A program made the translations under genes and the position numbers. 64,000 nt of DNA from a virus, in the IMG/VR virus record IMGVR_UViG_3300047481_001175, positions 5,209 through 69,208 of that record; one strand, given 5' to 3'. This document shows positions 1 through 64,000 of the stretch, in pieces (position 1 is the first letter of the stretch; each line of letters begins with the position of its first letter). The notes beneath the pieces were generated by a model. That model did no database searches. It was not told where the DNA came from and worked only from the letters and a program-made list of their open reading frames with translations.

Positions 1-1014
1 ACCAATTGGATTTATAACGGACTGGCTTGGGAAATAGTTCCAAATCAAAGCCCCAGTTTTACAAATATCACAGTCAGCGGAACTATTACCGGTAATGTTA
101 CGGGCACAGTATCTAGTCTCAGTAATCACGGAATTGATGCTCTAAATGATGTTACAATAAGTTCTCCTACTAATGCACAGGTACTGTCCTATAATTCTAC
201 CACAAGCAGTTGGGAAAATGTCAGTCAAGGTGCCTTCGGCGGCGGAACGGTTCCTAATCCTATAAATTTAACCAATACTACAGTAAGCACAAGTTCAACC
301 ACTGGAGCTTTGAGAGTCGCTGGAGGTGTGGGCATAGTTGATGATCTATTCGTTGGCGGTGCTGTAACTGTAGAAGATGAATATTTAGATTTAAAAACTA
401 GAGCAGAGTTACGTTTCAGTGACACTGACAATTCTAATTATGTTGGTTTTAAAGCACCAACAAATCTAACTGCAAATAAAATTTGGGTCTTACCGGCTCA
501 GGACGGTGATGCAGGACAGTTCTTACAAACCGACGGTGCTGGCAATTTAACTTGGGCAGGCAGCGGTGGTGGTGGCGGTAGCTCAGTTGGTGGTTCAAAT
601 ACACAGATCCAATTCAATAACAACGGTATATTTGGCGGTAATGCATCATTTACATTTACTCCTGGTACAAGTACAGTTAATTTGGTGACTCTTGTAGCAT
701 CGGGCATAGCTACGTTTACTAATAATACTGCTAGTACAAGTTCTACCACCGGAGGAGTATTAGTACAAGGCGGTTTAGGTGTTGCAGGTCAAATAAATTC
801 CGCAGGTGCAACAAATAAATTCACAGCTTCGACCGCCTCGACCACAGCTAGTACAGGTGCAGTGGTAATCACCGGCGGTCTTGGTGTAGGTGGACAGATC
901 ACAGTAGGGGGTGATGTAAATATATCTACAGCTCCTACATTGGCATCTCACGCTGCTACTAAATCTTATGTAGATTCACAGGTACTGGCGCTTTCGATAG
1001 CGTTCGGAGTATAA
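1..1014 (+). CDS. Tail fibre-like virion protein, C-terminal part (5' end outside window)
   Basis: Frame is open from base 1. Gly/Ser/Thr-rich with three STxSTTG(A/G)xxVxGGxG(V/I) repeats, a GQFLQTDGAGNLTW segment and a C-terminal HAATKSYVD motif typical of phage fibres. Confidence 0.7.
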   Translation, partial: TNWIYNGLAWEIVPNQSPSFTNITVSGTITGNVTGTVSSLSNHGIDALNDVTISSPTNAQVLSYNSTTSSWENVSQGAFGGGTVPNPINLTNTTVSTSSTTGALRVAGGVGIVDDLFVGGAVTVEDEYLDLKTRAELRFSDTDNSNYVGFKAPTNLTANKIWVLPAQDGDAGQFLQTDGAGNLTWAGSGGGGGSSVGGSNTQIQFNNNGIFGGNASFTFTPGTSTVNLVTLVASGIATFTNNTASTSSTTGGVLVQGGLGVAGQINSAGATNKFTASTASTTASTGAVVITGGLGVGGQITVGGDVNISTAPTLASHAATKSYVDSQVLALSIAFGV

Positions 1015-1024
1015 GGAAAAATAA

Positions 1025-4000
1025 ATGGCAAAGAAATTAGTTAAGAATTATGTGTTTACTCCGGGCGTTAGCTTAGATGAAAATCTACTACCTAATGCCT
1101 ACAGTCTAATCAGTCAAAATCGACAGTTTATCTTAAAAGAAATTGTAGGATTTATTCAAAATCTTGTTACTGCCGGAGATTCTTCGTATGTGGGTTACAC
1201 ATTCAACACCGTAAAATGTGAACGAGACAGCGGTTATGTAATAGATGCACTTTTACATGATCTTCGATACGGCGGTAATGAAAATATAAGATATGTAGCA
1301 AGTCAATACTGGGACGGGTCTGTGGCTCAGATTGATGGTAACAGAATTCCAGAATATGAAGGTTATGAATTTGCTAGAGATTTAATCAATACATTTATTC
1401 TAACAAATACGATCGACCCTAGTCCAGAACAAGCAATAGAAACACAAGTCATTGACGGAACTAAAAACACAGAAGCAGGTGCATATGCCCGTGTGCAGAC
1501 ACTGCTTACTAATGTCAAAGACGTTATTGAAAACGGCCTGACCAGTCTGCCAGTTTTAGATATACAACTGGGTAGAATAGAAGTTTTAGGTAAAATTGAA
1601 TTAGAAGATATGTTGCTAATATCTAATGTAACCGACAACGTAGTAATTTACAATTTTGCCGAGCCTACCAAAGGTGGCACAGTAGAATTCAACGAAGGTA
1701 ACAGCACAGCGTATCCTAATGCTCTGCAGGTCAACAACGGTACAACAGTCATACGATTTAAATTTGATACATCGAATATGTCTAGTACAGACAGTGTACA
1801 AATTTTCCTTGAAAACACAGAACTCAAAGTAAGACCATACGACTTTGGCACAGACGCTATTGAGCGTATGCGAGTAGCCCAGCCACAGGCTATGTTAGAC
1901 GCTGACTTCGAATACGGTCTGCAGCCAACAAAGTGGCAGGCCATTGGTACTCAACGAGGATATCCCGCTACCTATGAAGTCAGTGCGACTGATATTCCAG
2001 TAAGTAGCATCGTAACTGATGCATCGACTGGTACAAGCGGAATTGGCGGAAGTTTAATAACAGTTACAACGGTAAGCTCACATGGTCTGGTAGCAGGACA
2101 GGCTATCAGTATCAGAGCGTTAGCATCCAGTATTACAGGATTTGCAAGAGCAGAAGGTACATTCATAATTTATTCTGTTCCAAGCGGAACCACATTTACT
2201 TACTATGCCAAAGCTAAGGTAGGAACAAGTAACGGAGAAGTTTTAGCAACATCTACATCTCAGCTAAGACAAGCCGCATTCTATACCGGAGCCAGTGTCG
2301 GACAACCAATATTTACTGTGTACAGTAACGGTAGCAGCGGGTCCTTTACCACTGCTTTACGAACAGAAAGCGGACAGAATACTCTTGCATTTATTGGACT
2401 GGCTCCTCCAATTGGAGCTCCGTTGTCCGGGACAAGCATTGCCAGCGGCACACAGATCGCTGGTGTGTTTGGACCTTCTAATTCTGACGGTATTGTAGAT
2501 TATAGATATGTACGAACTACCTATGGTGGCGGAGTTTCTAGTATAGATTTAGTAGACGTAAGTGGTTTGCAGGCAGGTATGGCTTTAGGCAATGAAGCTT
2601 CGCCTAATATCTTGCGAGAGATAACCTCTATAGACGGTATAACTTTGAATTTAAGCGGCGCAGTTACAGTAGGACATACTGGTGACAACAGTATATATAA
2701 CGGATCAGCTACTCCTGTAAATAGTTCAGGAGTGAATGCATTTTTTAACATCACAGTAACATCTGGCAATTATGCTGTGGCCGGTATTGGGTCTAGTGGC
2801 GGTGGTACAGGTTGGGCAGTAGGAGATACAGCTCTAATCACCGGAGATTTTTTAGGCGGTGCTACCCCCGCCAATGATTTGTATATTAACATAGATTCAA
2901 TATCGGGGGATGCAGTAACAGGAGCCAGTATCGTTCAGGGAACGGGTACAGGTAGCGGATCATTCAACGACATTGAAGCATATGGTGATGCGTCTAAAGG
3001 TTCGGGCGGTGGAAATTGGTTCATAACCAGGGCTGGCGGCACTTATAGTCTTACGACAGCTCCCAGCAGCGGCGGCACAAAATATTATGTCGGTAATAAA
3101 TTTAAAATCCCAGGAACCAGTCTAGAAGGCGCAACTCCGGCCAATGATGTATTACTACGTATAGATTCGGTATCAGCACCTGGAGGTTACCCTACTGCGG
3201 CATCTATTACTTCAGGCACAGCAGCCAGAGGAGATCAAATCCCAGTTTATGCCACAGTAACATTATCGGAAAATACAACAGGAATAGTATCAGCTTCGGC
3301 AACAATTACCTATTCGTCTATTGCAACAATTCAGGTGGCATTTCCTTCAAATCACGGATTTGTTCCGGGTATAGGTTTAAATGTGGCTATAACATCAACC
3401 GGAACTAATCATGCTCTAGCATCCGGTCCGTTCGCAGTCGAAGAAATAGTGGCCACAAATGTCATAAGATATACTGCTAGATCATCTGGTACAATAGATT
3501 CAGCAACATTGTTACAGGGTGTAGTCTATGTACGGCCTGATACTTTCTTTACTCATAGACCGTTTGACGGCGGTGTTCAGCTGGGTACAGGCGGCCCGCA
3601 ACACGGTGGCCAAGCTATTCGTCAAAGTAAAAAATATATTCGTTACCAATCTGGTAAAGGCGCGATGTATAACACAGGTGCCTTATTCGCTCCTAGTTTT
3701 GACGTTAGAAGCATAACAGCCGCTGCGACTGCATCGGGTTCGTTGATTACTATTGTTACCGACGATGTAGACCACGGATTACAGGCTGGTGCTACTATTA
3801 GATTATCGGGTGTGCAAACGACTGGATATAATGGAGATTATCAGGTCAGTGAAATCGTAGATGAAAGGACTTTTAGAGTAGTAGCTCAAACTGCGCTAGG
3901 CGATACTACAGGTGCTATCGGCAGTCAATGTCAAATGTCGTTAGTATATTGGCATGGCGCAACTGTGAGGTCAGGACCGTTCGATGATCAAAATGGAATT

Positions 4001-6256
4001 TTCTTCCAGTATGATGGTCAAAAACTCAGTGTAGGTAGAAGAAGTTCAACATTTCAAATAGCAGGTACAATATCTGTGAACACAGACAGCAATGCAGTAA
4101 CCGGAACAAATACTAGATTTTTAGATCAATTGCAAGAAGGTGATAGAATTGTCATCCGCGGTATGACACACGTAGTGGCTAATATTACATCTAACACAGT
4201 GATGACAGTCACTCCAGATTTTAGAGGTGTGAATAACGTTTCGGGAGTAAAAGTTTGTAAAATTCAGGACATTATTATACCTCAGAATGAATGGAATCTA
4301 GATCGCTGTGATGGCACAGGACCCAGCGGATACAACATCGACGTGACAAAAATGCAGATGATCGGTATCCAATACAGCTGGTACGGTGCTGGATTTATTG
4401 ACTGGATGTTAAGAGGACCCAGTGGTGAATATGTATTCTGTCATAGACTCAAAGGTAACAACTTAAACACCGAAGCTTATATGCGTACTGGTAACGGACC
4501 TGTGCGATACGAGGTATTAAACGAAGGTGCAAGAAGTAGATTGACTAACACAATCAGTGACAGTCAAACTACAATTACACTAGACGATGTATCAGATTTT
4601 CCTACCAGCGGAACTGTATATGTTGATAACGAATTAATATCTTACTCGGGAAAAACCGCCGCAACAAATCAACTAACAGGTTGCACTCGTTCGGCTTCCC
4701 TGAGCAATTTTGCAGCAGGTGCAACAAGAACATATACTGCAGGTGTAGCTGCCAGCCATGTGACTAAACAAGGAGTAGTGCTTGTTTCTTGTACAACCAG
4801 TCCTATTATCAGCCATTGGGGTAGTGCATATTTGATAGATGGGAATTTCGACGAAGATCGAGGTTATATTTTTAACTATGCTGCAACAAGTGTCAGCGCA
4901 AGCACTACAAAACGTACAGCATTCTTAATTAGACTAGCACCCAGTGTTTCTAATGCAGTTACCGGAGATCTTGGAGAACGAGAATTACTTAACAGAGCTC
5001 AATTATTGCTTAATGCTCTCTCAATCACTTCTGACACAGTAGCTGGAGGCGGAGCGATAGTCGTTGAAGGTATCTTAAACCCTAATAATTATCCAACAAA
5101 TCCAGCTAATATTCAATGGAACGGACTAAATTCTGCAGCAGCAGGAGGACAGCCTAGTTTCGCACAGATAGCATTAGGCGGTTCTGTTAGTTGGGGTGCT
5201 GCTGGATCAACAAGCACCGCCACAGTAGCTGGGGCTGTTACAACCACAGTATCAGCACAGGGTCTAGCATTGGTTACATTCTCAATGACCACAAGAGTCT
5301 ATTATGCACCCAATTCGGCCTATAGCGGTACAAACTTCTTCTTCATCACGATATCAGATTACAATGCATTTACGACCAAACCCTTGGTCGGCGACGGGAT
5401 AACCGGTACAAATATTCCTGCCAGTACCAATATAAACCAAATTTCTATTTGGGACAGCACTTATTATATTATCCGTATGAGTAAAAATTGGACTGGGAAT
5501 ATATCTGGTAACGGTTCAGTAACAGTAACTAATCAGATCAGCAGTAACTATAACAGTGCATTTAGAAGCGGACAACGAGATTTCTTGATAACCAACTCAG
5601 TCGCTGCTTCTAGCGGAATCGCAGTTGGTGATACTGTAAGCTCTGCTAATTTATCCAGTACCAAGGTTGACATTATTACTAGTAGCTATGTAACATTGGC
5701 AGGTACTGCTTACACAAGAGTTCAAACGAGCGGGAGTGCAAGCTCTACATCAACCGGCGGATCAAACATCAGTACCACGGTAACAGCTAATCAAACAGCA
5801 GCAAGCTACAGTGGTGTAAATTACTTGTTCTTTACGTCTGCGACATTCCCAGCGTCTGGTGCTACTACCGGTACTAGATTAGATCCGTCAGTGACACAAT
5901 TTCCAGCAGGTACGATTGTCAGTGCGGTCACTACGAGAACATTAGGTGCAACAACTGTTTACAGAGCAACATTTTCACAGACATCTACATCATCGATTGC
6001 TGCGGCCGCGACTGTTACATTCGCTTTTGGTGCGGAGTTCGCTTTGCCCGGCGAGCAGGTATTTTCGTTTATTGCTAATCCCGGCGAGACTTCAACATTA
6101 GATTTAACTGCACTGAAAGAACTTGGTACGACAGCTATTGGAGGTAGAGGAACCTTCCCCAACGGTCCTGATGTATTGGCTATCAATATTTTTAAAGTAT
6201 CAGGATCGGCAACGAATTGTAATTTAATTCTTCGTTGGGGCGAAGCTCAGGCGTAA
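1025..6256 (+). CDS. Large Ser/Thr/Gly-rich virion structural protein (fibre/baseplate-associated), 1743 aa
   Basis: Long ORF with beta-rich composition, KCERDSGYVIDA motif and repeated ITVTTxxxHGL modules; SD AAGGA upstream; lies in the structural module. Confidence 0.65.
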   Translation: MAKKLVKNYVFTPGVSLDENLLPNAYSLISQNRQFILKEIVGFIQNLVTAGDSSYVGYTFNTVKCERDSGYVIDALLHDLRYGGNENIRYVASQYWDGSVAQIDGNRIPEYEGYEFARDLINTFILTNTIDPSPEQAIETQVIDGTKNTEAGAYARVQTLLTNVKDVIENGLTSLPVLDIQLGRIEVLGKIELEDMLLISNVTDNVVIYNFAEPTKGGTVEFNEGNSTAYPNALQVNNGTTVIRFKFDTSNMSSTDSVQIFLENTELKVRPYDFGTDAIERMRVAQPQAMLDADFEYGLQPTKWQAIGTQRGYPATYEVSATDIPVSSIVTDASTGTSGIGGSLITVTTVSSHGLVAGQAISIRALASSITGFARAEGTFIIYSVPSGTTFTYYAKAKVGTSNGEVLATSTSQLRQAAFYTGASVGQPIFTVYSNGSSGSFTTALRTESGQNTLAFIGLAPPIGAPLSGTSIASGTQIAGVFGPSNSDGIVDYRYVRTTYGGGVSSIDLVDVSGLQAGMALGNEASPNILREITSIDGITLNLSGAVTVGHTGDNSIYNGSATPVNSSGVNAFFNITVTSGNYAVAGIGSSGGGTGWAVGDTALITGDFLGGATPANDLYINIDSISGDAVTGASIVQGTGTGSGSFNDIEAYGDASKGSGGGNWFITRAGGTYSLTTAPSSGGTKYYVGNKFKIPGTSLEGATPANDVLLRIDSVSAPGGYPTAASITSGTAARGDQIPVYATVTLSENTTGIVSASATITYSSIATIQVAFPSNHGFVPGIGLNVAITSTGTNHALASGPFAVEEIVATNVIRYTARSSGTIDSATLLQGVVYVRPDTFFTHRPFDGGVQLGTGGPQHGGQAIRQSKKYIRYQSGKGAMYNTGALFAPSFDVRSITAAATASGSLITIVTDDVDHGLQAGATIRLSGVQTTGYNGDYQVSEIVDERTFRVVAQTALGDTTGAIGSQCQMSLVYWHGATVRSGPFDDQNGIFFQYDGQKLSVGRRSSTFQIAGTISVNTDSNAVTGTNTRFLDQLQEGDRIVIRGMTHVVANITSNTVMTVTPDFRGVNNVSGVKVCKIQDIIIPQNEWNLDRCDGTGPSGYNIDVTKMQMIGIQYSWYGAGFIDWMLRGPSGEYVFCHRLKGNNLNTEAYMRTGNGPVRYEVLNEGARSRLTNTISDSQTTITLDDVSDFPTSGTVYVDNELISYSGKTAATNQLTGCTRSASLSNFAAGATRTYTAGVAASHVTKQGVVLVSCTTSPIISHWGSAYLIDGNFDEDRGYIFNYAATSVSASTTKRTAFLIRLAPSVSNAVTGDLGERELLNRAQLLLNALSITSDTVAGGGAIVVEGILNPNNYPTNPANIQWNGLNSAAAGGQPSFAQIALGGSVSWGAAGSTSTATVAGAVTTTVSAQGLALVTFSMTTRVYYAPNSAYSGTNFFFITISDYNAFTTKPLVGDGITGTNIPASTNINQISIWDSTYYIIRMSKNWTGNISGNGSVTVTNQISSNYNSAFRSGQRDFLITNSVAASSGIAVGDTVSSANLSSTKVDIITSSYVTLAGTAYTRVQTSGSASSTSTGGSNISTTVTANQTAASYSGVNYLFFTSATFPASGATTGTRLDPSVTQFPAGTIVSAVTTRTLGATTVYRATFSQTSTSSIAAAATVTFAFGAEFALPGEQVFSFIANPGETSTLDLTALKELGTTAIGGRGTFPNGPDVLAINIFKVSGSATNCNLILRWGEAQA

Positions 6257-6520
6257 TTATTCTCGAATATCGTTTATTCGTTTTTGAATTTTTTTACGGA
6301 TTTCTGCTATTCGAGATTTTGATTCGTCGAGTCCCATAGGCAGACTATGGGACCTTACTAATTCTTCGTGAAACGTATCTAACTTCTTAACTTCGTTTAC
6401 TAGTTTGTTTAGTAATTCTAGTAATTCAGTTTTTTGATTGCAGTCAGACATACTGTCTACTTTAATTCTCCAACTTCTATATTCTGATTGAAATCTTTCA
6501 TTCTTTAGCATTGACAACAT
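6257..6520 (-). CDS. Hypothetical coiled-coil protein
   Basis: 87-aa ORF co-oriented with and overlapping its neighbour. Confidence 0.55.
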   Translation of the reverse strand: MLSMLKNERFQSEYRSWRIKVDSMSDCNQKTELLELLNKLVNEVKKLDTFHEELVRSHSLPMGLDESKSRIAEIRKKIQKRINDIRE

Positions 6521-6890
6521 ATTCTAACTCCAATATAGTTTCTATTTTAGTTCTGATGATTTGATTACTCAAAGTAGTTTTAAGTCCGCTGTGTAAATTT
6601 TTAGGCAAATAATTTAACTGTGCCCAACATATTGTAGCGGCAGCAGTGGTTAGGAATTCATTATCAACCAAACAAACATATGTTCCGTATTCGAAACCAC
6701 GATCCTCGCTGAGATATAATTCTATAGGCAACAATCTACCTTTGCAGTAATTTGTTAGTAAATCTCGAGAATCTTCTAGAAGGTTAGATTTTCTACCAAA
6801 AGTAGGCACAGTCCACTTGCCTTCTTCGTCTATCAATAATATTCTACCAGTGTCTTTGGCTAAAAAAAGAATTCCTGCTCTCTGTTGCAT
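6498..6890 (-). CDS. Degenerate NUDIX-fold protein
   Basis: AGILFLAKDTGRILL...W.VP start resembles NUDIX but the Nudix box is not intact; start placed 5 nt after a TAAGTA motif. Confidence 0.45.
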   Translation of the reverse strand: MQQRAGILFLAKDTGRILLIDEEGKWTVPTFGRKSNLLEDSRDLLTNYCKGRLLPIELYLSEDRGFEYGTYVCLVDNEFLTTAAATICWAQLNYLPKNLHSGLKTTLSNQIIRTKIETILELEYVVNAKE

Positions 6891-6901
6891 AGTCATACTT
6901 A

Positions 6902-8350
6902 TTAAGCATCGAGATCAAATCTCCAGAAACCGACATTATATTCACCTTCAAAACTCTTTAACCACTGATCACCATCCCACTTATATTGAATCCCTGTGGT
7001 TAGATTTGTAACATAATTATTAGCGTTTTGTTCAGTAGGAGTAAACACAGTGACCCATTGATCACCGTTCCACTGGATGATAGAATTTTCTAATATTTCT
7101 GGATCACTGCCGTCGATATTTTTCCACGCATCTGGACCATCGTACCCTGATTGACCTCGATTAGCACTGCTATTTACAGCGTCTAACATTAGGTACCTAG
7201 TTCCAATAGGAATATTTCCTATACCGTTGAATGTCTTTTTAGGATTAAAATTGTACGGATCAATAATAGCTGTCAGTGCAGGTAATGTGTTTGACGGCAC
7301 TGTATCTCTGTCAATAGTAACAGATAAAAACGTAGGATCAATCGCATTGACTGTGAAAGTTCCTGTGACTTCGTAACCGCTGGGCTGTAAGAAATGTATT
7401 TTACTGAGACCAGAAACATAGCCTCCTTGTTGTTCAAGCACTGTGTTCCAATCTATTTCCTTACCTAATTTACTAGTGATAGGTATTTTCAATACATTTG
7501 CTAATTGATCTATATCTAATATTGAAACGGTATACAAGTTAGGTAGGTTAGAGTTGTTAGCACTTAATAATAAAACACTGTAATTATCATTAGTTCGACG
7601 TAGAGAAATATCAGCTCCCCGATTTCCTAGATTAAATGACAGGTCGTTCAAGCTTAATACATCTCCACTTTCTGAGAATACATTTAAAATCACAGTTCTA
7701 ACTATGCCTAATTTCTTAACCTTAGCCGGAGGAGTAATCCATACGGGCATTTCAAATTCTAGTGTGCAAATATCTATTTCAGATTCTGCACCTTGAGGTA
7801 TGGTTCTTGAACTAAAATTTATGTTAGTGATATAAATGGTGCTTAGACTAGTCCAATCAATGTAATTATCCGTGGTCTGTATTTCTAAACTAGGATTAAA
7901 CAATACTAAAATTTGTTCTAATATCTGTAGCTTTTGATCTGTATTGCTAGTCCAGATATCTGCCTTCATTGACAATTTAAACGGAGTTGGCATTATACGT
8001 TCTACAGTGTAACCCCCGCCTTGATTGCCACCGTATACTGGATCTCCTGCGGCATCAAATTCGTAAGATCGTTCTCGTATTTGTACTTTGCTTACAAACG
8101 TCGGATCTGCCAATCTAGTAGTGTCTAGTTCAAGTCCCGATATATAGCAGGCTACTTTAGGAACTGTAGAAAGTTTATTTTCAGAATTATCTTTGATAAT
8201 TCCCGCAACCTGTCTAGTCATATCGCCATACATTACCGGTATATGTCTTTCTTCAGGTACAGTACCGCCAGTTTTATATTTAAAACCTATAAACACCCGC
8301 AAGAACTGTGTTACATATCTTCGTATCTGGCCGTCGTAAAAATAATCCAT
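6902..8350 (-). CDS. Tail sheath stabiliser/completion protein (T4 gp15-like) with C-terminal extension
   Basis: N-terminal YFYDGQIRRY..QF..F, IPVMYGD, and DQKLQILEQILVLFNP motifs characteristic of the gp15 family. Confidence 0.75.
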   Translation of the reverse strand: MDYFYDGQIRRYVTQFLRVFIGFKYKTGGTVPEERHIPVMYGDMTRQVAGIIKDNSENKLSTVPKVACYISGLELDTTRLADPTFVSKVQIRERSYEFDAAGDPVYGGNQGGGYTVERIMPTPFKLSMKADIWTSNTDQKLQILEQILVLFNPSLEIQTTDNYIDWTSLSTIYITNINFSSRTIPQGAESEIDICTLEFEMPVWITPPAKVKKLGIVRTVILNVFSESGDVLSLNDLSFNLGNRGADISLRRTNDNYSVLLLSANNSNLPNLYTVSILDIDQLANVLKIPITSKLGKEIDWNTVLEQQGGYVSGLSKIHFLQPSGYEVTGTFTVNAIDPTFLSVTIDRDTVPSNTLPALTAIIDPYNFNPKKTFNGIGNIPIGTRYLMLDAVNSSANRGQSGYDGPDAWKNIDGSDPEILENSIIQWNGDQWVTVFTPTEQNANNYVTNLTTGIQYKWDGDQWLKSFEGEYNVGFWRFDLDA

Positions 8351-9609
8351 TATGAATCTGCCTTAGGTCTAAGAGCTTTGCTAAGACTCTGTTTTTCTTT
8401 AACTGTTTTACCGTTAATTCTATCAGTTTTCTGATTATTAATAAATCCAGCTTTTTGTGTATATCTTGCTTCTTTGCCTTCAAACATATCGCCGCTTTCT
8501 TGAACATCATCGACTCCAAGATTACTCATAGTCATTCGAACCTGATCTTCAAATTTAATCCATCTTGTTCCATTAAAACGGAATAACCTTTTAGGAATAA
8601 AATCTAATCTGAGACAGAACTGTCCTTCAACTGGATTAGCAGGGAACCCAGCACCTGCAGAAAACGGAGCACCGTTAGGAGGTAGTCCGTCACCTAACAA
8701 GTAACTGTCGTATCCTTCGCTGGTCGGACTTTGTATCGATGTAGACGCTGTAGCACCTACATATATCGGATCACCATTTTCGTCAAACAGTAAATTGCCA
8801 TACTCGTCTGTGGCTTGGGTTTCTCTAGAAGCATCAATCTGTGTCGTATCAACGCTGACCAATTCAGTACGTCCGTCGTCGTTTTTCTGTATGTGATAAA
8901 ATCTGTTGGTATCGTATCCGCTGCGAGGAGCATCTGATTCGGCTTGATCGAGTACTGCTTGAGTGATCTGCATCTCTTTTTCATAGGTGCTCATCACATC
9001 TCTCAGAGTCTGATCACTGCCTTCGCCTGCTAGACCATCTAGTATCTCTTTAAATTCTTGACTGTCTACTAAAGGTTTACATTTAGCTCGATAAAGATGT
9101 GGGTACCAAGTAACTGAAAAACCTTCAGCTGCTCTAGAAATCTCTTCAATCACATAAAATCTTTTTAAAGAAAATTGAAAATCATTCAAAGCAAACTGGT
9201 CTTTAAGATGGGGCAATTCTATAACGTCCCCAGCTATTAATTTTCTGCCTATTTTTTCAACAGTATCATTGATATGAAAGCTTATAAAAATAGTATCGTT
9301 TTGTAAAAATAAACCAAATTGACTTAGGTTAAAATCGGTATCTTGTATGTTATAAACACCCCTAAGCACATAGATATCTGGATCATATTTTCTATCTCTG
9401 TTTTCTAAAAATAATAGATCTTGGATGTTACTTACACTGTTATTAGCATAATTTGGCGTTGATGGGGTATCTTCGGCAGGTGTACCTGGGCCTATATATT
9501 TGTGTACGAAAACGTCAGTACCGCCGACCTGGAACATTTCCCAGATATTTTTATCGATAAACTTGTAATCGTTGCCCTTTTCTGGGCGATAAAGCGAAAG
9601 TCTTGGCAT
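8350..9609 (-). CDS. Neck/head-closure protein (T4 gp14-like)
   Basis: VGGTDVFV, FNLSQFGL, GDVIELPH and YRAKC motifs; sits between gp15-like and gp13-like genes; start MPRLS follows TAAATA. Confidence 0.6.
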   Translation of the reverse strand: MPRLSLYRPEKGNDYKFIDKNIWEMFQVGGTDVFVHKYIGPGTPAEDTPSTPNYANNSVSNIQDLLFLENRDRKYDPDIYVLRGVYNIQDTDFNLSQFGLFLQNDTIFISFHINDTVEKIGRKLIAGDVIELPHLKDQFALNDFQFSLKRFYVIEEISRAAEGFSVTWYPHLYRAKCKPLVDSQEFKEILDGLAGEGSDQTLRDVMSTYEKEMQITQAVLDQAESDAPRSGYDTNRFYHIQKNDDGRTELVSVDTTQIDASRETQATDEYGNLLFDENGDPIYVGATASTSIQSPTSEGYDSYLLGDGLPPNGAPFSAGAGFPANPVEGQFCLRLDFIPKRLFRFNGTRWIKFEDQVRMTMSNLGVDDVQESGDMFEGKEARYTQKAGFINNQKTDRINGKTVKEKQSLSKALRPKADS

Positions 9610-9642
9610 AGTCTTATATTTACCGCTACGATAAATAGTTGT
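9610..9642. promoter_or_regulatory. Back-to-back late-type promoters (TAAATA on each strand)
   Basis: TATTTA at 9617-9622 (minus strand) and TAAATA at 9632-9637 (plus strand), 7 and 5 nt from the two divergent ATGs. Confidence 0.7.
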
Positions 9643-10401
9643 ATGAGCCAAACTAACCAGATCAAACAGGGTGTTTACGATTACTGCAGAACTATGCTAG
9701 GCGACGGTATGGTAGATGTAGAGCTAGATCCCGTCCATTACGAAACCGCATTAAACAGAGCTTTGGCTGTGTTTAGACAACGTAGTGATAATTCAGTAGA
9801 AGAATCATATATATTTTTAAATCTTCAACCAGATGTAAACGAGTATACTTTACCACAAGAAATACAACAGGTTCGACAGATTTTTCGTAGAAGTGTGGGG
9901 TCTCGAACGGGAGGAGGCACAGGCGGTACAGTATTCGAACCGTTTAATCTTGCCTACGCTAATACCTATCTTTTGAGCTCAACAAATATGGGTGGTTTGT
10001 TAACCTATGAATTGTTTTCAGGTTATCAAGAATTAGTAGGAAAAATGTTTGGCAGTTTCATAAACTTCACATGGCATCCGGAAAGTAGAAAACTGGTTAT
10101 ACATCAAAGGCCTAGAACAGAAGAAAGTGTAATGTTACAGGCATATAATACCAAACCAGATACTACGATAATCCAAGATGTTTATGCCGGACAATGGATC
10201 AAAGATTACACATTGGCTAACTGTAAAATGATGCTAGGACAGGCACGTAGTAAATTTGGACAAATCGCAGGCCCGCAAGGTGGAGGCCAATTAAACGGCA
10301 CAGCACTGATATCAGAAGCTCAACAAGAAATGGAAAAACTTGTTGATGATCTTATGAAACTTGTTCCGGGCGGATCTGGGTACACATTTATTATCGGTTG
10401 A
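9643..10401 (+). CDS. Neck protein / head-tail adaptor (T4 gp13-like)
   Basis: DYCRTMLG..VDVEL, WIKDYTLA..K..LG..RSKF..I.GP.GG..LNG motifs; start 5 nt after TAAATA. Confidence 0.75.
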   Translation: MSQTNQIKQGVYDYCRTMLGDGMVDVELDPVHYETALNRALAVFRQRSDNSVEESYIFLNLQPDVNEYTLPQEIQQVRQIFRRSVGSRTGGGTGGTVFEPFNLAYANTYLLSSTNMGGLLTYELFSGYQELVGKMFGSFINFTWHPESRKLVIHQRPRTEESVMLQAYNTKPDTTIIQDVYAGQWIKDYTLANCKMMLGQARSKFGQIAGPQGGGQLNGTALISEAQQEMEKLVDDLMKLVPGGSGYTFIIG

Positions 10402-10427
10402 CCTTATCGTAATAGATCTGCTATAAT
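10398..10427 (+). promoter_or_regulatory. Sigma70-type promoter for dNMP kinase
   Basis: TTGACC-18 bp-TATAAT with TG extension, followed by SD GGAGG. Confidence 0.7.
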
Positions 10428-10447
10428 GTTCTTAATCGGAGGACATT

Positions 10448-11101
10448 ATGATCATAGGGATTTGCGGATTTATCGGCAGCGGCAAGGACACAGTCGCTGA
10501 CTATCTAGTTAACTTTCACGAATTTAGGCGCGAGTCATTTGCCAGCACTCTCAAAGATGCTGTCAGCGCGGTGTTTGGATGGGACCGGACGCTGTTAGAA
10601 GGTCGCACAGCACAGGCACGTGAATGGCGAGAGCAGGTAGACCCGTGGTGGGCAGAACGTCTAGATATGCCTACACTGACTCCTCGTTGGGTTCTGCAAT
10701 ATTGGGGCACAGAAGTCTGCAGAAAAGCATTTCATGATGACATCTGGATCGCATCCCTAGAAAATAAACTTCGAAATTCTAAAGATCACGTAGTCATTTC
10801 AGACTGCCGGTTTCCTAACGAAATTTCTAGCATTAAAAATGCTGGCGGGAAAATCATATGGGTACAGCGAGGAGGTCTACCTGATTGGTACGATCTTGCT
10901 GTAGAAGCGAACAACGGACGTAACTGGGCTTTTCAAGAACTTAAAATGCGTAAAATACACGCCAGTGAAACTGCTTGGGTTGGTACTGATTTTGATGCTG
11001 TTGTAGACAACAACGGACTAATCAGTCAACTGTATATGAACATGGAAGACCTAGTTAAGACTTTCAATAATCAGCGACAAGATCACCTTGTCGCCATGTA
11101 A
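10448..11101 (+). CDS. Deoxynucleoside monophosphate kinase (T4 gp1-like)
   Basis: P-loop GFIGSGKDT; TPRWVLQYWGTE, ISDCRFPNE and HASE motifs. Confidence 0.9.
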   Translation: MIIGICGFIGSGKDTVADYLVNFHEFRRESFASTLKDAVSAVFGWDRTLLEGRTAQAREWREQVDPWWAERLDMPTLTPRWVLQYWGTEVCRKAFHDDIWIASLENKLRNSKDHVVISDCRFPNEISSIKNAGGKIIWVQRGGLPDWYDLAVEANNGRNWAFQELKMRKIHASETAWVGTDFDAVVDNNGLISQLYMNMEDLVKTFNNQRQDHLVAM

Positions 11102-11399
11102 TCCCTTCTTTGCTTAATATCTGAGCGCAGTTACAACAAATAGTTTTCAAATTACTATAGCGGCAATTGTCAAGATTGCCGTCTATATGAAATACTCTAA
11201 ATACTTCTTTGTGCGCTGATTTAAACCCGCACTTTTCGCACTGATTTTTTATCCTATATCCCAATCTATACCATCTTGGAATACCGTGGTATACGCCGTT
11301 GGCCATACAGATTTCGCACAGGCTACGATAATACACTTTATTATTTTTCTTATAATTTACAGCTCGTGGCCGTTGTCCGCATTTACAAAGTGGTCTCAT
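11064..11399 (-). CDS. HNH endonuclease-like zinc-binding protein
   Basis: CxxC pairs and HIDGNLDNCRYSNL..ICCNC motif. Confidence 0.7.
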   Translation of the reverse strand: MRPLCKCGQRPRAVNYKKNNKVYYRSLCEICMANGVYHGIPRWYRLGYRIKNQCEKCGFKSAHKEVFRVFHIDGNLDNCRYSNLKTICCNCAQILSKEGITWRQGDLVADY

Positions 11400-11506
11400 A
11401 AAAATATTTACACCTTTTTTACCCCTTTTATTCTAACTCAAATCAGCCAAAATTATAAAAAGGTGCTAAATACTTTGACATAAGATTAACCCCAGGAGAT
11501 ATTCGA

Positions 11507-14500
11507 ATGGCACTAACATCACCAGGCGTACAAGTTACGATAATTGACGAGAGTTTTTATACACCTGCAGAACCAGGTACAACCCCGTTGATTGTAATCG
11601 CTACGGCAGAGAATAAATCAAATGCAGCCGGAACAGCCACCGCTGCTGCAACAACACAGGCGAATGCAGGAAAAGCATTTAAAGTAACTAGTCAGAGAGA
11701 TCTAGTTGAAAATTTTGGTGTACCTTTCTTTGAAAAGACAGCAAGTTCTTCACCAATCCACGGATCTGAAAGAAACGAATACGGATTACTTGCTGCTTAC
11801 AGTTATTTAGGAGCATCTAATTCAGCATTTATCGTGAGAGCTAATATTGATCTAGATGAATTAGAAGGTGCATCAACAGCCCCGGGAGCAGAACCAGCAG
11901 ACGGAAAATGGTGGGTAGATACACAAGCAACGACCTGGGGAATTCAAGAATGGAACGGCGCCGCAGCAACAGTCACAGGCGGCCAAAAGTTCACTAATAA
12001 AGTGCCTTTGGTGTTTACCGACGACGAAGTTGACCAAATTGACAGCAACGGACCAAAATCTTCTGTGGGTGCAATAGGTGATTACGCTGTGGTGTTTGAA
12101 ACTATCGGCGATGACGGTACTTATACAACGAAATCTGTAGGTAGCTTCGGCGACAAAGAACCTGCAAGAATTTGGTATAAGTCACCAGGTGGTACATATT
12201 CGGGCGGTACGCTAATTGCAGCCGGCGATTGGGTACTACTAGGTAGTCCAGAATGGAAAGCCAGCTGGGCCGCAGTATCTGGTACAGCGGTAAACACTAC
12301 GATTACCACTGGACAGACATTTGTTATCAACGGTACATCAGTGGCTATCGGTGCTGGTGCAAACACTAACGCTAAGTTAACTGCTACCGCTAACACCATT
12401 AATGCAGATCCCACATTATCAGGACAAGGCATCAGCGCAAAAAGAGTTGGATCAGCACTTTACATTTATTCAGACGGATCAGCAACTTTTGACACAGGTG
12501 GCGACTCGACTCAGACCGGTGTTATTGAAATCCAAGCAGGCACAGGCGGCGCGACACTATTAACTGCTCTTGGATATAGCGCCAAAGAATACTATCCTCC
12601 AAGACTCCAAATCAGCCCACACACTACTGTTCCACAGTGGAAAACTGCCAGCGACGAACCAAGACCTAGCGGTTCTGTTTGGGTGAAGACCACCGAACCA
12701 GCTAACGGAGCACGTTGGAGAGTAAAACGTTGGAGTTCTGCTACAAAAACCTGGCAGGCAATTTCAGCACCGTTGTATGCTACAGGTCATGCAGCACTTT
12801 ATTACCTAGATAGATCCGGAGGCGGAGTAAATCTTGCCAAGGATGATGTCTATGTACAATTCAACTGCGATGAAACTTCAACAGCAGCAACACCAGCAGT
12901 GGCAAAATTTAGAGTATTCCATAGAAAGGCTACGGGCAATACAGAAATTGTTTCAGAAGTAATCACCAGTTCAACATTTAGTGCTGGATCAAAAGGTTTC
13001 ACAATGAAACAGTCTCGTACGGGAAGCCTTACATTAGATTCTGTATCAGTATCGTTTACCGCTACTGCAGATGCTACAGACGTAGAATTAATCGCTACTG
13101 CAATCAATGGTGCAGATTTTGGAGTAGATTCTGACGGTGATCAAATTACAAATCTAATCGAAGCCAGCGTTACAGCTGATAACGAACTAAAAATAGTTCA
13201 CAAGAAAGGCGGCGAAATTAGATTTATCGATGGCAGCGGAACTCCTATCGCATTGTTGTTTGCTGATTATAATCTAGACACTGGTGCAGGCACAGCAAAC
13301 TTCTATGCATTACCAGATGATGCCGTTGAAGACTACGTGGCTTCTAATTGGGAGCCGTTAGCAGCAGATGATTTTGCAGCCAGCGGAGATGCACCATTAG
13401 ATGAGCCAGAAGATGGTAGACTATGGTATAATCCAGACTTTGGCGATGTAGATATGTTATATCACAACGGCACTACTTGGGTTGGATACAGAGATGCATC
13501 AGCATACCCTAACTCAGATCCAAACGGTCCGCAGGTAGGCGCCACTGAACCAACTACACAGAGTGATGGTACTCCTTTGGTAGACGGAGATCTTTGGATC
13601 AGCACTGCTGATTTAGAAAACTTCCCAACTATCTATCGTTGGGATGCGGTGGCCGATCTAGAGTGGAAGCTTGTAGATAAAACAGATCAACAGACAGAAG
13701 AAGGTGTACTTTTCTCAGATGCTAGATACGGCACCAGTGGTGCAACAGGAAATACCGCTGCAACTATCAAAGCATTGCTGACAAACAATTATCTAGATCC
13801 AGACGCACCCGATCCAGATTTATATCCACGTGGTATGATGTTATATAACACACGCAGAAGCGGCGGCAATGTCAAACGCTACGAGAATAGTTATATTGAC
13901 ACCGCTTTAGATAACGGAAGATTTAACGACGAATCTATGTCGGCATACGCGACTGATCGTTGGGTTACTGCTTCAGCTAATAATGAAGACGGTTCAGGAT
14001 CTTTTGGCAGAAAAGCACAGCGTAAAGTAGTTGTATCTGCCCTGAAGAGTGTAATCGATACCAGCGCAGAAATCCGTGACGAAGAGCGCAGAAACTTTAA
14101 CTTGATCGCTGCTCCGGGATACCCAGAGGTTCTAAGCAATCTAGTTAATTTAAACATTGATAGAGGAATCACAGCATTCGTAGTTGGTGATACTCCTTTA
14201 AGATTAGCATCTGATGCAACCACGTTAACTAACTGGGGCACCAATGCAGCACTGGTAACTGATAACGGTGATGAAGGTATTGTTACATACGACGAGTATT
14301 GCGCAGTATACTATCCAAACGGATTCACCACAGACCTCAGCGGCGCAAACGCTGTTGTACCAGCTAGCCATATGATGCTAAGAACTATCGCTTTAAGCGA
14401 TGCAGTTAGCTATCCTTGGTTTGCACCAGCAGGCACAAGAAGAGGCGGAATTACTAATGCGACCAGCGTAGGTTATATCGATGCAGCCACAGGAGAATTC

Positions 14501-14941
14501 CAAACAGTGGCTCTCAACGAAGGACAGCGAGATACATTATATGATTTGAAGGTAAATCCAATTCCTTTCTTCGTAGGCGTAGGTCACGTTGCATATGGTC
14601 AAAAAACTCGTGCAAGAAATGCTTCTGCATTAGATAGAATCAACGTAGCACGTCTAGTAGTTTATCTACGTAGCCAACTTAACAAGTTAGCCCGACCATA
14701 CATTTTTGAACCAAACGACAAGATCACTAGAGATGAAATCAAACAAGCCTGTGAGAGCTTATTGCTTGAATTAGTAAGTTTGAGAGCATTATACGACTTT
14801 GCTGTTGTTTGTGATGAGTCTAACAATACCGATTCTAGAATTGATCGTAATGAGCTATGGGTAGACATTGCTATCGAACCAGTTAAGGCTGTTGAATTCA
14901 TTTACATCCCACTGCGTATCAAGAATACTGGTGAGATTTAA
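11507..14941 (+). CDS. Contractile tail sheath protein (gp18-like) with large insertions
   Basis: N-terminal SPGVQVTIIDES; C-terminal PWFAPAG..RG, ALDRINVARL, FEPND and EFIYIP motifs. Confidence 0.95.
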   Translation: MALTSPGVQVTIIDESFYTPAEPGTTPLIVIATAENKSNAAGTATAAATTQANAGKAFKVTSQRDLVENFGVPFFEKTASSSPIHGSERNEYGLLAAYSYLGASNSAFIVRANIDLDELEGASTAPGAEPADGKWWVDTQATTWGIQEWNGAAATVTGGQKFTNKVPLVFTDDEVDQIDSNGPKSSVGAIGDYAVVFETIGDDGTYTTKSVGSFGDKEPARIWYKSPGGTYSGGTLIAAGDWVLLGSPEWKASWAAVSGTAVNTTITTGQTFVINGTSVAIGAGANTNAKLTATANTINADPTLSGQGISAKRVGSALYIYSDGSATFDTGGDSTQTGVIEIQAGTGGATLLTALGYSAKEYYPPRLQISPHTTVPQWKTASDEPRPSGSVWVKTTEPANGARWRVKRWSSATKTWQAISAPLYATGHAALYYLDRSGGGVNLAKDDVYVQFNCDETSTAATPAVAKFRVFHRKATGNTEIVSEVITSSTFSAGSKGFTMKQSRTGSLTLDSVSVSFTATADATDVELIATAINGADFGVDSDGDQITNLIEASVTADNELKIVHKKGGEIRFIDGSGTPIALLFADYNLDTGAGTANFYALPDDAVEDYVASNWEPLAADDFAASGDAPLDEPEDGRLWYNPDFGDVDMLYHNGTTWVGYRDASAYPNSDPNGPQVGATEPTTQSDGTPLVDGDLWISTADLENFPTIYRWDAVADLEWKLVDKTDQQTEEGVLFSDARYGTSGATGNTAATIKALLTNNYLDPDAPDPDLYPRGMMLYNTRRSGGNVKRYENSYIDTALDNGRFNDESMSAYATDRWVTASANNEDGSGSFGRKAQRKVVVSALKSVIDTSAEIRDEERRNFNLIAAPGYPEVLSNLVNLNIDRGITAFVVGDTPLRLASDATTLTNWGTNAALVTDNGDEGIVTYDEYCAVYYPNGFTTDLSGANAVVPASHMMLRTIALSDAVSYPWFAPAGTRRGGITNATSVGYIDAATGEFQTVALNEGQRDTLYDLKVNPIPFFVGVGHVAYGQKTRARNASALDRINVARLVVYLRSQLNKLARPYIFEPNDKITRDEIKQACESLLLELVSLRALYDFAVVCDESNNTDSRIDRNELWVDIAIEPVKAVEFIYIPLRIKNTGEI

Positions 14942-14970
14942 TAGGTAAATACAATATCGGAGCATAGAAT

Positions 14971-15603
14971 ATGGCAATCACAACATTAAACAATATGTCA
15001 ATTCAGACCGCAGGTCCTGGTAGTAACCAGGGTCTGTTAATGCCTAAGCTGAAATATCGCTTTAGAGTGCTATTTCTAGGCTTTGGCACAACAGCCAGCA
15101 CTGAATTAACTAAGCAAGTAGTAGACGTAAGTCGTCCTAAAGTAGGATTTGAAGAAATCGAACTGCCTATATATAACTCAAAAGTTTATATGGCAGGGAA
15201 ATATACTTTAGAACCTGTAACTATCAACGTTAGAGATGACGCAAGTAACAATGTTATCAAATTAGTCGGACAACAGATCCAGAAACAATTTGATTTCTTT
15301 GAGCAATCTTCGGCACGTTCTGGTATTGACTATAAATTTACAACTAAAGTTGAAATTTTAGATGGTGGTAACGGAGCTAACGAGCCTGTTATTTTAGAAA
15401 CGTTTGAAATGTATGGCTGTTTCTTACAGAATGCAGATTACGGTGATCTAAATTACGGTACTAACGAAGCTGCACAAATCGCATTAACTATCCGATTTGA
15501 TAATCTAATCCAAACACCAAGAGGTACAGGTGTAGGCACAGCAGTAGCAAGACAAACAGCTACCGCAGCAGCAACAGGTGGTTCACAGATATTCACTTTA
15601 TAA
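14971..15603 (+). CDS. Tail tube protein (gp19-like)
   Basis: Directly follows the sheath gene; PKLKYRFRV, YMAGK, GCF...DYGDLNY motifs; TAAATA at 14946 plus SD GGAG. Confidence 0.85.
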   Translation: MAITTLNNMSIQTAGPGSNQGLLMPKLKYRFRVLFLGFGTTASTELTKQVVDVSRPKVGFEEIELPIYNSKVYMAGKYTLEPVTINVRDDASNNVIKLVGQQIQKQFDFFEQSSARSGIDYKFTTKVEILDGGNGANEPVILETFEMYGCFLQNADYGDLNYGTNEAAQIALTIRFDNLIQTPRGTGVGTAVARQTATAAATGGSQIFTL

Positions 15604-15618
15604 AATATCGAAAACAAC

Positions 15619-15647
15619 AAAAGCCCGGTACATCCGGGCTTTTTTTA
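15619..15647 (+). terminator. Rho-independent terminator
   Basis: AAAAGCCCGG-tacat-CCGGGCTTTTTTT. Confidence 0.85.
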
Positions 15648-15663
15648 TGATATAAATATTATT

Positions 15664-16770
15664 ATGGCAAACAAATTTATCAGATATCTCACAGGCGACG
15701 GTCCAAACAATCTTGCAGGCAATTTTGTCAACGGTCTACTTGCTCCTAAAGGCATAATGGCTAACTGGCAACACGCTACTCGTGTTTTTATCGATGATAC
15801 TTTAAGACATAGTCCTCGAACAAAATTTCTATTTTATGTTCAATTTGAAATAGATAAAACAAGTTTTCAGGCACCTGCATTTACAAACAGACACACCGAA
15901 GAGCTAGGTGTTTTGGTTAAAAGTGCTGATCTTCCTAAATTTAATTTTGATACAGAAACAAAAAATCAATATAACAGAAAAAAATTATTATATAAACAAA
16001 TAAATTATGATCCTGTTAATATCACATTCCACGACGATACGCAGGGAATAGTAAATGCTCTGTGGGCTATCTACTACGGAACATACATACAAGATAGACA
16101 TAATCCGCAATCAGCATATTCGTCATTACACTACAGACCCTCTGGTGCAGAATCTTTAGACAATTTTAGATACGGTTTAGATGCTAATAAGACCAGCGAT
16201 ATTTTTAAATCTATCAGCATCTATACAATGAGTAGAAGTAGATTTAACGGTTACACATTAGTAAATCCTAGAATAAAAAGTTGGAGTCACGGCAATGTAG
16301 ATTATGCAGCCAACGAAACATTAGACAGTACGATGAGTTTAGAATACGAAGCGGTTTATTACACTCACGGAAACGTTAGCGAAGGAAGTCCCAAAGGATT
16401 TGCAACATTGCATTATGATAAACTGCCTTCTCCTTTAACCATTGCCGGTGGCGGCACAGCATCGCTGACCGGCCCAGGCGGTGTGTTAGCTGGATTAGAA
16501 TCGGTATTTGGTTCTGTAGGCAGTGGCAAAGCATTTGGCAGCTTTGGCGGATTTTTAGGTACTGCGATTGCAGGGATCAATACCGCTAAAAATATCGGAC
16601 AATTAAGCAAAGAAGGTTTGAAACAGGAAGCGATCAATATTCTCAGTTCCCCGCAGGGACTAAGTACCATAGGAGGTGTGATTGGTGCGGTATTCCCTAA
16701 AAATCAAACCAGCAATTCTAGCACAGAAGCCTCACAAAAAAGTCTAACTAGCCCACCGCCAACAATATGA
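15664..16770 (+). CDS. Tube-like baseplate/tail-tube initiator protein (gp54/gp48-like)
   Basis: VKSADLPKF...NQYNRK...YDPVNITFHDD tube-fold motifs; TATAAATA 5 nt upstream. Confidence 0.65.
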   Translation: MANKFIRYLTGDGPNNLAGNFVNGLLAPKGIMANWQHATRVFIDDTLRHSPRTKFLFYVQFEIDKTSFQAPAFTNRHTEELGVLVKSADLPKFNFDTETKNQYNRKKLLYKQINYDPVNITFHDDTQGIVNALWAIYYGTYIQDRHNPQSAYSSLHYRPSGAESLDNFRYGLDANKTSDIFKSISIYTMSRSRFNGYTLVNPRIKSWSHGNVDYAANETLDSTMSLEYEAVYYTHGNVSEGSPKGFATLHYDKLPSPLTIAGGGTASLTGPGGVLAGLESVFGSVGSGKAFGSFGGFLGTAIAGINTAKNIGQLSKEGLKQEAINILSSPQGLSTIGGVIGAVFPKNQTSNSSTEASQKSLTSPPPTI

Positions 16771-17150
16771 CAGAAAAAACAATAAAAACCAATCTACCAA
16801 TTCCTGATGTTTCGGACAGCGCCGAAGCAACTAAATTATTTTTCGATACTTATGGTCAACAACCTTTGGAATTCTTAGCCGCAGAAGTAGATGCAGCTAT
16901 TGGTTTCTTTGAGTCTAGAGGATTTGATAAAGATGCAGGAACAGTTTCTGCGGCAGTATTATTAAAGCAGGCAAAATTAGATGGCATACCAATATTTAAA
17001 TTATTGGACCAAATGAAAACATTAACCGGAACACAGATCAATATCTTAGTAGGTGAGATCTTGAATAATAATAGAACTGTAACATCAACGCTGGGTTTTA
17101 AAACTTCTCAGGTAGTTAAAGAATCTCAGGTAAGAAATATTTCAGCCTAA
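16767..17150 (+). CDS. Hypothetical protein (tail module)
   Basis: 127-aa ORF with ATGA overlap. Confidence 0.6.
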   Translation: MTEKTIKTNLPIPDVSDSAEATKLFFDTYGQQPLEFLAAEVDAAIGFFESRGFDKDAGTVSAAVLLKQAKLDGIPIFKLLDQMKTLTGTQINILVGEILNNNRTVTSTLGFKTSQVVKESQVRNISA

Positions 17151-17590
17151 TGCCAAAGTTTGCACAAAGCCGTTTCGAAATGAAAAATCCCGAGAAGTAT
17201 GTAGGGAAAAGAACACCATTGGCAAGAAGCAGCTGGGAATTCGTTTTTATGAGAATGCTAGATGAACACACAGGTGTTGAAAAATGGGCCAGCGAAAGTA
17301 TACAAATACCTTACCGAGATCCTTTTACAGGTAAGCACACGATCTATGTTCCGGATTTTTTTATTGTGTATGTAGACAAGAATGGCGGAAAACACGCAGA
17401 AGTTGTAGAGGTTAAACCAAGCAATCACACTTTGAGAGAACACGTAGGAAAAAGCAGATATAATCAAGAGCAATATGTAAAAAATCTAGCCAAATGGGAG
17501 GCTGCTACTGCTTGGTGTAAGCAGCAAAATATTAAATTTAGAGTGATAAACGAAGGCGACATTTTCCATCAAGGCAAAAAACGAAGATAA
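17150..17590 (+). CDS. Head completion nuclease (T4 gp4-like, TnsA-type PD-(D/E)xK)
   Basis: NPEKYVG, RSSWE..FM, WASE..IPY, YVPDF and EVKP motifs. Confidence 0.85.
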   Translation: MPKFAQSRFEMKNPEKYVGKRTPLARSSWEFVFMRMLDEHTGVEKWASESIQIPYRDPFTGKHTIYVPDFFIVYVDKNGGKHAEVVEVKPSNHTLREHVGKSRYNQEQYVKNLAKWEAATAWCKQQNIKFRVINEGDIFHQGKKRR

Positions 17591-17597
17591 GTACACT

Positions 17598-18080
17598 ATG
17601 ACCAAAAAACTTGAAGAATTGTTTAACTTAGAAGAATCCAAAAAAGAAACTTCTAAAAAAACAGAAGAAAAGAAAGTTAATCACGAAGAAGTGACTAATC
17701 TTGATAAAAGCTATCAGGCGGTAGCTGCTATTACAAAAGATCTGCCCCAGATCAAAGATTTAGAAACTCTAGAAGAAAATGATTTAGACGAGCTAGCTAA
17801 AAAAGCTGAAAACGCCTATGACGATTTAATGGACTTAGGTATGAATGTCGAAGTCAGATATGCCAGTAGGATTTTTGAAGTAGCAGGTACTATGATGAAA
17901 AACGCCATAGATGCCAAAAGTGCGAAAATAGATAAAAAGCTAAAGGCCATCGATCTCCAGCTTAAAAAATATAAAATAGACAAAGATGCAACAGAAGACC
18001 CCAATGATATTATCAACGGTCAGGGCTATGTTATCACTGATCGTAACGAGCTGCTCAAAAAATTAGGCGGAAAAGCATAA
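17598..18080 (+). CDS. Probable terminase small subunit
   Basis: Helical protein with AYDDLMDLGMNVE...RIFEVAG..MK and C-terminal DRNELLKKL; lies upstream of the large terminase. Confidence 0.5.
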   Translation: MTKKLEELFNLEESKKETSKKTEEKKVNHEEVTNLDKSYQAVAAITKDLPQIKDLETLEENDLDELAKKAENAYDDLMDLGMNVEVRYASRIFEVAGTMMKNAIDAKSAKIDKKLKAIDLQLKKYKIDKDATEDPNDIINGQGYVITDRNELLKKLGGKA

Positions 18081-18088
18081 ATAATACT

Positions 18089-18661
18089 ATGATGAAAACT
18101 TTCAAAGAATATCTGTCAGAAAGCAAAAAAATTTACAACTTTAAAATCAAAGTTGCGGGCGAATTACCTGAATCTTTTCAAGATAGTTTAAAAAACAGTC
18201 TTGAAAGATGCAAGGTAATTAAACTAGAAAAATTAAATACCACACCTATACAGGCTCTGCCCTTAGATTTTCCAACAAAGAAAAACGCCGAAGTGCATAT
18301 TTTCGAGGTAATCTGCGAGTATCCTATTACAGCACCTGAGATAACAAACGACATTAAAATGTTAGGATTAGACGAAGACTGTTTTAGGGTCAGGGGTAGC
18401 GGAGAACCTAGCGAAATCGAACAAGCATTGAATAAAGAAATTATCAATCCCGATGGATTGTTAACTGACAGTCAATACAAGGAAGCACCAAACGCTAAAC
18501 ACAAAGATTATTTTGGTGACGATTTTAACAAAGGCTTTTTAAAAGATTTAGAAAAGTCTTCAAAGCAACGCAAAAAAGACAGTACAGGGCCGCAAGAATT
18601 TAAACTGCCCAAGGCTAAAGAAGATAAGGCCGGCCTAAAAAGCGCCATGGGGAGTAAATAA
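18089..18661 (+). CDS. Putative internal head protein
   Basis: N-terminus MKTFKEYLSE resembles the T4 capsid targeting sequence; follows TAAATA. Confidence 0.5.
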   Translation: MMKTFKEYLSESKKIYNFKIKVAGELPESFQDSLKNSLERCKVIKLEKLNTTPIQALPLDFPTKKNAEVHIFEVICEYPITAPEITNDIKMLGLDEDCFRVRGSGEPSEIEQALNKEIINPDGLLTDSQYKEAPNAKHKDYFGDDFNKGFLKDLEKSSKQRKKDSTGPQEFKLPKAKEDKAGLKSAMGSK

Positions 18662-19443
18662 TGGATTTTCATAGTTTGTTAGCAAGAATGCAAGAGCTAG
18701 ATCAACCTATGCCAGAAGCATCGGTTATCGAAGAACCAAATGAAGGTAACGAATTCAGCGGTGCCTTAAAAGCCGCAAAAGATGCAGGCCAGGATGAATT
18801 TGAAGTTGACGGGAAAAAATACAAAGTCAAAGAAGACGGAACTGTAGAAGCCTGCGGCGATATGGCTCCCATGTCACCGATGAGTCCAAAGCCGGATACT
18901 CCGCCACCTTCTATGAGTGTTAATATGAATGCTCAAGGAATGGACAGCATTGAAGATTTATTAAAACTTATAACAAAAGTTAATCCGGATATGGATAAAC
19001 CTTCGCTGCCACCTGTGCCGACTCTAGGAATGGCTCCGAGTATGCCAGATATGAAATCAGAATTGCCGCCGTTAAAAATGCTGCCCGATTTTGACAAAGA
19101 AGATATGATGAACAAGCCTGATGACAGCGACGATGGGGTTTCAAAGGCACAAGGTGATTTAGATAATGACGGTGATCATGATATGGATGATCACGATATG
19201 GAAAAGAAAAAAGATAAAGAAGAAGGCTTTGCGAATGGTACAGAAGATGACACTAAACCAGAATATAAAGACACAGACTATATGTTGAATAAATTATCTG
19301 GTGGTTTAGGACGTCAACAAAATATGTACAAACATAGTTACAAACAAGGTGATAATCCAATGGCAATGGAAGGTGAAGAATTGCGTACTTGGATTAAATC
19401 TGAATTACAGAAAAAATTAGCAGAAGCTAAAGGAGTGAAATAA
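18661..19443 (+). CDS. Acidic Pro/Met-rich putative prohead core/internal protein
   Basis: Low-complexity acidic ORF with a DLDNDGDHD EF-hand-like loop. Confidence 0.5.
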   Translation: MDFHSLLARMQELDQPMPEASVIEEPNEGNEFSGALKAAKDAGQDEFEVDGKKYKVKEDGTVEACGDMAPMSPMSPKPDTPPPSMSVNMNAQGMDSIEDLLKLITKVNPDMDKPSLPPVPTLGMAPSMPDMKSELPPLKMLPDFDKEDMMNKPDDSDDGVSKAQGDLDNDGDHDMDDHDMEKKKDKEEGFANGTEDDTKPEYKDTDYMLNKLSGGLGRQQNMYKHSYKQGDNPMAMEGEELRTWIKSELQKKLAEAKGVK

Positions 19444-19883
19444 TGGCAGACGTATATGCAACAGTAGTAGAAGGTACAACGGTTGGTGCTAACAGTAGAA
19501 AAATACTAGGCGACGGATCGTCTGGCGCTGGCCCTTTCACTAGATTCGGCAGTAGAGAATTGCAGGCTATTAAAGTTGTTTCTGCCACAATTAATTTTGC
19601 TACATCCTATACAGCATCAAACAGCAATTTTTATAAAGCTATTAATGCTATTCAAGAAAGAGCAGAAATATTCTATGTAGGTATTCCTCAAAACACAGCT
19701 AACGGCTTTGTCGCATTGATCAGCAAGATCAACAGCGACTCTGGCGACGGATATGGATCATTATCTTCTGCAGATAATACCTATGACAATTTGGAAGAAA
19801 AAATTGATGTGGCCGTAAACGGATCGGATACTGGCGATATTACTATTACCAACGTTACGCTAACTGGACTTACGTTTGCATAA
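19443..19883 (+). CDS. Hypothetical virion protein
   Basis: 146-aa ORF with SD AAGGAG, followed by a terminator. Confidence 0.55.
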   Translation: MADVYATVVEGTTVGANSRKILGDGSSGAGPFTRFGSRELQAIKVVSATINFATSYTASNSNFYKAINAIQERAEIFYVGIPQNTANGFVALISKINSDSGDGYGSLSSADNTYDNLEEKIDVAVNGSDTGDITITNVTLTGLTFA

Positions 19884-19897
19884 TTTTCAAACGTGTC

Positions 19898-19925
19898 AAA
19901 TAGGGCCGAAAGGCCCTATTTTTTT
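19898..19925 (+). terminator. Rho-independent terminator
   Basis: AAATAGGGCC-gaaa-GGCCCTATTTTTTT. Confidence 0.9.
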
Positions 19926-19939
19926 CAGTAAATAAAGTT

Positions 19940-21526
19940 ATGGGAAAATCACTAGACGGCGTCTTAATTAAAAAAGCTCATAAGACGCAGAAATATACAT
20001 TAGAAGAAGTTGAACACTTAGAAAAGTGTATGGACCCGGTCGACGGGCCGTTGTATTTCATGCAGAATTTTTTAAAAATTCAACATCCTATTAGGGGAGC
20101 AATATCATTCGAACCTTATGAATATCAAGTTCGATTGATAGAAGCATATCATAATCACAAAGATGTGATAGCAATGTTACCCCGACAGATGGGTAAAACT
20201 ACCTGTGCCTGCGGATATCTTTTATGGTTCACCCAATTCGTTCCAGAAGCACAGGTATTGATCGCTGCACACAAGTATGAAGGTGCACAGGATATCATGA
20301 ATCGTTACCGTTATGGTTATGAAAACTTACCTGACTTTATTCGAGCAGGTGTTATAAGTTATAATAGAAATACTATCGAGTTTGATAACGGTGCTCGAAT
20401 ACAAGCGACTACAACGACAGAAAATACTGGTCGCGGTAAGTCTCTTTCTTTGATTTACTGTGACGAGTTTGCGTTTGTACAGCCTCCGGAGAAAGCCAAA
20501 GAGTTCTGGACTGCATTATCCCCAACACTGTCCACAGGTGGTCGTGCTATCATTACCTCTACGCCGAATTCAGATGAAGACCAGTTTGCTATGATCTGGA
20601 CAGAAGCTAATAAAAAGTTTGACGAATACGGTAATGAACAAACAGTTGGTGTAAATGGTTTCTTTTCATATTTCGCGCATTGGAACGAACATCCGGATCG
20701 TGACGAAGAATGGGCAAAAACTGAACGAGCTAAAATTGGAGAGGAACGTTTTCGCAGAGAGTTTGATTGCGAATTCTTGATCTTCGATGAAACGTTAATC
20801 AACGCAATAAAGTTAGCAGAATTACAAGGTAAAGAACCTTATTTGTCGATGGGACAAACACGCTGGTATAAAGATATAGATCCTCGAGCAACCTATCTGG
20901 TAGCATTAGATCCAAGTCTGGGCACCGGAGGAGATTATGCTGCGATTCAGGTTTTTGAAATGCCTTCTATGACACAGGTAGCTGAATGGCGACATAATTT
21001 AACTCCTGTGCAAGTTCAAGTAAAACACCTTAGAGAAATCTGCAAGTATATAGAATCTAGATCTCAAGAAAAAGGTGGCGCTGCTCAAATATACTACAGC
21101 GTTGAAAATAACACTTTAGGTGAAGCGGCATTAATTGTTATCAGAGATATCGGAGAGGAAAACTTTCCGGGTTTATTCCTATCAGAACCAATACGTAAAG
21201 GGCACGTTCGTAAATTTCGTAAAGGGTTTAATACTACGCACAGAACTAAAATTTCAGCTTGCAGTCAATTTAAAAATCTGATAGAAACGGGAAAAATGCA
21301 GATATATTCAAAACCTCTAATATCAGAATTAAAAACTTATGTCGCACACGGCATAGGTTTTGGTGCTAAAACTGGCGAGCACGATGATCTAGTATCAGGT
21401 ATCTTATTGATTATTAGAATGGCTAATGTACTGAGTGATTGGGATCCTAATATCTACGAAAAAATGACAGAAAAAATCTCAGAAGAATCGTTACCAATGC
21501 CTATCTTTGTCAGTACCGGGTTTTGA
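19940..21526 (+). CDS. Terminase large subunit (gp17-like)
   Basis: Walker A PRQMGKT, Walker B IYCDEFAF, ITSTPN; nuclease LDPS.G.GGDY and HDDLV. Confidence 0.95.
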   Translation: MGKSLDGVLIKKAHKTQKYTLEEVEHLEKCMDPVDGPLYFMQNFLKIQHPIRGAISFEPYEYQVRLIEAYHNHKDVIAMLPRQMGKTTCACGYLLWFTQFVPEAQVLIAAHKYEGAQDIMNRYRYGYENLPDFIRAGVISYNRNTIEFDNGARIQATTTTENTGRGKSLSLIYCDEFAFVQPPEKAKEFWTALSPTLSTGGRAIITSTPNSDEDQFAMIWTEANKKFDEYGNEQTVGVNGFFSYFAHWNEHPDRDEEWAKTERAKIGEERFRREFDCEFLIFDETLINAIKLAELQGKEPYLSMGQTRWYKDIDPRATYLVALDPSLGTGGDYAAIQVFEMPSMTQVAEWRHNLTPVQVQVKHLREICKYIESRSQEKGGAAQIYYSVENNTLGEAALIVIRDIGEENFPGLFLSEPIRKGHVRKFRKGFNTTHRTKISACSQFKNLIETGKMQIYSKPLISELKTYVAHGIGFGAKTGEHDDLVSGILLIIRMANVLSDWDPNIYEKMTEKISEESLPMPIFVSTGF

Positions 21527-21537
21527 TAAATACTATT

Positions 21538-23265
21538 ATGAATGCAACTAACAATATCGCCACCGATTTATTTTTCAAAATCCGTAGTAGATTTCAAGGT
21601 CTAAAGCTAGGCGACGAAATGGGTCAAATCACTATAAATCCTGAAGATGCAAGATTCTTCGATTTTGATTACATGGAAGGTGAACGTCCTATCGGTCATG
21701 TCAGTATTAGTTTGGCCGAACCTAATTCTATGAAAGTCTATTTCAGTTCCGGAATTACGGAATCGATGGACAGCACACAAAAAACTAATTGGTATGGTTT
21801 TTTAAAAGAACTTAGAAATTTCGCTAAGAGAAGATTGATGGCGTTTGACACTAGAGATATTGCAAAAGATAACTTAGATAAAAGAGATTATGAATTTTTA
21901 TCTCAGTACAACAAACCCAAGCCATCCGAACCAAATCAAATAATACAACAACCAGTTGGAGAAAATATTATGACAAATGTTGTCAGCGAAAGCTCTTTGT
22001 ACGGATCTAAAACTGTGAGCTATCAGAAATTAGAAGATACTAGATTGATAATCAAACACAATCAAGCAGTTATGGACGATACACAACCGGGCGCAAGAAC
22101 ACGACATATATCTGCATTGTTTGTAGAAAATCAAGAAGGTGAAAGATTCAAATATCCTTTCATCCATCTAGCAGGTGCCCGTGCTATGCAGCGTCACGTG
22201 GCCAATGGCGGCGTACCGTACGACGACGTGGGTAAAAGTATTATTGGAATGAGTGAAGAAATCGCTCAATTAAAGAGCTTTGGCAATTATGTTGTTCGTA
22301 ATGATCTAATGAATTCGATGAATAACAACATTGTTGAACGTAGTACCGAATATCTAAACGGATTAAGAGAGCAAATCAAGGCATTATCCAAACAGAGCCA
22401 TTATGAAGCTTATAGAGAAAACTTCCATGCACAAGAAAGATTAGATGTACCAGAAGAAGTTGTAGAACAATTTACTGATCAATTTACAGTTAGAAACTTC
22501 AAAGAAGATATCAAAAGTGTATTTCCTGTTCTATACAAATTAATGAAAGAAAACGAAATAGGCTATGACGACATAGTCGAAATGACAACACAAGCAGACA
22601 TAGATCAAGAAACTTCAGAGAATACTCAAGACCCTTTTGAGAATTTTGAAAAATGGGTATTTGCATTAGGCGAAGAATCAGCTATAACGAGCCAAGACGA
22701 AGAAGAACAGAAGGCCGCCGTACAACAATTACAAGAACTTGTAGGAGAACATTTTCCTGCAGGCGTAGATGGCAGCAATGCTATAGAAAGTTTGAAAGGC
22801 ATCATCGAAGATCCCGAGTTATTCAAACAGATCAAAGACCAGGCCAAAGAAGATCCAGATAGCTGTGTAAGAGGATTAGTTAAAGATTGGTTAGAACAAA
22901 ATGCACCTGAGGTAGTAGATCAATTAGATTTTGGCGATTTTGTCGAAGAGCCGGCCGCAGACCAAGGAGGTGACCAAACTGCTCCGGAAGAAGAACCACA
23001 GATGGCAGACATGGATCAAGAACAAGAACCACAGAAATTAAATGTCCAAGAATTAGCAGAATTTATAACATCTTTCTACGATCAAAAATCAGGTACATTC
23101 CCCAAAGGTCCGGAAGGTGTTTGCACGATGGTAGGCAAGAAGTTTGGTGAACAGGCAGAATCAGTGGCTCGCAAATTTGTAGAAAGAATGGCACCACAAC
23201 AAAGCACTGAACAAAATCCAGAACTGGCAGAATTAGCAAGAATCAAAGAATTAGCACAATGGTAA
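21538..23265 (+). CDS. Hypothetical late protein (possible head-associated)
   Basis: 575-aa ORF starting 5 nt after TAAATA; acidic C-terminal half ending ELARIKELA. Confidence 0.6.
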   Translation: MNATNNIATDLFFKIRSRFQGLKLGDEMGQITINPEDARFFDFDYMEGERPIGHVSISLAEPNSMKVYFSSGITESMDSTQKTNWYGFLKELRNFAKRRLMAFDTRDIAKDNLDKRDYEFLSQYNKPKPSEPNQIIQQPVGENIMTNVVSESSLYGSKTVSYQKLEDTRLIIKHNQAVMDDTQPGARTRHISALFVENQEGERFKYPFIHLAGARAMQRHVANGGVPYDDVGKSIIGMSEEIAQLKSFGNYVVRNDLMNSMNNNIVERSTEYLNGLREQIKALSKQSHYEAYRENFHAQERLDVPEEVVEQFTDQFTVRNFKEDIKSVFPVLYKLMKENEIGYDDIVEMTTQADIDQETSENTQDPFENFEKWVFALGEESAITSQDEEEQKAAVQQLQELVGEHFPAGVDGSNAIESLKGIIEDPELFKQIKDQAKEDPDSCVRGLVKDWLEQNAPEVVDQLDFGDFVEEPAADQGGDQTAPEEEPQMADMDQEQEPQKLNVQELAEFITSFYDQKSGTFPKGPEGVCTMVGKKFGEQAESVARKFVERMAPQQSTEQNPELAELARIKELAQW

Positions 23266-23268
23266 TAC

Positions 23269-23296
23269 AAAAAGGGCGACAAGATCGCCCTTTTTT
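23269..23296 (+). terminator. Rho-independent terminator
   Basis: AAAAAGGGCGA-caaga-TCGCCCTTTTTT. Confidence 0.85.
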
Positions 23297-23386
23297 ACCA
23301 AATCGTGTTTACTGACCTTATCTCTAAAGCGTTATATATACAGTTGTCGAACATCTCGACAACAATAACAAAATGGAGATTTTCAT

Positions 23387-23569
23387 ATGAAATCAATCGT
23401 TGCATTAACCGCTGCTCTTTTCGCAGCTACCACAGCATTTGCACAAGCACCTGCCAAGAAGGAAGAGGCTAAGCCAGCAGCACCAGCAGCAGCTAAACCT
23501 GCTGATGCAAAAGCAGCACCAGCTGCACCTGCTAAGAAAGAAGAAAAGAAAGAAGCAGCAAAGAAGTAA
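23387..23569 (+). CDS. Small secreted Ala/Lys/Pro-rich protein (Asr-like composition)
   Basis: Signal peptide MKSIVALTAALFAATTAFA followed by PAKK repeats; SD GGAG; own terminator. Confidence 0.75.
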   Translation: MKSIVALTAALFAATTAFAQAPAKKEEAKPAAPAAAKPADAKAAPAAPAKKEEKKEAAKK

Positions 23570-23582
23570 TGTGAGCGATTGG

Positions 23583-23607
23583 AAAGGCCCTTGGGGCCTT
23601 TTCTTTT
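23583..23607 (+). terminator. Rho-independent terminator
   Basis: AAAGGCCC-ttg-GGGCCTTTTCTTTT. Confidence 0.8.
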
Positions 23608-23642
23608 GGCTAAACATTCTGTCACATTTGATAAGAAAATAT

Positions 23643-23671
23643 TTGCATTTGCTAAATAAAAAGCGCATAAT
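23643..23671 (+). promoter_or_regulatory. Sigma70-type promoter with nested TAAATA, upstream of SSB
   Basis: TTGCAT-17 bp-CATAAT; TAAATA lies within the spacer. Confidence 0.55.
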
Positions 23672-23731
23672 AGTTGTTATGCGAAAGGCATATAAAAAGT
23701 CATTTACATTAAGGCATAAGGAGGCTATAAA

Positions 23732-24703
23732 ATGGCAACACTAGCAGAAATTCGTGCTAAACTTCAAGAAGCACAAAACAAGTCAACAGGAAACTCCACC
23801 GGCGGTGGCGACAACGCAATTTACCCACATTGGAACATGCAAGAAGGCAAGGAAGCCGTAGTGCGTTTCTTACCTGACGGTAATACCAACAATACGTTCT
23901 TCTGGGTAGAACGTGCGATGATCAAACTACCATTCGCTGGTATCAAAGGCGAGACAGATAGTCGTCAGGTTCAAGTACAAGTACCTTGCGTAGAAATGTA
24001 CAACGACGGTTCGGTCTGTCCAATCCTGTCAGAGGTACGTGGTTGGTTCAAGGATAAAGCTCTTGAAGAAATGGGCCGTAAGTACTGGAAGAAACGTTCT
24101 TATATCTTCCAAGGTTTCGTTGTCGAAGATCCTCTTAAAGAAGATACTACACCAGATAATCCTATCCGTAGATTTATCATTGGTCCTCAGATCTATCAAA
24201 TCATCCGTTCAGCACTGATGGATCCCGAGTTGGAAGAGTTGCCAACTGACTATCTCCGCGGTGTTGACTTCCGTATCGCTAAGACTAGCAAAGGCGGATT
24301 TGCTGATTATTCTACATCAAAATGGAGCCGTCGTGAGAGATCACTTACTGACCAAGAAAAGGCAGCGATCGAAAGTCACGGATTGTTTAACCTCTCAGAC
24401 TTCTTACCTAAGAAGCCGACCGATGTTGAGCTCAAGGTAATGAAAGAAATGTTTGAAGCTTCGGTAGATGGTGAAGCCTATGATACGGATCGTTGGGGCC
24501 AATACTTCAAACCAGCAGGTATGAGTGCAGCCACAGGTGATCCAAATAAGTCTGTTGCTAGAACCCAAGTTGCCGATGATGTTGAAGTTGACGACGAGCC
24601 TGCTCCTGTAGCAAAAACTGCCCCAGCTGCGTCTGCTCCTAGTAGCGATAATACGAGTCGTGCGCAAGACATTCTTGCTATGATTCGTAATCGTAAACAA
24701 TAA
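23732..24703 (+). CDS. Single-stranded DNA binding protein (T4 gp32-like)
   Basis: AVVRFLPD, CPI, YWKKRSY, G.DFRIAK..KGGFADYS.S motifs; SD GGAGG. Confidence 0.9.
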   Translation: MATLAEIRAKLQEAQNKSTGNSTGGGDNAIYPHWNMQEGKEAVVRFLPDGNTNNTFFWVERAMIKLPFAGIKGETDSRQVQVQVPCVEMYNDGSVCPILSEVRGWFKDKALEEMGRKYWKKRSYIFQGFVVEDPLKEDTTPDNPIRRFIIGPQIYQIIRSALMDPELEELPTDYLRGVDFRIAKTSKGGFADYSTSKWSRRERSLTDQEKAAIESHGLFNLSDFLPKKPTDVELKVMKEMFEASVDGEAYDTDRWGQYFKPAGMSAATGDPNKSVARTQVADDVEVDDEPAPVAKTAPAASAPSSDNTSRAQDILAMIRNRKQ

Positions 24704-24772
24704 TAATTAAGACGGCCCGGACCTCTGAGACCTAGTCTCATCGTCCGGGTTCTTCACTTCAGGAAAATAAAA

Positions 24773-24964
24773 ATGCCAAAATTATCTAAACTAACAAAAG
24801 TAAATGAGTCAATCTCAATCAATCGTTATGACAACGGATGGATGGTAGAAATCGGCGGCCGTAACAAAAAAGAAGATTGGACGAATACAAAAACTCTTTG
24901 TAATACCGAAGAAGAATTAATACAGCTAATTAAAGAATATAACACTATGGAGTTAGATCAATAA
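24773..24964 (+). CDS. Hypothetical protein
   Basis: 63-aa ORF with SD AGGA, coupled to uvsX. Confidence 0.6.
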   Translation: MPKLSKLTKVNESISINRYDNGWMVEIGGRNKKEDWTNTKTLCNTEEELIQLIKEYNTMELDQ

Positions 24965-26043
24965 TGGCAAAAGCATTTGATATTAGTAAATTTAGAAAAT
25001 CAATTACTAAAAGTATTGAAGGTCTTAGTATCGGTTTCAATGATCCTACTGATTGGGTTTCAACAGGCAATTATGCTTTAAATTATCTAATCAGCGGTGA
25101 TTTCCACAAAGGTGTTCCCCTGGGCAAGGTCACTGTGTTTGCAGGTGAATCTGGCGCAGGTAAGTCATATATTTGTTCCGGTAATCTTATCAAGGCGGCA
25201 CAAGCACAAGGTATCTACCCTATCTTGATTGATACAGAAAATGCTCTTGATGAAGATTGGCTAAAAGCATTGGGTGTAGACACAGCCGAAGATAAGTTAT
25301 TGAAGCTCAATATGGCTATGATCGACGATGTAGCAAAGACCATCACTGAATTCGTAGCAGAATATAAACAAATGCCTGAAGACAGTCGTCCTAAGGTATT
25401 GTTTGTATTAGATTCGCTAGGAATGTTATTGACTCCCACAGATGTAAATCAATTCGAAGCAGGAGACCTAAAGGGAGATATGGGCCGTAAACCTAAGGCG
25501 CTAACAGCACTTGTTCGTAATTGTGTGAATATGTTCGGCTCTTTAAATATTGGGCTAGTAGCAACTAACCATACCTATGCCAGTCAAGATATGTTTGATC
25601 CTGATGATAAAATTTCAGGCGGTCAAGGCTTTATCTATGCATCTAGCATCGTCGTTGCTATGAAAAAATTGAAGTTAAAAGAAGATGACGACGGTAACAA
25701 AATTACAGAAGTTCGTGGTATTCGTGCTGCCTGTAAAATCATGAAAACTCGTTATGCTAAACCGTTTGAATCTGTGCAGGTTAAAATTCCTTACGAAACA
25801 GGAATGAATCCTTACAGTGGCTTAGTGGATTTAGCAGAAGCAAAAGGTATGCTCAAGAAAGAAGGTAACAGTCTTGTGTATACAACTAAAGATGGCGAAA
25901 TTATCAAACAGTTTCGCAAGGCGTGGGAAAGAAATGAAAACGGCGGATTAGATGCTATTATGTCTGACATTTCAAAACACGGTGAAAATTCCGTTTCCGA
26001 GATAACTAATAAAGTTGAACCCGAAACGGAGACCGCAGAATGA
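24964..26043 (+). CDS. uvsX: RecA-like recombinase (UvsX)
   Basis: STGNYALN, Walker A GESGAGKS, LDSLG and SGG.G..YASS motifs. Confidence 0.92.
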   Translation: MAKAFDISKFRKSITKSIEGLSIGFNDPTDWVSTGNYALNYLISGDFHKGVPLGKVTVFAGESGAGKSYICSGNLIKAAQAQGIYPILIDTENALDEDWLKALGVDTAEDKLLKLNMAMIDDVAKTITEFVAEYKQMPEDSRPKVLFVLDSLGMLLTPTDVNQFEAGDLKGDMGRKPKALTALVRNCVNMFGSLNIGLVATNHTYASQDMFDPDDKISGGQGFIYASSIVVAMKKLKLKEDDDGNKITEVRGIRAACKIMKTRYAKPFESVQVKIPYETGMNPYSGLVDLAEAKGMLKKEGNSLVYTTKDGEIIKQFRKAWERNENGGLDAIMSDISKHGENSVSEITNKVEPETETAE

Positions 26044-26273
26044 AAGATGATTTAATTGCAGATATTTGGACGCTGGTAGTTGAACATATTCCAGAAAAAC
26101 ATCGAACTGATGTAGCATTTGATTTTGTTAATACATTAGTCGATCACGGAATTAAAGAAACGGTGTTAGAAAGTCTACAAGGAATCGATCCTTATCTTGA
26201 TGACGCTATCGAATATGTTATCGACGGTGAAGAAATCGAAGACGATAAGGATTATTACGAAGATGAGGAATAA
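26040..26273 (+). CDS. Small acidic hypothetical protein
   Basis: 77-aa ORF between uvsX and uvsY. Confidence 0.6.
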   Translation: MKDDLIADIWTLVVEHIPEKHRTDVAFDFVNTLVDHGIKETVLESLQGIDPYLDDAIEYVIDGEEIEDDKDYYEDEE

Positions 26274-26729
26274 ATGAATTGGTATGATCGAGTTTCTAAG
26301 GATATTTCAAACATACCAGATGCTGTGGCATATTATGAGGCCGAATTACTAGCGGCTAAACAAGATGCCCGCATAGCGGGAAACATTGAAAAGGCATCAG
26401 CCGCGATGCCCGGCATCGTAGAAAATCGATTTAATCAACTTCAGGAAATTGAAGCGATTTTAGAATATCTAAATATCGAGCTTCGTAGACTTCGTAGTCA
26501 ACATTTTCGCAAATATCTTGAAAATTATCAACGTAGCCTCTCTTCTAGAGACTGTGAAAAGTTTGTAGAGGGTGAGGCTGATGTTGTAGATTTTGAAAAA
26601 ATTATCAATGAGTTTGCCTTACTTAGAAATAAGTGGCTAGGAATTATCAAAGCATTAGATATCAAACAATGGCAACTGAGCAACATAGTTAAACTTAGAA
26701 CCGCCGGTCTTGAAGATGCTACATTATGA
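26274..26729 (+). CDS. uvsY: Recombination mediator (UvsY-like)
   Basis: Helical protein ending IKALDIKQWQLSNIVKLRTAG; located after uvsX. Confidence 0.75.
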   Translation: MNWYDRVSKDISNIPDAVAYYEAELLAAKQDARIAGNIEKASAAMPGIVENRFNQLQEIEAILEYLNIELRRLRSQHFRKYLENYQRSLSSRDCEKFVEGEADVVDFEKIINEFALLRNKWLGIIKALDIKQWQLSNIVKLRTAGLEDATL

Positions 26730-27341
26730 AAAAACACAATGTAGATACTTCTCTTATGACAATATCTGCGGCGGATCAAAAATGGGCTAACGATCTTGTT
26801 TTTAATGGAAAATCATTGGAATTTAAAAATACATTAGATCCCATTATCTTCAATATTTTCCTCCGCAAGAAAAAAAATTAAATGAAAAAGTTGCAAGTTT
26901 AAATTTTTTAGATTTAAAAAAACAAAAAAATTAGAAATATTAGATATCAGCACAGGTTGCGGACACTTTTTAGTGTTAGCCAAAGCATTGGAACATAATT
27001 GTCAAGGTACAGAAATACCAGAATCTATAAAAACATTAACGCCTTTATATGAGCATTACAATCTTAATGTTTTCCCACTTTATATCGAAAAACAAAAAGA
27101 GATTAAATTTCCTAAAAGGTATGATCTCATAAAATCATCAAGAACTGTATTTGACTCAGATTGGGAATCAAAAGATTGGATTTTTTTAAAAGAAAATTTG
27201 ATGGATTTTTTAATACCCGGTGGAAAAATTTTTATCAAAACAAATATCAAATTTATTCCGAATAATCTTAAAGATTCATCGAGAGCATTAGGTAATCCTA
27301 TTGTAGGATGGAATAGCCTAACATATCTTATTGAAAAATAA
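26726..27341 (+). pseudogene. Class I SAM methyltransferase broken by two apparent 1-nt deletions
   Basis: The ATG at 26726 frame stops early. A -1 shift near 26840 (CCC) and another in the A-runs at 26916-26930 restore LEILDISTGCGHF (SAM motif I) in frame with ORF 26973-27341. Confidence 0.65.
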
Positions 27342-27373
27342 TTTTTTAATAAACTGACCATATAAATAAGACT

Positions 27374-28135
27374 ATGAAAATAGTCTTAGTCACAGGGGGC
27401 TTTGACCCTATCCATTCCGGGCACATTGCCTATTTCAAAGCAGCTAAAACACTAGGTGAAATGTTAATCGTTGGATTAAACTCCGACGAATGGCTTGAAC
27501 GAAAAAAAGGTCGAGCATTTATGCCGTGGAATGAACGTTTATGTATTATAAACAATCTTTCCATGGTCGACGAAGTTTATACCTTCGATGATGAAGACGG
27601 TTCCGCCAAAGCGTTTATACATCAGGTAAGAGCTCATTGGCCTAATGCAAAATTGATATTTGCCAACGGCGGCGATAGGACCAAAGAAAATATTCCTGAA
27701 ATGGACGTTATTGATAATAATTTAGAATTTGTTTTTGGTGTAGGGGGCGAAGACAAAAAAAATTCTAGTTCGTGGATATTACAAGATTGGAAAGCACCTA
27801 AAACAGAACGTACTTGGGGTTACTATAGAGTTCTCCACGAGCCTAATCAGAGAGTTAAACTTAAAGAATTAACAGTTGATCCTGGAAAATATCTCAGTAT
27901 GCAGAGACATTCGGACAGATCTGAATTTTGGTTTGTATCCGAAGGAGAAGCCACTCTTTATACAATCAATAAATCTACAGATGCAGAATTAGTCGGAAAA
28001 TTTACCGAACACAATCATATGTGGATTCCTAAAACGACCTGGCATCAACTGGCTAACGAATCCGAACTGCCTCTGAGGGTAATTGAAATACAATTCGGAG
28101 ACAAATGTATCGAAGAGGATATTGAAAGAAAATGA
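27374..28135 (+). CDS. Cytidylyltransferase (RfaE/TagD-like) fused to a cupin (mannose-6-P isomerase-like)
   Basis: GGFDPIHSGH (HIGH motif), ANGGDR, SSS; C-terminal R.WG.Y, LSMQRH..RSEFW, EIQFG..EEDIER. Confidence 0.88.
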   Translation: MKIVLVTGGFDPIHSGHIAYFKAAKTLGEMLIVGLNSDEWLERKKGRAFMPWNERLCIINNLSMVDEVYTFDDEDGSAKAFIHQVRAHWPNAKLIFANGGDRTKENIPEMDVIDNNLEFVFGVGGEDKKNSSSWILQDWKAPKTERTWGYYRVLHEPNQRVKLKELTVDPGKYLSMQRHSDRSEFWFVSEGEATLYTINKSTDAELVGKFTEHNHMWIPKTTWHQLANESELPLRVIEIQFGDKCIEEDIERK

Positions 28136-28815
28136 TTCCAATTTTTATTGGTTATGATCCCAGAGAAACTATCGCATTTCATGTGTGTTGTAATAGTATA
28201 ATTAGAAAAAGCAGTCAACCTGTAAGTATAAATCCATTGGCTCTAAACATATTAAAAGGATATGAAGAAACACACACCGACGGTAGTAATCATTTTATCT
28301 ATTCAAGATTTTTAGTACCACACCTAATGAATTATAATGGATGGGCTATTTTTATAGATGGGGATATGTTGCTGAGAGACGATATTGTTAAGTTATGGGA
28401 GCTTAGAGATGAATCAAAAGCAGTACAGGTTGTCAAACATGAATATAAGACCAGACTTACTGAAAAATATCTTGGAGCGAAGAACGAGGATTATCCGTGT
28501 AAAAATTGGAGTTCTGTTATTATTTGGAACTGCGGTCATCCTGCAAATGCTGCCGTGACCCCTGAATTTATACAGTCTGCCACAGGAGCACAGGTACATA
28601 GATTTACTTGGTTAAATGACGATCTTATAGGTGAGCTTCCTCGAGAATGGAATTGGTTAGATATAGAATACGATTATAATCCGGATGCTAAATTAATTCA
28701 TTACACACTAGGAACTCCGTGCTTTCACGAATTTGCAGATCAAGGGTCATTTGCTACTGAATGGCATAGAGAAAAAATTTACGCAACTTACTGCGAGCAA
28801 CATCAACTAAAATGA
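28132..28815 (+). CDS. GT-A glycosyltransferase (GT8-like)
   Basis: IFIGYDPRE, SRFLVP, FIDGDM, KNWSSV, EWNWL and HYTLGTP motifs. Confidence 0.8.
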   Translation: MIPIFIGYDPRETIAFHVCCNSIIRKSSQPVSINPLALNILKGYEETHTDGSNHFIYSRFLVPHLMNYNGWAIFIDGDMLLRDDIVKLWELRDESKAVQVVKHEYKTRLTEKYLGAKNEDYPCKNWSSVIIWNCGHPANAAVTPEFIQSATGAQVHRFTWLNDDLIGELPREWNWLDIEYDYNPDAKLIHYTLGTPCFHEFADQGSFATEWHREKIYATYCEQHQLK

Positions 28816-29615
28816 AGTGTATTTGTTTAAGCAAAGACGGACAAGATCCTTTCATACAAAAGTTCGCTTTTGGCTGCGGAGTGACTCCTATAAATTCAGA
28901 CAATTTCGACTATGATGAGTCCGACTATCCCATAGTCCTAAGAGGCATACTTAAGAAAAAAATTATTAAAAGGTGCTGGAAAGATAATAGAACATTTTAC
29001 TATATGGACACAGGATACTTTGGTAACGAAATTAACACTAAGAATCCTCAAGGTTGGAAGTATTGGCACAGGATAGTAAAAAATAATCTACAACACAGTG
29101 AGATCATATCCAGACCTAGCGATCGTTGGGAAAGTTTTAAAATACCAATAAATTCTTGGAAAAAAACAGGAAGAAAAATCTTAATTGCTAAACCTGATGA
29201 AAAGCCGATGAAATTTTATGATTTAGATGCTGATCAATGGATCGCAGATGTCCAAACTAAACTAAAACAGTTTACAGATCGACCAATTGAAATCAGAGAA
29301 AGAGCAAAAAACAGAGTAGACCGTGTTGTACACAATACCTTAAAGGATGCTCTAGACGATGACGTTTTCGCACTAGTTACTTTTAACAGTAATGCAGCTA
29401 CTGAATCGGTATTACACGGAATTCCTGTATTTACATTAGCTCCCTCTAATGCTGCATCACCAGTAGGTAGTCAAGACCTATCTACTATTGAAACTCCGTA
29501 TTATCCAGACAAAGATAAAGTTTTTGCCTGGGCTTGCCATCTAGCTTACGGACAATTTCATACCAGCGAATTCTCATCTGGACAAGCTCAACGAATGTTA
29601 ACTGAATTATGGTAA
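28812..29615 (+). CDS. Capsule-biosynthesis (KpsS/KpsC-like) GT-B glycosyltransferase, paralogue 1
   Basis: YMDTGYF, LVTFNSNAATESVLHGIPVF, LAYGQF. Confidence 0.65.
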   Translation: MKCICLSKDGQDPFIQKFAFGCGVTPINSDNFDYDESDYPIVLRGILKKKIIKRCWKDNRTFYYMDTGYFGNEINTKNPQGWKYWHRIVKNNLQHSEIISRPSDRWESFKIPINSWKKTGRKILIAKPDEKPMKFYDLDADQWIADVQTKLKQFTDRPIEIRERAKNRVDRVVHNTLKDALDDDVFALVTFNSNAATESVLHGIPVFTLAPSNAASPVGSQDLSTIETPYYPDKDKVFAWACHLAYGQFHTSEFSSGQAQRMLTELW

Positions 29616-30391
29616 AAGACGAAGATCAAAGTATTTTAGAAAGTTTTTCAAACAGCGCACCCGGTTGTCTTACGACCAATTTTGAAGATACGACGAAACA
29701 TTTTGTAGTTCGGGGTGTAGTTAAACGAAAAGAAATAAAAGAGTGTGAAGCTCAACAACGAGACTATTATTATATTGACACCGGATATTTAGGAAATTTT
29801 CCTAGTCGAGGAAATTCATCGGGCAAAAAGATCTGGCACCGCATTGTTAAAAATGATGTTCAGCATACTAAGATCGAAAATAAACCTAAAGACCGATGGA
29901 ATACTATTGTCAATCAAGATCCAAGATTGATTTGGCCAGGTTGGAAAAATTTTAACAAAAAAATATTGCTTGTATTGCCAAATCCCAAAGCAACAAATTT
30001 TTATGGTATAGATTGCGAAACGTGGGTAAAAGAAACCACAGAAAAAATCAAGACGTATTCTGATCTACCAATTGAGGTACGTTCAAAAGGATCACGATCT
30101 TATAGAAACCACGAATATTCAATTTATCACGCATTTGATTCAGGTGTTTATGCTACGGTATCATTTAATAGTATCGCATCACTTGAAAGTGTACTCTATG
30201 GTATTCCTGCATTCGTATCAGTACCTTGTGCCGCTGGACCACTTTCATCAACTGATTTATCTACTCTAAAAAATCCTTACAAACCGCCAATGCAGGACAT
30301 CCTTGCGCAATGTTATAACTTATCCTATGGTCAATTTTCATTAGGTGAAATTAATAACGGAACTGCTTATAAAATTATTAATAATTTATGA
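29609..30391 (+). CDS. KpsS/KpsC-like glycosyltransferase, paralogue 2
   Basis: YIDTGYL, VSFNSIASLESVLYGIPAF, LSYGQF. Confidence 0.65.
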   Translation: MVKDEDQSILESFSNSAPGCLTTNFEDTTKHFVVRGVVKRKEIKECEAQQRDYYYIDTGYLGNFPSRGNSSGKKIWHRIVKNDVQHTKIENKPKDRWNTIVNQDPRLIWPGWKNFNKKILLVLPNPKATNFYGIDCETWVKETTEKIKTYSDLPIEVRSKGSRSYRNHEYSIYHAFDSGVYATVSFNSIASLESVLYGIPAFVSVPCAAGPLSSTDLSTLKNPYKPPMQDILAQCYNLSYGQFSLGEINNGTAYKIINNL

Positions 30392-31479
30392 AACTATTAC
30401 TTAACAATAAAGAGATCGCACATTTCCTTCTCAGCCTTATCGACTATTATAAATCGGTTAAAGATATAGAGATGCCGGGCGACGAAGTAAATGAAGCAAT
30501 AACCTATATAGTAATTGAAAAAAACAAAAAAAAATTTGATCTATTACGGATGCAAAAGAAATTCAAAGATCGAATAGAAAGTGCTGTGAGTAGAGATTTA
30601 AAAAACTACAAGATGGAAGTACAAAAAGTGCTTAAGGCTAAGCGCGAGCAATATTATGAACTAGTACATGGCAACATAGATTATTTTATTGATACCCTAG
30701 GCGAAGAAAATATATTAAATCTTTACAAAAATAATGCTAAACAAAATTTTGTTAAAAGTGTTGGATTAAAAATTGACCCCAGCGGAATTTTAATAAGAAG
30801 ACGACATTTCACAGATTATTCGGATGACTGTTTAATTAGAAATACCGTTGGTAACGAAAAATTGCTATTAGAAAAAATAGATAAAAAATATCCTTTTTGG
30901 TTTATTGACAGCGGGTATACAAATTTCATAGAACCAAATAAAAAATGGCACAGAATAGTCAGAAATCATCTACATAATAATGCGCAGTTTGCAGCACCTG
31001 TTGATAGATTAGGTAATTTTACTAAGTTTCCTAGACAATGGAGAGACGGCGGCGATAAAATTTTAATAATCGAACCGGGTCCATTTGCTGCTGGTATTTT
31101 TAAGGTAGATTTGTCAACTTGGAGATATAATGTTGAGGCGGAACTAAGACAATATTCAGATAAACCTATTGTTTTTAGAGAAAAAATTAACAAAAAAACA
31201 AGATCTAATCTATACGAAGAATTATGCAACGACGATTTTTATTGTGTAATTAATATCAATTCAAATGCAGCTACAGAAGCAATATGGGCAGGCATTCCTG
31301 TTATAACTTTAGATAAACATATTACAAATTCTGTTTCACGCAATAAAATCAGTGACATCAATAATTTATACAGACCAAATTTAGCTAACTGGTTATGTAT
31401 GCTGAGTTATAGTCAATTTACCTATGACGAACTTATTTCTGGCACGGCTTTGACTATATATAATCAATATCATGTCTAA
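30388..31479 (+). CDS. KpsS/KpsC-like glycosyltransferase, paralogue 3 (helical N-terminal extension)
   Basis: FIDSGY, ININSNAATEAIWAGIPVI, LSYSQF. Confidence 0.65.
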   Translation: MKLLLNNKEIAHFLLSLIDYYKSVKDIEMPGDEVNEAITYIVIEKNKKKFDLLRMQKKFKDRIESAVSRDLKNYKMEVQKVLKAKREQYYELVHGNIDYFIDTLGEENILNLYKNNAKQNFVKSVGLKIDPSGILIRRRHFTDYSDDCLIRNTVGNEKLLLEKIDKKYPFWFIDSGYTNFIEPNKKWHRIVRNHLHNNAQFAAPVDRLGNFTKFPRQWRDGGDKILIIEPGPFAAGIFKVDLSTWRYNVEAELRQYSDKPIVFREKINKKTRSNLYEELCNDDFYCVININSNAATEAIWAGIPVITLDKHITNSVSRNKISDINNLYRPNLANWLCMLSYSQFTYDELISGTALTIYNQYHV

Positions 31480-32401
31480 ATTAACTGCGGTCGCATATTA
31501 TGGAGGAATTCCATCTAAAAATAATAATCCAGAAAAACCGTTAATACTGGATAACTTTTGTCAAGGAGTAATCGCTTCGGGAGATACCGCTATCGCTCAT
31601 CGGACAATGACCGTGATTCCCTGCGATGTTGCTCTAATACAAGGATTTGTACATGACGATGGTAAAACATTACCTCATCTTATATTAAGACAACAAGCTA
31701 TAGATCTACAAAGAAAAAATAATAAAAAAAGCCTTATCGTAGACAGTAATTTATTCTTGTACGCAGATCCTGGGAATTCTAAAAGATATTTAAGATATAG
31801 TTTTGACGGTGTTTTTCCTACTACTGGATTTTATTTTGATAAAGATGTAAATCCTTTGAGATGGCAAAAAATTTCTCAAGAACTGAACTTAAATTTAAAA
31901 CCTTATAGATCCAGAGGAGACCATATTTTAATTTGTCTTCAAAGAAACGGTGGTTGGAGTATGCGTGGATTATCTGTGATAGATTGGCTCAATGAAACTA
32001 TCGTAAAAATAAGACAATATTCTAGAAAAAGACCGATTATAGTTAGATCACATCCGGGCGATAAAAAAATTAAAAGATTTTTAACAATAAATCATAAAAA
32101 TGTTAGACTGAGTACCAACGAAAAATTGATCGATGACCTTAGAGGTGCTTGGGCATCGGTAGTGTATAACAGCAGCCCTAGTGTGGCTAGCATAATAGAA
32201 GGTGTTCCTACGTTTTTAACCGATCCCCACCCTCAACATAGTCAAAGCTTCGAAGTAGCCAACATCGATTTAAGCAAATTAGAAAATCCTGAACTGAGAG
32301 AAAGACAATGTTGGATAGAAAAACTTTCAATGTGTCATTGGAACTTTGAAGAATTGAAATCTGGCGAGGCATGGTCTTTTTTTAGACAATATACTACCTA
32401 A
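31472..32401 (+). CDS. KpsS/KpsC-like glycosyltransferase, paralogue 4
   Basis: ILICLQ, IVRSHP, VVYNSSPSVASIIEGVP, LSMCHW..EE..SG. Confidence 0.65.
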   Translation: MSKLTAVAYYGGIPSKNNNPEKPLILDNFCQGVIASGDTAIAHRTMTVIPCDVALIQGFVHDDGKTLPHLILRQQAIDLQRKNNKKSLIVDSNLFLYADPGNSKRYLRYSFDGVFPTTGFYFDKDVNPLRWQKISQELNLNLKPYRSRGDHILICLQRNGGWSMRGLSVIDWLNETIVKIRQYSRKRPIIVRSHPGDKKIKRFLTINHKNVRLSTNEKLIDDLRGAWASVVYNSSPSVASIIEGVPTFLTDPHPQHSQSFEVANIDLSKLENPELRERQCWIEKLSMCHWNFEELKSGEAWSFFRQYTT

Positions 32402-33224
32402 ACTGTTGCCAGTAAGGCTCAGTTCTTTTAACAACTAAATCTTCTCTCTTGCTCTTACCTAATTTTTTTCTAGAACCTTTTAGATGATCTAGGTAAGCGC
32501 CCCATTCGGAATTAATTAACGGATGACCTTCACCGGTAATTAAGCCAGCACTCCAATCTAGTTGTTTTAGAAAAGGAAATTTTATTCTTACAGCATCAAA
32601 TACAAAACTATCGTGCCATTCGTCTAGTAAAAAAATACCATTTTCTGCTCGATCATACATTCTTTGAAACTCAAATAAAAAATTTCTAGTTTGTTCAGTC
32701 TTAAGATTCAATGAATACAGTCCGCATTCTGAAAATTTGCCTTTTCTCCCCAAAAAACACAAATCTTTGTCGGTAGGACAAAATTTTATAAGCTGTTCCA
32801 TAGTAATAGGACTGTGGCAATAGGTATCGGCATCCATCCAAATCAAAATATCCGAATCTGTTTGTCTAGCACAGTGAAATATAGTATAAACTTTGTGAGC
32901 GAACCTAACGGCATCCCATTTAAAACCTTTACCGGCATCTCTTCTTCTAGATCTTATCGGGTCTTGACTGACATCCCCATTGGCCTTAGGCACACCCTTC
33001 CATTTATTTTTAAATGTTGTTAACTCTTGAACGCTGTCTAGATCAACTAGTGTGATCCTTGAGTGATCGTTGACTATAGGATTACATTTTTCGGGATACA
33101 CATACAATTTTACCTCCGAAGGCCAAGTCTTACAGAAACTGTCAATCATACGTTGACCATAAATTTTTAAACCTTCTTCGTGAAAGGTAGTTACTACTGA
33201 TATTTTCAAGGGGATAGTTTCCAT
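32394..33224 (-). CDS. GT-A nucleotide-diphospho-sugar transferase
   Basis: RFAHKV, LIWMDAD, SECG, EWHDSFVF and DHLKG motifs. Confidence 0.7.
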   Translation of the reverse strand: METIPLKISVVTTFHEEGLKIYGQRMIDSFCKTWPSEVKLYVYPEKCNPIVNDHSRITLVDLDSVQELTTFKNKWKGVPKANGDVSQDPIRSRRRDAGKGFKWDAVRFAHKVYTIFHCARQTDSDILIWMDADTYCHSPITMEQLIKFCPTDKDLCFLGRKGKFSECGLYSLNLKTEQTRNFLFEFQRMYDRAENGIFLLDEWHDSFVFDAVRIKFPFLKQLDWSAGLITGEGHPLINSEWGAYLDHLKGSRKKLGKSKREDLVVKRTEPYWQQFR

Positions 33225-33607
33225 ATTTGTTTTCCGTCAGATATTTCTACACATTTGTACCCAATTAATCCAATTGGTCGAGATTCTTCCTTGCCGAGAT
33301 ATTCCTCCCCCTGGATGTAGATAGGAGGATTGAATCTAGTTAAAATATGCCTTAACGATTCTAAAGATCCGATATATTTTCGATCAACCAATATTAAATC
33401 TATTTCTGGATAGATGGTTATGTTTTCAAAATTTTCTCTATAAATTAAATTACGCTTTTTTAATGCGCCGAAGGTAGAGGTTAGGACAAATATATTATCT
33501 GCCTCCTCTAATAATTGATCCATATGACCAAATCCTGTGCCTAAAACAGCTATGTTCCTTAGATTTTTTAGACCAGATTTTTTTAATCTTTTAATAAATT
33601 TTGCCAT
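33206..33607 (-). CDS. Hypothetical protein (degenerate Rossmann/methyltransferase-like)
   Basis: AVLGTGFG Gly motif; co-oriented with the neighbouring GT. Confidence 0.45.
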   Translation of the reverse strand: MAKFIKRLKKSGLKNLRNIAVLGTGFGHMDQLLEEADNIFVLTSTFGALKKRNLIYRENFENITIYPEIDLILVDRKYIGSLESLRHILTRFNPPIYIQGEEYLGKEESRPIGLIGYKCVEISDGKQIWKLSP

Positions 33608-33644
33608 GATTGCGAATTAAATACTACTATATTTATTTTTAATC

Positions 33645-34484
33645 ATGAAGCTTAAACTTTATAGAGAATTTGGAGCTCTAAACAGCGAACCTATTTTTAA
33701 TGCTGTGGAAACAGGAATTAGGAAGATAGGTTGGCAATCTTGTGTCTCCGGAGAAGACATCCCTGTTATCTGGTCAGTGCTATGGGGCGGCAGAATGAGA
33801 AACAATAAACTCGTTTATGAGCAAGCTCGACTAAAAAATAAACCTGTACTGATAGTAGAAGTAGGAAATCTCAAAAGAAACGAGACATGGAGGATTTCTT
33901 TAAATCATATTAATGGTTTAGGAGAATTTGCTAACGAAATAAATTTAGATAATTCAAGGCCGTCTAGATTAGGTATTCATTTAAAAGATTTTAATAAAGA
34001 TCGCAAAGATAAAATTTTAATCGCAACACAACATAAACTTAGTTTGCAATGGCAGGGTCAAAAGTCTATGGAAGACTGGGCCGAGGACACTGTAAAACAA
34101 ATAAGACGATTTTCAGATAGGCCTATAATGATAAGACCACATCCTAGATCTCCATTTGTTAGAAATATTGCAGGTGCTGAAATAGAATCACCGAAAAAAT
34201 TAAAAGATACATATGATGATTTTGATATCGACTATGATTATCACTGCGTTGTTAATTTTAATAGTGGTCCGGCAGTTCAAGCTGCGATCAATGGTACTCC
34301 AATTATCTGCGATCCTACCAGCCTAGCATTTCCTGTCAGTGACAAAATTTCAAATATTGAAAAAATAATGCTGCCCGATCGTGAAAATTGGTTTTTAAAG
34401 TTGTGCCACACAGAATGGACTGTTGATGAGATATCTAAAGGAATTCCTTTCTCCAGATTAAAAGAAAAATTTGATTTTTTATGA
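33645..34484 (+). CDS. KpsS/KpsC-like glycosyltransferase, paralogue 5
   Basis: ILIATQ, IRPHPR, VVNFNSGPAVQAAINGTP, LCHTEW..DE..G. Confidence 0.65.
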   Translation: MKLKLYREFGALNSEPIFNAVETGIRKIGWQSCVSGEDIPVIWSVLWGGRMRNNKLVYEQARLKNKPVLIVEVGNLKRNETWRISLNHINGLGEFANEINLDNSRPSRLGIHLKDFNKDRKDKILIATQHKLSLQWQGQKSMEDWAEDTVKQIRRFSDRPIMIRPHPRSPFVRNIAGAEIESPKKLKDTYDDFDIDYDYHCVVNFNSGPAVQAAINGTPIICDPTSLAFPVSDKISNIEKIMLPDRENWFLKLCHTEWTVDEISKGIPFSRLKEKFDFL

Positions 34485-34500
34485 TAGTTCATGCTATAAT
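34471..34500 (+). promoter_or_regulatory. Sigma70-type promoter
   Basis: TTGATT-18 bp-TATAAT with TG extension; ATG 6 nt downstream. Confidence 0.55.
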
Positions 34501-34506
34501 ATTAAT

Positions 34507-35691
34507 ATGTTAAAGTATGATTTCTTCGAAGATATCTTTTTAGATCTTTTTCCTGTGAGCACATCTCGAGGATTTCCTCTGCAGCCTCAAGATCGATCTG
34601 CTATTCTAAATTTTTATGAAATTATTTCTGCTAACAATGCGCTAACTGAAAATCAATCTAGATATATTTTAAAAATATTAGACAAATATAAAATCATCTC
34701 AGAAAAATTTGGATTAAGTTACAAAGACAGCCTCGAAACAGCTAGTTGGAAACAGCCTTTTAGAGTTATTGATTACACTAAAAAAATTAGTGTAGAAAAA
34801 GATGAAGATAATCATATCTGGATCATTGCCAAATTTCCATATTCTCTAAAATCTAAATTTGAAACTGAATTTTTGATAGGTGTATCGGATTCAAAATGGG
34901 ATGCTGACAGAAAAGTTAGAAAAATTCCGTTCTATAGTGTTAACATAATCTCTTTTTATAATTTTTGTAAAGATAACGATTTTGAAATAGACGAGAGCTT
35001 TCTTTCAGCCATCGGAGAAGTGGAAGAAATATGGAACAGGTCTGACGAGATTGAACAATTTTGTTTCGTTGAAAATGACGAGGTCCGGCTATCGAATGTT
35101 GACAATGGTATTTTAGATTACTGGCGATCAAACAGGCAAAGTCAAATAACCAATGATCTAATTTTAGCGAAATCTATGGGATACCTGCTGAAACAGCCGT
35201 CTAAAAATCCAACTGTTGCAGAAATTATCGCATCTTCAAAAGAAAATATTTTTTGGATATCGGATTTTAATAAATTTTTCTCTGTCACTAATAGCATCAC
35301 AGGAAAAATTTGTATTTTGGTTGATCGGGTTTCATCTCGACGAGATTTTTTAGAAGATTTTGTTAAATCAGCAGATGAAAATGGAGTTAGAAGAGAAGAA
35401 ATTAAGGTCTGTCATAGAGAGTCGAATCAAGGAAATTCAGAATTCAATGACTGGGTTAAAGAAAACTCATTAGGAGGCAAAGTTGGTGATGGCAAGTATT
35501 TGATTTTTAATCATAAACCTAGCAAATGGTTGTTTCAACAAGAAAATTCAGTTAAAATTATAGCTACTAATGGTCTATATACCGACACTTCACCGTTTGT
35601 TAGAGATTGGATAAATCACCATCCTTGTGTTTTTTATATCGGACCAGTTAAACCTACTTTACAGAGGGAAAAAAAGATTGTCGATTTGTAA
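34507..35691 (+). CDS. Hypothetical protein upstream of UvsW
   Basis: 394-aa ORF overlapping the helicase start. Confidence 0.6.
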   Translation: MLKYDFFEDIFLDLFPVSTSRGFPLQPQDRSAILNFYEIISANNALTENQSRYILKILDKYKIISEKFGLSYKDSLETASWKQPFRVIDYTKKISVEKDEDNHIWIIAKFPYSLKSKFETEFLIGVSDSKWDADRKVRKIPFYSVNIISFYNFCKDNDFEIDESFLSAIGEVEEIWNRSDEIEQFCFVENDEVRLSNVDNGILDYWRSNRQSQITNDLILAKSMGYLLKQPSKNPTVAEIIASSKENIFWISDFNKFFSVTNSITGKICILVDRVSSRRDFLEDFVKSADENGVRREEIKVCHRESNQGNSEFNDWVKENSLGGKVGDGKYLIFNHKPSKWLFQQENSVKIIATNGLYTDTSPFVRDWINHHPCVFYIGPVKPTLQREKKIVDL

Positions 35692-37132
35692 ATTAATCAT
35701 CAAGGATGAAGTTAACATCAAAGTTGAAGGTCTTAGTGTTGAAACTAGACGAAAAATTGTCAATAAATTAAAGTTCGATCTTCCCTACGCTCGTCATATG
35801 CCTGCATATAAGTTAGGAAGATGGGATGGAACTAAAACATACTTCGGTATTGGCGGAACCGGATACCTTGCACATTTAGATGTAATACTGCCTATTGTCG
35901 AAGATGCCGGTTACGACATAGAAGTCGAAGATCACCGTGAACATAAGTCACTGAGTTTCACTGAAATAAACGAAAACTATTGGGAAGATAAAGGCAAGAC
36001 CTGGCCTAAAGGTCATCCTCAAGCAGGCCAACCTATCGTCCTTAGAGATTATCAATATGAAGTTATAAACAGATTTACAGAAAATCCTCAAAGCCTACAA
36101 GAAGTAGCTACGGGTGCCGGTAAAACAATTACTACAGCTACATTAAGTCATTTATGCGAACCTTATGGCAGAACGATGGTTATTGTTCCTAACAAAAGTC
36201 TTGTTGTTCAAACTGAAGAAGACTACAAAAATTTAGGACTCGACGTCGGTGTATACTTTGGTGATAGGAAAGAACTTAATCGTACGCATACCATTTGTAC
36301 CTGGCAAAGTCTTAACATATTAGAGAAAAAAAGCTATGATGACGATACTCTTTCTTTGGCCGAATTCTGTGAAGGTGTTGTTGCAATCATCGTCGATGAG
36401 GTTCATCAGGCCAAGGCAGATGTATTGACAAGATTGTTGACACAGAACTTTCGCAACTGTGCTATTCGTTGGGGACTCACTGGCACCATACCTAAAGAAA
36501 AATGGGAATTTCAAGGACTTCTTGCCAGTATCGGACCTGTGACAGGACAAGTAACTGCGCACGATCTACAGCAAAAAGATGTTCTTGCTCAACTAGATAT
36601 CCAGATATTACAAACCAACGATATAGAAGTTTTTAGAAATTTTCAGGAAGAATATTCTTGGTTAGTTACAGATTCTAAAAGATTAGAGTGGATATCTAGA
36701 AAAATAAAAGAGTTTTCTCTTACAGGAAACACCCTTGTTTTGGTCAACAGAATTGACACAGGAAATAAAATTATTGAAAAAATACCAGATGCAGTTTTTA
36801 TTTCTGGTGCTGTAAAATTAGACGATCGAAAAGAAGAATACGATGAAATTAAAACTAGTAATGATAAGATTATTGTGGCGACTTATGGTGTGGCCGCTGT
36901 GGGTATTAATATTCCAAGGATTTTTAATCTGGTTCTTATTGAGCCCGGAAAGAGCTTTGTCCGCGTTATCCAAAGCATTGGACGAGGCATTAGAAAAGCA
37001 GAAGACAAAGATTTCGTCCAGATCTGGGATATAACGTCAACTTGCAAGTATGCCAAGCGGCACCTTACAGAACGTAAAAAATATTACAAGGAAGCAAAAT
37101 ATCCTTTTACAATTACCAAGGTAACAATATGA
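35678..37132 (+). CDS. uvsW: SF2 DNA helicase (UvsW-like)
   Basis: LRDYQ, ATGAGKT, DEVH, GLTGT, GINIP and QSIGRGIR motifs. Confidence 0.9.
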   Translation: MSICKLIIKDEVNIKVEGLSVETRRKIVNKLKFDLPYARHMPAYKLGRWDGTKTYFGIGGTGYLAHLDVILPIVEDAGYDIEVEDHREHKSLSFTEINENYWEDKGKTWPKGHPQAGQPIVLRDYQYEVINRFTENPQSLQEVATGAGKTITTATLSHLCEPYGRTMVIVPNKSLVVQTEEDYKNLGLDVGVYFGDRKELNRTHTICTWQSLNILEKKSYDDDTLSLAEFCEGVVAIIVDEVHQAKADVLTRLLTQNFRNCAIRWGLTGTIPKEKWEFQGLLASIGPVTGQVTAHDLQQKDVLAQLDIQILQTNDIEVFRNFQEEYSWLVTDSKRLEWISRKIKEFSLTGNTLVLVNRIDTGNKIIEKIPDAVFISGAVKLDDRKEEYDEIKTSNDKIIVATYGVAAVGINIPRIFNLVLIEPGKSFVRVIQSIGRGIRKAEDKDFVQIWDITSTCKYAKRHLTERKKYYKEAKYPFTITKVTI

Positions 37133-37635
37133 AAATTTTAACACTAAACAACAGATCTTTTGATCTCAATGAACTACCGGAAGAAATCGACGAGGATATT
37201 CGATTCAGTGTATTGGATAATAGTAATCCACACGAACCAGATTTCTTTTTTATGCCTTTGATTTTCTTAGAATCTTTCAACAGTCCTGCGATTCTACTTA
37301 ACGTTGGAGGTTACGAAGTACAGATGCCCCTTGATTGGTGTATGATAGTCGGAGACAAAGACAGCGGTTTGGACCCTGAGGTTTTGCCGTTGACCAGCCT
37401 TAACGAAAGAGGATTTGATGCTTTTGTTTTCAATCCAGTTAAAGGATTCAAACCTGAGTATATGCCAATAGAGATCGTTAACATTTACCAGGATGTCAAA
37501 TGGTATTTTCCTAAAATGAAGAATGGACAGTTGCTTACGGTCCCGCTACATGATGATGTGAATCCTCCTTGCATTTACTTTGTTAAAGAAGTTTCTAGAC
37601 AATGCGAAGTTTTACAATTACATAAAGTTTTATAA
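37129..37635 (+). CDS. Hypothetical all-beta protein
   Basis: 168-aa ORF coupled to uvsW by an ATGA overlap. Confidence 0.6.
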   Translation: MKILTLNNRSFDLNELPEEIDEDIRFSVLDNSNPHEPDFFFMPLIFLESFNSPAILLNVGGYEVQMPLDWCMIVGDKDSGLDPEVLPLTSLNERGFDAFVFNPVKGFKPEYMPIEIVNIYQDVKWYFPKMKNGQLLTVPLHDDVNPPCIYFVKEVSRQCEVLQLHKVL

Positions 37636-37877
37636 TGCCAATGGATAGTCTTATGTGGCAGGAAAGCGCCGATCAAGCATTCAAAAGACGATGTATAGGC
37701 TGGGAACTAAAATTTAGCCTATGGCCAAGACGTTGCCATTATACAGGAAAAATACTTTGGTTTAAATCGGCCTATATGGGAACATCTATGTTAACAGGTC
37801 CGGGAGAACCTGTATTTGATTATAGGTGGTGCGAAAAAAATGAGTACCTATTTTTAAAAATTAAAGGAACAATATGA
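37635..37877 (+). CDS. Hypothetical protein
   Basis: 80-aa coupled ORF. Confidence 0.55.
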   Translation: MPMDSLMWQESADQAFKRRCIGWELKFSLWPRRCHYTGKILWFKSAYMGTSMLTGPGEPVFDYRWCEKNEYLFLKIKGTI

Positions 37878-38509
37878 GTTGGCCAGTCGATGTAACACAA
37901 TTTTTAGACGGGGGATTTAACTGGTCAATGTACGAAAAAGATTTTTTGTATACCCCAGACGGTAATAGAGAAATTCCTGATCATCATTGTAAACAAACAT
38001 TTGTAAAAAGTTTACCATACATTAAGTCTTTTAGAAATTCAATAGATATCGGATGTAGGGACGGCGAATACACACGGTATCTCCATAAGTATTTTAATCA
38101 CGTTTATTGTTTTGATTATAGAAAACGTAAATTATTCAATAAAAATGTAGACCTCACAAAAGTAAGCCATTTTCAATGTGCGTTAGGGAATTGTAACGAA
38201 GAAATTTTAGTTTCCGGTGCAGGTAGTTTATTATCTCAGAGTGTACCAAAAGATCAATGGATAAAAATACAACTCTATACTTTAGATCAGTTCGAGTTTG
38301 AAAACATTGATTATATAAAAATAGATGTAGATGGATTTGAACTGAAGGTATTACAAGGAGCCATAAATACCATTGAAAAATTTAGTCCTATTCTTGTATT
38401 AGAGCAAGAAAACAATGATACTGAAGCTTTGGAATTTTGCAAAGGCTTAGGTTACAGTATAGCTGATTGGGACGATCAGCATCGCAACGTAATAATGAGG
38501 AAACTATGA
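37874..38509 (+). CDS. FkbM-family methyltransferase
   Basis: IDIGC..G, TLDQF, IDYIKIDVDGFELKVLQGA motifs. Confidence 0.85.
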   Translation: MSWPVDVTQFLDGGFNWSMYEKDFLYTPDGNREIPDHHCKQTFVKSLPYIKSFRNSIDIGCRDGEYTRYLHKYFNHVYCFDYRKRKLFNKNVDLTKVSHFQCALGNCNEEILVSGAGSLLSQSVPKDQWIKIQLYTLDQFEFENIDYIKIDVDGFELKVLQGAINTIEKFSPILVLEQENNDTEALEFCKGLGYSIADWDDQHRNVIMRKL

Positions 38510-38850
38510 TAGCAGGAAAAGTATGGGGACAAACAGAACTTCTCGAAGCCAACGGTGTTTTAGAATTTCATCGCATTGATATCAAAAAAGGTGGAGTGTG
38601 TAGTAAACACAAACACAAGTTCAAATGGAATGGATTCTTCGTAGAAAAAGGGGCTTTGATAATCCGTGTGTGGAAAAATAATTATGATCTAGTAGACGAA
38701 ACTGTTCTGATGGACGGTATGTACACTAAGGTCGCACCTGGAGAATTTCATCAATTTGAAGCTTTAGAAGATACCGTGGCTTTTGAATTGTATTGGGCAG
38801 AATTTGATCACGAAGATATCGAAAGAGAAACAGTGGGATTTTCTAAATGA
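38506..38850 (+). CDS. Cupin-domain protein
   Basis: KVWG, CSKHKH..KWNGF, PGEFHQFEALED and DIER motifs. Confidence 0.8.
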   Translation: MIAGKVWGQTELLEANGVLEFHRIDIKKGGVCSKHKHKFKWNGFFVEKGALIIRVWKNNYDLVDETVLMDGMYTKVAPGEFHQFEALEDTVAFELYWAEFDHEDIERETVGFSK

Positions 38851-39683
38851 AAGAGCGAAAGATATTTGTCTTTTGCGACGGCGGTCTCGGAAATAGATTA
38901 AATTCTTTAATCGGTGGATTGGTTATTGCTGAATCTTACAATCTTAAACCTATAATTTGTTGGCCTGAAAATAACTGGTGCGGATGTTCTTTTGAGGATT
39001 TATTTGACAATCAGTTTGACACAATTAAAGAAGATGTTTTTTATTTCTTTAAAGAAGAATCGGAAAATTTATTCTTATCGATAACCGATAACGGTATCAA
39101 ACTAAAAAATTATTTAGAGCCAAACGATCACGGATTCGAATCTATCAAACAAATAAATTCTGATGTGGTATATTATCATAATAAAATTCCTAAAAATTTG
39201 AATCAAGATAAAGTAAAAAAATTTGTAAGTTTTCTAAAAGTCAAAGAAAGTATCTTAAAAATAGTTCGTAGATTCATCAAAGAAAACGCTATCGATAAAC
39301 GTACGAAAGGTATACATATTAGAAAAACTGATTCTTCTAATCAATTAGATAGCCATCAATTATTTGAAAATATCAAAAACGATAGAAATACCAGATATTT
39401 TGTATGTTCAGATGATGAAGAAACTGAAGATATGTTTTCTAAACTTAATAATGTATCTGTATTTAAAAAAACCAGTTATGTTCAAAAGCTCAACGACGGG
39501 GAGTGGAGACAGCCTACTAAAGATACTAGTGGTAGAATTTTTGACTTCAACATCGATAGGCCCAAACAATCAGTCATTGAAGCTTTTGTAGATCTGTTAA
39601 TTTTGTCAAAAACAAATATTTCTGTTAAAAATAAAAGTACTTTTTTAAGTTGGGCTCATTTGTATTCAAGCTCTAATTTTTAA
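38847..39683 (+). CDS. Fucosyltransferase-like GT-B enzyme (GT11/GT23/NodZ-type)
   Basis: GGLGNRL, GIHIRKTD, FVCSDD and DLLILS...STF motifs. Confidence 0.7.
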   Translation: MKERKIFVFCDGGLGNRLNSLIGGLVIAESYNLKPIICWPENNWCGCSFEDLFDNQFDTIKEDVFYFFKEESENLFLSITDNGIKLKNYLEPNDHGFESIKQINSDVVYYHNKIPKNLNQDKVKKFVSFLKVKESILKIVRRFIKENAIDKRTKGIHIRKTDSSNQLDSHQLFENIKNDRNTRYFVCSDDEETEDMFSKLNNVSVFKKTSYVQKLNDGEWRQPTKDTSGRIFDFNIDRPKQSVIEAFVDLLILSKTNISVKNKSTFLSWAHLYSSSNF

Positions 39684-39715
39684 TGGAATAAATACCCTGT
39701 TAACGAGGAAAAGTT

Positions 39716-40684
39716 ATGAAAAAAATTCTAGTATGCGGCGCCGGTGGATTTATAGGTTCCCACTTAGTCACTGATTTAAAGAAAAAAGGGTACTATGTAA
39801 TAGGTGCCGATCTTAAATTTCCCGAATATAGTAAAACTGATGCGGACGAGTTTCATCTAATGGATCTTCGTAATCAAAAAAATGTAGAAAATCTTCTTAA
39901 CAATGATATTTACGAAATTTATCAACTTGCTGCCGATATGGGAGGAGCAGGGTATATCTTCACCGGGGAAAATGACGCAGACATAATGCATAATTCTGCT
40001 ATGATAAATCTTAACATAGCACACGAAATGGTTAAAAAAGGCATTAAGAGGATTTTTTACAGTTCAAGTGCCTGTATGTACCCCGCGTATAATCAAGAAG
40101 ATCCTGATAATCCATTGTTAAGTGAAGACAGTGCATATCCTGCTGCTCCGGACAGCGAATACGGTTGGGAAAAGTTATTCAGTGAAAGACTGTTTATGAA
40201 TTTTGCTAAAAATTATAATATAAGAGCTAGGATAGCAAGATTTCATAACATCTTTGGACCATTAGGTTCATGGAATAATGGAAAAGAAAAAGCTCCTGCT
40301 GCATTATGCAGAAAAGTAGCGATGTGCGAAGACGGCGGCACTATTGAGGTATGGGGACCCGGTAATCAAACAAGAAGTTTTCTTTATATAGATGAATGCA
40401 TCGAAGGTATTCATAGAATAATGGACAGCGATTGTGAATTTCCTTTAAATCTTGGCAGCGAAAGAATGATTAGTATTAATAATTTAGTATTTTTAATTGC
40501 TAAAGAAGTTGGTAAAAATGTCTGTATTAAAAACGTGCCGGGACCTATGGGGGTTATGGGAAGAAATAGTCATAACAAACTTATAGAAGAAACGATCGGT
40601 TGGCGTCCTGGTGAAGATTTAGAGACAGGTATCAAAAATACGTATAACTGGATACAAGAACAAATTGAAATGGAGAAAAAATGA
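39716..40684 (+). CDS. NAD-dependent epimerase, GDP-mannose 3,5-epimerase-like
   Basis: GAGGFIG, QLAADMGGAGYI, SSSACMY, YGWEK and EKAPAALCRK motifs. Confidence 0.88.
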   Translation: MKKILVCGAGGFIGSHLVTDLKKKGYYVIGADLKFPEYSKTDADEFHLMDLRNQKNVENLLNNDIYEIYQLAADMGGAGYIFTGENDADIMHNSAMINLNIAHEMVKKGIKRIFYSSSACMYPAYNQEDPDNPLLSEDSAYPAAPDSEYGWEKLFSERLFMNFAKNYNIRARIARFHNIFGPLGSWNNGKEKAPAALCRKVAMCEDGGTIEVWGPGNQTRSFLYIDECIEGIHRIMDSDCEFPLNLGSERMISINNLVFLIAKEVGKNVCIKNVPGPMGVMGRNSHNKLIEETIGWRPGEDLETGIKNTYNWIQEQIEMEKK

Positions 40685-41448
40685 AAGTTGGAATTATAGG
40701 CTACGGTTGGATAGGAAAAGCAACAAAAAAATTATTTCCTGATGCACAAATCTACGATAAATTCATTCCAGAATACAACAAGCCTTTAGAAAATTGCGAT
40801 ATTGCTTTCTTAGCTGTGCCTACTCCCTGGGAAGGCGGAAAGGAATTAAATTGTGATGCTGTGGAAGATGCTATTGCTAACTGTGGTTGCGACTTTATAG
40901 TTATACGTTCCGCCACCCAACCCGGATTCGCAGATAGAATGGTGGCAAAATATAATAAACGAATTGTAGTTCAACCTGAATATTTAGGAGAAACTCCAAA
41001 CCACCCGTTCCTACAAATGGATTCTAGACAGTTTATGGTTATAGGTGGTGCTCCTGCAGATAGAAGAACAGTTATAGAATGTTATCAAAAGGCATACAAT
41101 GCTAATGTAAGAATAAGACAAGTTACAAGGTATGAAGCTGAGATTATTAAATTCAGTGAAAATCGTGCTATCTTTTATAAAGTAATTCAATGTCAAGAAC
41201 TATACGACGCCTGCGAAGCTGCTGGTGTTGATTATTATACCATCAGAGAAGCGGTATACGGCGACGATCCTCGTATGAATTTGTGGTGGACATTCGTATT
41301 TCCTGATAATAGAGGTGCAAATAGTAAATGTATACCAAAAGATGTTTATGCTTGGTGTGCTTGGGTAGAAAGTCTAGGATTAGATCCCAAGGCAACTAAA
41401 TCATTATTAGCATACAACGAAGATTTAATTAAAAAGAATAAAGTATGA
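40681..41448 (+). CDS. Nucleotide-sugar dehydrogenase (UDP-Glc/GDP-Man DH family), lacking the C-terminal domain
   Basis: GIIGYGWIG, AVPTP, IRS, PEYL, AEIIK..N, DPR and KCIPKD motifs. Confidence 0.8.
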   Translation: MKVGIIGYGWIGKATKKLFPDAQIYDKFIPEYNKPLENCDIAFLAVPTPWEGGKELNCDAVEDAIANCGCDFIVIRSATQPGFADRMVAKYNKRIVVQPEYLGETPNHPFLQMDSRQFMVIGGAPADRRTVIECYQKAYNANVRIRQVTRYEAEIIKFSENRAIFYKVIQCQELYDACEAAGVDYYTIREAVYGDDPRMNLWWTFVFPDNRGANSKCIPKDVYAWCAWVESLGLDPKATKSLLAYNEDLIKKNKV

Positions 41449-42023
41449 ATCCCTGGGAACAAACAGAAAATTTCGAAGGTGATGTAAAAGTTTATTATGA
41501 TAATCTGTTAGATCATTTTAAAAAATATAAAAACAAATTATTTGTAGAATCAGGAACCTTTTTAGGTAACGGTTTGAAGTGTGCGTTAGATGCAGGATTT
41601 GAAAAATGCTATACGATAGAAATACATCCGCACCTATACGAAAAAGCACAACAAAGATTTGAAAATGAAATCAAAGAATCTAAAGTAGTGTCATATCTTG
41701 GAGATTCAGAAAAATTACTTCCGATGGTTGTTAGGGATCTTACTGCGCCAACTACATTCTGGTTAGATGCACATATTAGTTCGCAATATGGAAAAAAGTT
41801 GGCCAAAAATTGTCCTATCATAGAAGAATTAGAAACCATTGGATCTCATCATATTAAAACACATACGTTACTGATTGACGACTTAAACTGTTTTGGAAGA
41901 CCAGCACACGATAGAATTACATTAGATCAAGTAAAACATAAAATCCTTGAAATAAATCCTAACTATAAATTTGAATTATTAGATGCTGCTCGTCCTCAAA
42001 ATATTCTAGCAGCCTACATATGA
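41445..42023 (+). CDS. Methyltransferase-like protein
   Basis: FVESGT..G, GDS, FWLDAH and LIDD motifs. Confidence 0.65.
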   Translation: MNPWEQTENFEGDVKVYYDNLLDHFKKYKNKLFVESGTFLGNGLKCALDAGFEKCYTIEIHPHLYEKAQQRFENEIKESKVVSYLGDSEKLLPMVVRDLTAPTTFWLDAHISSQYGKKLAKNCPIIEELETIGSHHIKTHTLLIDDLNCFGRPAHDRITLDQVKHKILEINPNYKFELLDAARPQNILAAYI

Positions 42024-42733
42024 GTGTGATCAATATAGTTACTTTTAAATGGAAAAAACCATCAACGGGTTATAAATTAAAAAACCCTGTAGAATATTCT
42101 GCCGAACATGTAAATTCGTTATATAAAGCAGTCACTAGAAATACTACCTTACCCTTTAAATTTACGTGTGTTACAGACGATGCTTCTGGTATCGATAAAG
42201 AAATTAATACCATACATTTATGGGACAAGTACAAAAGTCTAGGGGGTTGCTACAATAGACTTTATATTTTTAGCGAAGAAATAAAAGACATTTTAGGCGA
42301 AAGATTTATTTGTATAGATTTAGATTGTGTTATCGTAGATAATATTGATTCTATTCTTCAACGTAACGAAGAGTTTGTAATTAATAAATTTATAAGCAAA
42401 GGTGGACACGGTCAAATTTATAATGGCGGATTAATTTTAATCACGGCTGGTTCTAGAAAAAAAGTTTGGGATGATTTTGAACCAGCCCAATCACTGACTC
42501 TGTTAGATAGACATAGAAATGAACAAAATTTAGTAGGATCAGACCAGGCCTGGATACAAGTTGTACTAGGCAATAATGAATCACTGTTTACAGAAGCAGA
42601 CGGAGTCTATGATTACAATTTTTTGCCTGATAGAAAATTGCCTTCAAACGCAAAAATAATTTTCTTTCCCGGAAAAGTAGATCCTTCACAAGAAAAAAAT
42701 AAGAACGAATGGGTAGCCAAACATTGGGGTTAA
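42020..42733 (+). CDS. GT-A glycosyltransferase
   Basis: FTCVTDD, CIDLDCVI, YNGG, SDQAW and FFPG motifs. Confidence 0.75.
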   Translation: MSVINIVTFKWKKPSTGYKLKNPVEYSAEHVNSLYKAVTRNTTLPFKFTCVTDDASGIDKEINTIHLWDKYKSLGGCYNRLYIFSEEIKDILGERFICIDLDCVIVDNIDSILQRNEEFVINKFISKGGHGQIYNGGLILITAGSRKKVWDDFEPAQSLTLLDRHRNEQNLVGSDQAWIQVVLGNNESLFTEADGVYDYNFLPDRKLPSNAKIIFFPGKVDPSQEKNKNEWVAKHWG

Positions 42734-42734
42734 T

Positions 42735-43988
42735 ATGGGATTAGAAACAAATTATTTAAAATTTATAAACAGTGTAATCGGTCAAGCAAGTGGAAAACAA
42801 ATGCTTGAGCTTGGAAATCAATCTGTCAATCATAGTAAAAGACCAGAAAAAACAGGCAAAGAATATTTTACTAATAATGGGTTTGATCACATTTCGGTAG
42901 ACAGAAATGGTTTAGATGGCTCCGTAAAAAAAGATTTAAGAAATTTATCTGAATTTAGAGAGTATGTGGATTTTTTTGATATTGTTACTAATTGTGGAGT
43001 AACTGAACACGTAGAACCCATCGCTAGTCAGTATACTGTGTTTAGAATAATTCATGATAGTCTTAAGGTAGGAGGAATCGCTTTTCATATATTGCCTGAC
43101 TCCGACGAAGTAGAAAATGATCGATGGGGCCCTCACTGTAGATTTTGGTACAATGAACGTTTTTTCAAAGAGTTGTGTGTTTTAAATAATTATGAACTTT
43201 TAAAAATTGATAAAATTGATAGTTTAATTGCAGTAGCATATAAAAAAATTTCTCCAGTAAAATTTACAGACGATATAGAGTCTTTTCAAAAAAATATTGT
43301 TGTTATAGGACATAATAAACCATTGTTACACGAAGCGGTATATCCTAATACAATGGTTACTAGAGGAAAAGTTTCCGAGCTTAATAATTGTCTTTATAAA
43401 ACGATTACAGAAGGAGTTATTGGAGATTATGTAGAATGTGGAACCTATAGAGGCGGACTATCTGCATTAATGTTAGATACGATTCTTTATCATAAATTAG
43501 ATAAAAAATTATGGGTATATGATACATTTCAAGGTATGTCGGAACCCAGCGAACTTGATATTAGTAATAAAAATGAAATAGCAAAATCAACGTTTGAAGC
43601 CTCAAAAAATCAATCAACAGGATATGCAGATTGGTGTAAAGCAACTATAGATATTGTTCAGTCTACATTAAGTATAGTCAGCCATGAGTATGAAAAGTAT
43701 GCTCATTTGATAATAGGTAAAGTTGAAGATACTTTAAAATACGAAACTAATATACCAAAGAAAATTTCTTTAATGAGATTAGATACTGATTGGTACGAAT
43801 CGACAAAGATAGAATTAGAAAAATTCTATCACTTATTGTCAGTAAACGGAATTATTATTATTGACGATTATAGATTATGGCAGGGACAAAAACTTGCCGT
43901 AGATGAATTTTTTGATAAATTAGATAAAGATTCATATCAGTTTGTCGACGGCGACGACGGATCCCTTATTATAACAAAGTTGAAATAA
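42735..43988 (+). CDS. Two-domain methyltransferase: class I MTase plus TylF/MycF-type sugar O-methyltransferase
   Basis: N-terminal LELG...TEHV; C-terminal GDYVECGTYRGG, YDTFQGM, LDTDWYEST, IDDY. Confidence 0.85.
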   Translation: MGLETNYLKFINSVIGQASGKQMLELGNQSVNHSKRPEKTGKEYFTNNGFDHISVDRNGLDGSVKKDLRNLSEFREYVDFFDIVTNCGVTEHVEPIASQYTVFRIIHDSLKVGGIAFHILPDSDEVENDRWGPHCRFWYNERFFKELCVLNNYELLKIDKIDSLIAVAYKKISPVKFTDDIESFQKNIVVIGHNKPLLHEAVYPNTMVTRGKVSELNNCLYKTITEGVIGDYVECGTYRGGLSALMLDTILYHKLDKKLWVYDTFQGMSEPSELDISNKNEIAKSTFEASKNQSTGYADWCKATIDIVQSTLSIVSHEYEKYAHLIIGKVEDTLKYETNIPKKISLMRLDTDWYESTKIELEKFYHLLSVNGIIIIDDYRLWQGQKLAVDEFFDKLDKDSYQFVDGDDGSLIITKLK

Positions 43989-43990
43989 AA

Positions 43991-44572
43991 ATGGCAAAAA
44001 AGAAAAAATATACAGAAGCACTCGATCCAACCAAACCTCATCTAGGAGGTAATTTTATAGAAGTCAATCCAAGTACCTACTGTCCGTCAGTTTGGTCTTA
44101 TATTATTAAAAAATATAATATCCAATCCGTTATGGACGTTGGTTCTGGTAGAGGTCACGCTGCAAAATGGTTTTCGGATCAAGGAATCAAAACCACTGCG
44201 GTTGATGGTTTAGAAGATAATATTAAAAATGCTGTGTATCCGTCAATACTCTGTGACCTAACAGAAGGATCATATACAACTGCTGTAGATTTAGTTAACT
44301 GTATAGAAGTTGTTGAACATATTGAGGAAAAATATATCAATAACTTGTTAGATACAATTTGTTCTGGTCGATATCTTTTTATGACACACGGTCTTCCGGG
44401 ACAAGAAGGTCATCATCACGTAAATTGTCAACCAACAGAATATTGGTTAAAACATCTTGCAGACAGAGGATTCAAAGAATTATCAGACGATTCTAGAGAA
44501 TTACAAAGAATAGCTTCTTCAACTAAAGCGCATCATATCAAAGATACGGGAATGTTGTTTGTAAAGGTCTAA
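43991..44572 (+). CDS. Class I SAM methyltransferase
   Basis: MDVGSGRG, EVVEHI and GHHHVNCQ motifs. Confidence 0.8.
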   Translation: MAKKKKYTEALDPTKPHLGGNFIEVNPSTYCPSVWSYIIKKYNIQSVMDVGSGRGHAAKWFSDQGIKTTAVDGLEDNIKNAVYPSILCDLTEGSYTTAVDLVNCIEVVEHIEEKYINNLLDTICSGRYLFMTHGLPGQEGHHHVNCQPTEYWLKHLADRGFKELSDDSRELQRIASSTKAHHIKDTGMLFVKV

Positions 44573-44573
44573 T

Positions 44574-45890
44574 ATGTGTGGATTCGGCGTAACATCTAAA
44601 TCTGGAATATCTACAGTTAACAAATTCTGTCAACGAAGAGGGCCGGACCTTACCAATACTAAAACTATAAACGGCATTGAATTCTTACATAATCTTTTAC
44701 ACATCACAGGTGAGGTAACTCCTCAACCTTTTGTTAAAGGTGATATAGCCTGTACGTTTAACGGCGAAATTTATAATTACAAAGCATTTGGAACATATCG
44801 CAGTGACGGTGAATGTCTGATTGATCTTTATCTGTCGCAGGGTGACGAATTTATTAAATCACTCGACGGCGAGTTTGCAATTTGCTTAGTGGATTTTAAA
44901 AATAATAAAGTCATCATTGCCACTGATACTTTTGCTTGTAAACCGTTATGGTACGAATTTAATAGATCTGAATTCTGCGCTGCTTCATATAATAGCCAAC
45001 TGCAGGGATTAGGATTCAACCACGGTAAAAAACTAAAAGGTAATACTACAGAAATTTATAATCTGCGTACAGGTGAAAAAATTTCACAGTACACAAATCG
45101 ACAGTTTGACATAAATCAATTTAAAACATCGTTCGATGGATGGATCGAAGCTTTTACTGCTAGTATTAAAAAGAGAACAGCGAATACCACACATCGGATG
45201 TTTTGTGGTATGAGTTCTGGTTATGACAGTGGTGCAATTGCTTGCGAATTACAGAAACAAAATGCAAATTTCAAAGCTTACACTATCACAAACAATGAGA
45301 ATCCCGAAATTTTAAGTGCAAGATTACAAAGAATTAAAACTAACGAAGCTTTTTCTTTGTCCTCAGAAGAATTTCAGAAATGGAAGCAAGAATTAAATTC
45401 TAATTGCGAAAATTTTAATTATAACGGTTATGATATCAAAGGTGATCAAGCATCAATGGGATTATCAGCAATTTGTAACCGCGCTAGATCAGATAATAGA
45501 AGAATCTATTTTTCAGGGCAAGGCGCGGACGAAATTATCAGTGACTATGGATTCGGTGGTAGAAAAATTTACAAACATAGCGGATTTGGCGGAATGTTTC
45601 CAGAAGACTTGAACGGTTTTTGGCCATGGCATAGCTTTTATGATGGCACACAAGTTCAGTATCTTAACAAAGAAGAATACGTTGCCGGACATTTTGGTAT
45701 AGAAACACGTTATCCTTTTCTAGATAATAATCTAGTACAAGAATTTTTATGGTTGTCTCCGAAATTAAAAAATAGCAAATATAAAAGTTGTTTAGATGAA
45801 TATCTTAAAGTAAACGGCTTTCCTTACGAAAGCGGAGAAAAAAGAGGATTTCATGTAACTGAAAAAGGCGGAAAGAGCAAACGAGTATGA
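44574..45890 (+). CDS. Asparagine synthetase (glutamine-hydrolysing)-like amidotransferase
   Basis: N-terminal MCG (Ntn nucleophile), RGPD, NGEIYN, SSGYDS, SGQGADE and RYPFLD motifs. Confidence 0.9.
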   Translation: MCGFGVTSKSGISTVNKFCQRRGPDLTNTKTINGIEFLHNLLHITGEVTPQPFVKGDIACTFNGEIYNYKAFGTYRSDGECLIDLYLSQGDEFIKSLDGEFAICLVDFKNNKVIIATDTFACKPLWYEFNRSEFCAASYNSQLQGLGFNHGKKLKGNTTEIYNLRTGEKISQYTNRQFDINQFKTSFDGWIEAFTASIKKRTANTTHRMFCGMSSGYDSGAIACELQKQNANFKAYTITNNENPEILSARLQRIKTNEAFSLSSEEFQKWKQELNSNCENFNYNGYDIKGDQASMGLSAICNRARSDNRRIYFSGQGADEIISDYGFGGRKIYKHSGFGGMFPEDLNGFWPWHSFYDGTQVQYLNKEEYVAGHFGIETRYPFLDNNLVQEFLWLSPKLKNSKYKSCLDEYLKVNGFPYESGEKRGFHVTEKGGKSKRV

Positions 45891-46537
45891 GAAACGATAT
45901 TACAGTTGTTATAGCTGGTGATTCAAATTTTAAACCTTATGTTGAACAAGGTATACGATGGACGGAGAAATTAGGTTACCCTATCTTGGCTTATGATCTA
46001 GGAAATTTAGGATTCGGGAAGTCATTTACTGGAAGATTTAGCGACGAAGCAAATGCTAAAATTCCCTGTAAACCTCATATTATAGCTGATGCTCTTGAAT
46101 TAATTAAGGATGGAGAATATCTAGTTTGGTTAGATGCAGATGCTTTAATATATCAAAATATCGATGAGATAGCTCAAGACTACGATATCGGAGTTACTGT
46201 AAGGGCTCCGAAAGCAGTAGAACATCAACTGCCTATCAATGCCGGAATCGTATTCATAAGAAAAACTGCTGCTGCCAAAGATTTCATAGAAAAATGGAAA
46301 GAATTATCTGATCAAGGTATCAGTGATCAGCCCCCTTTAAATTATCTTTGCAAAGTCAACACTCAAGATAGAGATAAAACAGTGATAAGAGACGGAGTTA
46401 AGATAAAAGTTTTTAAGTGTGAAGTTTATAACAATTTTTATAAACAAGGTAAAAATGCCGACAAGGTAAGACCTGTTGGTGTAAAAATTGTTCATTACAA
46501 AAGTAAATTAAGACATCTATACCCTCTTGGAAAATGA
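45887..46537 (+). CDS. Nucleotide-diphospho-sugar transferase (GT-A)
   Basis: KP, VWLDAD, INAG and SDQ motifs. Confidence 0.75.
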   Translation: MRNDITVVIAGDSNFKPYVEQGIRWTEKLGYPILAYDLGNLGFGKSFTGRFSDEANAKIPCKPHIIADALELIKDGEYLVWLDADALIYQNIDEIAQDYDIGVTVRAPKAVEHQLPINAGIVFIRKTAAAKDFIEKWKELSDQGISDQPPLNYLCKVNTQDRDKTVIRDGVKIKVFKCEVYNNFYKQGKNADKVRPVGVKIVHYKSKLRHLYPLGK

Positions 46538-46538
46538 T

Positions 46539-47372
46539 ATGAAAAAAGTTTTAATCACAGGTAATTCTGGATACATAGGATCACATCTTACAAAAATTTT
46601 AAAAACAGACAACACCTATCAACTATACGGACTAGATAAGGATGTTCCAAAAATCGAGATTGAGAATTTCGTAATAGAAGACATTAGAAATTCGGGCGGA
46701 TGGATCTACGAAGATATCGAGTTCGATTGTGTAATCCATTTAGCGGCAGAAGTAGCCGTTGGTAGAAGTGTGTTAAATCCTACATTGTATTATCTTACAA
46801 ACACCTTAGGTACGCTAAATGTTCTTAGAAATCTAAAATTTAAAAGATTTGTTCATGCTAGTACAGGGTCTGCTGGACCTATGAATAATCCGTATGGTAT
46901 CAGTAAACGGGGCGCAGAAGATGTAGTAAGACAATTCTGCACCGAAAATAATATACCTTATACAACTTTTAGATTTTATAATGTAACAGGCACAGACGGA
47001 ATCGATCCCACTAACATAGATGGATTAATGTGGAATCTAATGAACGCTCAAAAGACAGGAACATTTAATTTATTTGGAGATGATTATAACACCGAGGACG
47101 GATCGGCAGTAAGAGACTATACACACGTTAATGAAATATGTTATAGTGTTATTAAAGGAATAGAACATTCATCTAATCAAATAGAAAATCTCGGACACGG
47201 TGTAGGAACCACTGTAAAGCAGATGGTAGAGATTTACAAACGTGTAAACAATTGTGATTTTACCGTAAATATTTGTCCACGAAGATCTGGCGATTTAGAA
47301 AGAAGTGTATTAGATAATCCTTCTAAATTTATGCAGAAACTATATACGATGGATGACTTACTAAAGGTATAA
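46539..47372 (+). CDS. galE: UDP-glucose 4-epimerase-like NAD-dependent epimerase
   Basis: TGNSGYIGSH, HLAA, YGISK, RFYNV, DG..VRDYTHV and RRSGD motifs. Confidence 0.85.
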   Translation: MKKVLITGNSGYIGSHLTKILKTDNTYQLYGLDKDVPKIEIENFVIEDIRNSGGWIYEDIEFDCVIHLAAEVAVGRSVLNPTLYYLTNTLGTLNVLRNLKFKRFVHASTGSAGPMNNPYGISKRGAEDVVRQFCTENNIPYTTFRFYNVTGTDGIDPTNIDGLMWNLMNAQKTGTFNLFGDDYNTEDGSAVRDYTHVNEICYSVIKGIEHSSNQIENLGHGVGTTVKQMVEIYKRVNNCDFTVNICPRRSGDLERSVLDNPSKFMQKLYTMDDLLKV

Positions 47373-47373
47373 T

Positions 47374-47640
47374 ATGGGAACATTAACTCCTGGAGCAACC
47401 TACATTTATGAAAGAGTCGGCGGTACGGTCTATGCTAGAGAATTCGGAGCCGACCCAAAAGATAGATTTATTATTGGTCAAGATTATGATGAATATCTCA
47501 CATCTTTTGCAGATCAATACTTTTTAGAAAATGATTGGAAAGATATAATAAAAGCATCCAGAGCGAATCCGGCCTTGCAAAAAGCATTAGAAGGTGTTAA
47601 AATATTATATCACTTGAGTAAAAAAGATGGGACAGAATAA
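47374..47640 (+). CDS. Hypothetical protein
   Basis: 88-aa ORF; its 3' end contains TTGCAA-17-TAAAAT. Confidence 0.6.
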   Translation: MGTLTPGATYIYERVGGTVYAREFGADPKDRFIIGQDYDEYLTSFADQYFLENDWKDIIKASRANPALQKALEGVKILYHLSKKDGTE

Positions 47641-48136
47641 ACACGTAGACCTTTTCAAAGATATGATTCCCGCAGTTGACATGGGAGTCAAAGAGCTTTG
47701 GGATGCGGCTACTGAAGATGGCCGAAAAGAAATCAAAGGCGATCTTTGGAATCTTAATAGATATATTAGCAATGTTTCAGTAACTGCTAATCCATATGTT
47801 CAGGTAAAAAGACCAACCAGAGAAGAAAAAGAGCATTTTCTTTTAACAGTCAACGAGTACTACAACAAAAATTGGAATGAAATATCTAAGCATCCTAAAT
47901 TACAATGGATGAGCTTATGTGTTTGCAGTAATGAAAAAAAGCAAACATACTTTCATGAGTGGTTGCCTCTCAAGAAAGAAAAAAATAAAAAAGAAGAATT
48001 TTTAGCACAACTTTTTCCTAATATGAAAAGGTCCGACATTGAAACACTTGCAATTACAACAACAGACAAAGAAATTAAAAAATACTGCGAGGACCTTGGT
48101 TGGGATAAGAAAACAATCAATGGAATTAAGCTATAA
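47627..48136 (+). CDS. Probable clamp-loader small subunit (T4 gp62-like)
   Basis: LNRYISN...VNE...HPKLQW...FHEWL...FP pattern; replication gene context. Confidence 0.55.
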   Translation: MGQNKHVDLFKDMIPAVDMGVKELWDAATEDGRKEIKGDLWNLNRYISNVSVTANPYVQVKRPTREEKEHFLLTVNEYYNKNWNEISKHPKLQWMSLCVCSNEKKQTYFHEWLPLKKEKNKKEEFLAQLFPNMKRSDIETLAITTTDKEIKKYCEDLGWDKKTINGIKL

Positions 48137-48803
48137 GTGTGAATATTGTTCTAAAGATTTTGCCAAAGAAAAAACATTGGCGGTGCACATTTGTGAACAA
48201 AAACGTCGTCATTTAAGTAAAAATGAAAAACATGTTCAAGCAGGATTGTTAACCTATCAAAGATTTTACGATATCACACAAAAAGGTAAAACTAAAAAAA
48301 CATTCGACGATTTTGCCTCTAGTCCTTATTACACTGCCTTTATAAAGTTTGGTAGTTTTTTAGTAAACACTGCACCAATTAATCCAGAAAGATTTATCGA
48401 CTTCGTAATTAAAAGCGGAGTTAAGTTAGATCACTGGTGTCGAGATGAACTGTACGAAACCTATATATCCGATCTGATAAAAACAGAACCTTCTGAAAGT
48501 GCGGTCCAGAGGTCAATAAAAACTATGATGGATTGGGCAGACAAAAATAATTCAGTATGGGAACACTATTTTCAGTACGTGAATTTGAACAGAGCAACAC
48601 ACGATATAAAAGAAGGATTAATCAGTCCTTGGCTGGTGTTAAATACTAGGTCTGGTAAAGAAATGCTTAAAAAAATGAACGACGAGCAATTGGAAATTGT
48701 ATCACAAATAATAGATCCTACATTTTGGGTTAGAAAATTTAAAGCATTACCAGCAGATATGGAACTTGTGAAAGATATCGTCAAGGAGGCGAAAATATTA
48801 TAA
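48120..48803 (+). CDS. Hypothetical protein with N-terminal zinc finger
   Basis: YKCEYCSKDF......L..H.C motif. Confidence 0.6.
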   Translation: MELSYKCEYCSKDFAKEKTLAVHICEQKRRHLSKNEKHVQAGLLTYQRFYDITQKGKTKKTFDDFASSPYYTAFIKFGSFLVNTAPINPERFIDFVIKSGVKLDHWCRDELYETYISDLIKTEPSESAVQRSIKTMMDWADKNNSVWEHYFQYVNLNRATHDIKEGLISPWLVLNTRSGKEMLKKMNDEQLEIVSQIIDPTFWVRKFKALPADMELVKDIVKEAKIL

Positions 48804-49027
48804 TGCCTAAACGTAAACCAGAACCCGAAATCATTGAAGAAGATTTAAAGGATAACGAAGAGTTCATAAGCAGAGACGATATAGATATAGAAGTAAGATT
48901 AACAGAAGATAATACTGTAATGGTACAATTTTCTGGATTTGACGACGACGAAGATGCAGAGGAATATGCACAGTTCCTAGCCGATACTTTACCATTATTA
49001 TTATTTGAAAGTACAAGGTTACAATAA
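48803..49027 (+). CDS. Small acidic hypothetical protein
   Basis: 74-aa coupled ORF, very D/E-rich. Confidence 0.55.
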   Translation: MPKRKPEPEIIEEDLKDNEEFISRDDIDIEVRLTEDNTVMVQFSGFDDDEDAEEYAQFLADTLPLLLFESTRLQ

Positions 49028-49605
49028 TGCCAGATATTGACATAGATTTTATAGATAGAGAACAGGCATTGTCCTTGTTCAAAACTATACCAGCAAGCAG
49101 ACTAGATAATAATAAACTTGTAAAACATAATACAGGAGTATACTTTCATCCTGTTCCGATTGCTGCCGAAAAAAATATTTGTGCCATTCCTTATGAAGAT
49201 GCTGAAGATAACGGGTTCTTTAAGATCGATTTTTTAAATGTAGGAATATACAAAGGTGTCCGTAATGAAGAACATCTTGTACAATTAATGAATACGGAGC
49301 CGCTATGGGATCTTCTAGAACAAGACGAGTTCGTCAACTTACTCTTTCACGTAAACGGGCATGGTTCTTTATTGCAACAAATGAAACCCAGGACTGTAGA
49401 GCAGTTGGCAGCAATACTAGCGATAATACGCCCAGCGAAGAGATACTTAGTTGGCGAGAGTTGGTCGAAAGTCTTGAGCGAGGTTTGGCTAAAACCAGAA
49501 AACGGTAATTATTACTTCAAAAAGAGTCACGCAACTGCCTATGCAATAGCAATAATAGTTCAAATGAATTTAATCTGCGAACAAATAAGTTATGGATTTT
49601 CTTAA
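49027..49605 (+). CDS. Miniature DNA polymerase III alpha (DnaE-like, family C) catalytic core
   Basis: PDIDIDF, KHNTGVY, KIDFL, IIRP and FKKSHATAY motifs in 192 aa. Confidence 0.8.
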   Translation: MPDIDIDFIDREQALSLFKTIPASRLDNNKLVKHNTGVYFHPVPIAAEKNICAIPYEDAEDNGFFKIDFLNVGIYKGVRNEEHLVQLMNTEPLWDLLEQDEFVNLLFHVNGHGSLLQQMKPRTVEQLAAILAIIRPAKRYLVGESWSKVLSEVWLKPENGNYYFKKSHATAYAIAIIVQMNLICEQISYGFS

Positions 49606-50080
49606 TCATTATACAAAGTTAAATAAATCAAATTTATTGATCAGTTATGTCAGTAATCATCTGATAGACAAACTATATCAAATTAAATCTAATTTGACAA
49701 ATTACGATTATGAAACTCCCGATCAAGTAATCACAAAAAATTGTTATTTGTCAAAAAATCAAATAACAAAGTTAGACTGGGAATCAAAAAAAGAAATTGC
49801 AGGTCCAAATTTTCATTATGGGTCTGTGCATCATTTGCACATCTTAGAATTTCCTAAAAACGGAATCTTAGATTATCATCATCATCATAATTTTGAATAT
49901 TATTCTTATGTCATATATATGGACGACATAGGTGGGACAGAATTTTTATTTGATGATACCACATTTCTCGTTCCTAGTGAAAAAGGTAAAATTGTTTGGT
50001 TTCCAAGTGAAATTATGCACAGAGCAATCACGAACGGATTGCCTAGAATAGTAGCAGCTGGCGGAATTATTAAAAAGTAA
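49592..50080 (+). CDS. 2OG-Fe(II) oxygenase
   Basis: HxH..YSYVIY..GGTEF, G..VWFPS..HR and terminal R motifs. Confidence 0.7.
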   Translation: MDFLNHYTKLNKSNLLISYVSNHLIDKLYQIKSNLTNYDYETPDQVITKNCYLSKNQITKLDWESKKEIAGPNFHYGSVHHLHILEFPKNGILDYHHHHNFEYYSYVIYMDDIGGTEFLFDDTTFLVPSEKGKIVWFPSEIMHRAITNGLPRIVAAGGIIKK

Positions 50081-50084
50081 AAAT

Positions 50085-50453
50085 TTAAGCTTTTCGAATC
50101 AATGTTATTGATTTTCTTTTAATTCTTTTAACAATAATATCATTAAGACTAGTACACGGACCTAATAGAATTTTAACGTCTTTTGTACTGACATTCTTAA
50201 TAGCGTAACGAAATACCCCAATCTCTCGGTGAAGAAAGATATTAATGGGGATTTGTCTATTACTTTCCCACCACCACGCCTCTCCTAGTTCTAAAAATCT
50301 GGATTTTTCTTCGTCGCTTCGTATTGATGTATAATCGTAGAAACTAGTGATCTGTTGATCCTGATTGATAATAACGCCCACGTACTCTTGTGTTACGTGT
50401 GTTAATACACTGATAAATGGAAAATTTTCTTGTAAGTTTTCTGTGATTCTCAT
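50085..50453 (-). CDS. Hypothetical protein
   Basis: 122-aa ORF with FPFIS and WWWESNR.IPINIF segments. Confidence 0.6.
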   Translation of the reverse strand: MRITENLQENFPFISVLTHVTQEYVGVIINQDQQITSFYDYTSIRSDEEKSRFLELGEAWWWESNRQIPINIFLHREIGVFRYAIKNVSTKDVKILLGPCTSLNDIIVKRIKRKSITLIRKA

Positions 50454-50483
50454 AGATAAATATGCATAAAGGTCCGCTAAGGT

Positions 50484-51560
50484 ATGCAACTTAACTCAGT
50501 TTATTTATATCCAAACAAAGTTGATGTATTCACAAATCTCGGCGCCTGGAAAACAGAGAGGTATCGCAGAGTGTATAATAGAAATTTAAAAATATATAGA
50601 AGTGTAGATAACAGGATCGATTTCCAGGTAAGAAATTCTGACGAAAAAGCAACTAGTATTGAAAATTATTATATCGTTTTTAAATTAGTATCTGTTGATA
50701 CCCAAGAGCTAATTTTAGAACAAGACTGCACAGTACAATCTGCGGCTACAGGCAAAGTATATGTTACATTAACGGAAACTCAAGTAAGAGATTTAGATTT
50801 AGGATTTTATAGCTATTCTCTTACACAAGAGTCTAGAACATATATTGATACCACAAATTATACAGTTTCATCAAAATCGCCGCTGTATGTAGATGCACAG
50901 TACGAAGTATCTGGACTGATCGAAGTAAACGGTGACTTAAATGGAAATCTATTATCTAGTACTGTAGTTAATAAATTTGATTTTGTAAATCCTGCCACTA
51001 CAGGTTATACAGATCCTTCATACTATGTCAGCAGTATAATAAATTCCAACCCGGAAACAACAACCGGAAATTCATTGCATACATTTCAGTTGTATATGAA
51101 TAATTATACAGGAACTGTAACAGTCCAAGGAAGCCTAAGCGAAGGCGGCGTTCCTCATGTTTGGTCAGATGTATCGGTAAAGAATTATAATGAATCTAAT
51201 TTAGAATATATCAATGTAATAGGAAAATGGAATTGGTTAAGAATAAAACATCAACCGACAAGCCCTAATACGATAGCTAGTTTTACTATACAACAGACTA
51301 TTCTAGGAAATTATATTGTTAATATTGGAAATCGAGGCAAGGCTTATTCAATAGGTCAGGTATTGACTATTCTTGGATCTAATTTAGGAGGAGAATCTCC
51401 TGCCAATGATCTTAATATCACTGTTACTGCTACCAATTCGTTAGGCGGCATAACTGGAATTACATATGCTGGAGTAAGTTACAATGGCGTTAGGACTTAC
51501 ACGCTATCTCCAAATCAAAATATTAATTCCGGAACGCTTGACAAAATACTTTATAGATAG
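50484..51560 (+). CDS. Virion structural protein (baseplate upper-domain-like)
   Basis: Beta-rich; GKVYVTLTE...LDLGFYSY Ig-like pattern; carries a GGESPAND module shared with the 1743-aa protein. Confidence 0.5.
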   Translation: MQLNSVYLYPNKVDVFTNLGAWKTERYRRVYNRNLKIYRSVDNRIDFQVRNSDEKATSIENYYIVFKLVSVDTQELILEQDCTVQSAATGKVYVTLTETQVRDLDLGFYSYSLTQESRTYIDTTNYTVSSKSPLYVDAQYEVSGLIEVNGDLNGNLLSSTVVNKFDFVNPATTGYTDPSYYVSSIINSNPETTTGNSLHTFQLYMNNYTGTVTVQGSLSEGGVPHVWSDVSVKNYNESNLEYINVIGKWNWLRIKHQPTSPNTIASFTIQQTILGNYIVNIGNRGKAYSIGQVLTILGSNLGGESPANDLNITVTATNSLGGITGITYAGVSYNGVRTYTLSPNQNINSGTLDKILYR

Positions 51561-51566
51561 TACAAT
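51538..51566 (+). promoter_or_regulatory. Sigma70-type promoter for primase-helicase
   Basis: TTGACA-17 bp-TACAAT; ATG 6 nt downstream. Confidence 0.7.
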
Positions 51567-51572
51567 TAATCT

Positions 51573-52601
51573 ATGACTATGGTCGTAGATAAATTTCGTA
51601 CACTGCTCCCTCCTCGAGCCAAACAAAGCCCCAGCGGTTGGACATCATTCAATGCACCCTGTTGCCAGCATCGCGGCCATAGTCCAGATACTCGTAAACG
51701 GGGAGGAATTCGATTTGACGGCAACGGCATAGTCTATAACTGTTTCAACTGCAAGTTTTCCACAGGATGGCAACCCGGTTCACCGTTTGGCGAAAAGATG
51801 AAGAGTTTGAGTCGCTGGTTAGGTGCAGGCGAAGATGATATTAAAACTATGGTGTTCGAAGCTCTTAAAACCGAAGCCGACGAGTTTGAATCGATCGAAC
51901 ATCAGCCTAAAGTAGAATTTGAAGACAAACCACTTCCAGAACACGCGATGAGTTTAATGGATTGGAGCAACATTGTCGAAGGCGAAATAGAAGAAAAGAT
52001 AGGGCCTGACTTTATTGAAGTTTTAAGGTACTTGATGTCAAGGGGTTATGATAATCCGTTTGATTATGATTTTTATTGGAGTCCTACTCCGGGCTACATA
52101 GACAGGGTCATTGTTCCTTTCCGTTGGCAAGGACGTATAGTTGGCAACACTGCTAGAAAAATCACAGACGGTAAACCAAAATACTTATCAGATCAACATT
52201 CACATTTTGTTTTCAATTTTGATCAACAGATAGAAGATCAAAAGTATATATTTGTGTGCGAAGGGCCGTTTGATGCATTGTCAATTAATGGTGTAGCTCT
52301 GCTAACTAATGATATCGCAGATCAACAAGCTAGAATCATTAACAGTCTAGGTGCAGAGGTTATAGTTGTTCCTGACCAAGACGAAGCAGGCCTACAGTTA
52401 ATAAACAAAGCTATACATTATAATTGGTCAGTAGCTTTTCCTACCTGGGACAACGATGTTAAAGATTGTGCCGATGCTGTTAAAAAATACGGCAAACTAT
52501 TTACTGTAGTAGACCTTATTAAAACAGCACAACAGGGAGAAATAAAAATAACGATGTCTATGAATTCATTAAAAAAGAAGTTATACTTAAATTATGATTA
52601 A
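51573..52601 (+). CDS. DNA primase
   Basis: Zn-binding PCC...YNCFNC; TOPRIM VCEGPFDA, PDQD..G and KD..D motifs. Confidence 0.88.
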   Translation: MTMVVDKFRTLLPPRAKQSPSGWTSFNAPCCQHRGHSPDTRKRGGIRFDGNGIVYNCFNCKFSTGWQPGSPFGEKMKSLSRWLGAGEDDIKTMVFEALKTEADEFESIEHQPKVEFEDKPLPEHAMSLMDWSNIVEGEIEEKIGPDFIEVLRYLMSRGYDNPFDYDFYWSPTPGYIDRVIVPFRWQGRIVGNTARKITDGKPKYLSDQHSHFVFNFDQQIEDQKYIFVCEGPFDALSINGVALLTNDIADQQARIINSLGAEVIVVPDQDEAGLQLINKAIHYNWSVAFPTWDNDVKDCADAVKKYGKLFTVVDLIKTAQQGEIKITMSMNSLKKKLYLNYD

Positions 52602-54039
52602 AGATTACGGATACGAAGTACAAAAATTATATCTCGAACTTATGCTGGCAGATGCTGAAGTATTTGTTCGTTGCCAGGGAATTTTCGATCACACATTGTT
52701 TGAAAGAAAATTGCAAGATGCTGCAGAATTTATAAATGTCTATGCCAAAGAATATTCTGTGATGCCAGACTTTGACATGGTCAATGCAAGTTGTAGAACT
52801 GATCTTAAAAAACCAGAGGATATTAAAGATGGTCATAAAGATTGGCTAATGGACGAGTTTGAAAACTTTACTCGACACAAAGCTCTAGAACGTGCGATTA
52901 TTGAATCAGCAGATCTTTTAGAAAAGAAAGATTACGGTCAGGTAGAATCAAAGATCAAAGAAGCAGTACAGATATCTCTGACCAAAGATCTAGGCACCGA
53001 TTACTTTGAAGATCCTAGAGCCAGATTGATGCGGATCAAAGACAAGAATGGTCAGATCTCTACAGGTTGGCCTAGTCTTGATCGTAGACTGTTTGGTGGT
53101 ATGAACAGAGGCGAACTCAATATCTTCGCCGGCGGATCAGGTGCAGGTAAATCTTTGTTCTTGGCCAATCTAGGTGTTAACTGGTGTTTGCAAGGACTTA
53201 ATGTTTTGTATCTAACATTAGAACTTTCGGAAGACCTAGTAGCAATGCGTATTGATGCAATGACCACAGGAATTTCAACTAAAGAGATTTTTAAGGATCT
53301 AGAAAATGTTGAAATGAAAGTTCGTGTTATCGGTAAAAAAGCAGGCAAGTTACAGATCAAATATATGCCTTCAGGAAAGACTGCTAATGATCTTAGAGCA
53401 TATATGAAAGAATTTGAGATTAAGACAGGTTCTAAGATCGATGTGCTGTTAGTAGATTACTTAGACTTACTGATGCCCGCCAGTCGTAAGATTTCAGCAG
53501 AAAACTTGTTTATCAAGGACAAATATGTTTCTGAAGAGTTGAGAAATCTATCTATGGAAAAACAAGTTATACTAGTAACGGCAGCACAGTTAAATCGTGG
53601 GGCTGTAGAAGAAGTAGAATTTGATCACAGTCATATTTCGGGCGGTCTTTCAAAGATTCAAACAGCAGATAACGTATTTGGTATCTTTACTAGTCGTGCT
53701 ATGCGAGAACGTGGACGCTATCAGATACAGTTAATGAAAACTCGTTCTAGCTCGGGAGTAGGACAGAAAGTAGATCTTGAATTTAATCTCGAAACATTGA
53801 AGATCAGCGATTTACCTGAAGAAGAACAGGAAAGTAACAATGGCGCTAACAGGGGCGCAAGTAGTATTATAGATTCAATCAAACGTAAAACAGAAGTGCA
53901 AAAAGTAGACCAAGAAACAGGTGAAATTAATCCCACCCAAGGCGCTAGTTTAGGCAAAGTTCGGGCTAACGTAGAATCAACAAAACTACGAGAGATCTTG
54001 AATAGCATGGGTAGTGATGATGAAGACGCACCGTTTTGA
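52594..54039 (+). CDS. Replicative DNA helicase (DnaB/T4 gp41-like)
   Basis: STGWPSLD, GGSGAGKS, LELSE, VDYLDL, AQLNR and MKTR motifs. Confidence 0.92.
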   Translation: MIKDYGYEVQKLYLELMLADAEVFVRCQGIFDHTLFERKLQDAAEFINVYAKEYSVMPDFDMVNASCRTDLKKPEDIKDGHKDWLMDEFENFTRHKALERAIIESADLLEKKDYGQVESKIKEAVQISLTKDLGTDYFEDPRARLMRIKDKNGQISTGWPSLDRRLFGGMNRGELNIFAGGSGAGKSLFLANLGVNWCLQGLNVLYLTLELSEDLVAMRIDAMTTGISTKEIFKDLENVEMKVRVIGKKAGKLQIKYMPSGKTANDLRAYMKEFEIKTGSKIDVLLVDYLDLLMPASRKISAENLFIKDKYVSEELRNLSMEKQVILVTAAQLNRGAVEEVEFDHSHISGGLSKIQTADNVFGIFTSRAMRERGRYQIQLMKTRSSSGVGQKVDLEFNLETLKISDLPEEEQESNNGANRGASSIIDSIKRKTEVQKVDQETGEINPTQGASLGKVRANVESTKLREILNSMGSDDEDAPF

Positions 54040-54271
54040 ACTAGGACGTTTTTTACCTAGCGAAGCAGATGATTCGGGTAACATCTACATAGATTGGCCG
54101 GCTATACATCGTCAAGCAGGCCTAGACTGTGTTCAATGGCTGAAATCTCAGGATGCTTCACAGTGCCAAATAGTAGTGGAACAAAGACCCGCAGAAGTCC
54201 ATTTGTATATGATGGCCGAAATCTACTCAGATAAGTTAGCGACCTTATATAGCCTTTTATGGGCTAAATAA
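54014..54271 (+). CDS. Hypothetical protein
   Basis: 85-aa ORF. Confidence 0.5.
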   Translation: MMMKTHRFELGRFLPSEADDSGNIYIDWPAIHRQAGLDCVQWLKSQDASQCQIVVEQRPAEVHLYMMAEIYSDKLATLYSLLWAK

Positions 54272-54274
54272 TGG

Positions 54275-54619
54275 ATGCGAACAAAAGAGTTTATTGTTGA
54301 AAGAAAAATGCCTGAACGTAAAGGGGGACCTTTACGTGCAACATTTCAATATCCTAAAATGCCTAGTTCCGATCCGTATCAGGCCTATAGATTTGGTATG
54401 GCTATGGCAGATCATACACTAACCCACGCAGTAGGACCAACAGAAAGAAATGCAGTAATTGTGGCATATACTGATGAAGAACTCGATATAATCCGAGGCG
54501 CAGAACGTCAAACAGGACATCGAGGTGTGCAGGTTGCTGATACCAAAAGTCGAGAACCAAAGTCTACAGACACTCAAAGTCCAGTGGCTCGTATCAAGAG
54601 AAATAAACACGGAGTTTAG
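54275..54619 (+). CDS. Putative internal head protein
   Basis: N-terminus MRTKEFIVE resembles a capsid targeting sequence; 4 nt after TAAATA. Confidence 0.5.
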   Translation: MRTKEFIVERKMPERKGGPLRATFQYPKMPSSDPYQAYRFGMAMADHTLTHAVGPTERNAVIVAYTDEELDIIRGAERQTGHRGVQVADTKSREPKSTDTQSPVARIKRNKHGV

Positions 54620-55333
54620 ATGAGATTACGACAGCTCGATGAACAACTAGATATCGTTACTGTAAATCGACGTTTAAATCCTAAGATATGGGATCGCGAT
54701 GATTTAAGGCCAGAAGTCAGGGATAAACTGATAGAAATCGCGTCTGCATTTGAAGAATTCATAGGAGTTGATCTTGATATTGTTGATTATACCATCACAG
54801 GATCTAATGCCAATTACACCTGGACAGAATACTCAGATTTGGATCTACATCTTATTATTCCAGGAACACCTTCGGACGAACAGCGTGAATTATTCAATGC
54901 TAAAAAGAGTCTATGGAGCGAGCAACACGATATCAGCATTCGCGGACTGCCTGTAGAATGTTATGTTCAAGGACAAGACGAACCACATCACTCCACAGGT
55001 GTATATAGTCTAACTGATCAAAAATGGTTGGTAGAACCAAAGAAAGTCAAACCTGATCTTGACGACAGCGCCATCGAAGCTAAAAAAGACAGTATACTAG
55101 CTCAGATACAACAAGCCCTGCTCAGCAAAGATCTAGATAAATTACGAGCTATCAAAGATAAAATAACACAGATGCGTAAAGCGGGGTTAACTCGTGCCGG
55201 TGAATGGTCAGTGGAGAATCTGGTATTTAAGATCCTGCGTAATCTAGGATTAATCGACCAGATCACAGAAAAAATCCGTGAGCTGGAAGATCAACAACTT
55301 AGTTTAGAACAGCAGAATAATCTGTTAGATTAA
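54620..55333 (+). CDS. Pol-beta superfamily nucleotidyltransferase
   Basis: TGSNANY....SDLDLH (GS..DxD) plus PVECYV third acidic residue. Confidence 0.7.
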   Translation: MRLRQLDEQLDIVTVNRRLNPKIWDRDDLRPEVRDKLIEIASAFEEFIGVDLDIVDYTITGSNANYTWTEYSDLDLHLIIPGTPSDEQRELFNAKKSLWSEQHDISIRGLPVECYVQGQDEPHHSTGVYSLTDQKWLVEPKKVKPDLDDSAIEAKKDSILAQIQQALLSKDLDKLRAIKDKITQMRKAGLTRAGEWSVENLVFKILRNLGLIDQITEKIRELEDQQLSLEQQNNLLD

Positions 55334-55893
55334 GGCAACTTTACGTGCAGGGTATATCTTTTCTGCACATGATCACCATTTAGACAAGAAACCACAGCGA
55401 AATCGTTTTGTTGTTGCTGTATGGATTTCCTTCTAAAGTCCATTATAATCACAGTGTCTTGATCGCTGTGCCTACGTATTAGATCGCTGTAGGTATTGAA
55501 CGGATAATGAAATCCGCAGCTGATCCAACTGCAGATCAAATCGAATTTTATATCTTGAGGAATCACAGGATTTGCAGCATCTACGAATGTATACTGCATA
55601 CCCTGTGATTGGTAATGCTGTTCTAGATCTTGTCTGGTGCGATAAAACTTAAAATCGTCAACAGCACCGTACTTGGCTTTTCTAGGTCTATTTTTAGTAG
55701 TTTCAAAATCACCATCCATCAACCATAGTTCGCTGCCGTGATTTTTTTGAAATAATTCGCTGACTTTGGCATAGCCTGCACCGATGTCTAGGATACGTCT
55801 AGGTGGCTGTTTGAGATAGGCCGTGACTATATCATAGACATCTTCTCGGCTTTTAATATAAGCTGGGCTGAGCCAGCCGTAGTCGTCAATCAT
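55330..55893 (-). CDS. Class I SAM methyltransferase
   Basis: ILDIGAG, LMDG and FDLICSWISCGFHYP motifs. Confidence 0.75.
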   Translation of the reverse strand: MIDDYGWLSPAYIKSREDVYDIVTAYLKQPPRRILDIGAGYAKVSELFQKNHGSELWLMDGDFETTKNRPRKAKYGAVDDFKFYRTRQDLEQHYQSQGMQYTFVDAANPVIPQDIKFDLICSWISCGFHYPFNTYSDLIRRHSDQDTVIIMDFRRKSIQQQQNDFAVVSCLNGDHVQKRYTLHVKLP

Positions 55894-56572
55894 TCCTATT
55901 TCCAAAAAGCTGTAACAGGCTAAGGAAGATATTGATAAAGTTGAGATAGAGACTCAGCGCACCCCAAACTTCCATTTTTCCATCGTTTTCATAGCTGACC
56001 ATTTCACGTAGACGCTGTGTGTCGTAGGCTGTCAGTCCTAGAAACACCAGGACAGCGATCGCTGAAATTACCATCTGCATCACGGTTGAACCAATAAACA
56101 CATTGATCACTGAAGCGATGATGATAGCGATCAGTCCCACGAATAAGAACTGACCAAAGCTGGTCAGATCACGTTTGGTGAAATAACCATAAAAACTCAT
56201 AACACCAAACAGCACGGCCGCGCTCATAAACGCTGACACGATACTGCCCATATTGAAGACAACAAATATAGTGGCGAAACTCAGACCCATCAAGGCAGCA
56301 AATCCGTGTAGGAAAATCTGCAGACTGCCCTTGCTCATACGGTCATAGGCCAAGCTGCCCCCTAGGATAGCCACCAATGGCGCAAAGATCACCAGCCATT
56401 TCATCCATCCAGTAAAGAAAAAAGCCATCAGCGCCGGCGATGCGCTGACCAAAACGCTGACTATCATACTGGTCAGCACGGCCAACATCATATGACCGTA
56501 GATACGGCCCATGGCTGAATTGATCGCACTGGCCGATCTAGAAATACCTGTGTGCATCACTGTGTCAAACAT
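55886..56572 (-). CDS. Bax inhibitor-1 / YccA family membrane protein
   Basis: About seven hydrophobic segments; YGYFTKRDLT, GLTAYDTQ and ALSLYLNFINIF motifs. Confidence 0.9.
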   Translation of the reverse strand: MFDTVMHTGISRSASAINSAMGRIYGHMMLAVLTSMIVSVLVSASPALMAFFFTGWMKWLVIFAPLVAILGGSLAYDRMSKGSLQIFLHGFAALMGLSFATIFVVFNMGSIVSAFMSAAVLFGVMSFYGYFTKRDLTSFGQFLFVGLIAIIIASVINVFIGSTVMQMVISAIAVLVFLGLTAYDTQRLREMVSYENDGKMEVWGALSLYLNFINIFLSLLQLFGNRND

Positions 56573-56601
56573 TTGGACTCCTTGTAGTTGATTGTATAAC
56601 A

Positions 56602-56630
56602 ATTATACAGTATAATATTTACTTGGTCAA
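56602..56630 (-). promoter_or_regulatory. Sigma70-type promoter for the BI-1/YccA gene
   Basis: Minus strand TTGACC-17 bp-TATAAT followed by SD AAGGAG. Confidence 0.7.
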
Positions 56631-56697
56631 CAAAAGAACCCAGGTAATTCAGGGTTTTTTCCAAAGTTCAATAAATACGCATATAATAGGATTCAAA

Positions 56698-57132
56698 ATG
56701 CTCTACGTAATACAAGACCTCCGAGATGATCTACTGGCACTGATCGAAGACGATCCAGTACGCCCAGAATTAGCCGCTGAGTTTAGGGTCAATGAAAACT
56801 CACGGATCTTCGTGCTCCGAGACGATCAAGGCAGTGCTCTGGCAGTGACCTGTGTGAAGTTTCTCAACGAGATTCCTGAAAGTGTGGAAGATCTCGCTGA
56901 TCTAGCGGTAAATTCCAATACCGCTGTGTTCTATACCATTTGGAGCTATGCGCAGGGTGCAGGACGTAGATTGATCCAAGAAGCCAAACAGTACATCGCA
57001 GAGCATCGGCCCGAAGTCAAGACCTATGTGACACTGAGTCCTAAAACAGATATGGCTCGTAGATTCCACCTGAAAAATGGTGCGGAAGTCTACAGAGAAA
57101 ATCCCGACACTGTGAACTATCTCTACAGATAG
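56698..57132 (+). CDS. GNAT-fold protein resembling the malonyl-CoA decarboxylase catalytic domain
   Basis: AVFYTIWS..GAGRRLI...TYVTLSP...RFHLKNGA. Confidence 0.55.
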   Translation: MLYVIQDLRDDLLALIEDDPVRPELAAEFRVNENSRIFVLRDDQGSALAVTCVKFLNEIPESVEDLADLAVNSNTAVFYTIWSYAQGAGRRLIQEAKQYIAEHRPEVKTYVTLSPKTDMARRFHLKNGAEVYRENPDTVNYLYR

Positions 57133-57339
57133 TTATCTACGCTGTGAGGGAGTGTATCTCTCCAAGAAACCCTGCCATTGATCACCGGTGCGCTCAGTGA
57201 GACCCTGGGCTAATTGATCTGCACGACTCTGTGCTAGCGTGCGCTGATGCAGTTGGAATCTAGCCCCTGTGAGATCCTGGCTGACCTGGGTTTCTCCTGT
57301 GACAGAGTTACGAGCTTTGGCTATGAGATATTGTTGCAT
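57133..57339 (-). CDS. Hypothetical protein
   Basis: 68 aa; start 5 nt after TAAATA. Confidence 0.55.
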   Translation of the reverse strand: MQQYLIAKARNSVTGETQVSQDLTGARFQLHQRTLAQSRADQLAQGLTERTGDQWQGFLERYTPSQRR

Positions 57340-57349
57340 ATAGATATTT

Positions 57350-57838
57350 ATGCTAATCGAACAGAGTGCGCACGATCCTGCTCTGTTCAGGATAACGCAT
57401 AAGCCATATGTCCGCATACCAAGGATTACTAAACAGCAGCCACCAATCCACAGGCACGGCCGCATTATAGACTTCAGTGTTGACCCAGCTGCGAGGCCAG
57501 TAATGCACCGAATCGCTCCACGAGATCAACAACTGCTGCTGTGCAGAGTGGAACTGCTCAAGGTACACGATCAACATCAAGTATTTACTGATTTCCATAA
57601 ATATCACTGTATGATCACTGTAGAAGCTCAGCTGTCAGGTCAGGCGGTTTTATCGGGCCCCCAAGGCAGGATATTGATCCGCGATCTAGTGTGGTTGCCC
57701 TTGGATCGGCAGGACATCCTGGAGATCTATTATTGGCACAGTTGGTGGGTCACACAGGGAGTGTATCACTGCTGTTTTTCAATTCCTGGTAAGGTTTCTC
57801 TGTTGAAAGAACAAGAGCCAGCTGGGCAGATGAGCTAG
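57350..57838 (+). CDS. Hypothetical protein (may start at 57611 instead)
   Basis: Open frame; internal TAAATA at 57598-57603 precedes the ATG at 57611. Confidence 0.4.
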   Translation: MLIEQSAHDPALFRITHKPYVRIPRITKQQPPIHRHGRIIDFSVDPAARPVMHRIAPRDQQLLLCRVELLKVHDQHQVFTDFHKYHCMITVEAQLSGQAVLSGPQGRILIRDLVWLPLDRQDILEIYYWHSWWVTQGVYHCCFSIPGKVSLLKEQEPAGQMS

Positions 57839-57967
57839 GCTCATAGACAGCCACATCAGAGGCATTTCCCAAGATGTGCCGCAGATGCTGGGATGATATA
57901 GGCTGTAGACCAAACCTGCCAAGAACAAGGGTGTGGGCAACAAAGTGAGTAGTGTGTAGTAACGCAT
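57779..57967 (-). CDS. Small membrane protein
   Basis: Two hydrophobic segments; start 4 nt after TAAATA. Confidence 0.5.
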   Translation of the reverse strand: MRYYTLLTLLPTPLFLAGLVYSLYHPSICGTSWEMPLMWLSMSLAHLPSWLLFFQQRNLTRN

Positions 57968-58062
57968 CAAGTATTTAAGTAAAAAAAATTATAGCTGCGA
58001 AGCCCGCGCGATTTTTCAGCGCGAAGCGCCAGCGGTAAGCGGTTTTTTTAGGAGCGACGGCA

Positions 58063-58845
58063 GTGGATCCAGTGACCCTGTTTGCCTTGGCCAATGGTGC
58101 TGTGAAGTTGGTCAAAGAAGGCTGTAAGCTATACAAAGATATCAAAGGTGCTGCGGGCGACGTCAAAGATGTGCTGAAAGATCTTGACGATCAATTCCAC
58201 TCAAAGTTCCGCAACAGAGAACCCACTGTACAAGAACGTAATCAGTACATAGAAGAAAAGAATCGAGTCATAGCCTTAAACAAGCGTGATGGTGAATGTG
58301 CTAACATATACCAAGAAATTGGCAATCACTTGGGCACTTACTATGACAACTATTACAAATGTAAAGCAGTGTTCGATGAAGAAGAACGCAGATCAAAGAC
58401 TGAAGTCTACAATGGAGAAGAAAGCCTAGGACGCAGAGCACTGCAACGTGTACTGATGCGCAAACAGCTGGAACAGATGGGCGCAGAACTGAGAGAACTC
58501 ATGGTCTACCAAAGTCCTCCGGAATTGGGCGCACTGTACACAGAAGTAGAAGAAATGATGCAGCGAGTGGGCCGAGAACAGGCAGGTGCTATACGCATAC
58601 AGATGCAGCGCAATGAAGAATTGGCCAAGATCACAGCTAGACGCAGGAAAAAGATACAGTACAGAATCTTGTGCGGAACATTGACCATTACTGTGATACT
58701 GTATCTAATATGGTTGATGTGGAGCATAGTACAGATAAGGATAGATAGACATCCTGAACTGGGTGTGTGCCTATTGCCCAAAGGTGCACCCTTGTATCGT
58801 GAATACAATAGACTACTATGGGTGGACTGTGAGCCCGGCGTATAA
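58063..58845 (+). CDS. Coiled-coil protein with C-terminal transmembrane helix
   Basis: SD AGGAG and GTG start; helical; TM segment ILCGTLTITVILYLIWLMWSIV. Confidence 0.7.
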   Translation: MDPVTLFALANGAVKLVKEGCKLYKDIKGAAGDVKDVLKDLDDQFHSKFRNREPTVQERNQYIEEKNRVIALNKRDGECANIYQEIGNHLGTYYDNYYKCKAVFDEEERRSKTEVYNGEESLGRRALQRVLMRKQLEQMGAELRELMVYQSPPELGALYTEVEEMMQRVGREQAGAIRIQMQRNEELAKITARRRKKIQYRILCGTLTITVILYLIWLMWSIVQIRIDRHPELGVCLLPKGAPLYREYNRLLWVDCEPGV

Positions 58846-58982
58846 GCAGGGAAAAAATTTGGTCGCGCAAAAAATTTGGGTGGAGTACTTAGCTTTTCAA
58901 GGTGGTGATTTTTGACCCCTACCAAAATTGCTGTAGTTAGTGTGCGCTAACATACATGCCGGTCCGCCACCATGCCCCACCA

Positions 58983-59189
58983 TCAGCACCGGTCGGTCAT
59001 CATCGGTGTTCGCTGTTCTGGTCTCAGATGGCCACCACAGAGTCTCTGTGCCGCATCATCCCAATGAGGTATCTGATCGAACATGCTCTGGACCTTCGGC
59101 GGGTCCCAGGGCCTCTGATCGGGCCGCCACCCTGCGCAGCCCTGCAGCAGTATGCAGCTACTTAAGGCTAAGGATAAGATCTTTAACAT
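58983..59189 (-). CDS. Small lipoprotein
   Basis: Signal peptide with lipobox LQGC. Confidence 0.6.
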   Translation of the reverse strand: MLKILSLALSSCILLQGCAGWRPDQRPWDPPKVQSMFDQIPHWDDAAQRLCGGHLRPEQRTPMMTDRC

Positions 59190-59379
59190 CCGCTGTGATC
59201 TCTGTGTGTTGATCCATGACTGCTGCGATCATCAGCTGATGTATCACAACTGCATCTTCCTTATAGCCTGTGGGCATAGCTGAGATCATACGCTCTACTG
59301 CCTGCTGCGATTCGCAGCTCCAAAGCAGATCAGCGATCTGATACTGCTGACGGGTCAATCCCTCTAGTGTGATGGTCAT
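59158..59379 (-). CDS. Hypothetical early protein
   Basis: SD AGGAG; ATGA coupling to the upstream ORF. Confidence 0.65.
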   Translation of the reverse strand: MTITLEGLTRQQYQIADLLWSCESQQAVERMISAMPTGYKEDAVVIHQLMIAAVMDQHTEITADVKDLILSLK

Positions 59380-59549
59380 TGCTGCTCCTGCTGCATCATC
59401 AGTGTTGAGCACCACAGTATGCCCAGTCCTGTGACACTGACTGCCAGGGCCTGCAACAGCTCTGTGTCAGTGAGGCTGTTCTCTACTCCGCCCACGCCAA
59501 ACATAGTAGTGATCAGGCCTGTGATGAAAAGAAAGAATGTTTTAGTCAT
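59376..59549 (-). CDS. 57-aa two-TM membrane microprotein (not in ORF track)
   Basis: MTKTFFLFITGLITTMFGVGGVENSLTDTELLQALAVSVTGLGILWCSTLMMQQEQQ; SD TAGGAG; promoter upstream. Confidence 0.7.
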   Translation of the reverse strand: MTKTFFLFITGLITTMFGVGGVENSLTDTELLQALAVSVTGLGILWCSTLMMQQEQQ

Positions 59550-59617
59550 TGCTGCTCCTAGTTATCCAGTGTATTTGTGTAGTATATGATCGTTCTGAAC
59601 GATCATGCTAATTCCAA

Positions 59618-59965
59618 TCAATCCAACCGGCTACCAGCATAGGCCTTGACACCCAACTTTTCAGTGAGCACTCGAGCGGCCGCTTCTGCACCTGCTTCCA
59701 GGGTGTCCACATTCTGGCAACCGAAGTTTGAGGGATTCCACATCTGGAGACCGCCACCGTAGGCCTTACGGAAACCATTTTCCAGCAAGGCACGACCCAA
59801 CCGGGTGCTACCTTTTTCGTAGACTGTGACCCAGGCAAATCCACAGGCGAACTGATCTCGTCCACCGAGACGCTCACGGAAGAACTTCTCAGCCGCTGCA
59901 TGTGCAGCAGCCCGGGCTTCGGCAACGATTTGGGGAATTTGCTCGGGGGTTGCTCGGGTACTCAT
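59618..59965 (-). CDS. Hypothetical phage early protein
   Basis: CGFAWV...SRLD motif; own promoter and SD. Confidence 0.75.
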   Translation of the reverse strand: MSTRATPEQIPQIVAEARAAAHAAAEKFFRERLGGRDQFACGFAWVTVYEKGSTRLGRALLENGFRKAYGGGLQMWNPSNFGCQNVDTLEAGAEAAARVLTEKLGVKAYAGSRLD

Positions 59966-60027
59966 AGTCGCGCTCCTTTGTGTGTATGTGTTGATTATAC
60001 GGTCAAACTGCCCGCGTGTCAACCAAA

Positions 60028-60342
60028 TTACCAAGCCAGCTCTCGTGCAGGGTATGTGATCTTACCTTCCCAGTCCAGCTGTGATCGTTCGAACTCTGTG
60101 AGGTAGTCATCCTCTACGATCTCTGTCCCAATGACGTATTCCCTGAAGTAGACTGTGTCCTCTTCGATCTGTCCACGCACTTGAGCCAAGACTGCACCAA
60201 CACCTTCGTGGCCTTGCGTGTAGTTCAGGATCACGTAGTCATTGCCGCCCTTCATCTTCCAGTACTGAGGGCATGAACCCGTACCGTCCCAATCGTGGGC
60301 GCCGTAGTTCTCTTGGATCTGTGTAGTAATCATTAGCTTCAT
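60028..60342 (-). CDS. Hypothetical early protein
   Basis: TQIQENYGAHDW...YWKMKGG; own promoter and SD. Confidence 0.75.
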   Translation of the reverse strand: MKLMITTQIQENYGAHDWDGTGSCPQYWKMKGGNDYVILNYTQGHEGVGAVLAQVRGQIEEDTVYFREYVIGTEIVEDDYLTEFERSQLDWEGKITYPARELAW

Positions 60343-60401
60343 GGTTCGCTCCTTGATTCGTTGTCCCAGTTTCAATAGTATAGCACCGGAGATCCAAAAT
60401 G

Positions 60402-60605
60402 TCAACCCCTAATTTGGTCGAAGATCATCTGTTGCAGAGCTGCTACGTCTTCGCGGTCCACATAGAAATCCGTGCGCGGATCCCAGTACTCTCCCTGCTT
60501 GGGATCGTAGTACAAGATCTGTCCGTTAGGGTAGCGGAAGGGACCTTCTAGCCCCGGGCGGGCACCATATCCCAGGAGCAGGTCGTTGACTATACGGTAT
60601 GCCAT
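60402..60605 (-). CDS. Hypothetical early protein
   Basis: GLEGPF...YYDPKQGEYWDPRTD. Confidence 0.7.
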   Translation of the reverse strand: MAYRIVNDLLLGYGARPGLEGPFRYPNGQILYYDPKQGEYWDPRTDFYVDREDVAALQQMIFDQIRG

Positions 60606-60606
60606 G

Positions 60607-60720
60607 TTAGACGCCAGCGATGGTAGTCAATACTCCAGCTGTGACCAACAACACCGTTTGTATGATGCCAGTGATCCAGCCTAGATAGATCAGTGCCAGG
60701 GTTCCGATGAGTTTCAACAT
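60607..60720 (-). CDS. 37-aa hydrophobic microprotein (not in ORF track)
   Basis: MLKLIGTLALIYLGWITGIIQTVLLVTAGVLTTIAGV; own promoter and SD AGGAGCG. Confidence 0.7.
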   Translation of the reverse strand: MLKLIGTLALIYLGWITGIIQTVLLVTAGVLTTIAGV

Positions 60721-60778
60721 AGTTCGCTCCTAAGTTGTTTAGTGTATTTGTGTAGTATATGATCGTTTGGCTCAGTTG

Positions 60779-61018
60779 TCAACCAAGAGCTTTAAATAAC
60801 CCTACAGCCATTGTGGCTAGAGCTACGATGTTCACAGCCATCTGCGGCTTGTTCTGCACACGGAGAGTCCAGAGAAAGAACAGCACAGTGCCCACTGCGA
60901 AGGCAAGGATGTTCCAAAGGTCCCTGTGGTAGGCTGAGCCCAGAGTGTTTAAGACGTGACCTGCACCAATGAAAAAGGCGCCGGTCCACTGTAGGAATTC
61001 GTTGATGTCTAACTTCAT
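60779..61018 (-). CDS. Small three-TM membrane protein
   Basis: 79 aa with three hydrophobic segments. Confidence 0.65.
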   Translation of the reverse strand: MKLDINEFLQWTGAFFIGAGHVLNTLGSAYHRDLWNILAFAVGTVLFFLWTLRVQNKPQMAVNIVALATMAVGLFKALG

Positions 61019-61309
61019 TCAATCACCCGAATCAACTTGAAAACGATCTCCACACTCACTGCAGGTGTATTCTGTCAGACACCTGCCTACATTCTTAGAA
61101 ACATATTTGTGGGTGCAAGGCACTCCATCTTTGTTCAATCTAACCTCACCAGTAGGCCTACCGTACATATACTGACCGCCACAATTGGTGCAGCCTAGAG
61201 TATCTGTGTCAGCATCATAGCCTGCATAGACAGTCTTGTATCGCTGCTGATGCTCAGGCACTGCGACTCGACCGCTGCCATTGCATACTGGACAAACGCC
61301 TCGTTCCAT
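61019..61309 (-). CDS. Zinc-finger protein
   Basis: CPVCNGSG, CTNCGG, CTH and CSECG motifs; own promoter and SD. Confidence 0.7.
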   Translation of the reverse strand: MERGVCPVCNGSGRVAVPEHQQRYKTVYAGYDADTDTLGCTNCGGQYMYGRPTGEVRLNKDGVPCTHKYVSKNVGRCLTEYTCSECGDRFQVDSGD

Positions 61310-61364
61310 TGTTCACTCCTTATTGCTTACTGTACCTACAGTATACTACCTCTTAGCCAAACTG

Positions 61365-61682
61365 TCAAGCCACTCGATACAGCAGCCCTTGCGGAGTAAT
61401 GGTCTTTGAGACTCCCTGCTCTGCCCAGTAGGCTTCCATTTCCCGCAGCAGTTTGAGATTTTTTACAACGGGTTTGTCAATCTTGATTGACACTCGCTTG
61501 ACGTTATAGGCTTCGTAGATCTTGCCCACATAGAGCTCTCCCAGAGCAACCATCATACGGTCCACCTGTAGTTGCACAGTGGCACTCCAACGGCTCTTGT
61601 TGGCAATGCTACGCATACGAGCGTCCTGCGCGGCCCACCATTTGTTAGGGGCCTCTTTGGTGTCTTTTTGAGTTGCTTTCAT
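61365..61682 (-). CDS. Hypothetical basic early protein
   Basis: Own promoter and SD GGAGCG. Confidence 0.7.
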   Translation of the reverse strand: MKATQKDTKEAPNKWWAAQDARMRSIANKSRWSATVQLQVDRMMVALGELYVGKIYEAYNVKRVSIKIDKPVVKNLKLLREMEAYWAEQGVSKTITPQGLLYRVA

Positions 61683-61743
61683 TGGTCGCTCCAAGTAGTC
61701 AGTGTTAGTATTATACCATCATCAGACCAAGTTGTCAACCAAA

Positions 61744-62127
61744 TTATACCCAGCTCTCTACCTGAGGCACTGGTTTCTTTAAGGCTCGTTTGACAAAGCT
61801 CTCAGGTGTGTCATCTACACGGACGAGGACAAACCCCATAGCTTCTACCAGATCTACTTCACAGATCTCAAGCTCTACACCCGCGGCTTCTAGCGCGGCA
61901 TTGAGCTTGGTGAACGCATACTTGACACCTGCATCAAAGGCCGCATACTCGCCGTCATTGACCTCGTCGTAGTCAAACTCTTTAAGCATAACTTCTGCAT
62001 ACTCTTGTCCATCTGCTACGATGAACCGGCCAATCTTCTTCCAGTCGCTCTGCTTCTCGCAGTCAAAGTGGTCACAGGCTTCGTTCATGTCAAAGCCGGC
62101 AAAGTTGTCATATTTAGATTTAGTCAT
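61744..62127 (-). CDS. Acidic early protein
   Basis: 127 aa, D/E-rich; own promoter and SD. Confidence 0.75.
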   Translation of the reverse strand: MTKSKYDNFAGFDMNEACDHFDCEKQSDWKKIGRFIVADGQEYAEVMLKEFDYDEVNDGEYAAFDAGVKYAFTKLNAALEAAGVELEICEVDLVEAMGFVLVRVDDTPESFVKRALKKPVPQVESWV

Positions 62128-62192
62128 TTCGCGCTCCCTTTTGTGTTAATGTGTGTGTATAATAGCACAGTACACACACTTTGTCAACCAAA

Positions 62193-62351
62193 TTATTCTG
62201 CTACACCATCTTCTTCCCAGCCCGTGTAGTCTGCGTTAACGCCCGCACTGTTAACATCTGTATTTTCAGCAATCTCGTCTGCTTGTTCCCAAGTATCTGC
62301 TTCTACTGTTAAGTAATATGTAACTCTTTGTACAAAATAAAATGTAGCCAT
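62193..62351 (-). CDS. 52-aa acidic microprotein (not in ORF track)
   Basis: MATFYFVQRVTYYLTVEADTWEQADEIAENTDVNSAGVNADYTGWEEDGVAE; promoter and SD AGGAGCG. Confidence 0.75.
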   Translation of the reverse strand: MATFYFVQRVTYYLTVEADTWEQADEIAENTDVNSAGVNADYTGWEEDGVAE

Positions 62352-62431
62352 TGTTTCGCTCCTATGTTTTGTTTAAGTGTGTGTATTATAGCACAGCATC
62401 GCTCAAAATGCAAGTGCTGTGCTATGTTATG

Positions 62432-62656
62432 TTAGTCTTCTTCTTGCAGTGCGTCTGCGCACAGTGTCTCAATGCAGTAGTCTGCGCTAAGTGTGCGCAG
62501 CATTGCTGCTAAGTCCCTAAAAGCGTCGTCGCTAATGTCAGCAATGTCGCTGTGCTCGTCTGCAATGTGTGTGTCTAACGCTGCTACTGCTGTAAGCAGT
62601 GCAAATTTAGCGTTATGCAATTTGTCTTTTACTTCTAAACGCTCTTCGTCGTGCAT
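62432..62656 (-). CDS. 74-aa acidic helical microprotein
   Basis: Own promoter and SD AAGGAG; D/E-rich; no proline. Confidence 0.75.
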   Translation of the reverse strand: MHDEERLEVKDKLHNAKFALLTAVAALDTHIADEHSDIADISDDAFRDLAAMLRTLSADYCIETLCADALQEED

Positions 62657-62726
62657 ACTTAGCTCCTTAGTTATACTGCGTTATTGCAGTGTGTGTATAA
62701 TAGCACACTTTGTCCAAAATGTCAAA

Positions 62727-62897
62727 TTAAATTGTAGCGTACTTTCTGTATTCTTTGCCACCTACGCTGCTGTACCATAAGCCATTAGTTTTCTTGTAAT
62801 AGCCCTGCTTGTACCAGTTTTTAATTTGTGTTGCGTGTTGCTGTCTCCCACTTTCTGCAATAGCGTCTTGCAGCGTCATCGCTTTAGTTGTTTGCAT
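62727..62897 (-). CDS. 56-aa basic/aromatic microprotein (not in ORF track)
   Basis: MQTTKAMTLQDAIAESGRQQHATQIKNWYKQGYYKKTNGLWYSSVGGKEYRKYATI; promoter and SD GGGAGCG. Confidence 0.72.
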   Translation of the reverse strand: MQTTKAMTLQDAIAESGRQQHATQIKNWYKQGYYKKTNGLWYSSVGGKEYRKYATI

Positions 62898-62974
62898 AGT
62901 TTCGCTCCCTGCTGTTTTGTTTAAGTGTTTGTATTATACACTATTGCGCAAAAAAGTCAACCAAAATATTGTCT

Positions 62975-62994
62975 GTAAGTAAGTACTTACTTAC
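62975..62994. repeat. Perfect 20-bp palindrome
   Basis: GTAAGTAAGT|ACTTACTTAC. Confidence 0.9.
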
Positions 62995-63349
62995 CCTTGG
63001 CTATTAGCCCAGCGCCGTCTTCTTCTGCGATCACTACACGGCAGGGAGTGAGGTTTTCTGTCAATCTAGCGATCAAACCTTCGCGATCCGCGCCCTGGCC
63101 TAGGAACTGTCCCGTGTCCTTGCGATAGGCCAGCAACAGTCCCTGATGCTGTTCCAGGCGCACTTCCACGACCGCCAGCTCTGTGGTCTCCGTGATTCGT
63201 TGCTCTAGGCGGGTCTTCAATCGCTGGAGATCTTGATCAGAGAACTGCATGGCTTCGAGGAAATCCCTCATGATCCTACGATGGAATCGATCCGTGATCC
63301 ACACGCCCATGATCAGGCCCAAGACCACAGCTAGGATGATGTCTGCCAT
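62987..63349 (-). CDS. Hypothetical protein with N-terminal TM anchor
   Basis: 120 aa; IILAVVLGLIMGVWI. Confidence 0.65.
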   Translation of the reverse strand: MADIILAVVLGLIMGVWITDRFHRRIMRDFLEAMQFSDQDLQRLKTRLEQRITETTELAVVEVRLEQHQGLLLAYRKDTGQFLGQGADREGLIARLTENLTPCRVVIAEEDGAGLIAKGK

Positions 63350-63350
63350 G

Positions 63351-63677
63351 TTAGGTCCTGCGGGGTGTGTGTAGGGCTGCGGCTTCTTTGCGCAGTTGCC
63401 CCGCCCTACGATACATGTCGTCAGCGGCGCGGCTCATAGCTTCAGCTCGGGCTTGGCTCATCTTAGATCCGCCGAACTCTCGCTCGATATAGTATTCACA
63501 GAGTCTATTCTTGATCATAGTAGGTATGTCCATGCCCGTGTCATCAGGACAGATGAATCTCACTGGGCAACGTCCCCAGCCACCGTATTCTAGGAAATCT
63601 GCGTAATAGCGTCTATGATCTTTGTTGTTAGGGTCAAAGGCCACCAAAGGTCTAGATAGGAACTCTAACTTGCTCAT
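63351..63677 (-). CDS. Hypothetical protein
   Basis: RP.VAFDP.NKDHR..Y..F....WG.CPVRF; TAAATA 6 nt upstream. Confidence 0.7.
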   Translation of the reverse strand: MSKLEFLSRPLVAFDPNNKDHRRYYADFLEYGGWGRCPVRFICPDDTGMDIPTMIKNRLCEYYIEREFGGSKMSQARAEAMSRAADDMYRRAGQLRKEAAALHTPRRT

Positions 63678-63706
63678 ATGGGATATTTACCAAAGTTCAT
63701 AACTTA

Positions 63707-63735
63707 ATTGTAACACTTTCTGTTGGTGCTGTCAA
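63707..63735 (-). promoter_or_regulatory. Sigma70-type promoter
   Basis: TTGACA-17 bp-TACAAT. Confidence 0.7.
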
Positions 63736-63736
63736 G

Positions 63737-63766
63737 AAAAAAGGATCCCAGTCCTCTGGGATCCCC
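63737..63766 (-). terminator. Rho-independent terminator
   Basis: Minus strand GGATCCCAG-agga-CTGGGATCC-TTTTTT. Confidence 0.85.
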
Positions 63767-63791
63767 AAGGCTGCGACCGGGAGCGAATCGG

Positions 63792-64000
63792 TTACGCAGC
63801 AACGGCTTCTGTCTTCGCGACAGTGGCCTTATTACCTGCTGGCGCAGGGTTCTTTTTCTCAGCGTAGACAACCGCAGCTTCGATAGCTGGATTGCCTTGA
63901 CCAAACTTCACTGCACGTAGATGCTGTACAGCTTCTGCCTTGGTCATCTCAGAGGGCAGCTCGATGAGCTCCACATCAGTGTGACCGTTCTTGGCCAGGA
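63792..64000 (-). CDS. Small hypothetical protein, 3' part (start outside window)
   Basis: Frame open to the window end: LAKNGHTDVELIELPSEMTKAEAV...; followed by a terminator. Confidence 0.65.
   Translation of the reverse strand, partial: LAKNGHTDVELIELPSEMTKAEAVQHLRAVKFGQGNPAIEAAVVYAEKKNPAPAGNKATVAKTEAVAA

Follow-up and report, generated by a model that had tools for sequence, protein, structure and literature searches.

Can 192 residues make up a DNA polymerase of the bacterial replicase type, and if they cannot, where is the rest of the enzyme? The question is raised by a short gene in a stretch of viral DNA of 64,000 nucleotides (the window), which comprises bases 5209–69208 of the 69,208-bp IMG/VR record IMGVR_UViG_3300047481_001175. 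The record has a CheckV completeness of 19%, which puts the whole genome at roughly 360 kb. On this fragment, PHROG and Pfam scans identify genes of a contractile-tailed phage (tail sheath, tube, and large terminase). The record also carries replication and recombination genes (a gp32-like SSB, UvsX, UvsY, a UvsW-type helicase, a DnaG-type primase, and a DnaB-type helicase) and two sugar/glycan clusters.

The ATG of the gene has one base in common with the TAA stop of an upstream 74-aa ORF (Table 1). Its translation contains PDIDIDF (residues 2–8), HNTGV (34–38), KIDFL (66–70), RP (135–136), and FKKSHATAY (163–171), in the order given by a first-pass annotation of this DNA, which had taken them for a minimal DnaE core; judged from the letters of the translation, the set far exceeds what chance would be expected to yield. 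Residues 3–186 match positions 8–194 of the 197 positions of phrog_11778, "DNA polymerase" (E 4.1e-65). In the passages that treat this family, Iyer, Anantharaman, Krishnan, Burroughs, and Aravind (2021, Viruses 13:63, PMC7824862) attribute to group 2.2 jumbo phages a Pol III alpha in a "phage-specific minimal version," made as two proteins, of which the N-terminal one binds NTP and the C-terminal one binds Mg2+ and the template. There, both halves come from distant genes, in phages that also encode a family-B polymerase, and the minimal enzyme is proposed as a model of the ancestral one. The relevant part of Attai et al. (2018) gives a Pol III alpha subunit for Atu_ph07 as an annotation only.

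Almost certainly, the 192-aa protein (hereafter the C-half) is the Mg2+- and template-binding C-terminal unit of the split enzyme that Iyer et al. describe, and we consider it probable that this identity and the mode of working proposed below hold together. The C-half is a typical new member of the family described from sequence in 2021. It has its length, motifs, and family in common with the group 2.2 C-terminal unit (PHROG 11778), whose homologs include proteins of Phosso, Atu_ph07, PA5oct, XacN1, GAP32, RaK2, CBB, and 121Q-type phages. Group 2.2 phages also share with the window the tail sheath, the T4-type recombination and replication genes, and the order zinc-finger ORF, C-half, reverse ORF, structural protein, primase, and DnaB.

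Relationship to Bacterial DNA Polymerase III Alpha

The C-half falls below the curated DnaE cut-offs, scoring 16.4 bits against a cut-off of 434 with the NCBIfam DnaE model TIGR00594; in a Pfam scan the finger-domain family PF17657 gave a sub-threshold match (15.6 bits, cut-off 22), and PF07733 has no match on the whole 69-kb record. A phmmer search of PDB sequences with the single protein was likewise not significant (E 0.47), its match lying in three collinear pieces. A profile built from 85 homologs, 29%–61% identical to the window protein, matches E. coli 2hnh (E 4.2e-6), Taq 2hpi (E 1.8e-5), and M. tuberculosis 5lew (E 1.1e-4) among PDB sequences. All of its matches are DNA polymerase III alpha chains, the next row standing at E 0.49. 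The profile aligns C-half residues ~52–137 to E. coli alpha 539–641 and residues ~148–177 to 739–769.

Structure points to the same family. The AlphaFold2 model of the C-half has a pLDDT of 96.6, and the best 18 rows of a Foldseek search with it are all C-family polymerases. By VIA-align, 188 of the 192 residues superpose on Taq alpha 461–841 (Z 9.6, rmsd 3.8), 185 on PolC 971–1296 (Z 9.4), and 184 on E. coli alpha 400–784 (Z 8.7), and the best fold from outside the C family reaches a Z of 3.1. The earlier reading of the gene product as a drastically shortened Pol III-type protein is upheld by both the profile and the structural matches.

The alignment to E. coli alpha 400–784 means that a 385-residue span is covered with half as many residues, and two deletions stand out. 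After the DxDxD strand, ~85 residues of E. coli alpha are absent from the C-half in the alignments, a stretch that we take to be the location of the thumb. Between the E. coli RP motif (639–640) and residue 739, ~87 finger residues are reduced to ~11; this stretch presumably carries the two arginines that hold the incoming dNTP, and with its replacement nucleotide binding may work differently in the phage enzyme. The structural match stops at E. coli residue 784. The C-half has neither a PHP domain nor a thumb, and about half of the fingers are gone. Clamp-binding, OB, and tau-binding regions are likewise missing, as is the nucleotide-binding GS-motif part of the palm. The absence of PHP, clamp-binding, and OB domains had been noticed at first pass and holds: Pfam PHP (PF02811) has no match on the whole 69-kb record and the adjacent ORFs have no polymerase-related Pfam or PHROG match.

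The bacterial DnaE and PolC structures (2hnh, 2hpi, 3e0d, 5lew, 3f2b) have homologous palm strands, aspartate triad, lysine, and finger motifs. Unlike the C-half, DnaE exceeds 900 aa and unites PHP, thumb, clamp-binding, OB, and tau-binding parts in a single chain. Its palm lies in that chain as well, whereas in the phage enzyme the opening part of the palm belongs to a second polypeptide. The C-half also differs from bacterial DnaE in occurring in a type of genome with a family-B replicase.

Conservation, Selection, and Distribution

Residues D3, D5, K66, D68, and P136 are invariant in the 85 homologs, and D7, H34, G37, R135, K165, and H168 are conserved in 90% or more of them. Counted on the profile alignment, K66 and D68 correspond to K553 and D555 of E. 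coli alpha, the catalytic residues of which we take to be D401, D403, and D555. The retention of three catalytic aspartates proposed from the window alone is therefore a property of the family.

Codon-level analysis covered 63 unique coding sequences, drawn from the window and 80 related loci; one locus (L050) was left out because its match, when extended, met a stop upstream. Synonymous sites are saturated in this set (mean pS 0.77, mean pN 0.20); the median dN/dS, taken over the 62 pairs whose pS stays under 0.6, is 0.11. Comparison across homologs had been suggested as a check for relaxed selection, and it gives no sign of any. The C-half is seen to be under selection as an enzyme, the activity itself being a prediction.

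Homologs of the C-half are numerous. A word-indexed search in which 8,000 candidates were scored returned no fewer than 7,985 clusters at 90% identity; the minimal Pol III alpha is very common in environmental giant phages, and most of the 120 matches listed are 192 aa long. HMMER over representatives of clusters at 50% identity found 400 homologs at E 1e-3 or better. Among phage records, 96 have a C-half homolog; all are jumbo phages, the matches listed are all of the group 2.2 type, and some of the homologs are annotated as "DnaE-like DNA polymerase III alpha." The identity of the window protein to its counterpart in any isolate is at most 51%. Its own clade is environmental, and the sequencing runs that best hold it are labelled freshwater or lake water; no RNA run is among those listed for 47300–51600. 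Among prokaryote genomes, none of 599 pattern matches was confirmed as a relative of the C-half by tblastn.

The Other Half of the Palm

If the window protein is one half of an enzyme, its partner should be encoded elsewhere in related genomes, and this is what is found. In all four isolates inspected (Phosso, Atu_ph07, PA5oct, and RaK2), positions ~12–98 of Pfam DNA_pol3_alpha match a short ORF above cut-off, 34–224 kb from the C-half. A short N-half ORF of this kind also lies far from the C-half in five of ten large IMG/VR relatives; the five without an N-half match are 31%–79% complete. In the sole 100%-complete large relative (364.5 kb) the two genes are ~180 kb apart, and the distance is ~174 kb in another relative, the C-half of which shares 77% identity with that of the window. 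A single N-half query retrieved 79 phage records; their host genera are those of the 96 C-half records. A full-length DnaE at this place in relatives, which would have counted against the first-pass reading, was not found; the PF07733 matches in eight of ten records searched are all short N-half ORFs.

The N-halves are proteins of 155–177 aa in which the motif GVGRGSS is invariant (46 sequences). In the sequences printed they end in EFLR or EFLK, with zero to four further residues. Their profile aligns to E. coli alpha 322–392 (E 0.028), the same stretch that is matched by NCBIfam DnaE models. In E. coli numbering, the MPDxDxDF strand with which the C-half starts lies only a few residues past the end of the N-half, which places a clean break within the palm. 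The proposal that the 192-aa protein is a complete catalytic core thus fails, as the nucleotide-binding half of the palm is a separate protein in relatives.

Two natural sequences have both halves in one chain. These fused forms, P0212 (375 aa) and P0261 (336 aa), were found by HMMER among cluster representatives and are singletons on short contigs (2.4 and 8 kb). In a quick tree of C-halves they come out apart, P0212 with P0153 and P0206 (SH-aLRT 97) and P0261 elsewhere, on a long branch. No relatives of the fused forms were found in viral or metagenome contigs. A word search for longer fused forms at E 1e-5 found none, a weak result given that HMMER had found two.

Cyanobacterial split-intein DnaE (Ssp/Npu) is likewise a C-family polymerase made from two distant genes, but it has intein pieces, whereas the phage halves have none at their split ends. 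Joining of the phage halves by an intein was considered and rejected, as the C-half starts M-P-D-I-D, the N-half ends in EFLR/K, and intein residues are lacking at both; the halves must therefore associate without splicing.

The first pass had recommended a search of the genome for further DnaE fragments and a family-B polymerase. The 69-kb record, ~19% of a genome, contains neither an N-half nor a family-B polymerase, so that for the window phage both are taken from relatives. A family-B polymerase of ~890 aa is encoded in all five large relatives searched for it; in none of the five did Pfam reveal a PHP domain or DnaQ-type exonuclease. The corrected annotation of the gene is then half an enzyme whose partner lies off the contig and whose oxygenase-like and glycan neighbors are accessory.

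Gene Neighborhood

Synteny was compared over 80 related IMG/VR loci, some of them ended early by contig ends, and four isolates (Table 1).

Table 1. Features of the window around the C-half, with their occurrence in related loci and isolates
Feature	Coordinates	Strand	Remarks
UvsW-type helicase and phrog_11279 ORF	35627..37635	+	Upstream end of module; 51/80 and 53/80 loci
Sugar-nucleotide/glycan-modification cluster	37874..47372	+	Inserted in replication module; last gene (epimerase) in 8/80 loci
169-aa ORF, phrog_11758	47627..48136	+	77/80 loci, 3/4 isolates
227-aa protein, phrog_11058	48120..48803	+	Upstream of C-half in 80/80 loci, 4/4 isolates
74-aa acidic ORF, pI 4.1	48803..49027	+	Translationally coupled to C-half; 66/80 loci
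C-half of split minimal DNA polymerase III alpha	49027..49605	+	192 aa, ATG start
Nested 67-codon ORF, candidate overprinted gene	49305..49508	+	Frame +2 of C-half; predicted product pI 11.1
162-aa 2OG-Fe(II)-oxygenase-like ORF	49592..50080	+	Weak family matches; 0/80 loci
134-aa ORF, phrog_11637	50085..50489	-	Follows C-half in 80/80 loci, 4/4 isolates
DnaG-type primase	51573-52601	+	Downstream end of module; 69/80 loci
DnaB-type helicase	52594-54039	+	Downstream end of module; 60/80 loci

The C-half sits in a replication module that is kept from Agrobacterium to Klebsiella phages. In all four isolates it is flanked by the zinc-finger ORF on one side and by the reverse ORF, structural protein, primase, and DnaB on the other. 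The structural-protein gene lies between the reverse ORF and the primase in 74 of the 80 loci, and an 88-aa ORF lies between the phrog_11279 ORF and the 169-aa ORF in 68. The window departs from group 2.2 isolates in two respects: the 162-aa oxygenase-like ORF after the C-half, and a 9.5-kb glycan cluster upstream that comprises methyltransferases, epimerases, a dehydrogenase, glycosyltransferases, and an asparagine-synthase-like gene. The UvsW/phrog_11279 pair accordingly stands 13.4 kb upstream of the C-half here, compared with a median of 4.2 kb in relatives. These two additions had been offered at first pass as the context of the polymerase gene. The oxygenase-like ORF adjoins it in none of the 80 related loci, and the epimerase of the glycan cluster is found in eight; the oxygenase-like ORF is a lineage-specific insertion between the C-half and the reverse ORF, and both are accessory insertions, not functional context.

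The constant upstream neighbor, the 227-aa protein (254 aa from a longer TTG start at 48039 in the ORF list), combines a C2H2-type zinc finger at its N terminus with a helical body (model pLDDT 88). The matches of its family among PDB sequences are to zinc fingers only, and an Atlas search returned only unnamed viral clusters. A Foldseek search with the model gave no match at E 0.001 or better, and the best VIA-align rows, the lambda P loader (Z 4.2) and T4 gp59 (Z 3.7, rmsd 12.2), are too weak to name a fold. Both of these rows are helicase loaders. The 74-aa ORF matched no Pfam, PHROG, or NCBIfam family, and promoter and terminator scans of 47000–51600 gave results at chance level.

Proposed Function and Alternatives

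We propose that the two halves would associate non-covalently into a pol-beta-fold nucleotidyltransferase of ~350 aa. The C-half would supply the strands with the metal-binding D3, D5, and D68 together with K66, and would add a cut-down template-side finger module (R135-P136, K165, H168). The N-half would hold the triphosphate of the incoming nucleotide while the C-half held the two metals. Working alongside a T4-type family-B replicase, such an enzyme would carry out templated extension of DNA 3' ends, and short-patch work such as primer extension, gap filling, or restart is proposed for it. With no thumb, exonuclease, or clamp contact, it should be distributive and its synthesis short. Its fixed place in the module that runs from UvsW to the primase and DnaB points to work at the primosome or on the lagging strand. 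We lean, with modest confidence, toward a two-protein assembly of this size that carries out templated DNA synthesis, for which a non-processive auxiliary polymerase alongside the family-B replicase is the most likely role. The absence of the thumb counts against firm binding of duplex DNA. The literature searched, parts of which were available in excerpt, contained no biochemistry, genetics, or expression data on family members. If the proposal is right, a C-family polymerase may, as this family illustrates, need no more than a two-piece palm and a stub of the fingers.

The two-piece enzyme could also be a nucleotidyltransferase with another job, such as untemplated 3' tailing, synthesis of a nucleotide signal, or DNA modification. 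The pol-beta superfamily has many enzymes of this kind; the thumb and much of the fingers are missing, and a complete family-B replicase is always alongside, so replication can spare the smaller enzyme. Against this, the non-palm parts that have been kept are precisely a DnaE finger module (the RP and KSH motifs), the structural neighbors are all replicative C-family polymerases, and the gene resides in a primase-helicase module and not in a defense or modification cluster. On balance we consider a non-polymerase role improbable.

The first-pass annotation had also entertained a subunit of a split replicase in which the coupled upstream ORFs (47627–49027) were the partners, as DnaE fragments or as obligate accessory subunits. 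One part of this idea stands, since the enzyme is indeed encoded by two genes. As for the partners, the upstream ORFs overlap or abut and are conserved beside the C-half in 77, 80, and 66 of the 80 loci, but they resemble no part of DnaE: comparison with the N-half profile gives a probability of 0.2% for the 169-aa ORF and 0.6% for the 227/254-aa family, and adjacency in a replication module is by itself no proof of binding. As DnaE fragments these ORFs are contradicted, and as the missing partners they are a quite unlikely reading, though they may serve as accessory factors.

Less likely again is a self-sufficient minimal polymerase or nucleotidyltransferase of 192 aa acting alone. Three invariant aspartates and an invariant lysine would be compatible with it, as would the confidence of the C-half model by itself. 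A GS-motif helix-loop completes every pol-beta-type active site, however, and the C-half starts exactly at the DxDxD strand, without one; the piece with the GS motif is a separate, equally conserved gene in relatives, and the two are fused in the natural sequences described above. A decaying, functionless remnant of a captured host dnaE, a notion encouraged by the smallness of the piece relative to a large host-type gene and by its low NCBIfam score, is hardly credible given the length and sequence held over thousands of clusters, the low dN/dS, the invariant catalytic residues, and the conserved synteny. The preferred reading thus remains a two-protein, templated polymerase of which the window encodes the C-terminal half.

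An Overlapping Open Frame within the Polymerase Gene

The gene for the C-half has a further peculiarity in the clade of the window. In frame +2, the longest stop-free run reaches 60 codons or more in 53 of the 63 unique relatives (median 70); in frame +1 this is seen in none of the 63 (median 35). The run lies at the same place in the 55 ungapped 192-codon sequences and mostly ends at codons 156–159. The exact span of the window's ORF is open in 21 of the 63, as most relatives end one to three codons earlier. Stops in frame +2 would arise where a T-ending codon precedes AA, AG, or GA, and codons in that position end in T in just 26 of 971 cases within codons 93–158, versus 718 of 1,902 outside; other codons within 93–158 end in T in 27% of cases. 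Synonymous shuffling gives the frame +2 run a p-value of 0.05 or less in 48 of the 55 sequences, and among 68 windows of 192 codons from the other genes of the record the longest such run is 70 codons, versus 79 here. These counts treat the sequences as independent.

A potential start is also maintained. The nested ATG consists of the third base of the Leu93 codon and the first two bases of the codon for the invariant Trp94, and so needs an A at that third base; the Leu93 codon ends in A in 52 of 55 sequences, versus 51% of other leucine codons. A Shine-Dalgarno-like site with a GGA core lies 4–18 nt upstream of the nested ATG in 50 of the 55, and Glu91 is encoded by GAG in 29 of 54, compared with 28% elsewhere. 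An intact nested ORF of 64–67 codons runs from the conserved ATG in 48 of the 55 sequences and is interrupted or truncated in seven.

Like the seven disrupted copies, some further observations speak against a second gene. The frame is absent from Atu_ph07, PA5oct, and RaK2. Protein-level constraint on it was not detected among relatives, whose nested products are 36% identical, compared with 42% for the other frame. We would therefore describe 49305–49508 as what appears to be a clade-specific overprinted frame kept open, and as a candidate gene only. That both ideas hold jointly, a ~350-aa templated C-family polymerase (which would be the smallest) at a T4-type primosome and a basic protein of 64–67 aa from the overlapping frame, is a doubtful, though conceivable, combination. 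The stop-free frame would in itself seem to offer a testable instance of a gene arising within another that looks essential. Synonymous divergence of the polymerase gene, again counting against a second gene, is only slightly lower inside the nested frame (pS 0.52) than outside it (0.60).

Fused and Split Polymerase Forms

The 192-aa ORF in the window is the C-terminal half of the minimal DNA polymerase III alpha. Both halves occur together on one natural chain in P0212, which has 375 aa, and in P0261, which has 336 aa; a quick tree does not place these two as sister sequences. Where the N-terminal half is encoded as a separate gene, it is followed by a conserved ORF of ~114–130 aa in environmental relatives and isolates alike (loci L094, L091, L176, L007, and L010), and in some of these loci by an additional ORF of ~120 aa. 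Hence, the N-half gene has a conserved neighborhood of its own.

Neighborhood of the C-Terminal Half

The features flanking or overlapping the polymerase half, together with those found elsewhere in the window, are listed in the table.

Features of the window, with coordinates and strand
Feature	Position	Strand	Remark
First sugar-nucleotide/glycan cluster	27374-33224		
Second sugar-nucleotide/glycan cluster	37874-47372		
227-aa conserved protein	48120-48803	+	Just upstream of polymerase half
67-codon ORF, frame +2	49305-49508	+	Inside polymerase-half gene; stop-free in most clade relatives
162-aa ORF, 2OG-Fe(II)-oxygenase/cupin-like	49592-50080	+	Weak matches
237-aa protein, phrog_36119 (E 1.5e-50)	54620-55333	+	Just after DnaB
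238-aa membrane protein, Bax1-I (BI-1/YccA) family (E 1.5e-53)	55886-56602	-	

In all relatives examined, the gene for the 227-aa protein directly precedes the polymerase half. Its product consists of an N-terminal C2H2-type zinc finger, in which C7, C10, H23, and C25 are invariant, and a helical body; the sole structural hints are weak similarities to two helicase loaders, lambda P (Z 4.2) and T4 gp59 (Z 3.7). On the other side, the oxygenase-like ORF stands between the polymerase half and a conserved reverse ORF. It was found in none of the 80 related loci, and is therefore an insertion peculiar to this phage.

Within the polymerase-half gene itself, the stop-free stretch in frame +2 recurs at the same position in most relatives within the clade, its ATG is conserved, and an SD-like site is present. 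Its predicted product is poorly conserved.

Other Gene Content and Base Composition

Together, the two glycan clusters encode a cytidylyltransferase-isomerase, glycosyltransferases, methyltransferases, epimerases, a dehydrogenase, and an asparagine-synthase-like gene. The second of them splits the otherwise contiguous module that runs from UvsW to primase. For the 237-aa protein, the match with NTP_transf_2, a pol-beta-type domain, stays below the threshold (20.7 bits versus 21; E 5e-4); the window would then hold a second small gene of the nucleotidyltransferase-like kind. Between 56000 and 64000, where family matches are nearly absent, G+C rises from about 0.33–0.38 to 0.47–0.50, and the gene pattern shifts to numerous short ORFs, the majority of them minus-strand. 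The Bax1-I family protein is unusual cargo for a phage.

What the first reader, a model, noticed from the sequence alone, without database searches (positions are those of the whole stretch)
62118..62998. An 880-bp early-gene island with a complete, one-strand ban on GA and GG (no UC or CC in the mRNA)
SEEN: between the GA at 62117-62118 and the GG at 62999-63000 I counted 165 G's on the + strand, and every one is followed by C or T. TC and CC remain common on that strand, so the exclusion is strand-specific. Flanking DNA on both sides is full of GA, GG and GATC, and the edges are sharp. If a purine followed G about 45% of the time (assumed), the chance is about 0.55^165, roughly 1e-43. The island covers three intact minus-strand microgenes and four strong sigma70 promoters. 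It holds in all codon positions and in the intergenic DNA. It also constrains the proteins: none has a Pro (CCN) and all Ser codons are AGY. ESTABLISHED: the primary site of termination factor Rho binds 5'-YC (UC/CC) dinucleotides, and Rho silences foreign DNA. 7-deazaguanine hypermodification in coliphage CAjan has been reported at GA and GGC. Any palindrome containing GA, TC, GG or CC (GATC, GGCC, CCGG, CCWGG, GANTC and others) needs GA or GG on both strands. INFERENCE: this looks like a sequence-encoded stealth or priority-expression zone for the first genes expressed. Candidate mechanisms: (a) Rho-proof, SD-unoccluded transcripts, which fits the strand and both dinucleotides; (b) a template strand kept free of a phage G modification in GpR context so host RNAP can read it; (c) removal of many restriction sites and CC/TTC PAMs; (d) escape from a YC-specific RNase or ssDNA deaminase/ADP-ribosyltransferase. 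I know of no description of such an island.
Basis: partly seen in the sequence, partly recalled or inferred. Interest (0 to 1): 0.95.

Follow-up and report, generated by a model that had tools for sequence, protein, structure and literature searches.

The report
Phage early genes banning pyrimidine-C
Three tiny early genes of an uncultured giant freshwater phage, with their promoters, are written without a single TC or CC on the message strand, and related phages keep the same rule by selection, so something still unidentified in the infected cell must read exactly those two-letter steps.

Summary
Window 62118-62998 has 165 G on the + strand and no GA or GG; the next longest such run in the window is 91 bp. 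The minus-strand mRNA therefore has no UC or CC. The contig is a fragment of a jumbo myovirus.

The rule is kept by selection:
- Codon choice alone gives P = 1.4e-11.
- 15 distinct islands in relatives hold 23 YC among 2,417 C.
- One gene family stays at 0-0.02 YC/C at only 42-63% nucleotide identity between its deeper lineages.
- The listed variants from other samples jointly create no GA/GG, against about 5 expected.

The rule is local and patchy. In a 98%-complete relative only 4 of 20 clustered early promoters lie in its island. A complete relative has no island. Lone copies of island genes have regained YC.

My best reading (0.4) is evasion of a YC-reading enzyme that inactivates single-stranded RNA with one hit. 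Rho is the main rival (0.28). A DpdA-type G modification is not supported.

This scan met the same phenomenon earlier in at least eight other genomes. Three literature searches found no description.

The parts
62118..62998 (-). YC-free island: no TC/CC on the minus (message) strand, which is no GA/GG on the + (template) strand
62933..62960 (-). promoter P1: TTGACT, 16 nt, TATAAT. It drives the 56-aa gene
62727..62897 (-). microgene g56: 56 aa, pI 9.8, no Pro, 0 YC among 32 C, SD GGGAG. Homologue 90% identical inside the island of L165
62697..62725 (-). promoter P2: TTGACA, 17 nt, TG-n-TATTAT (extended -10). It shares the word TTGACATTTTGGACA with three island promoters of the relative G001
62432..62656 (-). 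microgene g74: 74 aa, pI 4.3, no Pro, 0 YC among 53 C. Only 6 close homologues in the large protein collection, no family
62385..62413 (-). promoter P3: TTGCAT, 17 nt, TG-n-TATAAT
   Evidence: my own pattern; not listed by the stricter scan
62193..62351 (-). microgene g52: 52 aa, pI 4.1, no Pro, 0 YC among 23 C. Homologues at an island edge (L165, 4 of 30) and outside islands (G002/L041, 6 of 33; L021, 8 of 41)
62159..62187 (-). promoter P4: TTGACA, 17 nt, TG-n-TATTAT. With its leader it is still YC-free and drives the 127-aa gene
61744..62127 (-). first gene past the island: 127 aa, 28 YC among 75 C. The ban ends at its fourth codon
62987..63349 (-). gene upstream of the island: 120 aa with a hydrophobic N-terminus and ordinary YC content. 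The ban starts four codons before its stop
62975..62994 (.). perfect 20-bp A+T-rich palindrome over the stop codon of the upstream gene, at the island's upstream edge. It is not called a terminator by the scan
   Evidence: (self-match on the opposite strand)

Best explanation
The island is a short array of 'promoter + leader + microgene' cassettes from the hyperplastic early region of a T4-like jumbo phage. Its transcripts have been purged by natural selection of every pyrimidine-C step. The most likely purpose is to make these messages invisible to an enzyme in the infected cell that reads YC in single-stranded RNA and inactivates the molecule with a single hit. That enzyme could be an endoribonuclease or an RNA-modifying enzyme. 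It could belong to a host abortive-infection or CRISPR-ancillary system, or be the phage's own host-shutoff factor. The island's small, mostly acidic proteins could then still be made while other messages are destroyed. Shown: the ban, its strand, its extent, its maintenance by selection, its cassette mobility and its patchy loss.
For: Selection, not chance or history.
- P(0 YC | the three proteins, contig codon usage) = 1.4e-11. In 20,000 synonymous resamplings the mean was 22.3 YC and the minimum 8.
- All 57 C in the island's non-coding parts are RC.
- 15 distinct island clusters in relatives: 13,755 nt, 2,417 C, 23 YC.
- Gene families inside islands diverge to 43-50% nucleotide identity with 0-6 YC each, except family E with 18.
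- Purged family-C genes are 42-89% identical to one another and stay at 0-0.02 YC/C.
- The 20 listed variant sites from other samples jointly create no GA/GG, with 5.1 expected.

Read on a single strand, along the direction of transcription.
- TC and CC are common on the other strand.
- In the 15 strand-oriented loci examined, SD-preceded ORFs lie on the YC-free strand.
- The 23 tolerated YC include about ten in stop-codon-proximal, terminator-like elements (taaCC..GCCCgtaaGGGC) and four at one conserved Pro codon. RNAfold draws only some of the first group as paired.

One hit rather than a threshold.
- Islands hug zero: 0, 0, 0, 0, 0, 0, 1, 1, 1, 2, 2, 2, 3, 4 and 7 YC per 0.55-1.6 kb. They do not merely have few.

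A patchy pattern, as in an arms race.
- One island in the 353-kb relative, none in the 357.6-kb relative.
- Of 20 clustered early promoters, only 4 lie in or at the island.
- Family-C genes span YC/C 0 to 0.65 across 80 loci.
- Lone copies are relaxed, while copies in company with other island families are purged.

Precedents for defence effectors that read a dinucleotide in single-stranded RNA.
- SisCsx1 cuts C-C strongly and U-C weakly (PMC6754442, passages read).
- CmdT modifies GA (PMC11618068, abstract).
- Cas13 orthologues differ in dinucleotide preference (PMC11417378, one passage).
Against: - No YC-specific enzyme was found in the phage or a host. The host is unknown, and I did not screen the phage genomes for nucleases.
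- Family E, often the first gene of an island, keeps an unpaired TCC/CCC at a conserved Pro codon in 4 of 5 members. At least one exposed YC is therefore tolerated for long periods.
- Other early cassettes with the same promoter type carry 26-42% YC.
- In this window, transcripts from P1-P3 would run on into the YC-rich 127-aa gene, because no terminator was found.
- No protein family is common to all 15 islands. None has a recognisable anti-defence fold: family C gives pLDDT 92 but a best PDB Z of 4.0.
- With very large phage populations, weak per-site selection could also drive counts to zero. The 'one hit' argument is therefore suggestive only.
Confidence: 0.4

Rival explanations
1. Rho evasion. 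The six primary binding sites of termination factor Rho each bind a 5'-YC dinucleotide of nascent RNA. A message without YC cannot load Rho, so these early units are transcribed to the end even when ribosomes lag behind.
For: Rho is the only well-known bacterial reader whose specificity is exactly YC, with either pyrimidine 5' of a C. This specificity is my recall; search listing one search shows papers that use 'YC dinucleotide' for Rho's primary binding site. Rho avoidance is known to shape coding-strand composition and codon use (PMC13323073, abstract and section 7 read). The island is somewhat more purine-rich than neighbouring early genes (59% against 54%) and has C below G. Rho reads single-stranded RNA, which would fit the YC tolerated in terminator-like elements.
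Against: Rho binding is multivalent, so isolated YC should be harmless. Yet islands sit at or very near zero. C content falls only from 22-23% to 18.7%, and the C is moved into AC/GC contexts (o/e 1.6 and 1.9) rather than removed. Of the 20 clustered early promoters of the relative, 16 are followed by ordinary YC content. The trait is lost in many lineages, although Rho is expected in nearly all hosts. The genes have strong SDs and should be coupled to translation. Here the transcripts continue into a YC-rich gene.
Confidence: 0.28
2. A DNA-level reader in the transcription bubble. This could be a G modification in GpR context on the template strand (7-deazaguanine or ADP-ribosylation) that blocks RNA polymerase. 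Or it could be a YC-specific single-strand DNA deaminase or nuclease, like APOBEC or T4 endonuclease IV, acting on the displaced non-template strand.
For: The ban can be stated equally well for either DNA strand. CAjan-type dPreQ0 at GA/GGC and the T4 endonuclease IV preference for ssDNA TCA are recalled, not checked here. DarT2 reads TNTC in ssDNA (PMC11543638, passages). Among the 23 tolerated YC only 2 are followed by A, against 34% in the background. This is a weak and non-independent hint of a longer motif.
Against: No TGT/DpdA homologue in this contig or in the 98%- and 100%-complete relatives. The only related hit is a 26-bit N-terminal QueC-like match in one of them. A genome-wide modification or a bubble-attacking enzyme should weigh on all strongly transcribed early cassettes, yet 16 of 20 are ordinary. 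E. coli DarT1 has no consensus motif. Where one homologue has YC, the others have AC, TT, TA, GC, TG, CA or GT. YT is not the dominant replacement, so a C-to-T mutational footprint is not seen. The message strand is A-rich, not T-rich.
Confidence: 0.12
3. Translation or folding optimisation. Without UC/CC nothing can pair with the GGAG Shine-Dalgarno, so the messages stay open and are translated at once.
For: Any perfect complement of GGAG, GAGG or AGGA contains UC or CC (logic). The leaders are CA-rich.
Against: The island RNA is more structured than mononucleotide shuffles, -0.202 against -0.162 +/- 0.011 kcal/mol/nt. P(unpaired) of its four SDs is 0.32-0.57, inside the neighbours' range of 0.20-0.92. 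A quantitative benefit would not give a total ban.
Confidence: 0.04
4. Chance, an assembly artefact, or one recent insertion of foreign DNA that merely carries an odd composition.
For: The island has lower G+C (0.38-0.46) than its flanks (0.47-0.57), and its cassettes are mobile.
Against: Odds are 10^-39 or smaller. A contig spans the whole stretch in a second run of the possible source sample (X2), and partial contigs occur in runs of three other studies. There are 15 diverged islands under the same rule, and polymorphism obeys it. No other pair of dinucleotides gives a run above 205 bp in two 350-kb relatives.
Confidence: 0.01

Closest known systems
PeSL (promoter-early stem-loop) cassettes of T4-type phages (Arbiol et al. 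2010, PMC2839356; abstract read)
   Same: Both have strong sigma70-like early promoters repeated in front of small ORFan genes in a hyperplastic region. Cassettes are exchanged at the repeats. Contigs from other samples replace this window's cassettes with 318, 189 or 918 other letters, with breakpoints in the promoter modules. The island also sits at different places in the gene order of relatives. Relatives have hairpin + T-run elements between cassettes.
   Different: PeSLs explain the architecture and mobility, not the dinucleotide ban. I know of no such ban described for them (abstract only read). In this window no terminator-like hairpin was found between the cassettes.
Rho avoidance by coding-strand purine bias (Dierksheide et al. 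2026, PMC13323073; abstract and section 7 read)
   Same: In both, selection on coding-strand composition, reaching codon choice, keeps a single-strand RNA reader off nascent messages. The banned step equals Rho's binding dinucleotide.
   Different: That bias is genome-wide, graded and compositional (excess C, T richness). Here it is local (0.9 kb of about 350 kb), essentially total, specific to a dinucleotide with little change in base composition, and lost in many lineages.
Dinucleotide-specific defence effectors on single-stranded RNA: SisCsx1 (C-C, weakly U-C; PMC6754442), CmdT of CmdTAC (GA; PMC11618068), Cas13 orthologues (PMC11417378)
   Same: These show that immune effectors can read a two-letter step in ssRNA and shut down expression. 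A message without the step would be immune. The Csx1 preference overlaps the banned pair.
   Different: No such effector is known for these phages' unknown hosts. SisCsx1 is archaeal. CmdT's own motif GA occurs 58 times in this island's message, so CmdT itself is excluded. No phage has been reported to answer such an effector by motif-free genes.
Motif depletion in viral genomes against host restriction factors: TC depletion attributed to APOBEC3, CpG depletion against ZAP, ACA-less mRNAs resistant to MazF (all recalled, not checked here)
   Same: The logic is the same: a sequence-specific host enzyme selects against its own target motif in the virus.
   Different: Those depletions are partial and genome-wide or gene-wide. 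Here a class of two dinucleotides is absent from a bounded set of transcription units, at the cost of all proline codons.

Membership tests
PeSL-type early cassette array (T4-type phages) | strong sigma70-like early promoter in front of each small gene | tested here: met
   Three sites match 11 of 12 consensus positions and a fourth has TTGCAT; three of the four have the extended -10 TG.
PeSL-type early cassette array (T4-type phages) | stem-loop terminator joined to the promoter | tested here: inconclusive
   No terminator-like site was found inside the island; there is only a 20-bp A+T palindrome at its upstream edge. Relatives do carry hairpin + T-run elements before promoters.
PeSL-type early cassette array (T4-type phages) | modular shuffling by recombination between cassettes | tested here: met
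   Joints at promoter modules carry other inserts in contigs of two other studies. The island lies at another position of the shared gene order in L006.
Rho-avoiding coding sequence | few or no YC, C not above G, purine-rich message strand | tested here: met
   0 YC; C 18.7%, G 22.1%, purine 59.1%, against 54.3% in flanking early genes.
Rho-avoiding coding sequence | expression depends on Rho when YC is restored | not testable with these tools
   Needs reporter assays with bicyclomycin or rho mutants, or in-vitro Rho assays.
7-deazaguanine (DpdA) DNA modification with GA/GGC specificity | phage-encoded DpdA (TGT-family transglycosylase) | tested here: not met
   PF01702: 0 of 3 records (this contig and the 98%- and 100%-complete relatives), while the same search found the family in 14 of 14 control genomes. 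This contig is estimated 19% complete.
7-deazaguanine (DpdA) DNA modification with GA/GGC specificity | preQ0 synthesis genes (QueC and others) | tested here: inconclusive
   PF06508: one 26-bit match to profile positions 4-68 of 210 in G001 only. QueD, QueE and FolE were not searched.
APOBEC-like deamination footprint | lost YC replaced mainly by YT (C to T) and a T-enriched strand | tested here: not met
   Apart from gaps and retained TC/CC, the replacements at homologous sites are AC 16, TT 12, TA 8, GC 7, TG 6, CA 6, GT 6 and others. The message strand is 22% T and 37% A.
CmdTAC-type evasion (GA in mRNA) | absence of GA from the message | tested here: not met
   The message strand has 58 GA and 32 GG, which are the TC and CC of the + strand.
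Motif-free transcript evading a sequence-specific ssRNA nuclease or modifier | motif absent from whole transcription units, with rare tolerated copies that may be structured | tested here: met
   23 YC among 2,417 C in 15 islands. About ten lie in terminator-like elements after stop codons, only partly drawn as paired by RNAfold.
Motif-free transcript evading a sequence-specific ssRNA nuclease or modifier | a cognate enzyme present in the host or the phage | not tested
   The host is unknown. The phage genomes were not screened for nucleases: 158 of 425 ORFs of G001 have no homologue in G002, too many to rank.

The most novel reading that the evidence does not exclude
Aquatic bacteria, or these giant phages themselves, possess a still undescribed enzyme that cuts or modifies single-stranded RNA at pyrimidine-C steps. 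The islands are 'stealth operons' that carry the counter-measures or the functions needed while that enzyme is active. On this reading the abundant island families are new anti-defence or takeover proteins. One of them, the 112-aa 'SEQGMQ' family, has more than 7,700 metagenomic relatives and a confident fold with no clear match among solved structures. Their mRNAs would be the first natural example of a whole operon recoded, proteome included, to lack a two-letter target.
Probability: 0.35. Interest if true: 0.92.

Novelty: new variant of a known kind. Interest (0 to 1): 0.85.

Why it matters
A total, strand-specific ban on two dinucleotides removes an amino acid from the proteins and is held across lineages that share less than half of their nucleotides. 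That is one of the strongest sequence-level selection signals one can find, and its cause is unknown.

It points to a reader of YC in single-stranded nucleic acid that matters greatly during the first minutes of infection. If it is a nuclease or a modifying enzyme, they flag a new immune effector or shutoff factor, and a set of abundant small proteins that probably oppose it.

The islands also give a ready test object: native against YC-restored versions of the same genes.

Tried and rejected
- Nucleotide searches of the phage collection with the 3-kb region found nothing, near or distant.
- Pfam and PHROGs gave no significant family for the three microproteins, their two neighbours, or five island proteins of relatives.
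- The Protein Atlas gave only unnamed viral clusters, with scores of 0.78-0.85.
- Rfam found no match with E up to 1 in 61500-63500.
- Family C folds with pLDDT 92. Foldseek found nothing with E <= 0.001 in the PDB, and VIA-align's best Z was 4.0, below its own background. There is no functional lead from the fold.
- No RNA holder was listed for the stretch, so expression, transcript ends and cleavage could not be examined.
- I looked for a phage-encoded reader by gene content. 158 of 425 ORFs of the island-bearing G001 lack a homologue in island-less G002. With two genomes that is too many to be informative, so I dropped the approach.
No family is common to all 15 islands: this window has G, g74 and H, and others have E, B, C, A, D or F in varying sets. 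Rejected.
- I asked whether the trait is a general feature linked to expression level. Per-gene YC/C in G001 has a median of 0.41 and a lowest non-island value of 0.23, against 0.00 for the island gene. Rejected.
- A hint that tolerated YC are mostly YCT and rarely YCA rests on about 14 independent sites. I keep it as a lead only.
- Supplementary files were not consulted. They might hold Rho-target or cleavage-motif tables relevant to the rivals.
Full report
**1. The observation**

The + strand of window 62118-62998 holds 165 G. 69 are followed by C, 96 by T, and none by A or G. TC (58) and CC (32) are common on the same strand.

- The run is bounded by GA at 62117-62118 and GG at 62999-63000. 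The next longest GA/GG-free run in the window is 91 bp.
- In the whole 69,208-bp contig, 53.4% of G are followed by a purine. The longest gaps in GA (912 bp) and in GG (901 bp) coincide here; the next longest are 150 and 262 bp.
- With independent sites the odds are 10^-39 at the local rate and 10^-55 at the contig rate.
- Only four promoter cores of about 30 nt are repeated.
- The three proteins have no Pro, all 7 Ser codons are AGY, and no Phe, Ile, Leu or Val codon ends in C.

**2. What the DNA is**

The window is bases 5209-69208 of a linear viral contig estimated 19% complete.

- It encodes a 1,144-aa tail sheath, a large terminase and helicases.
- Its terminase is 55% identical to that of Pseudomonas jumbo phage PA5oct. 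Relatives reach 353-358 kb.
- The runs that hold it are labelled freshwater, lake water or wastewater metagenomes.

The island lies in a block of small minus-strand genes, each with a near-consensus sigma70 promoter. It contains P1, g56 (56 aa, pI 9.8), P2, g74 (74 aa, pI 4.3), P3, g52 (52 aa, pI 4.1), and P4 with the leader of a 127-aa gene. The ban ends at the fourth codon of that gene. Stated for the message strand, the rule is: no UC and no CC, so every C follows a purine.

**3. Selection**

- Given the three protein sequences and the contig's codon usage, the probability of zero YC is 1.4e-11. In 20,000 synonymous resamplings the mean was 22.3 and the minimum 8.
- The 57 C outside the coding regions are also all RC.
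- Of 20 loci found through the two flanking genes, 7 carry a YC-free run of 344-921 bp on the message strand, and 3 of those runs are cut by a locus end.
- A scan for a shared 15-nt promoter word, and a search with one island protein family, brought more.
- In all I found 31 islands in 15 distinct clusters: 13,755 nt and 2,417 C, of which 23 are YC. The neighbouring early genes have about 40%.
- Recurrent gene families inside islands have diverged to 43-50% nucleotide identity and still carry 0-6 YC each. Family E carries 18, mostly at one conserved Pro codon.
- In contigs from other samples, the 20 listed variant sites inside this island jointly create no GA or GG, while 5.1 would be expected for changes of those kinds. 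One A>G that alone would make GG is paired with a neighbouring G>C. That table was truncated by the tool: 100 further differences were not shown.
- Where one homologue has YC, the others show AC, TT, TA, GC, TG, CA or GT. C-to-T is not the dominant change, and the message strand is A-rich. This is selection, not a deamination footprint.

**4. Local, mobile and patchy**

- A 98%-complete relative (353 kb) has exactly one island of 921 bp; its next longest run is 133 bp. A 100%-complete relative (357.6 kb) has none, with a maximum of 174 bp. No other pair of dinucleotides gives a run above 205 bp in either genome.
- In the first relative, 20 strong promoters cluster at 310-328 kb on one strand. 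Four lie in or at the island; two of them are followed by 0 YC in 250 nt, one by 5 of 48 and one by 10 of 51. The other 16 are followed by 26-42% YC.
- Per-gene YC/C in that genome has a median of 0.41 and a lowest non-island value of 0.23. The trait is therefore not a general property of early or highly expressed genes.
- The island sits at a different place in the shared gene order than in this window.
- Contigs from two other studies join across this window's cassettes, with 318, 189 or 918 other letters in between and breakpoints in the promoter modules. This is the modular shuffling described for PeSL cassettes of T4-type phages (PMC2839356, abstract).
- The 'SEQGMQ' family C (about 112 aa) had 7,733 hits with E <= 0.001 among the 8,000 candidates scored. 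116 of the 120 best have no Pro.
- Over 80 viral loci the YC/C of family C runs from 0 to 0.65. Purged members are only 42-89% identical to one another, yet stay at 0-0.02. Members 75-89% identical to a purged one sit at 0.06-0.18 among ordinary flanks.
- Purged copies have other island families beside them, while lone copies are relaxed.
- The homologues of g52 behave in the same way: 0 of 23 here, 4 of 30 at an island edge, and 6 of 33 and 8 of 41 outside islands.
- The island-less genome has a 600-bp stretch at YC/C 0.22 around its g52 homologue, which looks like a decaying island.

The constraint is therefore ancient. It is kept in some lineages, lost in others, and acts on whole arrays rather than on one gene family.

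**5. Who reads YC?**

That means the RNA, or one DNA strand in the transcription bubble.

*DNA-level readers are disfavoured.*
- No DpdA/TGT gene was found in any of the three records. There is only a 26-bit partial QueC-like match in one.
- A genome-wide modification or a bubble-attacking enzyme should also weigh on the other 16 early cassettes.

*Folding and SD exposure is not supported.*
- The island RNA is more structured than shuffles of the same composition.
- Its SDs are no more open than the neighbours'.

*Rho fits the specificity exactly.*
- It is known to shape coding-strand composition (PMC13323073).
- However, its multivalent binding should tolerate scattered YC.
- Base composition barely changes: C goes from 22-23% to 18.7%, moved into AC/GC contexts.
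- Most early cassettes are not purged, and many lineages have dropped the trait.

*A single-hit reader explains more.*
- It accounts for counts that hug zero, for the patchy maintenance typical of an arms race, and for the restriction to a few operons.
- About ten of the 23 tolerated YC lie in terminator-like elements just after stop codons, and four at one conserved Pro codon. RNAfold draws only some of the first group as paired.
- Effectors of this kind exist. SisCsx1 cuts ssRNA at C-C and weakly at U-C (PMC6754442). CmdT modifies GA in mRNA (PMC11618068). Cas13 orthologues have distinct dinucleotide preferences (PMC11417378).
- CmdT itself is excluded, because the message keeps 58 GA.

I therefore rank the explanations as follows:

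| Explanation | Confidence |
|---|---|
| Unknown YC-specific RNA nuclease or modifier, host- or phage-encoded | 0.40 |
| Rho evasion | 0.28 |
| DNA-level reader | 0.12 |
| Translation or folding | 0.04 |
| Chance or artefact | 0.01 |
| Something not thought of | remainder |

*Weak points of the favoured reading.*
- No such enzyme has been identified.
- Family E keeps an exposed YC.
- No island protein has a recognisable function.
- In this window the island transcripts probably run on into a YC-rich gene.

**6. Novelty and earlier work**

- Three full-text searches found no description of such islands.
A two-strand variant was also noted.
- From those notes I took the leads to the Rho purine-bias paper, to CmdTAC and to PeSL, and I checked each at the level stated above.

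**7. Limits**

- No RNA data were available.
- The host is unknown.
- The variant table was truncated.
- Island detection used my own thresholds.
- Recalled facts are marked as such.

Noticed in passing
G002 (record of L005) 11626-12225, + strand; seen as L041: A 600-bp stretch of two early cassettes has YC/C of 0.21-0.24, while the flanks have 0.31-0.55. It holds a homologue of this window's 52-aa gene (6 YC among 33 C). It looks like a decaying 'ghost' island in a genome that has no intact one.
   Followed up: partly
window 62151-63012 (joints in contigs of runs X5 and X8): Relatives in other samples replace the whole island or single cassettes by 189, 318 or 918 other letters. The breakpoints lie in the promoter modules, and some contigs 'go back' between modules. 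This points to cassette exchange, and perhaps circles, of the PeSL kind.
   Followed up: partly
L116 4572-4907 and 80 loci L178-L257: The 112-aa 'SEQGMQ' family had 7,733 hits among the 8,000 metagenomic candidates scored. It has 18 invariant residues, a confident alpha/beta model (pLDDT 92) and no convincing match in the PDB (best Z 4.0). It is a very abundant phage protein of unknown function.
   Followed up: partly
window about 56000-64000 against the rest: The small-gene early block has G+C of 0.47-0.57, against 0.39 for the window as a whole. The island itself drops back to 0.38-0.46.
   Followed up: no
G001 310-328 kb (- strand) and G002 11-23 kb (+ strand): Early promoters come in dense same-strand clusters of 20 and 17 sites. 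Many share TTGACA-NN-TTGG just after the -35, a conserved feature beyond the sigma70 consensus.
   Followed up: no
G001 71437-71634 (- strand): A 311-aa open frame has a 26-bit match to the N-terminal PP-loop part of QueC only. It could be any PP-loop ATPase, and there is no TGT partner in the genome.
   Followed up: no
window 62975-62994: A perfect 20-bp A+T-rich palindrome spans the stop codon of the 120-aa gene, exactly at the upstream edge of the island.
   Followed up: no
15 island clusters: Of the 23 tolerated YC, 10 are followed by T and only 2 by A, against 34% A in the background.
   Followed up: partly
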